Part shown: positions 1-64,000 of the stretch, in pieces | How the letters are laid out: every line of letters begins with the position of its first letter | Numbering within the stretch: position 1 is the first letter of the stretch | NCBI GenBank assembly: GCA_043228905.1 | Contig: JBHGNT010000002.1 | Coordinates: 24,614,001 to 24,678,000 of the forward strand | Source: Azolla caroliniana | Taxonomy: Eukaryota > Plantae > Polypodiophyta | Direction: 5' to 3' | Length of the DNA: 64,000 nucleotides | Made by a program: the position numbers and the translations under genes | Notes under the pieces: model-generated | The model's database searches: none | Told to the model about the DNA's origin: nothing | What the model saw: only the letters and a program-made list of their open reading frames with translations

Positions 1-1045
1 TCACACATACACATCGAGGTGTAGTTGATATATCTAACGACAATTTAAGTTCTGCCACACAACACATTGAGGGGTAGTTGATATTATGTAATGACAATGA
101 CTATAATAAGGCGTGCCACCGTGCCATGCATGCACATTGAGGGTTTGGAGTAAACAAGTAATTGTGTTGTCAAGGTTACATGATTGTAAAGCATCCATAG
201 CAATGAGCAGGTGTGTGGATCATTGTGAGACAAAAAAAAGTATCATCAATGTAGGCCTGAATTGTAAAATGCTTACTATTGGACAATGGCAAAACTTGGA
301 AAAAACCAACTTAAACTATTTTGTCCATTGGTAGAAGAAGTGGATGTGTTGCAATTGCAAATAAGATGGTACTTGGGGACAACCATGTCTTATTGATTTG
401 AATGAGGTTTATGACTCTGTTACATATCCATAAAGAATACATGTTGATCTTTTTGGCGTAAGCAGATGATGACATTTGACCATTTTTGTCCAAATTCTAA
501 TCTTACCATTGTTGACTCGATAAGGTCCTTTTGTATTGTGTCAGAGATTTTCCTGCATCAACTTCCATAGTAAGTATATATTATATTCTTTTGTATATTT
601 TGCATATTCTATTCCATTGTTAGGATTTGCATTATTAGTAGTGATATGTGTCCCAGGTATAACCCATATTGGTTCATTTGGATTCATTTAACTTGAGGTT
701 CTTTACTTCTATTGGTTAACATTTTGGCCACTAGCTTGTAATTTCCCTGTTTGTATGTTAGGCCTTTGTTCGGCGAATATCTCACAAAACTTTCTTTTAG
801 GAAAGAGTTTAATTAGACCTTTTGTCTAAGAGGATGCTATAGTTATTCCACAATGACTTGTTTATCATGCACAATAATGCATCTTTTAGCATATACCAAA
901 GTTCACACACAGTTCTAAGGTGATTGCATTCCATCTTTAGGCTTCTCATTTCTCAAGACCTTTCAATGCTTTTGTAGTCCATCTAATGGGAAGGGTAATC
1001 CTAGCCTATTTGCTTCTCCTTAGGTAATCATGGGCTTGAACACGT

Positions 1046-1867
1046 TGTTGTGGAAATCCATGGCTTGCGGGTCAGCTCGGGCGGGACCACCGGGGTCTCA
1101 GACCGGGGAGAAAGGTGATGAGAGAATCAAGCTTCGTTGGTATCAACTACTACGACTAGGGCTCTGGCCTAGTTGTCATCTCTTCATGTCAATGGCTTGG
1201 CTTGTCAACTTCGTTTGGCTTGGTCAGTCAAACCAGATCGACTCTTAGTCATTCAGATGGGTCCCGCGGGCCCCCGACCATAGATACAACAACACATTTT
1301 ACATAGATACAACGCATTATGTATAACTATATGTATATATAAACGACATATTACATCCACGACATCGAGCCGAACGACAACAAATTGGGTACGACGAATA
1401 TCCTCTAGTGAGCACCCAATCGGGGAGCTCTCGAGCTCGCTCAACGGTTGGACCAAAAACTACCAAAACCTTGAGAGCGTTCGAGCTCTAGAAATATAGA
1501 GAACAAAAAAAAGCTATTGACCACAAACCCTAAGCCCCTAGAGAGGACTAAAACCTAAGAGAGAGAGAAAGACCAAAAACCGGGGAGGAGATAAGAAGAG
1601 CCCCTTCACCTCCCTTTATACTATATAGATCAAGGAGGGAGGGCCATTAGTAGTTACCCCACTGCCCAGTGCGTGTGCATGTGCACTAATGTACACATCA
1701 CATTTACTCCGGACAACTCTTTTGTCCACTTCTGCACCCTTACATTTTCCGTTATTCTCTCTTTTATTCCTATGTACATTTTCTCATGTGCATTTGCAAG
1801 TCGTTGCACATCCTCGTTTTATTCGTTGTACCCGATTTTCTCACCGTTGCCGGAAATCTTCATGACA
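1046..1867. mobile_element. Probable solo LTR (~820 bp)
   Basis: Starts TGTTGTGGAAAT and ends ATCTTCATGACA (TG...CA, imperfect inverted termini). Flanks are ACGT/ATGT, a 4-bp TSD with one CpG transition. The interior is more GC/CpG-rich than the flanks. Confidence 0.5.
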
Positions 1868-2098
1868 ATGTGACAAAAGAATTTCTCGAGCACTTTAAAC
1901 CTCTTGAATTTTTACAACACTATCTCTAAATATTCTTGGAAAATAATCCACACATTTATTTTATTTTATTTAAAGAAGATTTTAAATAATCCCACACATT
2001 TAAGTGCTAGTTGTTGTTGGTTATTAGTCCATATCCCTTGCTAAGTTTTTAATTATTTGATTGTTTCTCTTTATTTAGAACTTTGTAGACTTTTAACG

Positions 2099-2560
2099 AT
2101 GTCTTTAGAGGAGGATGCTTGTTGCCCAGTGAGATTTAACAAGAAAATACCATGAATACGTGAGATTTAACAAGAAAATACCATGAATACGTGAGATTTA
2201 ACAAGAAAATACCATGAATACGTGAGATTTAACAAGAAAATACCATGAATACGTGAGATTTAACAAGAAAATACCATGAATACGTGAGATTTAACAAGAA
2301 AATACCATGAATACGTGAGATTTAACAAGAAAATACCATGAATACCATTAAACGCTTGAGTGGGATTAAAACTTGCTTCTAAATTAACAATCTAGTAGAA
2401 CTTCCTTTGCGTGTATAAAACATTATATAGCCGACTAATTTGTTTGCCCAAAAAATTAGTATTGTTAATGTTCTTGAACACAAACAAGATTTGGTCCATT
2501 GAGCTAGTAATTATTTCCATTTTCCAGGGTTATAGTATCTTATAGCTTCCCCTTATATTA
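2099..2560 (+). mobile_element. Degenerate Ty1/copia-like gag 5' remnant
   Basis: ATG at 2099 reads MSLEEDACCPVRFNK, resembling the copia gag 'PxxFNGxNYxxW' start. The frame is lost afterwards. Confidence 0.3.
2129..2345. repeat. Perfect tandem array, 7 x 31 bp (GTGAGATTTAACAAGAAAATACCATGAATAC)
   Basis: Identical units start at 2129, 2160, 2191, 2222, 2253, 2284 and 2315, with no spacers. Confidence 0.97.
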
Positions 2561-4444
2561 TAAGCAACACACTTCAATTCAACATACTAGGTTCATTCAA
2601 GTAGATATTAGTGTCCCACAAGATGCAAAACTAATTTATGCTACATGCTCACAGAGGACAAGCAAGTCTTGCTAAACTTGTTGCAATTGATCACAAGAAA
2701 TGTTTATGATTCCTTGAGAAATTTAAAACTTCCACCCAAACTAGACATTGATGTCTTATCAATTTTTGATAATCTTTCATTAATGATCATGGCAAAACAT
2801 GAGTGAGACTCTTGTAAAACAATTGCTTGGGTTTTGCTTCATTCAATAACACCTTGTAGAAGCCTCAAGCATCAAACTACAATCCACTTAATGTATATTG
2901 TTAAGGAAAATAATGTTATACTTTTTAGTTTTAACAGCTGTGTAAGGCTTAGTTTTCTAACTTAAAATATTGGTCATAGGACAAATATATGTAAGAAACT
3001 TGACCATTTTGTAGTTTGTGGAGGACTACCATTTATTAGGTAAAAATAGTTAATGGCCAATAAGATTGTAATGTGAGAGGAACCCTTTAGGTTTTCCAAC
3101 TTGCATAAAAGGGCAAGCGCTCTTATGTAGAAGGCGTCTTTGGGTGCCCAACTATGGGGCTGATTTTTGGATCTCATTCTACCCTTTTTATATTCAATAA
3201 GAGCCACTTTTCTTGTTAAGTATCTAACATCCATGATCCAGGACAAGAACCATGAAGACATCGTCACAAGAATACATAGAAATATCAAAGGAACACTAGA
3301 AAAAAGGGGGAGATAGTCTCACCCTAAACTAGAGGGCAAATGACCTACCATTTGGAAAATCGTCTCAAAGACTGTCCTTCAACCATCATTCATCCTCTCA
3401 TTTTGGATTAGCTTCTTTCTTCTTGCTAGACATAATGATCATTATTTACTAGCTAAAGTTTTACATAAAAACTTGCATTCACATTGAAACTAGTACCACA
3501 AATTCTTCTTCAAACCCTACTTTCTATGCCATACACATGCTCGCTTGCTTTGTCTTTCACATGTGTGAATGACTTCTCTGTGAAAACATATATTTGTACT
3601 TGATGTGGGCGCGGTGGATGTAATGCATGCAACATCAGACAACGGCAACGACAACAACAACAATTGTGGTTAAAACGGTAGGGGCTACAACTACTACAAT
3701 GACAACAATTGTGAAGGCGATGGAAAGCACTCACTGCTTCATCAACAATGGTAGAGCTTATGCGTCTCCCTCTCAACTATTCTTTTTCTCAATGTTTCTC
3801 TAGAAATATTGTGATGATAATGTAACTATTCTTTACTACCACTACATGATGCAATAATGTGCATCTTTAAGATGGCTAATGTTCAAGTAGTACCTCTAAT
3901 CGAAGACATTAAGAGTATCGTGAGTAAAAGGAATGAATTTAAAAGAGATGGCCGAAGTTTCAACTGGACTTGAATTATGGGTGCAGGGTAGTTCACATCT
4001 TCATAGATATGTCTATGTCACCAAGTCTTTCTATGAGACAATGCCTAGATCGTGATACAAATGACACTCGTGATGAGTGCTACCCAAATTAATAGGTACA
4101 AACTAGCTTTGCATTCGTGCCAGAGGGAATACAGTTTACCATAAAACCGTAGATAGAGGAGGAATACCTTTGAGGGATGGTGAGGGTCAATGAGTGAATG
4201 GAGAACAAGAGCTCAAGCCATTAGGTGTAGGCACAACGAGGTTGAATTTTCAGCGTTGTTTCTGTTTGACCCGAGGTTGATCGATGTAGCCATGAGTAGG
4301 TTGAATTGAGCTCCCCAAGAAATGGGAGAAGAATCAAATCTTTGGCTACATGCCTAGTGAAGAATGAGCCGTCGACTTGTGGGTAGGGGGGGAGTCGGGA
4401 CCCTTGAGGCCATTACGAAAGTGAGTCTACAAACCCAAAGCATT

Positions 4445-4870
<426 letters not shown>

Positions 4871-4952
4871 CTCTGATGAAGAGCTTCTAGAAGCTTTCCA
4901 GAAAAACAATTCTTGGGACCCGTCAGAATCCTGTTCATTCTCCAAAGCTTCG

Positions 4953-7483
4953 ATGGACATGGCAAAATCTTGGAACTTACCCATACGCCATAGCATCGAA
5001 AACTCTGCTAAGACCCACCTTCCCTTCCTTCCCCTGCACTCAAAAAGCTTCAAAACACTGCTAATTGTTTCTACTTCAGAACCCAAATCATCACAAAATG
5101 TGGTTTTAGAAGAACCTATGAGTAGTGCATCTTCTGGTTCGTCATTATATTTGCATGATCAGAAGAGAGAAGGTTTTTTTATGAGGAGATTCTTGGCCGT
5201 TTCTCTGCTTTCCATGGGATCTGTCATTGCTGAGCCATGTTTGGCAAGTCCAGATAGTGGTAAAGTTAAAGTAGGGAAGAAAAGCCCTTTCAATGAACAG
5301 AGGATTTTAGAGCAGAATAGAAGAATGCAATCCCTTAATAGTGTTCCAGATGATTTTCCAGGTTTTGTTAGAGAAGGTATTTATAGCTTCTAAATTCTTT
5401 TTTTGAATTGGTTTCATATAATTTATCTTTAAATTCTCGTTAATTATACCAATTGCCATGACTTGCTTTATGTCTTATCTTATTGTCAATGAAACATTTG
5501 TTGTTAATGCACTGCTTAGTAATGAATTTGTATAATGTTATTTTGCCCATGGGAATGTGAACAATGCACCAGTTACCATGGCTTGTATCATGTTGTCTTT
5601 GACATTGCAATCACCATTAATGCACCTGTTAATCATGAATTATAATAAATATATCATGGAAATTGGTAATAATGAAACTCTCATCATAAGTTTTATCATA
5701 CCTAAGAAATTTCTACTATTCTGCATACTTATCATGGACTAAATCATATTGTTTGCTCATGGAGATTGCTATTATTGCACTTCTTATCATGGATTTGGTC
5801 ATATTTTCTTTCATGGTTATGGTCATTAATGCACTAATTATAATCATGGTATATGGCACCATGATAATGCCATTAATGGACCTTCTGTCATTGTGTATTT
5901 TGTATTTTTCAGCATTTTGATTTTCTCTGATTACACTACTTATCATGGATTCTCTTCGCATAATTTGTTGACCATGGCAAATGGTTCAATGTCTTGCAAG
6001 TTTTGGTTAGTTGGATGCCTTTAAATACGTACATTCTTTACTTGGTGTACAAAAGTCATAGCCAAAATTCTTCTTTTTAGTCATGACTAAGAGTGACTGA
6101 TTTCTGAAATGTTTGATGGTAACACGTGTAGTTTGAAGGTGTGATTCTTAACACATATAGTTTAAGGCGTAATTCATTACACAAAGGTAGTTGCATGTTG
6201 CAAGTCATAACATAAGGATAGTTTCCAAGCCAATTCATTACATGAGAGTAGTTTTAAAATGTAATTCATAACAGAAGAAGTAGTTCCATTGCTAGAAAAA
6301 ACATTTGTTTGCATGAACAGGGTATAATGTGAAAGTAGTGACAACTGATAAGTATGTGAAATGTGATTCCGGGCTTCTTTATTTGGACATCGAAGAAGGT
6401 CAAGGAGATTTACCTAAGGAAGGCCAAGAGGTAAGAATTTTGGTTTGTTATAATGCTCATCCTTGTAGCTTTTATATGGGACACATACACGTGCGAAAAA
6501 TCAAACAAAAAGCTTCTATTTGTGGAATTTTTAGTGGAGTTATATGTTTTGGATATTACATGTGCTCTTCTTAGAGGAATATTCCCTCGAAGAGATATGC
6601 TTGCTAGAGGAACACTCCCCCTAGAGAGATATTCTTGCCTGAGGAATACTCCTCTCAAGAGATATGATTTGAGAGTAAATATTCCCTTTTCCTTGATCTT
6701 TTCCCTCTTGCTTTGTTTCAGGTTATATTCCATTATATAGGTTACAATGAATCGGGTCGCAGGGTTGATAGTACTTATCAACAAGGTCGGCCAGCTAAGA
6801 GTCGACTCGGCATCAAAGCGATGATTCCAGGTCTATTTCTCTAAACGCAAATAACCCTTCGTGTCAGCATAACAAAACATTGTAATGTTCGATTGGAACT
6901 CAGAAGCTTATGATTTTAATGCTTCTAGTTATGAATTTCGTTGAAATACGATGTTCTTTGTGTCCAGAAGCTAATTTCGTGAGAAGGTTATAATTTTGAA
7001 CGATTATTCAATAAAAAAAATGTGAAGAAGAAGAAGAAGATAGAGAAGATAGAAAAGCATATGAAATATTGATCTTTGTCCCTGAATGCTTATAATTTTG
7101 AGAAATGCATGATTTTTTGGTAAAATAACAAGAAGTATTGTAGCAACTCATTGAGATTAATCCAATGGCAGGGTTCGAGGAAGGTATTCAATCAATGAGA
7201 GTGGGCGGAAAGCGGAGGATCATTGTTCCTCCTGAGCTCGGCCCCCCGGTAAGAGAAGCCATTCAATAACACACATCTGTTGAGTTCTCACACACACAAA
7301 ATAAACATGTATTTAAAAAGAAATTTGTTAGTTGAGATATATATAGCACTGGTTCTTTTTCAGGTTGGACCATCAACGTTCTTTAGTGCCAAGCAATTCG
7401 AGGTGTTTGATGTTGAGCTTCTTGAAGCCAAGGATTGTACAAGGAGAACCATTGGGTTCTATTCCGATGTTGTTTGTGAATAA
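4953..7483 (+). CDS. FKBP20-2: Thylakoid-lumen FKBP-type peptidyl-prolyl isomerase FKBP20-2 (~279 aa). Exons 4953-5376, 6321-6430, 6722-6830, 7172-7248, 7364-7483
   Basis: All introns are GT-AG and in phase. The spliced product reads ...VIFHYIGYNESGRRVDSTYQQG...GFEEGIQSMRVGGKRRIIVPPELGPPVGPSTFFSAKQFEVFDVELL...CTRRTIGFYSDVVCE, matching FKBP20-2 including the C-terminal Cys pair. The N-terminus has a Ser-rich transit peptide and a twin-Arg (RRFL) lumen signal. Confidence 0.93.
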
Positions 7484-8162
7484 AGTTATGTTCTCAAGGG
7501 GCTTGTATCGATGATACGATCATTTTTGTGTCAAACATCTATACATAGTTCTTCATTTTGCCATGCTTCTTCATACATAGCCTTTTTTTGTAGCATGTGA
7601 AAAAACATGCCAGGGTGAGAAGTGGAAGACACCTGGTGAGGATTGTGGAGGAATTCTTTTTAAAGGAAGATTTATTGCTCTCTAATCGGGTTTGTAGACT
7701 GGATACATTTTTGATATGGTAGATTCAAATGTCAAACTTTGCATTGGGCAACTCGATCCATACGAGGGCGAGGAAGGATAATCAGAACACAGAAATGATG
7801 GAGTTAAGCTTGAACTAAGAAATGTGGATCCAATGGAAGTTGAGTATGTCAAATGGAGAATAAGCTCAATGTTGAGAATGTCAAATGGGAAATAAGCTCA
7901 TGTAATATACATGCATAGGATAAATGTGATCACAAAGGAGACACTTGCAAATGTGATGATCCTTGCATTTGCAAGATGTGGCCATGATGGTGACACAAGA
8001 CTTACAAGGTTCTCATTGTTGTGAGTCCAAGATGGTTTGCTTAACATGAAGTGAGGCTATTTGATATATCTCATAACGAGCACATTTTTATGTTGGTTTA
8101 TCACATTAGGGAGAGATAGGTGGGAGGTGGATTGCAACCTATACAAGGCGCGTGTGCACTGT

Positions 8163-8164
<2 letters not shown>

Positions 8165-8216
<52 letters not shown>

Positions 8217-8230
8217 TCTCTCTCTCTCTC
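8165..8230. repeat. (AC)n followed by (CT)n microsatellite
   Basis: Directly visible. Confidence 0.95.
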
Positions 8231-10861
8231 TATTAATTACACAAATGGAACAATTAGACTGTGCCAAGAACTTTTGCCAACATTATTCATGACATATTCA
8301 TCAATGAATGCTTTGATGATGATGATGTCGTTAATGATCCAACTTTTTATGTTCTTCGTATTCTTCAAAGATTAGCATTATGTATATAATTTCTTCTAAT
8401 CTGATCGCATTTGCTGTATTGGTGGCCACAAACATCAATAGGCTTAAATTTTGATCTTATTCATCTCAAAAGTCAATCTAACAAAGTCTTCTCCAAAGTT
8501 TGTTATACATAAAAATAGATTTCTCCCATTAATCTGGATTACAACAATCTTTCCAAGTCTCATTCATGTTTTTTATCTTTAAACTTCTCATCCTCATAAT
8601 AGAAAATCGTCTTTCTTATTTACATTTTTCTGGATTAATCAATGTGCACGAATCTTTCCCAAAATCGTTGTATAAGACTTATGTATACTTTTGATTTGCT
8701 CAAATTGTTATGCAACAAATGATGACACAATGCAATAATCAAATTTCGCACAATATATAGCTTTCATATGAATTGTTCATGTTAGCATTTTCCATGTCAT
8801 TCATCACTTCATCACCTTTATACATTTGACCCAAAACGCAGTGAAATGCTACCAATATTACTAAGGAGAAGCAAATGGAAAGATTCAATAATAATTGAAT
8901 CAAGATGCTCTTTAATGATACCAATATTTTGACATGCCTCTTCAAGTTTTACTTTCAACATGACAACATGTTAAGCTCTCTCCAAGCATGTCACAATAAA
9001 AATTCGATGAATCAGAATTGATGCAAACTCTTTTAATCACTTACAATCTTGATCACCAAATTTAGATTTTTAGTTTAGATAAATATTTAATGAAGCTATA
9101 CAGCTAAATAGTACTCGCCTAGGAGTCTGTGAAAGAATAAAGCATTTGGTGCATGTTGTACATATTTTTGGTGTTGCATATATATATATATATATATATA
9201 TATTTGGTGTGCTATCTATTAGTTACAACTTACTACTAGCTAGGAGCCATATAGGAGCTATAATCATTTTACATATTTTATGTTTTGTTTTGGATGGATA
9301 AGAGACATATTTCTTCCCTATAAATCTTGAAGAGCAAAAATTCTCTATTCAAAAGTCCTATGACTCTTTCAAAATAATTGAAACTTTGTAGAAGGATGTT
9401 TGTGTGGTGTTATTAGAGGAGAGAGGGTGGATGCACACATGTGTATATATGTGTAACATTTTACAAGAAATATGTGTGGGATGGTTAATGAATGAGAAGA
9501 GAGAGACAATAATATGTGTGTCTTCTCCATGTTTTATCCTTGTAGGCTATGTCGGTGAAGTTAGTCAAACAATTCTTGCCAAAGGAACGTCCAAGATATT
9601 GTTGTTCTATGCCAGTAGATGGACAAGTAAGGTGTTGACTTTACCATCCACCATGCATCTTTGAGTGATTGGGTTTGGTAGCTGGCTTACCATGATGTCA
9701 ACATTTGAGTGTGCAAACTTTAGTGGGATACAATGGTAACATATATGTTTCTTTCACGTTTACTTTAAATGTGTTCATCATCACCATTTTCTAATAATGT
9801 TATGTAACTCTAATCAAGACATTCATGACCGACGGTGATGAGATGACCTTTCGATGCAAGATAAGGGTCACCACAGTTGCAACATTTAAATGCATGTCCA
9901 TGCTAAAATGGATAAATAACATTTTTTTAATCATGAAAAATAGGACATAATAAATTCACTTACCTTATTGGAAGATATTGGTTCCAATTTGCAAGAGGTG
10001 AGAAATAATGTTGAGTTTCAACGAAACTTGTAATAAACCGTCACATAAATTTGTTGTAATTATGTGTTTATGTATCTCTATCATTGTGTTGTTTTATTCT
10101 AAAACATTTGTAACTATACAAATATTGTTCCTAATAAAGGTAAACCCCAACAAAATAGCCTCATATGTTTTGAAACTCGACGACTCTAGTACATTAAAAT
10201 CGAGAGGTTTTTGTTAGGTGAAGTTGTTGGGTATAAAAATACATAATGCACTTATATGGAACCAAAGTGTCGATTCTTGATAGTTTTCAACTCTAAATTG
10301 GGAAATCATTAAGGAAGAAGCGAGAGCTTGTGTGCCCCAAGTTAAGCGAACTCATGGCACGTTAAGCCCCCAAAAAAGGTATCATCGTGTAGGTAGATTG
10401 CTAATGGTGTGAACTCCTAACTGTAAGTGGCAATGTAGAAAACAAGGTTGGTTAAATAACTTCTTAGGATGACCCTAGTTAAGTTAAACCCCACGTGACA
10501 ACTCTGGAAGGCCCTCATGTCCAAAGCTCCTAGTAATTATCTCCGAGGTCAATGGTTAGAACTTAAGAGTGACCTTGGATAAAGTTAGTAGATGGATAGT
10601 GGGTGGATACATGGCATTGTAAACTTTGCCAATATGTTTTTGATGGTTAAAGAAGGCAAGTAACGGCAAATGACAGTTATTTGGGTTGGTGAGCAGATAG
10701 ACAAATGAATAAATTCGTGTCAAAAGCAAAAGAGCAAATCATAGTCATGGTCATGGTATTTTTAAGAGGAGACATAGAGATAGAGATAAGATAGAGATAG
10801 AGATAGATAGAGATAATGGGGTGCATGCATATCTAGAGGTAGGTTAGCAAGGTATTAGGTG

Positions 10862-12993
10862 ATGATGGACAAGTGTGAGATGGTAGACACTGTGATTGTT
10901 GGGGCTGGCATCTCTGGCCTTTGCATGGCCATCAAACTTCTGATGTCCGGCCGGACATCCTTCATCATCCTCGAGAAATCGGCTGGAGTCGGTGGTGTTT
11001 GGAACTCAAACCGGTACCCGGGTTGTGCTTGTGACATGCCCTCCCATCTCTATTCCTTCTCCTTCCACCGAGACCCTTCGGCCTGGTCTTCGCTCTACGC
11101 CACTCGTGCCGAGATCCACTCCTACCTTGCCGATTGTGCTCGGTCCCAAGGTGTCCTGCCTCATGTCCGCTTTCACACTGAGGCATTGTCTGCCACGTGG
11201 GACGATCGCACCGCAATCTGGCGCATCCTTGGCGCCCATCGTCAGCATGACCATGACCATGACCATGACCATGATGATGATGATGGTTTCTTTGAGATCC
11301 ATGCCCGCTTCCTAGTGCGCGCCATTGGACCGTGGCACATGCCCAAGATCCCCGACAAGACAAGTGTCCCCGGGATAGATCTCTTCGCGGGGCCTTCTTT
11401 CCATTCGAGTGCTTGGGACCCTAGCATTGACCTCCGGGATCGCGTGGTTGCGGTGGTGGGCATGGGCGCCAGTGCCATCCAGATCGTGCCCGAAGTCGCG
11501 CCTATTGCGAGAAAGCTCTACATTTGCCAACGCACCCCGGCATGGGTCCTTCCAAAACTCGAGGCCAGCATCCCTCCGGCCGTCCAATGCCTCTTGCGAC
11601 GCTTCCCAACACTTCTTTGCGGCTTGTTGTGGTGGACCTTCTTGTTTGTGGTAGAGCTCTACCTTTGGGCATTGTTGGGTGGGCCTAGACGACGGAGAAT
11701 GGGTGCTATGCTAGCGAAACGGCATTTGTATAGGTCGATTCATGATCCTACTCTCCGTGCCGCGTTGCTACCGACGTATGAGTTTGGCAATTTCGGTTGT
11801 CGCCGTTTCCTCACCTCTAGCACCTTCTATCCCACGTTGTCCCGCTCCAATGTCGAACTCCTCCCAGGTATAGTTCTTTCATGGTTTCAGACTTTGGCCA
11901 GCCAATGATTTGTGGGTACCATGAGGGACTATGATGTTTAGTTCCCTCACTTAGACTAAATAGTTGGCTCTAGCATCTAGATGGCCATTGTCTCCTAGAC
12001 ACATATACAGGCTCTCAAGTATTGGTGCAAACCTTTAGAAAAAAATTTATGTGCCCCATATGATTACATCCTCCCATGACCACATGTTACTCTCTTCTAA
12101 TTGTCTTTTTGATTCCCCAATTGTTGACTAGTCAACCTCTTGATGATAATAAAATACATCTCACGGGTACACCACAATAAAACATATGGTAGATAATAAA
12201 GAACAAAAGTGTTGACAAGGGGAAGGCTAGCAAGAATGTGATGGAGAGCACTAGTATGGTCCTTCCATGACCATAAGACTACTTAAATGTTAGATGAATA
12301 TAGAGGCACTTTAGTTTATTTGGAACCTTAGCTTTATTGATATTGATCAAAACTATACCTTTAGTCTTTACAATCTTAGTTTGGGACCTTAGCTTTATTG
12401 ATATTGATCAAAACTATATCATTAGTCTTTACAATCTTAGCTTCATGCCTCTCACTATCGTTCTCCTTCTTGTTCATTCAGGTGGCCTTCGAGAAGTTCG
12501 TCCTCATAGCATTGTTGTGAAAGACCAATCACAAGGTGTGGATGTCGAGAAAGACGTTGACGTCATTATCTATGCTACTGGTTTCGACATTCACTATCCC
12601 AACTTCGACATTGTTGGTTTAAATGGTATTCATCTCAAACATGCTAGCTCGAACTCCCTCCTTGGGGTGACCAAACATGGATTTCCAAATCTCTTCATGA
12701 TCCTTAACCCATATAATGGACTAGTGTTGACTAGCTTAACACTTGTAGCTGAAATCCAAGCTTCTTATATCCTTAGTTGCATGAGTCTACTTACACCCAC
12801 AAATAGATTACAACCTCGATCATTGGAAACTCGGGAAACAAGTCAACAACGATTCCAAGATCGTCTCACAAAGAAGTCTTGGAAAACTTGCCATACTACA
12901 CCACTCAACAAACCCATCTTCTGGACATTCTCTACAATCGATTACATATATGATGCATGTTTTGCCTCACCCTCAGATTATATTATCAAGTGA
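10862..12993 (+). CDS. Type I Baeyer-Villiger monooxygenase, FAD/NADPH-dependent (~505 aa). Exons 10862-11867 and 12482-12993
   Basis: FAD Rossmann motif VIVGAGISG. BVMO fingerprints GGVWNSNRYPGCACD and FAGPSFHSSAWD. NADPH Rossmann VAVVGMGASAIQ, QRTPAW, catalytic-Arg region GCRR, DVIIYATGF and GFPNLF. A phase-1 GT-AG intron (11868-12481) joins the two ORFs in frame. Confidence 0.9.
12319..12440. repeat. ~61-bp tandem duplication near the 3' end of the BVMO intron
   Basis: TTTGGRACCTTAGCTTTATTGATATTGATCAAAACTATA...TTAGTCTTTACAATCTTAG occurs twice in a row. Confidence 0.85.
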
Positions 12994-15166
12994 ACACCTA
13001 CCATATATTTAGGCATTTTGAGTTTTCAAAGCCTAGCTTATATATATTTTCCTCTCGTTATAATGGCATTTTCCAACCTCTCTAGCGCATTTCCATTACC
13101 AATTAAAATCATTGCGACAACTCAAAACAATACCAATGATTTATGTTTGGTTTCTCCCTAACTAGCACAACATAAACAATTGAACATTACAAAAATTGTG
13201 AGCTAGTCCAACCCGATCTCATTACCCATCTTTGTCAATGTCTTTATGTACTATCCTATCCTCTTCTTCATACCTAATAATAATGTGAACTAATCTTTAA
13301 ACCTCACCATCTAGCCAACCTTTGATACATGTTTATAAATATTTTAAGCTCATCTTGGTTGTTGATTTTAGACTTCCTCTTTTTTCTCAAATGTAATTAT
13401 TAGTCGCTCTCTCACTCTCACTCTCTCTCAAAGGTTGAGCTCATATGTTTATGCCTTATTCACGCATAGAGACTTGGTGCTTCGAAGTATGAATATCCCT
13501 TCTTAGGAAGGAGACACACATCAAGAAAAATTTTGTACTTGGGTTCCATGAGTCAATATTGGCCTCTCTCTCTCTCTCTCTCAAAGTATTCTATGTATTA
13601 CACTAATATCACCATTGATAATATAGAAAACCCTTGTTGTCACAACTAGATTGGGTTGCCACATTCTAGCTGCTCAAACCGCCCGAGAGCCGGCTGCTAC
13701 AAAGGTCTGGCACACATTTCAAGTTCCTCCCACAATAATCACCAAGTTTTGGTAGAAAATCTAGAAACAACAACACACGAGGCGAGTTACCACGTTCCAA
13801 TGGCTATTAATACATAAGTCCCTATTGGTGGGAGCATGGCAACGTGGGAACCTTAGCTCTCCTAATTGTGTAGAGTGCCCAAATGCAGTAGAATCAATAC
13901 GACACTATTGTGCACACGCACACGCACACGCGCACGCGCGCGCGCACACACACACACAACCCTTGTCTTCTTAGCTAAGAAAATGTTTCAAAAAATTTCG
14001 GATTTTAACAACTTTCAAAAGTTATCATATTAATGCATCAAAGTTTAGCCGAATCAATTGCAATTTATCCACTAGTGCTATGCTTGGGTAGTGTAGTATC
14101 ACGTCAACTTCATAGTTTGAAAATGCATGTTGGCCAAGAATTTGTGGCGTAATCATATGTTGATGATACACTATCCATATGGCAAATTCATCATAATGAT
14201 ATGAGATTGACAATGGATGTTGTCGAATTTTATGGATTAGTTGTTGGATTTCATGTTAACTCTACCTTTGAGATTAGTTGACCAAAGGCTTGGGGAAATC
14301 ATTTTGTTCTTTGGATAGATCCATATGCCGTATCAAGGAATTCCTATTTCCTAAAATAGGTAGGATTGTGGGTTGGATTGATCACAATAAGTAGTAATGA
14401 TCAGTACTACTTTGTCTCTCATCGTCCCTAATTTTGGGGTAATTAATTGTCCTATTGTAATATACCTAATGTAGCTTAAACCACCATTGCTAATCAAAAT
14501 TTGAGCTACAAAAAACCTTTAGTTGCAATAAATTGACTTTGTAGTTACCTCACTCCATGCATACCAACATGAGATACCAATGTATCATACACCCATATCA
14601 CCACTCATCCCATGGCATCCTCATCTTTAGAAACATTGTTATGGGCTTTCTTTCTCTCAATTCACTTGCTTTACCCCTCTCTCCAACCAGAATTGTGTCA
14701 CTGAAATATATCTTTGTAATGGTAATCCATTGCCTTTAAAATAATTGCAACTATTAGTCTTATCCTTCAGCTGGCGCTTCTAATTTATCATGATTATGTC
14801 AATCATGCAAATAAATATCTCATAACCTTGTTACTGGTTTCCAAACCCAAAAAAAATATGCTCCATAAGGCCTTTTGACATTTGTTTCCTCTTTAAGGGA
14901 ATTCCCAACTAAAAGTATATCTACGAAACGAACATTTCTTTGAAAGGAAGGATTAGAGAGAAAAATATAATTAAATGAAAACCACATCATACAATATGTT
15001 ACAACATAACTTTCTACGAAGATATTCATAGCTCTACAAATCCATATAATACATACACAACACCTTTATGGTTCAATTTGATTCACCATGGCTCCAAAGA
15101 TCCTTCTGCATCTGATTCCACCCATGGGATGAAACATGTGTAATGTATAGCTTCCAAAACCACCCT

Positions 15167-18100
15167 TCAAGTTGTCAAGATCGCCGGCAAGTTTGTTTGT
15201 TTCCCCATAATAGAAACCTTTGTGTCAGGGAAGTAAGGCTCCCCCGGGATCTCGGTAACCATCCCATCACTGGTGACCTCAATAGGGTACCTAAGCAAAT
15301 GCCCAGGTAGATCTACGACCTCAGGTCCGGAAAAGAGATCCCAAAGTTCATTAGCCACTTGTCGGACATATCTCACGCATTGCAAGCTCCACGGCTCTAA
15401 GAAGCAATCATCGAGGCGGCCAAGGTGTTCATACCATAGACTCATTCTGAATCCATGGACTTGCCCTTTAGGTGCATTTCCTTCCTTCCATGTGTGTGAT
15501 GGTTGGTATGCTCCCACCGCCATCTCCGTGTCTCTCCCTCCGTCCATCGATCTCTGGTTTATGTTGGCCGACCCAACTATGATATACTCATCGTCCACTG
15601 CATGATTTAAGCAAAATGAAAACATGTTTAATCGTAGAAAAGCACAAAAACTGTCTATCCATCCTTGAGCATCTTCAATGCATCAGAAAAGCAGAAACTA
15701 TATGCATCAATGTGGTTCTATGCACAACAAAAATATCCATCCTCCATAAACATCTTCAATACATAAAGGAGGCAGGATATGCATCCATGAATGAGCATCT
15801 TCAAATACATCACAGTTTGACAGTGCCAATCTGTGAGAGCACTTACACAGCACAATGCTCAAAAGAAAATTGCAATGAGGAGGATATCATCAATACATTA
15901 AGAAAAGCACAAATAATACCCAGAAATCGACACAGGAGCATCTTCAATGCATCCAAAAGGCACAATATCAAACTGTCCATCAATGAGCATTTTCAATGCA
16001 TTGGAATATCAGAACGCAATGGCCAAAAGAAAAGCACAAACAATAACCAGCAATTGACACAGGAGCGTCTTCAATGCATCCAAAAGGCACACTATCAAAC
16101 TGTCCATCAATGAGCATTTTCAATGCATTGGAATATCAGAAAGCAAATCGCATAGAAAAAATTCTAGTATGCAGAAAACTGAAAACACAAGACGAATATA
16201 GAGAAGACCAGAGCATCTTCAATGCATAAACAATACGAATGGCAATAAAGAATTGGATGTCTCACCTATCATCATCTTAGAATGCACATAAATCATGAAG
16301 CGGCGATTCTCCAGTGCGAGTTTATGGTGAAGAGACAAGTCCGAAACTGGCTGTGGTGGCCCCTCATCAGGAAGTCTAGTCTCTCTGTTTCCAAGACAGA
16401 AAAAGCAAAGATAGTCAGTGGGCGATTCTGCCCGGCCAGCAGCTCGTAGAGCAATTGTGATTCGCTTATACATCATCTCCATGGTCCTCCTTTGCCAATC
16501 AAGAATAGATTGTGTGGCATCAGAGTCTGGTAGGCCCTCCGGATACATAGGAATAACAATATAGGCAACAAAACGCTCCCCGGCCTCAATCTTGCTCACA
16601 ATCTTGAGGGTGATCTCCATTGGGATAAGATGCAAGCATCCGGCCTCTTGCATCGCATCCCATGCATAAGAACTACCTAAGAAATATTGGTTCTCGATGT
16701 AAATGAAATGATTTGCGCGGCGGATGGACTGAATGTATGCATCTTGGATGCTCCTTTCGATAACTTTGTCTTTCCCACTAACAAGGCCCATATCAGCAAC
16801 GTCTTTAGGAGTGTCAGGAAAGCCGAAAGCTGCACCGGCATCAATGGATCGGAAAAGTTGGGCATTCCAACTCCCTGTATCTTCCTTAGCATCATCGTTG
16901 GCATTAGCTGGAAGAAGGCCTTCAGCCTTGGCTAGATCAACAAGCACTTTGGCAACCCCTTGCTTATTCCACCTTTGCGTGAAGTTAAAAACAACATCCC
17001 AGGCTATGGAACCTTCGAGCTGGCAGTGTATATCATGCCATGGTTGCCTAGGGCCACCGCTAGCAAGAGAAGCAGTTCTTAGGCAGTTTTGGTAGAAATC
17101 ACGTGAATGCTCAGCATTTAGTGTGCGAAATAGCGAATGTCTTTGATCATCGAATCGTCCATCGCAGACATCAATCCCTCCTATGAAACTAACAACCTTT
17201 CTGGCATCTGAATGTGGAGCATACTCAACATCAACTGAAATAAGCTTCTGATGGTGGGTGAACATGGTAGAGATTTGGAAGCCTTGAACTGCACTCACTG
17301 TTTCATCAGCTAAGCGTGGACATAACAAGCATTTCACTTTAGATTTGCGGAAGAAATTCATCGTACTTTCATCATGTGTTCCCATGATGCCCTGTTGTTT
17401 AACTAAACCGATGGAAGTCCGATCATCCCAAACTAGTAAAGCCACACACACTCCTTCTTCTGCCTTCCTTTTCAAAAGATCTCCAAGAGTCTCTGACACT
17501 GTATCCCCATAACGCAAGAGTGAAATCTTCGTATAAACCGACCATCCAGCAATGTAAATGAAGATCTTTGCATTTGATATGGCCTCATACATATCCTTCC
17601 AGCAACATGAAGGCTGAAAAAGCTGGTCACCAGATAAATGAATCTTGGGTAGAAACCCATCTTGCATATCGGCATCCTGATAGAGCTTTACATGACAATC
17701 TTTACGGGCACTGAAAAAAGCATGTCGAAGGGTCCATCCATCGTCATAGTCTTTTTGAACCTTGAAAAACTGAAGACTGACCTCCACCATACCTCCTCCT
17801 TTGACTTTGGATCCATTATCATTGTATAGGTCATGCATACCTTCAACTTTCTCTCCGGAGAGCAAAGATTTCACAGGTATTTTGGCCTTACCTATAACAT
17901 GTGAACCCACAAGGTCATCATCCTTGATAGAGATAACGACCTCAGAAGCATAATGTGCACAATAAATTTGGACGCTTTCATGCCACTCTGGATTCTTAGT
18001 CTCCAGTTCCACCATATGGGTTCGACTGACCCGGGCATTTCCCAAGTCCACAGTGGCATACAACCTGCTGGGTCCTCTACCCATATGCACGGTTTGTTCT

Positions 18101-19341
18101 ATGAGGCCCACAACCTGGAAACACGTGACAAAATAGAAAGTTTTATCACATGCATACATGTCAAATCTACAGAATCCATCATCACATCACAATGAAAGAT
18201 CCAACATTGTTCCATTGTTTAAAAGAGCATTCAAAGAAAGACCATCAAATGACACAGATCAACCTACATCACTAATCATTGTTCTGATGATTCTAATATG
18301 AGCATTCAAAGAGAGAATGTCAAATGAGACAGATCAACCTATATCACTCATTATCATTCTGATGATTATAATATGGGCATTCAAGAAAGGTCCACAAATT
18401 TGTGAAACAAATTCACAGGGCCTATCACTGTTTCATTGATTAATTCAGCACTCAAAGAAAGAGCAATAAAATACATGGTCAAATCTAGAAGATAAATGAA
18501 TATCCCATTGAATATATAGGTATCCTATAAATACTCACAAAATATAGCAATAAAATCTCATTACTCATCAGATTTCCACTGATAATAACGGATCTAAAAC
18601 ATACGCCATTCGGGTTCTTTTGATCAATTGGGCAGTCAAAGAATGATATACGAATTTACATGTAAAACTCATCATCTTCCCAATGAAAAACCTACCACTG
18701 TTCCATTTATTAATTAAGCATGCAAAGAAAGCCCTGCAAATTGACAAATCAAACATGCATTTACCCATCTTCATTCCAGTGATTGATTGAGAAAATTCAA
18801 AGAGATGTTGGCAAATTTGAGGATCAAATCTACCTTACCCATCAAGTGGAGTACGATGGCACTAATAGCCACAGAAATTTATCAAAATCTGCATTATCCA
18901 TCATTACGTTACTGATTAATTGAGCATTCAAAGAAAGAACCACAAATATATAGATCAAATTTACGTTATTCATTGGCATCATCCCATAGACTAGTTGAAT
19001 AACTCAAAGATAAAACCACAAAGATTTAGAGTTCAAATCAACAGGACAACTTCATCATCCCATTGATAATTTGGGAATTGAAAGAAACAAGCTCGAAGTA
19101 CACAGATTCCATGAAAGGCACACAAGAATCGTTTTTGTTAAATAATTAGGAAACCGAAAGAAAACCCCGACAAATGTACAGGTACCAAAATCAAGACCGA
19201 AACATGCTGTACTTGATGAGAGTGTTACCCTACCCGTCGAAACATTTTGGGAGCGTTCCCAGTGAGCCGAAATTCATTAACCAACTTCTGTGCTTTAATG
19301 ATAGTGCAATGAAGTGTACCATGAAGAAGATGCTGCTCCAT
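15167..19341 (-). CDS. PLD: Phospholipase D alpha-type (C2-PLD), copy A (~795 aa). Exons 19341-19234, 18114-16266, 15597-15167
   Basis: Exon 1 reads [15 protein letters not shown], typical of PLDalpha. C2 domain, two HKD motifs ([16 protein letters not shown]), [10 protein letters not shown] and GSANINQRS are present. Junctions are GT-AG and in phase, and the 3-exon layout is typical of PLDalpha. Confidence 0.94.
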
Positions 19342-19351
19342 GGATCCTCTT

Positions 19352-19440
19352 CTTCTATTTCTTCTTCTTCTTCTTCTTCTTCTTCTTCTTCTCCTCCTCT
19401 TCTTCTTTATCTTCTTCTTTATCTTCTTCCTCTGCTTCTA
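19352..19440. repeat. (TCT)n / (GAA)n tract in the 5' UTR of PLD copy A
   Basis: Directly visible. A shorter homologous tract lies at ~27608-27645 in copy B. Confidence 0.85.
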
Positions 19441-21250
19441 AAGAAGAACAGAGCAAACAAAGCACACATCCGATTCTTTTGTGCATGATGAGGCCAAACA
19501 TCCTTTATAAAGCTCCGAGTGAATAGTAGTCAAGAAAGAGAAAACAAATCGAAGAAGCTCAGAGTTTGACCTGTATCTTGTCTGTTTCGAATGAGTACGA
19601 CATTTGGGAAATGCATTAATTAGGTCCAAGTTGCTCCAACCCTATCACCATCGTAGTTATGCAGTCAACTTTGGTAGATCCAACACTGTTAATTCCATGG
19701 AAACCCTAGCGATTTCCATGGATCAATCTGAGTATGTATTAGGGTCTAAGTCTAGATATGTATCCAACTATAGTCATTGCATCCAAAAATCAAGAGATTC
19801 CCCAATCCTATTGATCGCATTGACATAAGAATGCAATGATGCTTATGAATCCGCTAATTTCGTATCGTCCGGATATGAATGCAATCTACTCGAATACATG
19901 ATTGATTAAGCTCATTGAATTGCATTAATTTGTGTATGTGATGTACTCAAATGCACAATTAACTTCATTGAATTCTGTTAATTTGTGTATGTGATGTATT
20001 TGTGTTAATTTGTACATTGGTCAATCATATGTAAACGAAACATGAAAACCTTGTCTTTCTTGGAGAGATGGTCAATCACTATGTGTTGAGAGTCAAGACC
20101 ATCAAGTAGTGAGCCTGATTCATGGGAACTTTACCTTTTTGCCAAAGCTTTTTGTCAATCATGCATACTCCAAATACATAGTTTAGTTTGACATGGTCAC
20201 TTCTCGTTGTATTATATTAGGACCAAGTTGTGATGGATACTTGAAATATATATATATATATATATTTGTTTATTTAGTTTGACATGGTCAATTGCCATTA
20301 TATTAGGATCAAATTGTGAGACTCAATCATTCGTTTACCAATTGGTTTCTATATTTTCAATGATTGATGTTTGCATTAAATGAATATGCAATGGAAACTT
20401 TTCTATAGCTAACAAAACCGTCCCATGTGCCATGGGTCAACCCAACTTTGATCAAAAGAAATGCCCCTTCATTTTTGGGTCTAATCACATTTAACTCAAT
20501 CCCTAAAAGGTTTCATATTAAAGGTCCTTGGGGGCTAGAAGGCCTTGACCTCCAACCAAAACATGGGGAGTTTTGGGAGGTTTTGCACTATATATGAGGG
20601 CCTCATTTCGAGCTGTTTGGCACTAAACCTAGATATACTTAACGAGGCTTGATGACGTATACCTCTTATATAAACTGCAAAGTGGCATGGTTGTAAAGAG
20701 AGTATGTTCATGATTTTTGTCGGATTTTCGTTTTGCTCAAGTTCACTTATCAAGCTTCAATGACATGGCTTGTTATTGTAGATATAGTCTTGGACCGCAT
20801 CATTGACCATATTGAATAAAGTGACACAATTCGCAATATCCTCATGGTTTCAACATGTAAATGCTTTGTCGCACTTACAAAAAATCACAATCATGGTGTA
20901 AAAAATGGGCTTATGAGTAAATGGGGCTCATGTCTTCCAGTTAAGCAAAGGGTATTTCTATTGAGATGCTTATTAGGTTTTATGGCTAGTTGAACATACT
21001 CGAATCATATGTTCTTTTGTGACTCTTTTAAGTGTGATAATTTTATCTTCAAGCATCATTGCATATATATGTTGACTACAACATATTTTCACATATTCTA
21101 ATTATAACATCATGATTATGTCTACCATGCACATTGATATCTCTTAACCATTTTACTAATATTCATGCCCCCAAAAACGAATGTGCCCTCCATGAGGTCT
21201 TTTGACCTTTGTTTCCGGGTCTTTAAGGGAATTCCCAAATATAAGCATCT

Positions 21251-22625
21251 CAAGGAATTTGCAATCATTCGGTTTGAGCCGAAACAAATTGTGAAACTAT
21301 GGGGCAAAGGCAATCCACTTGATTTGGTCCAAGTTTAGATCTTTGATGGGAGGGCGATGAATAGCATACGAAGCGTGATCATTGTTATTTAAGACCAATG
21401 TCACTCCAATGAAACACCAACTGAGTTAGATATTTCATAAAAAATTCGTATTTTTGCTTCTTCCTAGTACAAGCCTACATCACCGTGAGAAATCATATAG
21501 TGGTTACTTATTTCCAAAATCCAAGAGTCATCGGAGGAAGTGTAAGTGTAGGTCAAGCCACATTGACTTACTTTTATCATTTGCATACCTTTGTATTGCC
21601 ACTACTTACTACCGTTTCTATGCTAACGCATTTCTTGATGATCCACAAACAAGGCAGTTCAGGTTCTCTTTAGCACTCACAAAAAAATTCTACTAATTCT
21701 TGGGTCATCAAATGACCTTAATTCGTAATTCTTTACAAGGCTACTTTTCCATTGTTGTCAGTGCTTATCATTGAAATAGATGAAGAGATATCTAGCGGAT
21801 TTAATTTGTGTATTAGATTATAGGGATAAATATATTGAATGAAGCATTGGAAGAATTTTTTTTGAATTATGGGAGTGTGTGACTTATTCCAAGTCAGGGA
21901 TAAAATCTTTATATCTTCATCGAAAATCGATCTTGATATTCTCCCATTGGCTCATTTTGGCATCTTTGCACCTGGAATCACTTGCTTGTTGGTAGGATGA
22001 TCACTTGCCCATCTTGAGGGAGATATAAGTTCTTTTTTTTCAAGTGGCACAATTGGGGCCCATGATACTCCATCCTAAGTATATAGGCAAAAAAAGGTTT
22101 TTTGGTACTACTATTCCGAAGAAAGATTTACTTGCAAAAGAGGCGTGGGTTTACTTGCCAGATCATGAGAAAATCCTATGCAAAGAGGGGTAATTTATTG
22201 ATAACCCCCTTGGTAATGATTGATCGTAGGCGAGGAGGGAATCAAACCCCCTCTAATTTTTTCGTGTGGAATAAATGTACATGGTTTAGTTTGGGGGTTT
22301 AAGTGTTCATTTTGAGCCTTTGTAAGCTTGAATATGGCTTCATGACTTGACGACTTAAAACCTCGATAGCTTAACAATTTAATAGTTTCGGGGGAACTTT
22401 TTGAACTACCTATTGAATATATAAATCGTGGCTTAACAATTTGTACATCTCTTTTGGTTTGATCTTGAAACATCTTCAAATGATTTGGCTTGAGCAACTT
22501 CCGTTTTAATGGTTTTGGTTTGAAGTTTCATAGTTCGGTCTGGTTCTAATTTTCAAAAGTTTGGAACAGTTTTAAATTTGAGGCACGCTCAAACCGAACC
22601 GAGCAAATGGCCATCACGAACCTTG
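21251..22625. mobile_element. Probable non-autonomous hAT-like TIR element downstream of PLD copy B, containing the NUPT
   Basis: Absent from the homologous position of copy A (~14930). Left end CAAGG...TTCGGTTTGAGC; right end GCTCAAACCGAACC...GAACCTTG, which is inverted. TSD is only degenerate. Confidence 0.4.
21533..21890 (+). pseudogene. petB: Nuclear plastid DNA (NUPT): petB 3' end, petB-petD spacer, petD exon 1 and start of the group II intron
   Basis: [45 protein letters not shown] (stop at 21673) matches the cytochrome b6 C-terminus. The 8-nt petD exon 1 ATGGGAGT is at 21869-21876, followed by the group II 5' end GTGTGACTT. Confidence 0.9.
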
Positions 22626-22817
22626 AACATCATGTGTGTGTATATATCAAGGTTTTTGTGGAAGGACAATTAAGGAATAGCATAGACTTAAATGAGAACC
22701 ACATAATACAATGTCCCTCTATGTGTATATGTTAACAACATAACTTTGGGCGAAGATATTCATAGGTCCACAAACCCATACATATGCCACACAAAGACTA
22801 TCTCCAGAAACCCGTGG

Positions 22818-25800
22818 TCAAGTTGTCAAAGCATGGGGCAAGAAACGCGATGGTTTCCCCATAATAGAAGCCTTTGTATCGGGGAAGTAAGGCACCCTAG
22901 GGATCTCGGCAACCATTCCATCACGGGTGATCTCAATAGGGTACCTAAGCAAATGCCCAGGTAGATCTACGACCTCGGGGCCGGAAAAGAGATCCCAAAG
23001 TTCATTAGCCACACGTTGGACATATGTCACGCACTTCAGGCTCCATGGCATGAGGAAGCGATTATCGAGGCGCCCAAGGTGCTCGTACCATAGGCTCATT
23101 CGGAATCCATGGACTTGGCCTCGAGGCGGGTTTCCGTGCCTCCATGTGTGTGATGGTTGGTATGCTCCCACCGCCATCTCCGTGTCTCTCCCTCCGTCCA
23201 TCGATCGCTGGTTTATGTTGGCCGACCCAACTATGATATACTCATCGTCCACTGCGCGATTTAAGCCAAATGAGAACATAACCACCTTTAACCATTGGTA
23301 GCCATCCATCCATCCTTGAACTTGACTACAGAAAATATCTCAATGCATCTCCAAGGTGTGCCATATCCATAACAAAAAATCACAAGAATGTCCATCTTTA
23401 ATAAAAGGAAGTCCATCCATCCCTCCCTCCCTGAGCACATACAATCTCTCAATGCATCATCTCCAAGGTTTGCCATATCCATGACAAAAATCACAAGAAT
23501 GTCCATCTTCAATAAGATGGTCCTTCTTGTGATTTCATCATGTACATGGCACACCTGGGAATTGAAGATGGTCCTTGTGATTTCATCATGGATATGGCAC
23601 ACCTCGGAAATGCATTCACAGATTGTCTGTGCTCAGGGATGGATGGATGGATGGAGGATGGACTTCTTTTTGCATTGAAGATGGACATTCTTGTGATTTT
23701 TTGTCATGGATATGGCACACCTTGGAGATGCATTGAGATATTTTCTGTGTTCAAGTTCAAGGATGGATGGATAGACTTCTTTTTGCATGGAAGATGGACA
23801 TTCTTGTGATTTTTGTCATGGATAGGGCACACCTTGGAGATGCATTGAGAGATTGTCTGTGCTCAGGGAGGCATAGATGGATGAACTTCTTTTTGCATTG
23901 AAGATGGACATTCTTGTGATTTTTGTGATGGATATAGCACACCTTGGAGATGATGCATTGAGAGATTGTCTGTGCTCAGGGAGGGATAGATGAATGGACT
24001 TATTTTTGTATTGAAGATGGACATTCTTGTGATTTTTGTCATGGATATGGCACACCTTGGAGATGCATTGGGAGATTTTCTGAGTGCATGCAGCAGAGTA
24101 GGAGCATCTTTCAATGCAAAAGGGAAAGTCATACACCCATCCCTGAGGACAGACAATTTGTGAATGCGTTTCCAAGGTGTGCCATATCCATGACAAAAAA
24201 ACTTGAAAGTTGGCCATCTTCAATGCAAAAAAACAAACCACAATTTGTGTACACCAAAAATGAGTGCATGCAGCAGGGCAGGAGCATCTTTCAATGCCTA
24301 ACCCCACACCAAATTGCAACACAGAATTTGGTGTGCCTCACCTATCATCATCTTGGAATGCACATAGATCATGAAGCGGCGACTCTCCAGTGCAAGTTTA
24401 TGGTGCAGAGACATGTCCGAAACTGGCGGTGCTGGCCCCTCATCAGGATGTCTAGCCTCTCTGTTTCCGAGACAGAAAAAGCAAAGATAGTCAGTGGGTG
24501 ATTCTGTCCTGTGGGCAGCTTGAAGAGCAATTGCGATTCGCTTATACATCATCTCCATGGTTCTCCTTTGCCAATCAAGAATAGATTGTGTGGCACCAGA
24601 GTCTGGTATGCCCTCAGGATACATAGGAATAACAATATAAGCAACAAAACGCTCCCCGGCCTCAATCTTGCTCACAATCTTGAGGGTGATCTCCATTGGG
24701 ATAAGATGCAGGCATCCAGCATCTTGCATAGTATCCCATGCATAGCAACTACCTAAGAAATATTGGTTCTCGATGTAAATGAAATGTTTCGCGTGGCGGA
24801 TGGAATGTATGTATGCATCTTGGATGCTCCTTTCGACGATTTTCCCTTTGTCTCGAGCAAGGCCCCTACTAGCAACCTCCTTAGGGTTGTCAGGAAAGCC
24901 GAAAGCTGCACTTGCATCTATGGATCGGAAAAGTTGCGCATTCCAGCTCTCTGCATCTTGGTTAAGGCCATATTCCATAGCATTAGCTGGAAGAAGGCCT
25001 TCAGCCTTGGCTAGATCAACAAGCACTCTAGCAACCCCTTGCTTCTTCCACCTTTGTTCGAAGTTAAGAACAACGTCCCAGGCTATGGAACCTTCGAGCT
25101 GGCAGTGTATATCATGCCATGGTTGCCTAGGGTCACCACTAGCAAGAGAAGAATTTCTTTGGCAGTTTTGGTAGAAATCGCGTGAATGCTCAGCTTTGAG
25201 TGTGCGAAAGAGCGAATGTCTTTGATCATCGAACCGTCCATCGCAGACATCAATCCCTCCTATGAAACTAACAACCTTTCTGGCATATGAATGTGGAGCA
25301 CACTCAACATCTACTGAAACAAGCTTCTGATGGTGGCTGAACATGCCAGAGATTTGGAAGCCTTGAACTGCAGTCACCACTTCATCAGCTAAGCGTGGAC
25401 ATAATATGCATTTTACTTTAGATTTGTGGAAGAAATTCATGGTATTTTCGTCGTGTGTTTTCATGATTCCCTGTGGTATAACTAAACCGATGGAAGTTGG
25501 ATCATCCCAAACTAGTAATGCCACAGAAACTCCATCTTCAGCCTTCCTTTTCAAGAGATCCCCGAGACTCTCTGCCACTGCATCCCCATCCCGCAAGAGT
25601 GAAATTTCCGTATAAACCGACCATCCGGCAATGTAAATGAAGATCTTTGCATTTGATATGGCCTCATACATATCCTTCCAGCAACATGATGGCTGAAAAA
25701 GCTGACCACCAGATAAATGAATCTTGGGTAGAAACCCATCCTGCATATGGGCATCCTGATAGAGCTTTACACGACAATTTTCACGCGGGCTGAAAGAGGC

Positions 25801-27604
25801 AGTTCGAAGCGTCCATCCATCGTCGTAGTCCCTTTGAACCGTGAAGAATTGAAGACTTACATTCACCCTACCGACTTTAGATCCGTTGTCGTGATATAGA
25901 TCACGCATACCTTCAATTTTGTCTCCGGAGAGCAAAGATTTCACAGGTATTCTGGCCCTACCTTTAACCTGGGAACCCAGAAGACCATCATCTTTGACAG
26001 AGATAACGACCTCTGAAGTGTAATGTGCACAATAAATCTGGTTGCTTTCATCCCACTTTGGATTCTGGGTCTCCATCTCCACCATATTGGTTTGGATGAC
26101 CAGGGCATTCCCTAAGTCCACAGTAGCGTACAACCTTCTGGTTCCTCTACTCATATGCATGGTATGGCTCATAACCTGAAAACATGTAACAAAATAAAAG
26201 GTTTTATCACATGCAGACAGACAGATCCCATTGACAAGAATCCGGCATCATATGCCAATGAAAGACCCGACATCGTTCCATTGTTAAATAGAGTGGATTC
26301 AATGGAAGACTGCCACATGATACAGAGATCAATCTACATCACTCATCGTCGTTCTGATTATTGATATGAGCATTCGGAAAAAAGGCCCACAAATTTGTGA
26401 AATAAATCCAGAGAGCCTAAGTTCCATTGAGAACCCAAAGAAAGATTAATGAAATACACAGTCAAATCTAAAAGATAAAATGAATACCAGATGAACAATT
26501 AGGCACTTGAGGAAATACCCACAAAATCTCGTTATCCATATGCATGCCATTGATTGATAATTGGCGCTTCAAAGGGCAAGCCACAAAACATACAGATCGA
26601 ATATAGATTTCCTATCATGATGAACTGAATATGTAAGTAAAGAAAGAACTGCATAATCTAGAGACAAAATCAACATTACCTCCACAAATTTACAGATGAA
26701 ATCTACAAGACTGAGTTTTTCCTTGGAATACAAAGAAATTATGGCCCACAAAACCATGGAGAGCTCATAGCACCGAAAGTCCAAACAAAAGACCCACAAA
26801 ATATACTCATCTCATCAATCCATTGATTGGTTGACCCACAAAATCTCCCAATCAAATGTAGATAACCCATATTCATTCTCCCATTGAAAGACCCAAAAAA
26901 ATATAATGATAAAATCTACAAGGCACATTTTTTTCCCTTTGATCAATTGGTCATTCATTCTAAGAGAGACATACAGAATGCATCATCATCCCAACGAAAA
27001 ACTTACAAATGTTCCATTATCTAACTGAGCATGCAAAGACAAGCCTGCCAATTCATAGAACAAATACATGTTAGATAGATTCATCAACTAGGGACTGATA
27101 GAGAGTAATCAAGAAATACCGGTGATGAACAAATCAAATCTACATTTAAACCCATCGTCATCACAGGAATAAATTTGGAATGCAATGAAAAAACCAGGAT
27201 GGACATGAGATCAACTCAGGAAGAACTATGTTGTAGGGATGACCATTGATTAATCAAGAAGTCAAAGAAAGACCCAGAAATATATGGATCAAATTTACGT
27301 TATTCATTGCCCCATATTGATTAATTGAATAATTCACGGAAAAAAACACCATAATTTACAGATGAAACGTACGTAACTCCAGCATCCCGTTCTTAATTTG
27401 AGAATTCAAATTAGAAACACTTATAGTCCAGTGAAAGACAGAGAATAATCATTCTAATACTGTTTGGAAATTCAAAGAATAACTTGACCAAAATTACATA
27501 TCAAAATGAAGGCCTGATGAAAAGGTTACCCGTAATCCATTAACCAAATTCTCCGCTCCAAAGACAGTGCATTGAAGAATACCATGAAGAAGATGTTGCG
27601 TCAT
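22818..27604 (-). CDS. PLD: Phospholipase D alpha-type (C2-PLD), copy B (~780 aa). Exons 27604-27530, 26175-24342, 23251-22818
   Basis: Exon 1 reads [18 protein letters not shown] motifs are HQKLVSVD and HSKMMIVD. Intron positions and phases match copy A, and the frame is open throughout. Confidence 0.93.
23302..24235. repeat. ~110-115-bp minisatellite in both orientations (fold-back) filling intron 2 of PLD copy B
   Basis: Two forward units at 23302-23509, an inversion axis CCATCTT-CAAT-AAGATGG at ~23503-23520, reverse units starting ~23514 (partial), 23565, 23678, 23791, 23900 and 24015, then one forward unit at ~24135-24230. Confidence 0.92.
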
Positions 27605-30100
27605 GGATCTTCTTCTTCTTCTTCTTCTTCGTCTTCTACTTCTTCTGTTTCTAAAGAAGAGCAGAGCATATATCTGCTTCTTTGTGCATGAAGGAGCTTA
27701 AATATATCAAGCTCTGAGTGAATAGTAAAGAGCACAAAAAAAACAAGTTCACGCTCAGAATTTGACCTTTATCTTGTTTGTTTCCTATTAATGTGACCTT
27801 TATTGTCCAAGTTAACTATCCTATCATTGTCGTGGATTAGTCAACTTGCTAAACCCTACATTGTTAATTCCATGGAAATTTCAGCAACTTCCGGATCGAT
27901 TCTATGGTCAACTGTAGCAATTATATCATTTTCTATCCAACTCTGAGAGATTTGGAATGCCTAAAATCTCAGCGAGATAAGAATGCGATGTAACAGTAAA
28001 TGAATCCCGATAATTCCATCGACATATGAATGTACTCTGAATACAATAAGTTCATTGAAATCGGAAGGAATGCCGGATCATGCATTTGTGTGTTTGAGAT
28101 TCATTATGAATCCGTCCATGTACACAGTATGTAGGGTAGAGTCCCTAACTCTATACATTAAACTTCATTGTTCAAACCTTTTAAAATAGGTCTGTTCTAA
28201 AAACACAGGGCTAAATCATAGTTGAAAGCTTTAAGCTTTTGTGTCAATATGTAATATGTATATAACTGAAATGTGATTATACATTTGATCGGGTCAAATC
28301 TTTGAGTATTAGACTTTAGGGCCAAGAGTTCAATTTTTTGAATGGCATTTGTGGATTGTGCCATTGAAATACAAAAAAAATGATGACATGTTTATTTCAG
28401 CTTGTCTTCTCCTACTCCCTCTACAAGTAGTGGGGGTAGGGCCAAGTTTGGGGCTTCATACTTCATGGAAGCTTAAATTAATAGATTCTCTCCAAACAAT
28501 TGGTCAATCATACATATTTATATTGTAGCGCGATTAGTCCCCGTGGATCGGGACCAAGTCGTGAGGCCTAATTGTTTGACATGTTTCGTCTCTAATAATT
28601 GTCTAATCGAATTACGAAAACGATGTCTTTGCTTGAGATTGTCTTTGACTCCATTAAAACTATTCGGTAGGGCCGTGTCGCAAGCTATATACTTCATGAA
28701 GACTTTAGCTTTCTTCCAATAACTTATTGTGTGTATTAGGACCTAAGTTTTGAAACCTATAGTTTTGTGGGACATGTTGAGGCTTGACCATGGCGAATAT
28801 TTAATGTCATTAGCTTATTCACGGATTAGATTCGGTCAATGAAATAAGGTTAAATATAAAAGGAATATGTATCGATTGACATTTGGTGAGGAGGATGAAA
28901 TGTCTAAAAGCATATCATGGTGCCTATGCAATATTAGGAATCGACAAAATATTGAAAAAAATGCCCTTGATTCTATAGTCGAATACAAGGAAAAGTAATG
29001 CCAAGGGTAGTGAAGGCATGTATGTTTTACATAGTGCTATAGATCTCATTCTCTCATAAAACGGCCTCGAACTCCAACCATGACCATGAAAAGTTTCTTG
29101 AATCTCATGTATACAACTTCATTCTCAATTATCGATGGAACCTAGCCAATCCAAAAGTAACGACACTTGGGACACAAATTTAGAACCCCACTATAAGGTC
29201 TCATTCTTATTTTCTTTTTAGAACCACTTGTGGTTAACAAAATTTGGGCTCTTTTGCAACACAAGAACCTCATTTTGCGTCATTGGGAACCAAGTGAATC
29301 TCAATAGTAAACATGGAGCATGAGATTTTATCGCTACCATAGAACTTCTTCATGAATGTTATCAAATGAATCTTGGTGAGGTAAGCTCCTTCGGCTCGCT
29401 TGGGCCATTCACTAGTCATGATAGAAAGTGAAATGGGAATGACCCACGAGGCTTGTCGGCCACGAACCAATGGTAAAAGCATGATTTCTCCTTCTTTAAA
29501 CCGGTCAATCAAAGGATCCTTCAAATTTACATTTCAAAATCACATGGCAACAAATGTAGTCACCTTAATTGGTACTTAGTATGTTTAGATAAGTGGATAG
29601 ATGTAAATACTTAAAGCAATAGGCACATATAAGAAACCCAAAAATAAGATGGAGGTGACGGTCTACATAGGTGGGAAATAAAATTGATAAAAAAAACTTG
29701 TCCTAGACTAGGTGTAATGTTGGTCCAAATAGGCACAATCTTATATGCATAATGTGGCAAAGGAGTCTAAATCAATGGATATTCATGAGCTACCATTGAT
29801 GGATGTTATATTCTTTAATAACACGAGAAATTTGACGCCAAGTCCAAATGGATTAAAGCTTGAGGCTTTGACAACAATGAAACAACAACTACTTGTCTTA
29901 TGGGATCAAAGCGTTCAAGATCAACTAGAGAAAGTCAAAAGACCATTTCAATAAGACGTAGATATATAACGAATTTTTGCTTATGAAAACAAGGTTACCC
30001 TAATAACTTGAACATGAATGCCATCTCATACATCTAGAGGGGTATTACCATGAGACAAACATTTTCTTACCTATTTTGCCATTAATTATCCAAACATTTA

Positions 30101-30365
30101 TTAGTTGGTACCACCTTGGTGGATATGTGTCAAATGTGGCATGCTTGCAAAAGCAAAGAAAGTGCTAAAAGGGCTTCCTGATCGAAATACTATCTCTTGG
30201 GCGTGCTCATTGTTGGGTATACTAAGCATAATCAAGTTCATGAAGCTTTAGTTCCTTCAAGCAGATGCAAAATGAGGGCCTTTCCCTAGACATTATCACC
30301 TTCATATGCATATTGAAGGCTTATGGTAGCTCAAGAGATATAGAAAAAGGTAACAGGATATGCAA
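30101..30365 (+). pseudogene. Frameshifted PLS-class pentatricopeptide-repeat gene fragment
   Basis: Across frameshifts it reads VGTTLVDM/VKCGMLAKAKKVLKGLPDRNTISW/LIVGYTKHNQVHEAL/FKQMQNEGLSLDIITFICILKAYGSSRDIEKG, an S-P-L motif series. Confidence 0.8.
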
Positions 30366-31739
30366 TATTCATTGTAGTAGTGGACTATTTTAATACCAAT
30401 GGATGATATTTAAAAATAAATAAAAATGATCCAAACATTTATTGCAATTTACATCATTGTTTTTTAAGATTTGTTTTGTAAATTTTCTTTACAAAGTAAC
30501 TTATTTAAAATTTTCAAACACATTTTCTAGTTGTTTACACATCGGCAATGGCTTAAATTTTGGCTTAAATTGTATTGGTCCTTTACAAAAGGAGTTGACC
30601 AAACTCCCTTCATTTATTGCACCCTTGCTTCAAAATCACGTCAATCAATTGCAATACTCAATGAATATGACTCTACACAAGTTTGGAACTTTGAAAATAT
30701 CATGAAATACTTGAATCTAGTGTTGCCAATATGCAAACTAATGTCAAGATGAAGGATGACCAATGTGGTGAACAAACTTCTTTGTTGTAAAGACATTTCA
30801 AGACTAAAAGAAAGAAAGAATTGAGGAAGTAAAGAGTCTCATTTTGAAAGTATGATATTTGAGTATATCACTCATGAATGAGGGGGGGATAGTTGTTGCT
30901 TCATGGGACGTATCTACACGGTAAAGAAACTACACCATAATGGGATAAGTTTGTTACCATTTTTAAGCAATAGTTTCTATCACCACCTTCTCACAGCGAA
31001 GTACACAAAACCTACTAGCTCTATCTCTTGTAGATCATTTCATTCCCTCAAGGATTACATTTATCATTCTCGAACACAAATAAAAACCTCGAGTGCTGGT
31101 CCAAAGTGGAATTATGCCATACCTTCGTTTATGTTGGATAGTGGATAGTAAGTATTGTTCTACTTGTTCATATATGACATCATTTGTATCATTAGATGTA
31201 CTAGCTTTTGTATCTTACAAAAAGAAGTGAGATGAAATGTCTCCTTCTGTTTTTCTTATGTAAACTTTTCAAGTAATATACTAAGGTGTATCTTCCTTTA
31301 AAATAAATTAAAAATTTTTAAAAAAAAAAAAAGACTCGAGGGAGAAAGTTGATTTCTTGCTTGTTTGCTTTATGAAAATTTGAATTACAAATACCATTCT
31401 GCATGATAAGGATCCTAGGCCTTTTGAACATGTTGATGAGGTTGTACTTTGATATATCCACACTTCGAAGAATGACTATAATAATCATGAGTTAGCAACA
31501 ATAAACCTAGGATCATTCAATGGGAAATGCTAGAAACCCACTATGAGTTTGATCAAAAGACTTGGGTCAAACTTGGGTCATTCAATAGTTTTGTTAGTTC
31601 CCTATGAAAACCTCCTCATATCTTTTTTAAAGTTGTCTACAATGTTTAAGCATACTAAACCAAATCCCTAAAATGTTCATTTATGAAAGAATGTTTTACC
31701 ATAGGAACATGTATGTATTGTTCTTGGAATGATATCACC

Positions 31740-31795
31740 TAGCCCTTCAAAATCTTTCAAGGTTGCAACCAATGCTAGTGATTATGCAACGTTCT
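31740..31795 (+). mobile_element. Ty3/gypsy RNase H remnant
   Basis: KSFKVATNASDYA resembles FxVxTDASDYA. Confidence 0.4.
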
Positions 31796-32870
31796 TTATC
31801 TATCATGAGCATATAGCATTGATGATGGTTATGCCAAAATAACAAGGACCTCAATCAATGGATTGTAGTGGTTCAATTATTTCTCAACCATGGTCTTCCC
31901 CTCACAAGCATGGCCTAAGAAGAATGAAAGCATGTTGCAATCTGTAGCCCAAAATTTTGCCTCCTCAATAGGGTGCGAGTTTAGCACCATGAGCAACTAA
32001 GAATCCTACATATGCTCATAGAGGATTCATCGACTGCCATTATATTGGTAAATGCACTATGAATAATTATGGAATAAGTATGTCGTTCCACACACAACAA
32101 ACATATTATGAATGCCCGCGTTATGTGTGTAGGAGAGAGAGAGAGAGAGAGATGTGTACACGAGGAAATGAGCAAGTACTCATCACATAAGCATGGCATT
32201 CATGGCAGAGTGTTGCTAAAAGCTGTCCTCTCATCCACAAGGAAGAATGCTAAAATCACGAAGGCGATCGAGACACCCTTGAGAGGACATTAGCAATCGC
32301 CTTAGTAACCGCACAACCACAATAAGACATTAGTTGCCAACAAAATACCTTCGAAGAGAAAAAAATTTATTAGTATGATAGTCAGAGCTTTTCAATCTGA
32401 GCCTCTAATTATACAAATTTCATTGTGTTTCCACCATAGAGAAGGCCTACAAAAGACTTCATTAAAAAGCAATTTTTCTCTTAAAATATTACTGCAAAGA
32501 TTATGTACAAGGCTTGGTCTACATAATGGCTACCTACCATTACTAGAGAAAAGTGGTTTTCCTGGCATTATGCACCTTAAGCCAAATAATGATGATATGC
32601 TTTAAGGATTTTAACTAATGTTTACAGGGTAGAAATGCTAAGAGAGAGTGTTTCAACCGACAACACCGCAAACATCCCTCGATCACCATGAAAGGGATGC
32701 TTTAAAATGATTTATGTATAATTTTACAAAAACAAGAGAGTTTTGGCCACTACAACAGAAGTCCAAGCCTCTGGAGCCACTCGATGTGTCGATTATTGTC
32801 ACTACTACAGAGCAATTCTTAGAATGATTTATGTACAAGCATATGTATATATATACAATTAATGAAACAG

Positions 32871-34157
32871 TTACAACCTATCAGCAAGAGCAACCCGGGT
32901 TTGTGGGAGTGGTTCTTCTTCAAGTTCCACTTCTATTTGCGGTTCGGGCTGTTGAAACTCGGGAGAGTCTAGATCTGCCAAGTTCTTCAGATCAACAAAT
33001 GAGAGGTTATCCAGCCTAGATACTGCCAAATCGGCAGCTCCGAGTTCATAGATGGGGTGTTTCCCTGACACTGCGATGCATTTCATGAAAGTGTCATGGG
33101 CAGCTTCTACGCTTGAATTTGAATTCCCAATAACAATACATCTCTCAGGTATTATCCCAAGAAGTTGAGCAGCATACATATACATCTCTGGGTCCGGCTT
33201 ACCCCGATACACATCCTCTGCCGCAATGATAAAGCCTAGCGTATCTTGAAGTCCAACAGATTCTACTGCTTTCTCAATAGCCTTCCTCGGCCTTGTTGAT
33301 GCAAGAGCAATGGGTACCTTATACTTCTTCAAGGTCTTGAGGAATTCAAGAGAGCCTAACTTCAGTTGATAGATCCCACCTTGAAGCTCCTGAAATAGAT
33401 CCTCTTTCCTTTGAGCTAATCTTCGCAACTCTTTAGGGTCTCTAGACCAACAAAGGACCTCGGACACAGCTTGCTCGCTCTTCATGCCTTCTAATTTTCT
33501 TAATAAGAAGGCAGGTGGAGGGCGGCGGCCTTCTTCGAGGGAGAGGGCCAGCCAAGTCTCTCTCTCGGTCTTACTACTATCTTCAACGATGACTCCGTCC
33601 CATTCTACGATGACACCAAGCCATCCACATCCCATTCTATGGGATCGAAGCAATGGGTTATGGAGGGACACATCATCGGCGTTGTTCTTAGGGGCGCGGG
33701 GGAGGGGCCTTAACTCACCTTCTTGCTCTCTTGAATTCTCGTCGAAGAGAGAAGGGGCCGACGGTAATGATGCTGGCGATGAAGGCAGAGATGGCCATGG
33801 AGATGAAGGTACCTTCTTGTTCTTTGACGGGGGCAGCGGCATGGGGGAAGGCGAAGACAGCAGAGAAGATATCCGCAATGGTAGCATCTTCGAAGGCGGC
33901 ATCAAAGATGATGATGATGATGTTCTGGACAGAAGCATCTTCCATGGCGGCAATGGCCCCTGTGATGCCGTGAGAGATGATGACGATGCCAGCGTCTTCC
34001 CGAACGATCTTTCTGGGAAAGCTCTGATCCTTCCTGGGATCTGTGTTGCTCTCTGATCGGCAAGATCCATGGCTTCGGTTATCGATCTCTGACAACCGGG
34101 CGGCGTGGCAGAGACGAAGATCGCGCAGAGAGACGAGGAAGAAGAAGAAGAAGCCAT
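32871..34157 (-). CDS. PYRP2: Chloroplast HAD phosphatase, 5-amino-6-(5-phospho-D-ribitylamino)uracil phosphatase (riboflavin pathway), intronless, ~428 aa
   Basis: SLHNPLLR...MGCGWLGVIVEWDGV...EQAVSEVLCWSRDP...EDVYRGKPDPEM...PERCIVIGNSN...KHPIYELGAAD matches the PyrP2 family. The first ATG (34157) is followed by a Ser-rich transit peptide. Confidence 0.9.
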   Translation of the reverse strand: MASSSSSSSLCAIFVSATPPGCQRSITEAMDLADQRATQIPGRIRAFPERSFGKTLASSSSLTASQGPLPPWKMLLSRTSSSSSLMPPSKMLPLRISSLLSSPSPMPLPPSKNKKVPSSPWPSLPSSPASLPSAPSLFDENSREQEGELRPLPRAPKNNADDVSLHNPLLRSHRMGCGWLGVIVEWDGVIVEDSSKTERETWLALSLEEGRRPPPAFLLRKLEGMKSEQAVSEVLCWSRDPKELRRLAQRKEDLFQELQGGIYQLKLGSLEFLKTLKKYKVPIALASTRPRKAIEKAVESVGLQDTLGFIIAAEDVYRGKPDPEMYMYAAQLLGIIPERCIVIGNSNSSVEAAHDTFMKCIAVSGKHPIYELGAADLAVSRLDNLSFVDLKNLADLDSPEFQQPEPQIEVELEEEPLPQTRVALADRL

Positions 34158-34230
34158 GGAAACCACCGGAGGAAGGAAGGAAACAGAGGAGAGCCCAGAG
34201 ATCGAATCGGGAGGAGGCGATGGAGATGAA

Positions 34231-34393
34231 ATTAGGGTTTGGAGGGGGGGGGGGGGGGGGGGGAACAGTCTACAGATCCGAGGTTGCAGAGGATCTGTGT
34301 GTGACGATGGGAAGGATAAGAAGAAGTTTCGCGGGGCAGAGAATTTCCCGTAAATTACAAATATGGCCCATTACCCCCCCCCCCCCCCCCCCC
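34231..34393 (-). promoter_or_regulatory. PYRP2 proximal promoter/5' UTR with telobox, site II element, and G20 and C20 tracts
   Basis: AAACCCTAAT on the - strand (34231-34240), TGGGCC on the - strand (34365-34370), G run 34244-34263 and C run 34374-34393. Confidence 0.55.
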
Positions 34394-34491
34394 ATTCTTG
34401 ACTTTTGTAACCTCCTTAGACCGACCGACGGACCAATCATACATACATACATACATACATACTGATGCAATCACATACAATTACATACATA

Positions 34492-34655
34492 CATGCTCGT
34501 GTCTATCTGCCACCAAATCATATAGAGGTCTGGAGAGGGAATCGTGGCCACGGACGGTGCAGGGCATTTGGCTGAGGGCGTGTGCGATCTGCACCGTCCG
34601 ATCTTTATCCTCCAAAATTTAAAAGTGCGCCATCCAATCGCCTCTGTCACCATAC
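34492..34655 (+). mobile_element. TIR-family copy 1, next to the PYRP2 promoter
   Basis: CATGCTCGTGTCTA...CCAAATCATA...GTGTGCGATCTGCACCGTCCGATC...GCCTCTGTCAC. Direct homologue of ~38597-38770 and inverted homologue of ~44365-44585. Left flank is (TACA)n. Confidence 0.65.
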
Positions 34656-37600
34656 GCCCGACTCTCTGACTGCAAACGCCTGACCTGTGTCTCGTGGCAA
34701 GCGCCCGACCGACTTAGAGGCAGGCGCCCAACTCAAACCTTGTCATCAAAAAGTTCAGAAAGCTGAAAAGTAATAAAGTAATGTTCAATAGGTTCATAGT
34801 TTGAATCTTTGTTCCATAGTGTGTGTGTGTGTGTGTGTGTGTGTTGTCTTATTGTCGTCCATCATACAAATAATAATAGCCTTCCTCTTCCTAGAACCAC
34901 CCCTCTCTCCATAGCAATATCAACATCTCTTACGGACTTGCCCTCACACCACCTTGTCTCCTCACCTTCCACCACCCGCCATTGTGCGCCACGCCAATAT
35001 ATCTTTCAAGCTTGATCATCTAAATGTTGCGGAAGGAGGATTGGACCAATGAGTAATCTCATATGCACCCATGTGTTCGTCAATGTGTGCGTCGACATGC
35101 AATTTGAAGATGCTTATGTAGGTGTTTTACGTCTTTATATGCTTATGTAGCTTGTATATGTTTGCCGTTGTGGGATATATGTTCTCCCTTTTTTGTTGTT
35201 GGGTTGGTTGTTTGCATTGTAATATCACTGTCATAAAATCAAGAAAACCTGAGATTCATCCCTACCATGGACCCAATCCCATTCCATGGATCCCTTGTGG
35301 ATGTTGATTGCCTCTCTATCTCTCTTGTTTATGAGAACAATGCAATGATACAAACTCCTTTGTTGACCTCATAATGTTGTGATGATCATTGTACAAAGAT
35401 AAGCATACTAAGGTGTTGAGGGAGTAGTTTTGCTAGGGGTTGACAAAGCTCTAATGTGAGATTTTTTAGAACAATGTTCCTTTCTACCTATTTATTCGTT
35501 ATTGTACTCCATGAAGACCCTCCAACAAAAACCCATTCCCCCTAGTCCAATTGCATCACACCTCACAAATGCTTAAGGTAGTCAAAGACCACCTCATTAT
35601 TACTCTTGGGTTTGTAAGGGAGGTCTTTGACAATGGTGGTACACATTGACTAACCAACAAGAGGGGGATGTGTCTTAGAAACTAATTCCTTTAAAAGGGA
35701 AGAGACACTATGTAGGTTTATTTCTTTCCTCCATCACCTTGTATCTATGTCTCTTTCCACTTGATTCTAAGCACTCGTAAATGTCTTACAATATAAGCTT
35801 AAGTCAAATAGTGATTGTTTGATGCTTAAGAGTGAGGTTGATTCTTATAGTTCTGAAATTTTCCATTGCTATCTCTCACCATTTGTATTACATGACCCTA
35901 TTTTCCACCCTATAGCTATGTGGATTTACACTATCAAATTTACACGTCCATTGCATAACAACCAACTCGTGTATGACAGGAAGGGTAAAACATTGCATCT
36001 CTTAGTGAAATCCCAATAAAAGGAAGGAAACATGTATCCCAATTAACAATATGACACAACCACCAAAATACTTTCCCAACCAAGCATGTAAGGAAATTGT
36101 GTTTGCCACCCTCATTATGATGTACTTTATTTGGTTCTAATTTGTTTATTCCTTTCTTATAAATGTTGATGCATCTCATTATGGCATAGTTTATGAATTT
36201 TTTTGATCATTTTCATTTCCTTGTGTTTCCTTTGTGTGTGTATATGTGTGAGAGTGATTAATTGTGTAGTTTAGTTTTGGTTGTGAGATTGATATGGATA
36301 TGATTTGAAGAACCTTCTTGCCTAAAAGGTTTTCAATCTTATTGGAACTTACTTCCATACCACCATTTTATAAATGGAAGTATTTGCTAATGTCAATATT
36401 ACTTTCAAGGAATCTAGAGATTTTCTCGTATGTATTTTAATTGTATAGAAACCTATTTCCATACAACTTTTTGTCAATGCAATGAATGGCTAAAATCAAG
36501 ATCCCTCGAGTAGAAGGAAAATACATGGTTTACTTATCGGTATGAATGATTCTACACGAGTTTTGCTTGTCTTGGGTGACTTGTATTGTAATAAGACAGT
36601 CACTTGACTCTCATTGTTTGTTTCATCTTCTTTATCCCTTCATATTGGAAGCTTCTCTCATGTTCAATGTTGGTATGGATATATGATTCCATCTAAAGAT
36701 TAATAGAATCTATACACACCCAAACATATCGTATATTCTAAATGAGTGTAACAATGATTGGGTCCAATGTTCCCCTTGAATGTATTGTTGATAAAAAAAC
36801 AAAAAAAGAGGAGTTCTTATTCTTTCTAAAATAAATTTCATGGCCCCCCCCACTTGTTTGTTCATTGATACTAGTCACAAACACGTACCATACATGTCTT
36901 TATGTTTGTCATTCATATTCATTGATGAATTTGATTAATGGGATGATATGTTTTATGGACACAATTATAAGGTGACCTTTAGTGTTATCAAATTCATACA
37001 CACATACCAAGAAGGGTTATCTACATGTCATTGTAGTATGGTTACATTAGGCACAAATGTGGTTACCTTTACATCCATGCACAAGTATATTTATTGTACA
37101 TACTCTTTTGTTATCAAACACTGATATAAATGTGAATCCCTCTCAATTACTCTCTTAAACTTTCCGTGATGGTTTATTATTTTCCATGATTAATAAATGC
37201 ATAATTTATATTATTTTATATGATTAATATATATTTGTCGCTCTAAATAAATGTCCATTTGATCGTTTATTCAATTGAATGCTGATTTATCTTTAATCTC
37301 TTTTATACTCGCTAAATTAATGTTCTAGCTAGATATTGAATTGATTTAGATTACATGCTAGACTTATATCAAGCTAGACATTTTTTTAGTTACATGCTCT
37401 TTTGAACAATTAGATGGTAAATTCGTCAATACAATGACTAGATTGTTGACAATGTAATCTAAATCGTATTGAAGTAGGTTTTTTCTTCTATCACGGAGAA
37501 AGGAACGTACACGGCAACATCAAAATTTCCTAATCATAGCATGAAAAAAGAAACCACATACTTTACCTTTGGGGTACACTATGTTTTTGAAAAGATAAAT

Positions 37601-39183
37601 GAAAGGCAATTCTTCTATCGGTAGTTGATCATATCATAAAGGAAAGCGATGACAACAAGATTCAACCTTCCTCGAGTTGACACATGTCCACATTCTTTAC
37701 CACTACATCTTGGGTCTCAAGTTGTTGATGCCTTGGTCTACATGTATATTATGTAGCACAATATTTTGAGAGAGAGAGAGAGAGAGTCGTTTTCAAAATA
37801 AGGTATCATTTCAAAAAAATCCTTTAAATCTTATTTGTAAGGTGCTTGACAAATAGCGAATCACAACATGTCATAGTTGTCCTTGATTTGAAAATAGGTA
37901 ACTTAGTTGTATAGTTATAATTAACAAACTATCTTTGGCCAATAACATGCAAATATGTACATAATTGTCATCCCCTTAACCTAATCTCCCCCAATCATTG
38001 TGCATTAGTAAAGGAGTCAACTCTTTTTCTAACTTTATTATACGATTCATATGCCATATTTTATGAGAAGAGATGGAGGGGAAAAGGGAACCAATATTGT
38101 AACTTCTGAGAGATGTTTGAACTATAGATGAGTCACATGTGCGTGCATATGTGAAAAAAATAGTAAAACATCCAATCAAAGACACTAAAGCATGCACCTA
38201 TTTATATAGGCCATATTTAGACTAGTTTGCAATTTTTGTCCAAATTTGAAGTTGGTTTGGCTTTCTTTTGCTTGTTCACACATTCACCTCAACAACCTAG
38301 ACAAGCAATGATACACCGATCAACATTTCTTATGGTAACTAGATGCTTTTGTTTCACGGGACAACTGCTAATGGATATTATTGGGAAGCCATTGTGGTAC
38401 CCATGGGGTAGAGGTGAAGCGTCGATTCAATGGCGGACATGTTTCGGGAGCCAAAAGACCAATACGGTGTGACATTAGCTTGACACAATCTCTTAGGGGC
38501 CAGAGTGGTGCCATCAAGGAAGACCGCCCATTGTTGAGGCTTTTGCCAATGAGAGAAACCAACAAATTGCTACTCTCTTCGTCTATGTATGGATGATATG
38601 CTTGTTTCTAATTGTAACCAAATCATAATGAGGCTTGATGAGGAAATTGTGGTCATGGATAGTGTAGGGCATGTTTCAAATGGCATGTGCGATCTGCACC
38701 TTCGAATCATTATCCAAAAAAAGCACGCCCCAAAACCAACCTAGCTTTGACGAACCTCTATCACATCTAATTTGGCTTTGACCACCAACTCTATCATGTC
38801 TAACCCATCCCTTTATAACCTGGCATAAAGTTTCCAACCTGAACACTTTTTCTTTGACTAGGGATTGAATTTACAACCCCACTACCCGCACTTAACTTGG
38901 TTGAAATTTTTGAATAGACCATTTAAAAAAAAATCATCTAAGGTTCCCTAAAAATCTCAAAAACATTTTCAGAAAACAAAATTTCTAAGTTCTAGATATA
39001 AAAACTCACCAAAACCTTGGTCCAACATTGAATGTAAACAACTTTAGCGACCAATTGGGCCCTCCACAAATAAAATTGCAACCACCATAAAAATTTCTAC
39101 CACCAATGTTTGCAACAAGAGACTAGAATAGCTTCAAAGATCATAAATTTTCAGTCATGAATGTAAACAAAGCATGAAGAATG

Positions 39184-39780
39184 TGTAAAGAATTGACCGA
39201 CCACAACCGGTTTTATGTGTGCGTATGAGGGTGAAAAGATCGAGAAAGATAGTGCACAGACAAAACAAGAAAAAACAAAAGTACAGGGAGACAATATATT
39301 TTACGTGGAAAACCCAAAAGGGAAAAACCTCGGGAGTCCACCAACTCCAAACAGAATGACTAAGGTAAGAGGAATACAACGAGAGAGCTTCAAGGCAACG
39401 ACCTTGTGCTCTCCTTCGTCTAACAGACAACGACAGAGTTACAACTCTCACTCACTCTCTCACTCACTCAGTTATAGAGGCAACTACCGACTATAACTGT
39501 TCAACAACTATACAACAATGATCATTCACACATAACATAATGATTGCCCTAGATGTATTTATACTAATACAACTTTTAGGGCTATTTACAAATATAGCCC
39601 ACAAGGGCATATTAACTCTATTTATAGATATAGCCTCGATTCGAATTCGATTTTCGGCCACAACCGAATTGAACAATTGAACAACCCTCAACTCTCAACC
39701 CTAAACCCTAAACCGATTCGGTTCTCCCTTTTCTTTGACTCGTGCTTCTCTTCCCATCTGGAGGGACATGTTTCCGAAGA
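39184..39780 (-). mobile_element. Solo copia-type LTR (597 bp) nested in the MULE
   Basis: Perfect 5-bp TSD GAATG (39179-39183 and 39781-39785) interrupting a host repeat unit that is intact at ~39945-40030. The minus strand has a TATAAATAG box and a GGGTTTTCCACGTAAA motif, and reads TCTTCGGAAA...TTTACA. Confidence 0.8.
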
Positions 39781-42613
39781 GAATGATTGGAAACGCCTAA
39801 TGTCCAACCTTCTCAAATTTAAATGAAGATTAAAATTTTAGCCACCATTAAAATTACCATCATCCGTTTTTTCAACATGACTAGAAACTTCAAAGATCAC
39901 ATCTTGAAGTCACGAATAACTTCAAAGATTGCAAAATTCCACTCATGAATGTAAACAAAGCATGAAGGATGATTACAAACACCTAACCTTCTCAGATTTA
40001 AATGAAGATTAAAATTTTAGCCACCATAAAAATTTCAACCACCAATTTTTTCCTCATGTCAACGAGAAACTTCAAAGATCACATGTTGAAGTTGACATGC
40101 CATACATGTTCAGAGATCAAAATCTCGGAGTTGTACATATACAAACTTCAGAGCCTACAAACCTAAAAAATCACAATATGTAATGTAAACAAAAACTCAA
40201 ATATCATGGCTCTTGTTTAGAGAATGACACGATACACATGCAATTTTTGCAGCAATTTGCATTAGAGTCTCTTGAAGTCAATGTCAAGCCATCACAATGC
40301 AAGCACTGAAACTTCTCAATCTCACATATTGGCAACCGCCTCTTAGCACGATTAGTACCTCTATGTGTGTGTGTTTTGGTCATGTTTGGGGATCTGGCAA
40401 TAAGTTCTTGCAAAATGTTGGGTGTGGTGGGGGTGTGGCTCCTCTTTTCGCACCATTTTTTTCTTCTGACTAATTGAACCTCCTGATGCCATACAAGTTG
40501 TTGCTAGTGCACCCATAGATGAGAGAAACTCGTTTCGCAGATCTTCCATGAGTTGTCGTCAACTCTCAACAACAACAACCTTGTTCATCGCTCTCGATTT
40601 TTGCTCACCTAGTTGAAGTGCTTTTATAGTTCGATGTGCTTCTAACTTCATTTCTTCCCTTTCATAGACTTCTACATTCATCTCAACTTTTGCTTCTTGT
40701 GTCAACTTTAGTTCTTTATTCATTGTGGCATCATCCAAATGTCACATTTGGGCCATATGATTTATAAATGGCAATGATCCAGATATGACAAGGTTTGCTT
40801 CTCTTCTAGACTATTTCAGCTTTGCGTTATCATTTGTCACAAACACACTATACCATCCACATGTTCTACATTGTTTCCTAATCCCTAAATGCAAAGAAAT
40901 ATGAAAGCCGTAAGAATAACAATGCATGCACAATCTCAAAAAGATTGAAAACCCTAAACCCTAACCATGTATCATCAATAATTTATATCGACACTAGATC
41001 ATTCATATGATACTCACAAACATCCCTACGGTAGATAAATGCAAAAACGAAGAATACAATGCATGTACAATCAAATACACAAGCCACAAGAATCCAAAAG
41101 CATCCACAGTCACAGTCTCTCAATTTGATCAAAAGCCCTAAGCCCTAACCCTAAATCATCAATCATTGATATCGATCCTAAACATCCCTGCACTAGAGTT
41201 AAATTCGATTAATCTGTGGGTTCTTCTTTTTAATATCATACATATGTAGTACGTACCTCTTTATGATGTTGGAAACCTCTACATTTCTATGCTAAGTTTG
41301 TTATTTTTATGCATTCAAGGTAAACCTTCTTGTTTTGAAGATTCGGGGTTTCCAATCCCTTTCCAATATTTTTGCCATTCCTATCTTGCTTGCATAGATA
41401 GTTGCTCAGTTCTTAAAGTTCCTTGACATGGATGGAGATTAGGGTGAAAGAACACCCAATGAAGAGAGGTATTATTCAAATTCATTTATAAAAAATGTGA
41501 TAATTATCAAATGTTCTAATGAATGTGTTCTATTATCTCTCATGGCAATAAGGTTTTTGTACGGAGGAGTATCAAACCAACAATTCAAGATGGATGGAGG
41601 GCCAAAGGCAGAGGCTTTAGAAGGTGCAGACGTTGTTAGCCAACAGATGTAGTAGATGGTGAGGTTACTCCAACAAGTAAGAGTTTAGATTAGGCTTATA
41701 AATACAAATTCTTTTGTTGTAATGCATATTATACATTACTAACACTATTAAATCAGATGGACTTGAAGTTGACACCCTCTCAGTCTTCAAGAGTGTTTGA
41801 GATTTGATGGGGATAAACTCTTGAGTATGCACAACTGTAGATTCATGTTGGGAAAACTAACAACGGTTTCATAAGAAAGTGGACTAAGAGGCATATTAAA
41901 TAATGAAGGAACATGGCATTAGGGTCGTGCTTTCAAGAGGGCTGAAGATAGTGGAAGTGTTAGAAGGGAATGACTGTAGTTTGAAATACTTTAGGAAGTA
42001 CAAACGAGAAAGATCAATCAAATGCTTTTTCAATGTTGATCTCAAATATAATAGAGCTCACCAATCCCACTTGAGAAGAATCAAGAAAAAAGCATTTGAG
42101 GAATACAATGCAAACCCTAAAGAACTCTGAACCTGCACAAAATCAGAATTTGTACAAAACCTTACAGGCCACGAGATCGCGAAATATGATTCCACAAAAG
42201 AGAAGTGAATGGAGAAGATTCACGCCAAAATTGCGAAAGGTTACGATTCTTGTGTAAGTATTACATTTTGGGTTGACCTATTCTTAGTAATACTCATTGA
42301 AGGTTGTAAACTAATAGTATGTTTCCAATATGAGCAATTGTAGTGTATGGTTCACTAGTTGCAAATAGACAAAGAAGATGGGAACATCTCAACCGCTAGT
42401 GGGCATAAGACATAATCAGACTATGTTAGTGTAAGTATTCATTATGATTCAAAGGAAGATTTTGAGGATGTGGGCTATGTTCAAATTGTGTATGGGAAAG
42501 TCACTAGATCCCTGGACATGTCGAGTGAAAGACATTCATAAGGTATGGTAGGTTAGTTAGGGTCCTTTGTACATGTGGTCAATATTTGAAAGGTATCCTG
42601 ATGTTGTAAATTT

Positions 42614-43228
42614 ATGACGCAAAATAGATTCCAGCTTGTTTGTAGAAGGTTGGATTTGTCCATTTACATTAGAGAAGACAATTTGCAATCGATGTGCATC
42701 CCTAAAGAGATGGTAGCAACGTGGTCCATGAATGTCTTCCATATGTGGATGAAATACACACAACCACAACACATATCCGAGTCGGACCGAGATTGGATTA
42801 TCAATCCACATTAGGTCCAACTATACAATCAAACCAATAAGGTTGATCGCATCCTTGGACATGTGCTTGAACGTGATTTTGTATTCATACTCATTGTGCA
42901 TGACGGGCACTGTGTCCTTTGGGTAAAGATGCGGCACACTCCAACTTATTTACATGCAGAAAAGCTAACCAATCCATTTGTATTCATCGAACCTATGAAT
43001 AATCCTACTACTAGGGAATTGAAGAGTTTGGCAAAAATGGCTATAACCAAAGTTGCAAGCACCGTTGCAGACCATTACATCATACTCGAGAACCAACATA
43101 TTGAAATCCACATCCAAACTCAACCCAAGGGGATAGATTGTGTATATTATGTAATGCAGACGATTTGGATGTTTGTGGAAGAGTTCATACACAACGATAG
43201 ATCTCCAGACTTCATAAGTGTCTTATAA
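42614..43228 (+). pseudogene. Ulp1/C48 SUMO-protease-like relic carried by the MULE
   Basis: ORFs 42614-42814 and 42863-43228 are in the same frame across one TAG. Motifs FILIVHDGHCVL (HW site), FVFIEPM (D site) and QTQPKGIDCVYYV (Q..DCG) are present. Confidence 0.6.
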
Positions 43229-44817
43229 TTTTAGTTTTTGTATAGTCATCCTTGAAGTGTGTGTTCTTATCAATCCTATTTGACAAGGGTTTGAGCATTG
43301 GTATGGTCTTGATGACATCAACCTCCTATGCCTTACGATCCCTAAGTGGGCACGTCATGTTGTGGGCCTTCACAACTTGTAACCTCATTCTAGTTTTTGC
43401 CGTTCCATATTGAGCTTGTAAAATATGTTATGTTACCTCTCGGTATTGTAAAATATGTTACCCAATTTTGCTGACGCCATATTGGGGGTGTAAATCTTGT
43501 TATTTTGGCTCTCGATACTGTAAAGATAACTATTTTGCCATTTTAGGCTTGTGAATCTCCGGCTTGTAATCCCCTACATGTAATTTCATCAATTGTAATT
43601 GATATGCTTGTAATAGCCACACTTGCCATGATGAAGAAGTCATTTTGTAAATCAGTTCTAATGTTGGATTTGGTATTTTGTATGACAAATGTATACGAAC
43701 TTGTTTATATTTTGTGGTTTGAAGAGTTTGGTAAATGAAGTTGTATAAGATCTTGATAACATGTTATAGAAGACGGAATGTAAATATTGATGTTGATAAA
43801 TATGTTTTGATGTTGGATTTGGTATGCTATATATAAAATCATAAAGGAACCACCTTATCTTCCAGTGTTATTGTGAACATCTTGTTAAATATGAAACTAT
43901 AACATTCCGACCTTGTCATATGCATATATCTTGTTTGAAGCCAATCTTGGGCCACAACCGCAATTTCTTGAACCCTATTACAAAAATGTACTAACAAGAC
44001 ATGCGGTTTCTTTCAACCTTGTCACCCTTCCTTCAAAGTTACTTATTTAATGGAGGGATTAGATGAGGTGAGAAGATAATTCACAAGATTATATTCAGTT
44101 GATTATCCTTTGCAGCTAGCCATACTCTCTATCAAGATGACTCCCATTATGGAGATAGTGCCCACCCTATTATTTATATAATCCTAAAATGGAGATAGAA
44201 AAAAGCTTGTTGCTAATTCAATCTTTCTGCCGTTCCTATCTTGCCTGTATAGATGGTTGCGTGGTCCTTCAAATTTACTTGTGGATGGCCCAAATTGGTG
44301 GCTAAAATTGACGACACTTTTTGTTTACATTCAGTGCAGGCACCCGGGTTAGGTGCAGGTGCCGGGGTTAGGTGTGACAGAGGCTTGTCAGAGGCAGTGG
44401 TCGGGGGGCCGGGTTGGTTGTTGGGCGCACATTTTTTGTTTGGATAAATGATCCGACGGTGCAGATCGTACACAGCCATTTGAAATGTGTCTTGCGCCAT
44501 CTGTGTCCGTGTCCGTGTCCGTGACCGCGATTTGCTCAGGAAGCAGCCTCATTATCATTTGGTTGCCAAATAGAAAGGAGCCATGAATATATGTATAATG
44601 TACATATACCAATTGCTTTGCTCCTATAAATGCAAATATGTACATACATAACTAACTGCCATAAAAAGTCGCTCAAGCTTCTATGGTTTTTTTATTATAG
44701 CTCCTGCACTCAAATTTCCAAAACAAGAGGCCTTCTTCTCCTTCTTCTCCTTCTTCTTCTGTGCGTTCATCCCTTTCTTTCTTTCTTTCTTTCTTTCTTT
44801 CAGATTCGCAGAAGAAT

Positions 44818-47800
44818 ATGGTGTTCAGCTCCGCTCCCCCCCCTTCATCGCAATCCGAGTTTGATGAATTTAACGACATTACGTAAGCCATCCCTGGATC
44901 CTTCTTCAATGCCTCTGTGCTTTGCGTTTTGATTTTCCCCTGTCGATAGTGTAGATAGGAAAGCTAGGAATAACTCCAGAACTACGAAAGGAGAAAGAAA
45001 ACCAGAATTTGTCCGTCCTTACTCAGATGATGTGCGATTTTTTTTATTTTCTTCCATGCATCTCTTTTTCTTGGTAGATGTTTTGATCCTCAGAGGTCAA
45101 ATATGGCCTATGAAAGGGATATATATATATATATATTAAGAGACACAGACAAGTCAAATATGACCTCTAGGTCCAAAAGGAAAACATTTTCCTGAAGTAT
45201 TTGTGGAGACACTAGATGCTCTCGTGAATGGTGCAATTCACAGTGCAAATTGTGACTATAAGAGAAAATTGTGTAGGGATATGACCAGATTGGCAATGCG
45301 TGAAACTGAACGTCAATGTAATTGAAGGTGGGACATTGTAATGGAGGTTACGATAGAGAAATTTATAACTTCTCTAAAAACCATGATAAATTTACTCTTT
45401 CAAAAGTTTAAAGAAAGAGAGAAATTTTAGATTAAACTAACAAAGATTAGGAGGGTTTGGGCATTCAATGAAAGGGTGCTTTGCTGCAAAATGAGATTCA
45501 TATATGTGCTCCAAAAAAAGCGAAATTTGATTTTGAGAATTGGAGTGGCAAAATAAAAAAATAGAATGATGTCAACATAATTTTCCGTGCTGAATCTCAG
45601 GAAATTATTATAGCATTAATTCAGCAAGGGCAGATGCTTCTTGAGCTTGTGAAATCCCTTAATGATTGCAAATGTGACATTACAAGCACTGTAGCCTCTC
45701 AATAAATTACAATGTTTTGTTGGCTGTAACACACAGTTGGTATACACTGCTATATCTTATCATATACTTGAGTCCTGAACTTAACTCTTCTCAAATTTCA
45801 GAGATGTGAAAGATCCTAAGCTTTAGCGGGTCAGTTTGTTTGCTAATCTCACATCTATCAGAGAGATGTATTGCATAGAAATGGTAGTTTTTACCATGAT
45901 ATCTGGTAAAGTAATAATATTTGTATTTTTTGACTTCAGATTCGGAAGGTGAACTGCAATGTGATCTTAGATAACTATGCATTGCTTATGTTGTTTTCTT
46001 TTGCTCACTTATTTTTTGTGAGGGTTTATACTATATTAGTGATATTGGATTACAACTAACATCTACATTTTCGCATCCCTAGGTATGAAAAAATAAAAAG
46101 CTGGACCAACATTCCCAAACTTAAACGATTAGAAAAGTATATGAGGGAGGAAGGATTCTATCAGACAGCTGATGCAGCACGTAAGAGAATAATAGAACAA
46201 GGAGGAATTGACCCAGACAATACAGAAACTTGGTAAATATAAAATCTCTTGTGTTTTCCAGATACTCCGTTTTTTATGTAAGGATCTTCTAATTAGAGTT
46301 CCCTTTATATCTGTAGCATATTATCTAGCGAAACCAATGATATATTAAAAGCCCTGCAATTTTGGCAGGTATCTTCTTGCATTTATATTTATTCTTTTTA
46401 ATGAAGTTAGCTTCACCTCACATTGTGACTTTTGAACTATGTATATTTCACCATGTCTATGAAAATATTCATGTAAAATTCATAAAGGTTATGTGTTTAC
46501 AAAAACTCAGGTGGACGTTAAGGAAAAGGATGTTGAACTCCAAAAGCTACGGAGCTCAAAATCAAAGACAGGATCTGATGGTATCATGTTCTACTTATTT
46601 TTCTCCCTTATGACAAAAATATCTTCACTATATGATTTTATGAGTTGTTCAGAGTGATAAGGGGTTCTCTATGATATCTGTGCTGAATTATTAGGGGTTC
46701 TAAGGTGTGGAATTGAGTGAGCTGCTTGACACTTTTTACTCTTATACATGAACATCAAATTAGATGCATCGACATCCCATCAGCATGGTGGAAAATGTTG
46801 AAATTAATGTTTATTATATGACAGTGGCCAATTTATTATAAGATCAAAGGAAGATTATGTTGTCTCTTTAGAATGTTTTTACCTTGAAAATAAGTAAAGT
46901 TTCAGACCAACTGATGTGAACTCTATTACAATTAAGTACTAATGATAATCAACTTATGAAAAGATTAAAAGAAAATAATGGTTTAAGGGTGCTTAACCAT
47001 ACCAACCACCCAGAGCGAAGGACAATATGGAACCCTATTGTTGTTCTGTGCCACCAAATATGGTCATCGTACAATACTTTGGAATCAAAATGGATAGGAA
47101 CCCCAAGAATGAGAGCATTGCCTTACAAATAGTCTCAACATTGTTTATGAGATGCTGTCATGAAGGGGATATCAAGTCCCCATTACATAGCTCGACTCCT
47201 GAGGCTGTCAGATTTCCACGTGTTCTGATGAGTCACAGGTCCTGATGAGCTTGCCCCAAGTGCTAGGATAACTAGTTTCCACTTCTACCCTTAAACCATT
47301 AACATTAGCCTTTCATATTGTTCTCTAAGGTTGTGACCATAACAGATCCTTGAGAATTTTTGTGGATAACTACAGTTCATTGGCATTCTCACTAACATAA
47401 GACAGACATTATATTGAAATGTAAGCTATGAGTGAATGAGGTGATTCTAGATGGAGCCAACTTTGTGCCACACATGCATGGCTTCAGCATTCCTATAATC
47501 ATTAGATTAAAGCTACTGAGACAAGCATGTTGAAGATGGTTCTCAAAGTTTAATGGGTTGTCTGCATTTGATCAGCTGCAATTGGAGAGCAAAATTGAAT
47601 CCCAGTGAACATATATCTCTCACAGGATAAATTGTGACTATTCAGTCATTATTCTTGTTATATTATTTTAGGAATCTAGGTTATTAGATAACTCTTATCC
47701 TCTTGTTTACTAGATAAGTCTTATCCTTTCATTTATTAGATTACTCTTATCGTTTCATTTCTTGCTTTGAACAAATACCAAACCTTCGTGTTATAACATT

Positions 47801-50800
47801 CATCAAGTCACATTGGTTGTGATGTCCACTCAGCTTCTGACAAAGGCATATTTGAATCACATCCTTAACATCAACATGGATTCATTTTGGATATTGTGCT
47901 TGAGAGCAAAAAGCTCATGGAATATTGCTCATTCAAGAGATCAATGAGTTTAGTGTTATATTGATAGAATAGGTATATTCCTTTTTAATAGGTTCCTTAT
48001 TATATGCATTTCTTTGTTAGTTTTCATGTTTTGAAGCTTACATAAATGTATAGCATGTGGTCTTGCTTTATTTAAATTTTGATTTGTGTCCAATTGATAA
48101 TTTAGATTTAAAATCAGATATCCCTGAAGTAAGAAAAAGGAATACTGAGAATAAAAACAAAATTAATGAGGATACCGAGACTAACAATAAAAGTAAAGAA
48201 GGCAAGCAAATCAAGGCTGCGGAAAAGGACATTCGAAGTGGGGGAGAGTACTATCAAGGCTGGGATAAATATGTGACAAATTGGGAAAAGGTAATCTCAT
48301 TTTCTTTTTTAGTAATATGCCTTAGTTGCTGTTCATTCCCTTAATCACAGAACCCCAAGTTCCAATAAGGTTATTTTTGTCCCTGGGGATGTGTATACTT
48401 TTTATCTTGATCCTATTTGTGACATATTTGGTCACTGCTAAACAAACATTTACATATAACTCTGAGAATATTGCATGCTCATATTTCTTAATGTCCCTTA
48501 GGATTGAGAAGGAATGAGATATAATATTTTGTGTTATTATCCAAATACTTATATGAGATGTAAATATCCAATAAATAACAATAGAAGTGGTTAGTAGTTA
48601 TAATCTGCATATCAGAGGGATCGGATGGAAAGAAGTTAAGGATTGAAGTGGTTGGAATTAAATTACTAATCAGAAATGTCATATAGAATCTCTTTTGTGA
48701 AGCCTATATATGCATGTGCAATGCCATGCTTGTTGTTTCTCAAATTGAGCATATGATATAGAGATTATTCTCAGTATTCTTGGAATCTCGCATACTATTA
48801 AGTTAATACACAATTGTTTCGAAATGTCTCAATTGGAAAGTTAGTATCTGATTTTATTGCCCTTTTCATTTCAGGAGAATGCAGAAGTAAAAGATATGGA
48901 CTCTACAGGAATTCATAAGCAACATGAATTAGCTGAGAAGTATTTTTTTTAATTCCTCTTTAGTATTTAGGTTTTAAATGATGCCATAGTATTTAACATA
49001 AAACTCTAGATCAAATTACAAAAAGAAGATGCATAACTGCTAATCGCAGGGGCATGCAGAGCTCCATTGGCTGCACTATTAGCAAATTCACACCACACGA
49101 AAACAATTTTCTCTGCTCTCTCATTTTCATAAATATTCCAGTCATTTTATCTCTGCTTCATAGGATCATGCATTGTCTAATAGGCCATTTATTTTGGAAA
49201 CATGGTGCCAGAAAATCTATTATTAACATATGCATTTTTCATCTAAATGGCATTCCCCAGAAGTAAATTTCTGTCTATGACTGCTTTGTCAAAGATTTGC
49301 ATAACCTTTGGTTAGAGTTTTTCATCAATGATTTGTTCAATTTAAGCAAAATAGTTTCAAACGTCAAGTTTCTTTGGTAACATCAATCCATGTTGATATA
49401 AAATATAGTCAAAGTACTTAAGTCTTTACCATTACTCGTGATGATAAATATCTCATTCTTTCACTAGGAAGAACAAACGTATTCCCAAAGAAAAGCCTCT
49501 CGTTGAGAGAGTGTGGCAAGCTAATCGAGAGAAAGAAAAGGGCAATGACCTTTTCAAGGTTTTTTTGATAAAGAAAAGAATCTGTTTTTAGTAGAAGTTC
49601 AAAGCAACCTTTGTTTCTTGCATAATTTCTAATGCATCGTTAATCCAAATTTATGATATCATTTAGAAGAAAGAAAATGTCATTTTCAAATAAAAAATGA
49701 CATATAAAACTTCAGAAACTGCATTACCCATGTCCAAGAGAAATGTGCAAACTAAAATCAAGTTTGTTTGGTTCTTGATTTAGGCAAAGGAATACAACGC
49801 TAGCTTGCAAGCTTACACTACAGCAATTGATGCATACAAAAGTTCCCCAGTTATATATGCAAATAGGGCTGCTGTATATCTGAAAGTACTTCACATCTAT
49901 GCTCTAATGAGTCACTGCAGTCAAAAGCTTGAATAATTAGGAAATATGAAGAGTTTCTGATATTCCTATTTTGGACTTATTTGTGATTGAATTAAACAGA
50001 TGAATAGGTTTGAAGAAGCATATGCTGACTGCAATGAGGCTCTTAAACTTGATCCACAGAATGTGAAGGTATGCAAATTTTGTTTTGATGTAAAGTAAAT
50101 ACTTGATTTAATCAAATTTGAGTTTTGTTTGTAATCTTCTGTTGGGGTTTATTATATCCAAGCTCTCTTTAGGCCTCTTGATGTTCCTGCAATATCATTA
50201 TATGGGCCTATATTGATGATCTGTAATCAAAGGTTGTTAAGAAAATTGCCTACTGCATACTTATTTCCTCATGAGAATATGTAAAGCCTACGATGATCAT
50301 AACTATACCTCTATAAGGTGCAGAAATCTGGGTCCATAACATTCATGTGAAGAAAATTGGAGAGATCTAGAGAGACCATAGGTGTCAATGATTGTTTCCA
50401 TGATACAAAGCAAATCAGCACGCCTCATAAGTTCATGTTTTTTCTATAAATACACTATTTTTAACAATGACTTGTACTGATAATCTTTTGAACCTCAGAA
50501 GACAAGATGTCCACGATTGGCAGGGTACTCATGTCATGTCTTTCATATTTCTCATTGAAGATACAACATTTTCAGTTGTCTGGTCGCATGGACCATTTCG
50601 GCATTTTGGACACGTTAATAAATATTTACTTCTTTCTTGCTCCTCTTTTTTTTTAGTGTGCACTTTGTATATCACTGGTGCTCAGCAAGATGTGAACTAG
50701 TAGGACAGGGAGAAAAGGCTCTATGCAGAGTTACGAAGTGTAGTATCCATTTAGAATTGATGATTATCAGGAAAAAGGGTTATTATCTTTCTTGAATGGT

Positions 50801-53800
50801 TTGTATGTTCTGGGTGTCTGCCACTGCTTTCTTCATCATATTTTATGTTTCAAATATTAAATGAAAAGAGTATATTGAATGAATTAAATGGTTATAGAAA
50901 TGCATAGAAGAAAAAGGAAAACTATCACTTGATTATTCCAGTATCTTGTCCTGTTGTGATGGAATCATACAGGTATTTCTGTAGACAATTAAATATCACT
51001 TTTTGCTTGTGTGTTAAAAAAGGCTTTACTGCGCCGTGGAAAAGCATCCTTGGAGATGGGTAAACCTACAATGGCATTGCAAGGTACTTGGGGAAACTTG
51101 AACAATGATGATATTCACGTGCATTTTTTGTCTGTTTCCACTAAATGATATTGCTATTTGTAGATATAAATGAAGTTTTGAAATTTGATCCCACAAATGA
51201 TGAGGTCTTATGCTTGAAGAAGAAGGCTGAAGATGCATCAAATAAGCAGAATACTTGCAATCAAGGTACAAAAGACTGTGATGAAGCATCTTTGGAGATG
51301 GGTAAACCTACAAAGGCATTGAAAGGTACATTTGCAAACTCGAATGCCGAAGTTTCTTATGTGCATTTCTAGTCTGTCTCTATTAAATGCTATTACTATT
51401 TATAGATATAAATGAAGCCCACTCCATACATGAGGAGATCGTATCTTTAGCTGAAGATGTATCAAATAAGCAGAGTGCAGCCTGCAGTCAGTCTATTGAA
51501 GGTACATTGCCTGGTAGTAGGCGGGTTTTAATTGAGGAAGTAGAGGGAATTTCAGAGATGGAAGGAAAAAAGATGCAAAATATAAACCATAATTATTTAA
51601 AGGAAACTAAACAAGAGAGAATTCCAGACATTAGACATGAGGTAAATGGTGGAACATATCAGAGAGAAAATGCAAAGCAATGTACATTTCCTGGTAGTTG
51701 TCGGGTTTTAATTGAAGAAGTAGAGGGAATTTCAGAGACTGAAGGAAAACAGATGCAAAGTATAAACTATAATGATGTAAAGGAAACTAGTCAAGAGATA
51801 ATTCATCAGAGGGAAAATAAAGATCAAGGGGATCAGAAAGCAATGGCAGATTACTGGCATGCAAAGGGAAACAAGTTTTTTAAAGGCAAGAAGTTTGAGA
51901 AAGCATATGATTGCTATACAAAGAGTTTAAGTTATGCGTCAGAAAATGTTTTAGTATTATCCAATAGAGCATTATGTCAACTCAGGTTGAAGAATTACAT
52001 AGGTGCTGAAAAAGATGCATCAAGTGCAATCACCTTGGATTCCAATTTTGTGAAAGCTTTCCATCACCGTGCGCTTGCAAGACATGCTTTGTTAAAGCGG
52101 GAAGAGGGAATAGAGGATCTCAATGTATGTAGTAATACTGCACTGCTTACTAATAAATTTTGTTGCATTGATCTGAGTACCAAAAATAAAGAATTAGCTG
52201 CTTTGACGTGTGTAATATTACTTATAGCACACTTTCTGGGCATTCCACAAAGGCTGCTCTATTTTCTTGAAATACTTTCAGGAATGAACTCAGATTCTCT
52301 AGGGAATGAAAGTTTCAAGAATTGACTAAGTAACATCATTGGAGCTTCCATGGTTCATGATCTATGTTTGAATCTGTGACATGCACTATGATACAAGTGT
52401 CTTTTCTCAGATCGATTATATGTAAATGGCTTACAACTGCATGGTCTGTGTCCTCTTGCTAATGTATGGATCAAGTTGTACCCTTCTGGTTAGGCTACTC
52501 ATACTCCATTTCCTTTGGTCAACCATCAGGGTTAAATGGCTTTAGAGAGTCTTGAGCTACACTTACTGGGTAATCCTCATTTGGTATTCTAGGTTGCTTT
52601 AAAGTATTCCTACACATGTCCTCCTGATGGATCTGAATGCTGAAGGAGAAGTTAGCATAGTCTCTGAGGTTGAGTTGATCGATGCCATGTAATGGGTAAG
52701 CTGTGTGGGGCAAGTTATATGCATGTTCCCCTCCTTACCCATGTAGATGCATGCTACTTTTATAGAGAATTTCTCACTTACGGATACAAAAATACAATAT
52801 TACATCATTGGATTAGGAGATGTAAAAATAAATAAATCTGGAGCTCTTTTAGTGCTGCAATTAGTTATCTCATACCTTGAACTTACATCTACCCTTCAAG
52901 AAAAAGCTCAGGATCTCAGCTATAAAAGGAATAAGGGTGATGGAGTGGCCATCCCATAATGCCATTTTTCCATAAGACGAAGCAACTCCTTAAGATGATA
53001 TGACTTCATAAGAAGGCTAAAAATAATGCATTTTGGCTTTTCCATCTTGTACGATTGAGCATGCACATTATGTCGAAAAAATAATTTCGCTGTACAAGAT
53101 TGAAAATAATATCAGTGGCTTAATTATGTTTTGATGTTTGTTTATTGGATTCTGAATCCAACAGAAGGTTTTGTGTGCTTTTCCTGGAGATGAGAACATA
53201 ATATCTGAGCTCGAGAAGATGGAAGATGATTTAAATAATTGTCGATATCTTCCAAAACGAGAGGGACCAATGCTTATCGAAGAGATTCCATATCTCGATA
53301 ATGAAAAGTCGAGCTCTAGCAATGTAAAAGATCTTTGCAAGGAAGCAAAAAATACTTCAGTTTCTTGCAGTGAGGATGAAATAAGCATCATTAATAATCA
53401 GATATCTGAATGCCACTGTATAGAGGAATCTCTAACAGCAGAAGAACAAAGGATGAGAGGTAACAAACTTTTCAGTGATGGGCAGTATAAAGCTGCTATT
53501 GATCTCTATAGTAAGAGTCTTCAGCTGGATTCATCCATTGCAGCAACATATACCAACAGAGCACTGTGCCATTTGAAGGTCAGTACCTATATATGTAGGT
53601 ATATGCAGCGAGCAAAGTCATATATTACATGTCCTAATTTATTTATATGTGACAGCTAAATGATCTAGAAAAAGCTGTTGATGATTGCAATCAAGCCATT
53701 ATTATGTTAGAACCAGATAATATGAAAGCATATTATAGAAGGGCAGTTTCCAAGCAGCAGATGCAAGACCTTTCTGGTGCATTAGAGGATTTCAAGGTAA

Positions 53801-56255
53801 GATTTGGTCCGTAAACAAGCTGTTTAAGGCCGTATTACTATATTAGACTAATTTTTATGTATTCTTGAACCAGATTTTGAGAAAGTTGTATCCCAATGAT
53901 CACATTGTCGAGAAGAGTATTCAAATGATTGAGACAGAAATTCATCAGTGTGCCGAAGACAAGGATCCTAAAGATGTTGCTGAAAAAGACAATACTGCTA
54001 ATAAACGTGTGGATGTTGGTGATCTTACGAGAAGCCCTGATATATCCAGAGCTTTAGAGAACAAAGTGATTAAAAATGTTCACGAAATCCCAAAGACTGC
54101 AATAGAGTTTGAGAGGTCTTGTTTGGACCTCTTGAGAGAACCAGAACTTCTAAAAAACTACATTCTAAACATCAAGACCAGTCTTTATCCAGTTATATTT
54201 AAGGAAGATTTAAGTGCACGTATAGTGAAGCTGGTAGGATATTTCTTGAAGGAAAATGTGACACTTTTCAGATCTGAGGTAAATGGAGTTGTTTGATTCT
54301 TCTCTCATCAACACAAATCTTCACTAGAATATTTTCTGACTTATGCCCTTAAAGCACTATCGATTTTCCAACCGATGCTCTTTGCCTTTCTTTTTATCCG
54401 CTGTAGTGTTCCCGGTGCGTGCGCTCTCGGGCTGGCTCTTCGCGGCATGCATTTAGACTCATCATCATCTTCGTTATTGTTTTTGCCAGCTTCCTGTACA
54501 GTCTCTGATTGCTTGCGGGATGCTGGGTTGTTCTGTGCTCATTTCTCGCTTCTGTTTTGGTGAATCTGATTAATCATTTTGATGGATCCACATTCGGAAA
54601 AGTTTCAAATAAAATTATCTAAGTATCCCATAAGATGCTCCAGTTTGGGTTCTTGATTTAGCTGATTTAAATATACAGTCAAGGCCCATTTGCTTTGTAT
54701 GTAGTCTTGCACTAGTGATTTATAGTACATACAGTTCACCATGTCTATTACTTACGAGTTTGTTTTCAATTTTTTTACTTTTCCACTTTGTATATACTAG
54801 CATTTAAGGTTGGCTCTTTGCCATGTTGGCATCTCTCTAAAACGAACCTCATAGGTTTGTGCAGCAGGTGAATAACTCACTCAATTAGGATATGTGGTGG
54901 ATGATAGTGGAAATGAATCATGATGGCTTGGATCTAACTTGTATCTACATTTAAAACTCATCCTGGGTGTTGGAGGCATGCTCTATTGTTCATTGCATAT
55001 CCCAGGTCGAGGTTGAACTCTCTAGATTGTGTAATATGTTTGCAATCGTTTTGCCTCATAGGATTGACGAAGGCAGCGAGTAACCTGTGTGCACCTGGAA
55101 TTTATCTCTAAAACTCAATGAGTTATGCATGCATGTCATCTGGAATCTGTTTCTAAAGATGATATATTGTTGCTTGGAGCTCTAGTAGAAACAACCCTGT
55201 TTGTAGTCACACAAATTATGGAGAGGGATAGAGAACAACATTATGTTTGACGGGATGATTTTGACCATATGTTCTTGAATGCTACTTGAGGTATGCTTTT
55301 CCATTTTCAGAACTCATTAATACTGTCTCTGGACATGCATGAAATCGTGTCCATGTCTGAACTTGTTGCTTTATGGTGTCTTTTGAAAGACACGGTGTCA
55401 TAGGTGGTGGAGTACCTATTGGCTGTTTTACTGCATCTACTTAGGTATATAGCTTTAGACACATTTCTTCTAGCTTAATATTATAACTTTGTTCTTTTCT
55501 ATATACAAGGCGCACTGTTTAGCTGTGAAATTTATTCTGTTTATGATGACCATTTATGATGACAGATAGCTACTCCTTGTTTCAAAGAGCTGTTGAATTC
55601 AAGCTGTCTGCTACTTGGTCATCCATTTGTGTGATATTTTGGAAAATCAATTGATATCATCAGTTATGATAAGTGCCATAAGTCTTATAACTAAGTCCTG
55701 AAACCATATTGCCATACAATACTTATATCTAAGTGATGTGTCAGCAATAGAAAAGATTGTGCACTGCACAATGAACTAGGTATGAAGACAGGGTAAGTTA
55801 TGGATTTAGGATACATTGATGAGAAATTCACCCTTGATTATGAAATTTCTTCTATTCAGGCTCTTTTTTGCTTCAATTGCTAGTGAAATCGATACAAATA
55901 ATATGTCAACAGCTTTGCTGCTTGGGCATGTGGTATATAGTTAACTTATACTGGCTTTAAAATGTTTGAAGAACAATGGGTACTGGTTTTCCTATGTAAA
56001 GTAATCTTATGAAAGTTTCAAACTTAGTCTGAAAATATTTTTGGATATGTATGATTATAAGGAACAATGTCGCTTTCATCTTTGTAGGAGATTATGGAGA
56101 TCTTAGAAGCATTCACGAAGGTGAAAAGATTCAAAATTGCCATTTTGCTTTTGCCACAATGTGACAAAGAGGTTTTCAAGCAGTTATTCGACTCGATGGA
56201 TGAAACTTCAGGCAATAGAAGCCAATTGAGATGTGCATATCTAGGGCACAAGTGA
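44818..56255 (+). CDS. SPAG1: SPAG1/RPAP3-family cochaperone, three TPR domains plus RPAP3_C (~972 aa). Exons 44818-44882, 46083-46232, 46317-46368, 46511-46580, 48106-48290, 48875-48939, 49468-49558, 49784-49885, 50000-50068, 51023-51083, 51164-51325, 51406-52124, 53165-53578, 53656-53796, 53874-54278, 56088-56255
   Basis: All junctions are GT-AG and phase-consistent (the exon 5 acceptor could alternatively be 48118). TPR clamps: ANREKEKGNDLFK...YANRAA, WHAKGNKFFK...LSNRAL, RMRGNKLFS...YTNRAL. RPAP3_C: PKTAIEFER...YPVIFKEDLS...FTKVKRFKIAILLL. The N-terminal YEKIKSW...MREEGFY segment resembles the SPAG1 N-terminus. Confidence 0.8.
51042..51480 (+). repeat. 242-bp-period tandem duplication spanning an intron within the SPAG1-like gene
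   Basis: AAGCATCYTTGGAGATGGGTAAACCTACA at 51042 and 51284. The two 80-bp introns (51084-51163 and 51326-51405) are homologous. Confidence 0.9.
51502..51802 (+). repeat. 180-bp-period exonic duplication, (T.PGS.RVLIEEVEGISE.EGK.MQ.IN.N..KET.QE) x2
   Basis: Copies start at 51502 and 51682. Confidence 0.9.
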
Positions 56256-57689
56256 TGTTAAGTCGAGATTGATGGGATTCCCAAAGTTTTCTTTACTGAA
56301 AATGCCTTGGTGGTGACATACTTTGGATTTTGGTATGTAACAAGCAAGAGCTTGTACTATAATTGTCAAGGAAGTAGAAGCAGCACATCGAGAAAGAAAA
56401 AAGGAAATTAAGGTCAGAGAACCAAGTAATGATGTGAGCAGGTGAAAGCCTCTTCATTGGCGTGATAAATCTCAAGACATTTGCTACCTTGTTTGGCTTT
56501 TTTTAATCCTGTGTACTTAGACATCGCTCTCTCTGATGTTAAAGATCAAGTAATCAGCCCAAAAATATAATGTTTAGTTTCCTGATTTAGTGAGAAACAA
56601 CATTAATTGGATTACCAGAGAAACAAACAAGTCTTCAGCAAAAAGCTTCTAGAATGGGACACCAAACTCAGATGTGTGGGTTAAAAGACTTAGAATTAGA
56701 ATTGATTCCTTCCTTCCCAGTAGAACACCATCAGAACAAGATCCCGAAGCATAGAATGTAGTCCTTACAAGTAAAACATGGCCAGAACAAGAGAAGATTA
56801 ATCTGGAAGGAAGGTCAACAACGGACATGTCAGGGGAGCGTCCGGCCATACACATCCAGATTCTTCGTCTCTCCTTTCGCTCCTTTCTCTCTGTTTCTCT
56901 GGTCAAGATTCTCTACTGTCTCTCTCTCTCAAGATTCCCAAGTATATTCCTCTCTCCCAATTGAGAAGAATCTACAAGCCCTTTCTCTCTCTCTCTCTCA
57001 AAGGGTATTGTTATAACTATAAGTTATAACTTATTAGTACATATTGTTAAGATGGTAATACTAATTATATGGTTTTAAGGGAAATGCTCATTTATCTCTT
57101 TGTCTTTTTTTCTCTAGAACTTAGAAGGGGATGGAATGAGAGTGAAATGACTGCATGTCTTTTCGCCTCCATTCTTTGGAGGTGCATCGACCGGAGCATC
57201 TTTGCAATATGCATGTGTACATCGGCCAAGAATTGATTTGCGTAGTGGGCAAGAGAGCTTGATGTGATTCACCTGACTCTTGATTGATTGATTGATCACC
57301 TATAGCTCAATCGTGTTATTCAAAATTGCTATGATGCCCCACCTTTTTTTTCTGTAGTTGGGGATCTTGTTTGGTTCTTGAATTGGGAATTGTTGATAGC
57401 TCGTTCTTGTGACAGTCTTGGCTATTGGCACTTGGGGCCTTATTAGAACATTGAATGAGTTAGTGATGTTGCTTCTCTTTTGAATTTTTTCCATCATCAA
57501 TTCATCTTTCACCCCATGTTCCATGACTTTTTGTTGGAACCCTACAAGGTGAATCTCTTGTTGGATTGATTACCACTAGCTCTCCACTAGTTGAGATTAA
57601 TGATAATGAGAAGATTTGAACTCCACATCTCAATGGCATGATACTTACTATATTTTGTGGATTGGGAAAGCTATTATCCTTGCTATATC

Positions 57690-58400
57690 ATACTTGGGAA
57701 CCAGTAGGGAGTGTTGCTAATGCTCGTAAAAATCCCCTTACGTTTTCTTAAGTAGTTGTTTCTTGAAGGTTATGGAACAATCTAAAAACCAACGTACATG
57801 TGCGACACATGGCACAATCTCATCCTTTGGAGTGATTTGATCTTGATTGTTGGTAAAAACTTCAAGACCAAAGTACAGAAGTGTCCCATTCCTATTCAAC
57901 ATTTCCTACTTTGATCTTGATTGTTGGTATAGAAGCCAAGACCAAAATACAAAAGTGCCCAATTCCTATTGAACCATTCCTACTAAACAACTAAACACAA
58001 TATTGAATCTTTAAGGCATGCTTGCTTTTCCTTTGGACCATTGTGTTCTTGATTCTTGATTGTACTCTTCGGACTAGAGGTTCACGATAGTTGAAGATTT
58101 TCATAACTCTTCCTAGAGAGAAACTACCAAAGCATACCGCCACATGCATAGTATAGTCTCTTTTTATGTACAACATGTTCACTTAAGGCTGCCTTTGATG
58201 CACATAGTATTACTTATCGTTCTCTTGTGAAGTTTTAAATAGTGTAAATCACTTTTCTTACTCATAGAGGCGCTTTAAGGTGTAGATTTTTTTACAACAA
58301 AACCACTTAACTTTCAAACTTTTTGGTGCTTGTATGTTATGAGGGTGAGATCCCACTTTTGGCGTTAGTCTCAATCATGTGTTCCCCATGACATTGTAGG
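57690..58400 (-). mobile_element. Highly degenerate Ty3/gypsy RT/RNase H remnants
   Basis: Minus-strand fragments CFGSFSLGRVMKIF (PFG...F.R.M..IF-like) and NVRGFL. No continuous frame. Confidence 0.3.
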
Positions 58401-61183
58401 TATAAATAAGATATTGGAGTCTCGTAGACTATTGTTTCAAGCACATTCATAGTAGTTTGTTTTCCCTTATCCAAATTATTCACTTGTTTATCATGGATGA
58501 GATTCCCATAGTTTCAGATTTTTTGGATTCCAACTTGAGGATTCATATAGATGGCCAAATGAGGTGGTCAAATTGTGTCTTTTGGGGTTTTCTCCACTAG
58601 TGAGTGACTTTATTTCCACCAAACTTTACATCGGGTATGGACATTGTGTGTTTAGGGGATTTTCCACTATATTGAGGCATTGGCTTCCTTTCCTCTTAAC
58701 ATAATTGTTCACATGCATTGCTCATGCTTTTGCAAATCTTTAGTCATGCATTGGACCCTCATGACTAGACCCCTATTTTGGATGGTACAACAAATAACAA
58801 ATGCATGGTTTCCTTCCTTTCATCTTTGCTCATGACGATACATGGGCCACATATATCCTCTTCTAAAACCATGGCACCAATTGAGGATTAGGTTGTTTCC
58901 TCTTATTCACTGTTGGCATGAGTTGGTTTCTTGACACCTTTTCTATACATGGGCCTACCAGTTAGTACATTTATGATTGGATTCTAGAGAGCACTCCATG
59001 TTTGCCCATATTTTTCTTTGGGGTATTTGTTTTTTCACACAACAAAGAACCCCTAGCTTTTCTAGAGGTAGATTTTCTTGTGTAGACACAATTTTATCTA
59101 AGCATAGAATTCAAACATTTATCACACATTTTGCATGATTCTTTTTATGTTTCTTGGCGCAAAACTTTTTCTATAGCCTTAGGTAAAGATTTTACATACC
59201 TTGCTTCATTAATCCTATACCCAAAAGTTACAATTTATGGCTTCTATTTTATTGTCTTACAAAGTTCCAATTGTTTATTAGAATGGTTAGATGTCCTAGC
59301 GTTCCCATTATGCTTACATGTAACAAAAATCATGATTATTCACATTTGTAACTCACATTTTCTTCATAAATTTTTTTATCTATATCTTGGCCATGCTCAA
59401 GTCCATTAGCTCACTCCATTGAACCTAGAAATAGAAAAAGATTTGCCCGTCTCTACCTTCACTAAAGTCAACGATTTCTTTCTTCAATTGATCAATAATC
59501 CCTAATAATGGTTGGCTAGTATCACCATTTCTTCTTCAAAATGTCATTGTCACAATGCCATCCAGATTTTGTTGTATATTTTTCAATCCAAACACATGGT
59601 TATTGCCTCTCATGTCAAATATCCACATCTAGAAATCGCTTGCCTCTAATCAATCCTTGTATGATGTAGATACACGTGCGACATATCATATGTTATAAAA
59701 CCCTCAATAAAAAAAAGTAGTGTTTATGTTGTGCATTCCTCTAGGGAGCTCAACTTATGGTGCATGTACTCACTTTCAATAAGCTTTCTCAAGATATTAG
59801 TGCGGAACGCTACAATATATTGAAGATATGGTGGAGTGATTCATCTCTATAAATGAAGCACTATAGACATTTATGTCCAAAAGGTTTGAAACTATTTGCA
59901 ATGAACTCTTGTACTTGATGTACTACTTGAGCACTTTTTGAGCATTAAAAAAATTTCTAAGGTTCTAGGGAAAAAAGTTTTCCTTCTTAAATTTAGGTAA
60001 AGGCATTAAAAACGGCCCCAAAAGTTCTATACATAAGTTGCAACCAAATCCTTTACATATTGCCATACTCTAGTTCCACTAGGCCAGTTGACTGTATGCC
60101 CTTGAATTGAAAGGTCCATTCTTCTCAATGTCTCGATTTCTAACATTATTTTTGGCATCAAACTCTTTTGTACCTTTCAAACCATCTCCATTTGCAAGCA
60201 ACTACATTGAAATAAAACATTATTGAGTCATTGCAACTTTATGTTACCACATCAAAAACTGTATATTAATTTCGAATTCAATAGAAGGCAACAAAATATT
60301 GGTGATAAAGTTAAGGCATCATATAGTTGATTCAAATACCTACCTATTCAGATTTAGTATTGTAAATTGTGATGGTCGAAGTTTTATATCTTTGGATTTA
60401 AGTCTTCAACTTTTACACAGTTGTCGAAATTTGGTCTACATATATAATTGATCTTACGTTTATAAGTATTATAAGCTCTTCATTCAACAAAAATCGACAA
60501 TGGGAAAGCAATAGACATTGGCTATGGATGCTAAGAACTAAGGAGAGTTTCTTTTGCAATACGTTTCGGAGTTTGGGGGTGCGGGAAGAAGGATGAAGGC
60601 GCCATAAAATCCATGCACATAATGTTCTTAGCTATATGTACTAATGAATATGGAATCAAATAGAATCTGTCATGCACTCATGAAAGAACAATTTTTTGAA
60701 GGGAACCCCTACTATTAACTTCATTGAGATTTATTTCAATATGTTTCCACCTTGAGTATTTTTTCTCGTCTTTTTTAAGCACTAAATCTACATGTAAATG
60801 TTTGTTTTTCTAATTAATAGGAACACATTTTCTTGAATCTTAGGATTACTAATTTTTAAGATGCAAACATACGCAATACTAAACATAGTCCACGCAAAGT
60901 ACACTCTAATATTTTGTTTTTGGTAAAAGCACATAATTATGTTAATAGCATTAAAGCCACAATTACAGCACAAAGGTACCTGGACATTCTCAAGTGTCAC
61001 TAAACAAGAGGAATGTTCACCTAGTGAAAGAGTCCCCTCCCCACCTTCTCCAATATCCAGAGTTGTCAAATATGTGTTTGTTTTCAGTTTCCTTTAAATT
61101 ATGCTTACACTCATGCTATGCTGCAAATCCCAACACCTAAACAAATTTAAGAATGATCGGCCTGTCATCATTTGGGGCCATAC

Positions 61184-61827
61184 CAGGGCAAGAATTTGAC
61201 GGGTGTCATGCCCATCAAAAACATACACATAATAAAAATGCCCGTCAAGTGACATAAAGTTTAAATTTCCGTTTTCATGTGAAAGGCCCCTACAAATTAT
61301 ACATGTCACATGACATACTGAAATTCTATTTTCCATGCATATATATTCCAAAAAATAATATGTTTTCTATAACACACTTAAAATAATATCATCATGATGT
61401 AATAATGATATATATTCTCAAATATCTATTCTTTACTAATAATATTAGCTAAAATTTGATTGAAATTTTAAACAATAACCTTTATTAAATACATTAAGTG
61501 TTAAAACTAAATTTTTTACTTACCTAAAATTTTAAGATAAACCAAAAAAATTTACTAACCGTTTTTATCCAAAAAATAACCTTTTTTTTCATACTTATTA
61601 GAAAAAACATTAACACGATATATATTTTATGTATTTCATTATCTTTGTGAGGTAGCTATTTTTATTTGTGCATCTCTTGGTACTTTCTATAGTAATGAAA
61701 TGCATAACTATTAAAATTTGTATGTCAAATGACATGTTAGTTTTTGCATTCTCATGTCATATGACATATATCTTTAAAAAATGCCCGTCAAAAAACTTTA
61801 ATACTAACCTGTCAAATTCCGGCCCTG
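61184..61827. mobile_element. Non-autonomous hAT-like TIR element (644 bp)
   Basis: TIRs CAGGGCAAGAATTTGACGGG and CCTGTCAAATTCCGGCCCTG (17/20 match), repeated subterminal TGCCCGTCAA motifs and an AT-rich interior. Confidence 0.65.
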
Positions 61828-64000
61828 ATTTGGGCCATTTGGTATAATATTGAGTAAAGACCCATTCGGGAGGCATTAAGTAACAATGAAACTTCTCTAT
61901 ACCATACATTTCTTCTTCAAGACCCTCGTGAATGAAACTTGTCCAAGATTCAATGCCAATTATATTTGAAGTCAATTACTTTCTACATCTTCGTGCCTCT
62001 AAAAACCACATTATCATATATTTAGACCCTTTGTCTAACCAATATCCTTTTACATTCGACATCAAACCTTCGAGACTATTGTTAATAAACTCGCCATTTA
62101 TTTGAGGATGCCAACTACTTAGATCATTTTTTACTTCGTTGAGCCTCGAGAAACTACATCATCCTAGAAAAAAAAATACTTCTAGCTTTCTTCCCTTTTA
62201 AAATAAAGAGACCAACCCTATGGGCCTTTTTTTCTAAAATTTGTCTTGAATTTTCGAATTAAAGCGCATTTTCCATAAGGAGCCCCTTTGAACATAGAAC
62301 AATAAAGTAGGAATTCAAGAACAACATAAACATTTTTCCCCTTTAACCTCTGACATGTTTATTACTATTCCTCAAGTACAAACAGAGTCTCATGTAAAAC
62401 AATGTGTCAAGATCAATATGATAATGGCAAGTTTTATGTAATATATTCTTATTGAAACTCTTAATATGTTGGATTCACAAAGTCTTGATGAAATATCAAA
62501 ACACCATGTCTACGGATGCAAGACAAGTATGGTGTAATCAGTGTCCACGAACAGTTCCAAGCATCTAAAGGACCTTGAAGTCATGAATTCACACAAGGAG
62601 TTTGATAAACATTGCACTTGATCCAAATAAACATGTTTAAACGATGAATTTGTAAAAAACATCATAGAAAAAGTTGAGATCAAAATCAACATGTTTAAAT
62701 ACGGATGCTACATATGCTCATAGAAAAACATAACATCACCTAAGGATAAGGTGGCCTTATATTCAAAAGTTGCAACATCACGAAATAAATGTCTGTGGTG
62801 GTTTGAGTAAAGAGTAAAAAAACAAAACAAAAGGGCAAGAGCCAGAGTGTATATAGGGTTGTTATCTTTTTCCTTGGGTAAAAAACCAATGTATACGATG
62901 AGTGGGGATATGCTTTTCGATGCTTTCCAAAGTGTTAATGACATGGCCTACTTTGTATGATCGAGATGCACGAAGTGCCCCGCAATGTTAAGTTGTCGAA
63001 ATCCATCATAATAGTTAAATAGTTATTAGTAATAGTAATGTTGGGACAAAAGAAGCAATGCAAGTGTCCTAATGTCAACCACATGAAACTTATGAAGGCT
63101 TTTCCAAGGGTTGGAAAAACATGGCGTCCGGCATGATCTTGAGCTATCATTCCATTCATTCATTCATTCATTGCTTTTCATTCCTTTCTACAACCTAATC
63201 TTGTAATTTGTTCATACCAAATTTAGAAATAACAACAAAAAGTATCGCCTAAATAAACTAATCCATAAAAAAAAAGGATTTAGTTATTCCCCAAATCTTT
63301 GCTCCTCATGGTAAATGATAAGTTTTATATTAAATAGATAGATAGATAATAATAATAGTAAATAGTAATAGGTAATAATAATAATGAGACCCTAAAAGTT
63401 TAGTAGAGTAGGTTTTTTTGCTTTAATGTTTTGCTTTTGTTCAATGGTTCAATGTAAAGAAATAAAGACAACTAAGTTGGGAAACCATATAATTGTATTT
63501 TTTTTGTTTTAGAGCACCCTTATCCATGATTTATTGTTACACACTGTAGTGTAATGCCTTGATTAATTTCTCCGATTCCTAATTACATTGATTCGATCGA
63601 TTCAAGAGAGGTAGACTTACTTGGATCCAATATCGAATGCAATTAGTAGATCAAATTTGGCTGGAATTTGGATTGATCTTGATTGACACCGAATCCATGC
63701 CGCGGGTTTTATAATGCCACAACTAGCCCATGGATCATGGTGGATTGATCCCATTGTATAATTAGATCCTCCGGCAATTTCCTCTGATATGATGTAGATG
63801 GTATATATATAAATAAGTACATCAAAAGAATAAGAGTTTTCATTTTATCATAAGACTCTACTTGTGATATATGTATATAGTATGCTAGATTTTTTTGAGC
63901 ATTAACAACAAATGTACCTCAACTTGCTTGCTTGTTAATGAAGCAGAGTTTGTAATTAATTTGGGTCTTGGAGGATCACAATGTAGTAATCATTGTCACC

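Follow-up and report, generated by a model that had tools for sequence, protein, structure and literature searches.

The 64,000-nucleotide stretch of Azolla caroliniana DNA analysed here (the window, to which all positions refer) carries a two-exon gene for a flavoprotein of the type I Baeyer-Villiger monooxygenase (BVMO) family. We regard it, with reasonable confidence, as a functional nuclear fern gene whose ancestor was most likely passed horizontally from a soil bacterium to an early fern, with vertical inheritance from then on. Both the family and this origin are described in 'A plant-centric view of class B flavin-dependent monooxygenase evolution and diversity' (Plant J 2026, PMC13557801; preprint 10.1101/2025.09.16.676513), and the window gene is therefore a further family member and not a discovery.

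Structure, transcription and selection

The gene encodes a class B flavoprotein of 505 amino acids at positions 10862-11867 and 12482-12993, and all its features lie on the + strand. It starts at the first ATG, and inspection of the open reading frame and the sequence revealed an in-frame stop immediately 5' of this codon. The 335 codons of exon 1 (10862..11867), followed by base 1 of a Gly codon that the intron splits, include both Rossmann motifs (for FAD and for NADPH), both BVMO fingerprints, the catalytic Arg and an insert that is hydrophobic and helical. Exon 2 (12482..12993; 169 codons after the split codon, and a TGA stop) encodes the C-terminal part of the FAD domain and carries the motifs ATGF and GFPN. 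The exons are separated by a phase 1 spliceosomal intron of 614 nt (11868..12481; GT..AG), within which a 61-bp unit is tandemly duplicated (two copies, 12319-12440). Searches and trees used each exon separately rather than one joined spliced protein.

A preliminary description of this DNA had predicted the splice junction 11867/12482 and a product of about 505 residues with one spliceosomal intron; both predictions hold, and the junction agrees with transcript evidence. Coverage by transcript-like contigs from four studies was confined to the exons; contigs from three runs (X1, X2, X11) joined the junction with a 614-nt skip, and depth over 12005-12338 of the intron was zero. The aligned part of the contigs begins at 10821, with letters further 5' unaligned, which delimits a transcribed 5' leader of at least 10821..10861; the contigs extend 5' of this point through a GATA/AGAGAT microsatellite at 10770-10815. 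They end at 13206 and thereby cover the 3' untranslated region over at least 12994..13206. The two-exon fern gene is real, expressed and correctly spliced.

Comparison of exon 1 with an orthologue-like contig, L001 (approximately 94% identical), gave a dN/dS of 0.18. For a second transcript variant, those of its differences that were listed comprised 19 synonymous and 11 non-synonymous changes in exon 1, the counts for exon 2 being 5 and 3, respectively; family-conserved columns were kept at 63/67 positions in exon 1 and 11/13 in exon 2. The substitution pattern indicates that both exons are under purifying selection. Decay of exon 2 was considered and is not supported, given the mostly synonymous variant differences and the conserved columns retained there.

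Family membership and a remodelled C-terminal loop

The second BVMO fingerprint, GGVWNSNRYPGCACD (10991..11035; residues 44-58), was located by regular expression and HMMER alignment; it satisfies the pattern [A/G]GxWxxxx[F/Y]P[G/M]xxxD, and its last Asp aligns with PAMO D66 (HMMER). The BVMO-identifying fingerprint, FAGPSFHSSAWD (11384..11419; residues 175-186), matches FxGxxxHxxxW[P/D], a BVMO identifier whose W stands against Y/F in FMO/YUCCA proteins (PMC7570161 and PMC13557801). Regular expressions also matched the FAD Rossmann motif GAGISG (10901-10918; residues 14-19; GxGxxG), the NADPH Rossmann motif GMGASA (11459-11476; residues 200-205) and, in exon 2, ATGF (12574-12585). The GCRR motif (11795..11806) was placed by the HMMER domain 2 alignment to PAMO: because FGCRRFL aligns with FGTKRLI of PAMO, the second Arg of the motif, Arg 315, corresponds to PAMO R337. 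In PAMO this catalytic residue serves to stabilise the Criegee intermediate. The two fingerprints and GCRR had been claimed beforehand, and all were recovered, GGVWNSNRYPGCACD and GCRR also in the alignment to PAMO. The residue preceding the catalytic Arg is Arg in this copy, as against Lys family-wide. An in-frame CATGAC/ATG microsatellite (11246..11285) encodes the tract HDHDHDHDDDD, which lies in a surface region that varies and has another length in L001.

Profile and structure comparisons point in the same direction as the motifs. Pfam returned FMO-like (E 5e-16), and the top solved-structure matches were PAMO, OTEMO, STMO and CHMO at E ~3e-35 versus ~1e-12 for FMOs, the FMO matches in the PDB comparison being ancestral FMOs (4e-12). 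The C-terminal profile matched solved BVMOs at 1e-21 to 1e-32 (CHMO 4e-32). For P0009, the closest full-length relative, a model with pLDDT 93 (of P0009, not of the window protein) had BVMOs as all of its top 50 PDB matches (TM 0.76-0.83). Judged by this sequence-based evidence, the window gene is a type I BVMO-family flavoprotein gene. With PAMO (1W4X), STMO (4AOS), OTEMO (3UOV) and the CHMOs (3GWD, 6A37) it shares the fold (via the P0009 model), the fingerprints and the Asp/Arg pair, but identity to solved type I BVMOs is only about 20-27%, and the subfamily is a different one. The window protein is also shorter (505 versus approximately 540 residues), has a hydrophobic helical insert and, unlike the solved enzymes, a rebuilt C-terminal loop.

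Database names offer little on function. The NCBIfam match, to PtlE, was only partial, scoring 121 bits where the cut-off is 1100; the Atlas look-alike clusters bear generic names apart from one named EthA family, and one Myxococcota member of a neighbouring cluster was named 4-hydroxyacetophenone monooxygenase by its source. For the affinity to the HAPMO-like or long-chain ketone group suggested in the preliminary description, such names are no more than leads. The nearest bacterial relatives bear generic names only, as do plasmid tblastn matches (generic oxidoreductases, 38-40% identity). By analogy with the family, FAD would be reduced by NADPH and react with O2 to a C4a-peroxyflavin, which would attack a carbonyl to form a Criegee intermediate stabilised by the conserved Arg and rearranging to an ester or lactone; alternatively, the peroxyflavin might oxygenate a soft heteroatom.

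Alignment with plant-like and bacterial members revealed a remodelled C-terminal loop in the window copy, KKSWKTCHTTPLNKPIFWTFS (12871..12933). Every further plant-like row and the majority of the bacterial ones contain W..GGCxSWY......WPxS, in place of which the window copy has KTCHTTP ... FWTFS, with deletions of 2 and 5 residues inside the loop; a third deletion, of 4 residues, lies in the preceding helix, outside 12871..12933. A near-invariant Tyr and Pro are absent from the loop, and GPNTGLGH of the relatives reads NPYNGLVL. The counterpart in P0009 (residues 470-491) is a loop in the predicted model, and P0009 keeps the C-terminal motifs. An HMM alignment maps the GGCxSWY loop of the subfamily onto the C-terminal active-site loop of CHMO, the residue match to the loop Trp of CHMO/PAMO being uncertain by 1-2 positions. 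As read from the alignment, this remodelling is particular to the window copy and is a new observation here. Because the loop is rebuilt, coupling or substrate range may differ from the relatives.

These changes raise the question of whether the copy is still a Baeyer-Villiger catalyst at all. Its loop could have been rebuilt after duplication on the way to another oxygenase or an NADPH oxidase, or in slow decay. The exchanged motifs, the three small deletions, the lost Tyr and Pro and the Arg for Lys before the catalytic Arg would fit such a course, as would the long exon 2 branch (0.96 versus approximately 0.5 for exon 1) and the intact motifs of the closest relative, P0009. However, the gene is expressed and properly spliced with an open reading frame, the differences between variants are mainly synonymous in both exons, the second transcript variant has zero length changes across the loop region, and the majority of strictly conserved columns is retained. 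We thus consider loss of this catalysis unlikely. Such a loss would be compatible with a bacterial origin of the gene. A duplicated, bacterially derived BVMO with a rebuilt loop that is nonetheless expressed and under purifying selection could also be a scaffold that has been turned to other chemistry, within a metabolic route of ferns not yet described, a speculative idea to which we give about the same modest weight; examples would be oxygenation of heteroatoms, substrates of a new class or an altered interaction with the cofactor.

Origin of the fern lineage

A mixture model was used for the careful tree, which was complemented by an AU test; all trees were unrooted. The window protein falls into a plant-like clade with the Ceratopteris protein KAH7426834.1 and six Adiantum proteins (support 100/100), and this clade was also obtained from exon 2 only (support 99). 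The sister group of this clade in the careful tree is a large and diverse clade of Acidobacteriota (97/78; next node out 95/97), in agreement with further trees, including that of exon 2 alone. The fern clade is, in these unrooted trees, sister to the sampled Acidobacteriota and not nested among them; both clades lie inside a bacteria-dominated radiation, and the named representatives around them are bacteria (Myxococcota, Sphingobium, Terricaulis). Among 1.84 billion representatives, only three were closer than the bacterial bulk. Identity of the window protein is 44-48% to Candidatus Sulfopaludibacter and Candidatus Acidiferrum and approximately 45-52% to the Pteridaceae proteins of the clade and other plant-like transcripts (plant-like transcripts include P0008, P0012 and P0417); the slowest-evolving plant-like member reaches 49-53% full-length identity to Acidobacteriota. 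Seed-plant, lycophyte and bryophyte proteins were not found among the best 120 or 150 matches, although such proteomes were in the database.

The acidobacterial relatives (Candidatus Sulfopaludibacter SbA4, Candidatus Acidiferrum/Acidoferrum, Candidatus Angelobacter, Bryobacteraceae), annotated as 'NAD(P)/FAD-dependent oxidoreductase' or, in IMG, 'CzcO-associated flavoprotein', form the sister clade in every tree. They equal the window protein in length (approximately 495 residues in the bacteria) and in motif layout (YPGCACDxPSHLYSFSF, GASAxQ, QRTPAW, FYPxLxRPNVEL). Unlike the window gene, theirs are intronless and keep GGCxSWY and GPNTGLGH, and the bacterial proteins have small inserts that are absent from all plant-like members. 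In Adiantum and Ceratopteris, gene spans exceed the coding sequence by 147-284 nt.

Since the 100/100 fern clade is sister to Acidobacteriota within a bacterial radiation, we read the gene as old, present across ferns and probably bacterial in origin, bacterial ancestry being the best reading of the trees. The presence of Ceratopteris and Adiantum in the clade further argues for vertical inheritance within ferns since an old event. The donor would have been a soil bacterium related to today's Acidobacteriota and the recipient an early fern; vertical inheritance, duplication, intron gain, adoption of a host-like base composition and purifying selection would have followed. PMC13557801 independently reaches the same conclusion of bacterial origin.

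Ancient vertical descent from early eukaryotes or early green plants, with many losses, is an improbable alternative. Survival would then be confined to ferns, a green alga, Amoebozoa and part of the early-diverging fungi, and the likeness to Acidobacteria would reflect slow evolution or a gene passed from eukaryotes to bacteria. The tree does contain another eukaryotic clade nearby (Ramicandelaber, Powellomyces, Protostelium), the AU test did not reject ferns and this fungal/amoebozoan clade as one group (p = 0.338), and a chlorophyte BVMO stands beside the fern BVMOs according to PMC13557801. Against this, the careful tree pairs ferns with Acidobacteriota and places the other eukaryotes elsewhere, seed plants, lycophytes and bryophytes are absent from the best 120 or 150 matches, the clade of Acidobacteria is of very large size and diverse, and 49-53% full-length identity is a high value for lineages that would have parted when the domains did. 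The tree check that had been proposed favours Acidobacteriota, while the AU test still allows a shared eukaryotic clade.

A recent transfer private to the species or genus, to which the gene's own cluster with its single other sequence (92%) might point, is contradicted by the tree and very improbable: the 100/100 clade at approximately 45-52% identity speaks for long residence and duplication in plants, and gaps common to the plant-like rows separate them from the bacteria. Of the horizontal acquisition suggested in the preliminary description, bacterial ancestry stands as the best reading, with the ferns sister to Acidobacteriota and nested among bacteria, whereas a sporadic private acquisition does not agree with the fern-wide clade.

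The exons differ in base composition: GC3 is 0.61-0.64 in exon 1 and drops from 0.42 to 0.31 along exon 2. A chimeric gene, suggested by this difference, was rejected, as each exon alone lands in the same clade and GC3 declines from 5' to 3' in the same way in two relatives, P0009 and P0008, as well as in the neighbouring HAD-like gene. The BVMO gene lies between a multi-exon FKBP gene (FKBP_C domain match in an exon at 6713-6844) and tandem PLD-alpha genes (15167-18159; best named matches ferns, 67%), in keeping with the plant genes described beforehand on each side. The independent contig L001 has 880 bp of upstream non-coding DNA in common with the window (90% identity), and a scan for bacterial promoters and terminators gave chance-level results only. 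A bacterial contaminant or assembly chimera, which a GC-rich exon 1 (57%) amid AT-rich DNA and bacterial best matches outside ferns could have suggested and which had already been judged unlikely, is effectively refuted by the intron backed by junction-bearing RNA-like contigs, the plant flanks, the plant-like upstream DNA on L001, homologues annotated on Adiantum and Ceratopteris chromosomes, and a 5'-to-3' GC fall found equally in relatives and a neighbouring gene.

Related enzymes and meaning for fern biology

The accessible text of PMC13557801 reports 13 fern BVMOs, proposes independent horizontal transfers on the basis of BLAST best matches and a tree (Figure S3), names an Acidobacteriota protein at approximately 45% identity as best bacterial match, and contains no enzyme characterisation of fern BVMOs. 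The window gene fits this family in being nuclear, in its FxGxxxHxxxW fingerprint and conserved Arg, and in its place in the fern clade at the stated identity to Acidobacteriota; RNA evidence, selection estimates, the mixture-model tree with AU test and the copy-specific loop remodelling go beyond that text. Among photosynthetic eukaryotes, type I BVMOs are also known from the moss Physcomitrium patens (PpBVMO) and from Cyanidioschyzon merolae (CmBVMO) (Beneventi et al. 2013, as cited in PMC4498894 and PMC7486406); in the literature these are the sole plant or algal BVMOs with measured activity, and they are likewise considered bacterial in origin. Their BVMO clade is a different one, the moss enzyme grouping with PAMO/STMO-like actinobacterial proteins, and are separate acquisitions from the fern BVMOs. 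[quoted passage not shown]

The locus is a clean and well-anchored example, with intron, expression, selection and plant neighbours, of a fern BVMO family that is so far known only through genome mining. Gene transfer from bacteria to plants has a recognised hotspot in ferns, and for BVMOs, which are prized as biocatalysts, natural roles are known in few cases. No new category is opened, because the family and its proposed origin are both already in print in PMC13557801. The locus could nevertheless be an entry point for characterising a fern BVMO biochemically for the first time, and the window copy together with a loop-intact relative constitutes a natural experiment on the role of the conserved C-terminal loop.

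Structure, expression and surroundings of the gene

The type I Baeyer-Villiger monooxygenase (BVMO) gene lies on the + strand and comprises exon 1 (10862-11867), whose start codon is the first ATG and directly follows an in-frame stop, a 614-nt GT..AG intron in phase 1 (11868-12481), and exon 2 (12482-12993), which ends in TGA. This model yields the 505-aa product estimated in the preliminary description. Transcript contigs from four public runs, belonging to four studies, were confined to 10821-11867 and 12479-13206, with zero depth over the intron and the flanks. The exon junction proposed earlier (11867/12482) was joined exactly as predicted in contigs of three of the four runs, and a 722-nt transcript contig across it was identical to the window. 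The window BVMO is an expressed plant gene. The repeat at 10770-10815 was skipped in read alignment; position 10821 is the first aligned position and not a placed transcription start. This AGAGAT/GATA microsatellite belongs to the 5' leader, directly upstream of the start codon. On L001, an independent metagenome contig of 2 kb with an orthologue-like copy of the gene, the microsatellite is shorter by 21 nt. Inside the intron, 12319-12440 consists of 2.0 tandem copies (95% match) of a 61-bp unit.

Plant genes had been described on both flanks, and both were recovered: upstream, an FKBP_C exon (6713-6844) of a multi-exon FKBP-type isomerase gene, and downstream, a tandem pair of PLD-alpha genes on the - strand (15167-18159 and 22818-26172). 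Among named sequences, the PLD-alpha genes match those of the ferns Adiantum and Ceratopteris best (67%), so the window comes from a fern. Both PLD-alpha genes open with a very long coding exon (>620 codons) and end in a separate one. Further along are a single-exon HAD-family hydrolase gene with a Ser-rich N-terminal extension (32871-34166, - strand) and a TPR/RPAP3_C-type gene (51387-54296, + strand). Long (TG/CA)n microsatellites at 4447-4788 and 8100-8240 produce spurious reading frames with a high content of Cys-Met, or of His-Thr and Cys-Val.

GC3 of the BVMO is 0.61-0.64 in exon 1, and in exon 2 is 0.42 dropping to 0.31. The same 5'-to-3' fall is found in relatives, namely the intronless gene for P0009, the closest full-length relative (0.80 to 0.44), and the P0008 transcript (0.59 to 0.35), and in milder form in the nearby HAD-like gene (0.53 to 0.39). 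The gradient therefore looks like a host pattern rather than a foreign signature.

A type I BVMO with a remodelled C-terminal loop

The protein was analysed exon by exon (10862-11866, 335 aa; 12484-12990, 169 aa). Exon 1 matches FMO-like in Pfam (E 5e-16) and carries the FAD motif GAGISG, the NADPH motif GMGASA and, as previously noted, GCRR and both type I fingerprints, the FxGxxxHxxxW[P/D] fingerprint as FAGPSFHSSAWD and the second as GGVWNSNRYPGCACD. In an HMMER alignment with phenylacetone monooxygenase (PAMO), the second-fingerprint Asp falls on D66, and R337 pairs with the second Arg of GCRR. The top solved-structure matches of exon 1 were PAMO, OTEMO, steroid MO and cyclohexanone MOs (E about 1e-35 to 1e-29), against only about 1e-12 for true flavin monooxygenases. 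Exon 2 shares 42%, 35% and 34% identity with the C-terminal part of the family in P0009, Adiantum and Ca. Sulfopaludibacter, respectively, and a profile of this region matched CHMO and PAMO (E 4e-32 to 1e-21). The structure model of P0009 (pLDDT 93.4) had only type I BVMOs among its best 50 PDB matches (TM 0.76-0.83). An in-frame microsatellite (CATGAC x4.8 and ATG x5; 11246-11285) codes for an HDHDHDHDDDD run; it is 9 nt shorter in L001, and relatives have other low-complexity runs at this site (poly-Ser in P0009).

Near the C-terminus, the motif W..GGCxSWY......WPxS is common to all remaining plant-like members and to most bacterial ones; the window BVMO reads SWKTCHTTPLNKPIFWTFS at this position. 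Small deletions have removed 4, 2 and 5 residues from this region, a near-invariant Tyr and Pro are gone, and GPNTGLGH of the relatives is replaced by NPYNGLVL. On the P0009 model, the first deletion shortens a helix and the other two map to a loop (residues 470-491), which in an HMM alignment sits at the C-terminal active-site loop of CHMO, with residue equivalence uncertain by 1-2 positions.

The window protein retains 63 of 67 exon 1 columns and 11 of 13 exon 2 columns that are conserved in 85% or more of 46 non-plant relatives, a retention resembling that of other plant-like members. Exon 1 of the window and L001 differ with dS 0.185 and dN 0.034 (dN/dS 0.18); the coding parts are 94% identical, and the 880 bp of non-coding DNA upstream 90%. 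In each of three runs bearing different organism labels (X1, X3, X11), a transcript that matches the window exactly occurs beside a second variant of about 95% identity; of the subset of differences listed for the latter, exon 1 has 19 synonymous and 11 non-synonymous, and exon 2 has 5 and 3. The pair may reflect allelic differences in a highly heterozygous plant, homeologues, or mixed or hybrid material. The second variant has the same length as the window across the remodelled loop, so the remodelling predates the two variants and has been kept since.

Origin of the fern BVMOs

A word search with exon 1 returned a single 92% match (P0001, from L001), then Adiantum proteins at 45-50% and two more sequences at 50-52%, followed by thousands of bacterial proteins at 44-48%, the named ones being Acidobacteriota. 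Since a transfer claim rests on absence elsewhere, an exhaustive representative search was run; only three of its 14,978 matches stood above the bacterial bulk, one of them Ceratopteris richardii KAH7426834.1.

In a mixture-model tree (56 rows, 490 columns; all trees were unrooted), the window protein, P0001, P0009, P0008, P0012, Ceratopteris and Adiantum formed a plant-like clade (100/100), sister to an Acidobacteriota clade (97/78; next node out 95/97). A larger tree, a third with more Acidobacteriota and an exon-2-only tree agreed. The fern sequences were sister to the sampled Acidobacteriota and not nested in them, and named representatives around both clades were bacterial (Myxococcota, Sphingobium, Terricaulis, IMG 'CzcO'). 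The plant-like rows share gaps absent from bacteria, and P0012, the slowest-evolving among them, shares 49-53% full-length identity with Acidobacteriota. Nearby in the same bacteria-dominated subfamily is a second eukaryotic clade (proteins P0284, P0365 and P0255/P0395), of the kickxellomycete Ramicandelaber and the chytrid Powellomyces, both fungi, and the amoebozoan Protostelium, which hints at further inter-domain transfers. Joining the ferns to this clade was not rejected by the AU test (lnL difference 8.1, p 0.338). The preliminary observation is confirmed, and horizontal transfer is the best explanation for the origin of the window BVMO.

The gene is no private acquisition, its clade being old and fern-wide. 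Of the earlier proposal, horizontal transfer is favoured by the Acidobacteriota sister clade and bacterial surroundings; the suggested HAPMO/long-chain-ketone affinity and chemistry are putative. On L002 1-3920, a contig of a sister ENA metagenome assembly, an intronless ORF (1676-3208) encodes P0009 (510 aa, 52% identical, motifs intact) amid plant-like DNA, with a GA/GAGA microsatellite extending into the ORF start; it probably belongs to a lineage of paralogues, in this fern or a relative of it. Identities of 45-52% to this intronless gene and to Pteridaceae proteins show that the family has long been resident in ferns and has duplicated there. The Adiantum and Ceratopteris gene spans exceed their CDS by 147-284 nt, compatible with one short intron, whose position was not read.

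The moss PpBVMO, held to be the sole plant BVMO until 2020 (PMC7486406), falls in another clade, one that is PAMO/STMO-like (PMC4498894). A later study (2025 preprint; Plant J September 2026; PMC13557801) reports 13 fern BVMOs mined from 78 genomes, a Salvinia cucullata BVMO with its best match in Acidobacteriota (about 45%) and one chlorophyte sequence adjoining the fern BVMOs; BVMOs are proposed there to have been transferred three times independently, into mosses, ferns and one angiosperm, and the fern enzymes are uncharacterised. The probable transfer into ferns would be old and fern-wide, and is already published. Our independent data reproduce the picture given in that study, and add to it RNA support, selection estimates, a rival-topology test and the loop remodelling.
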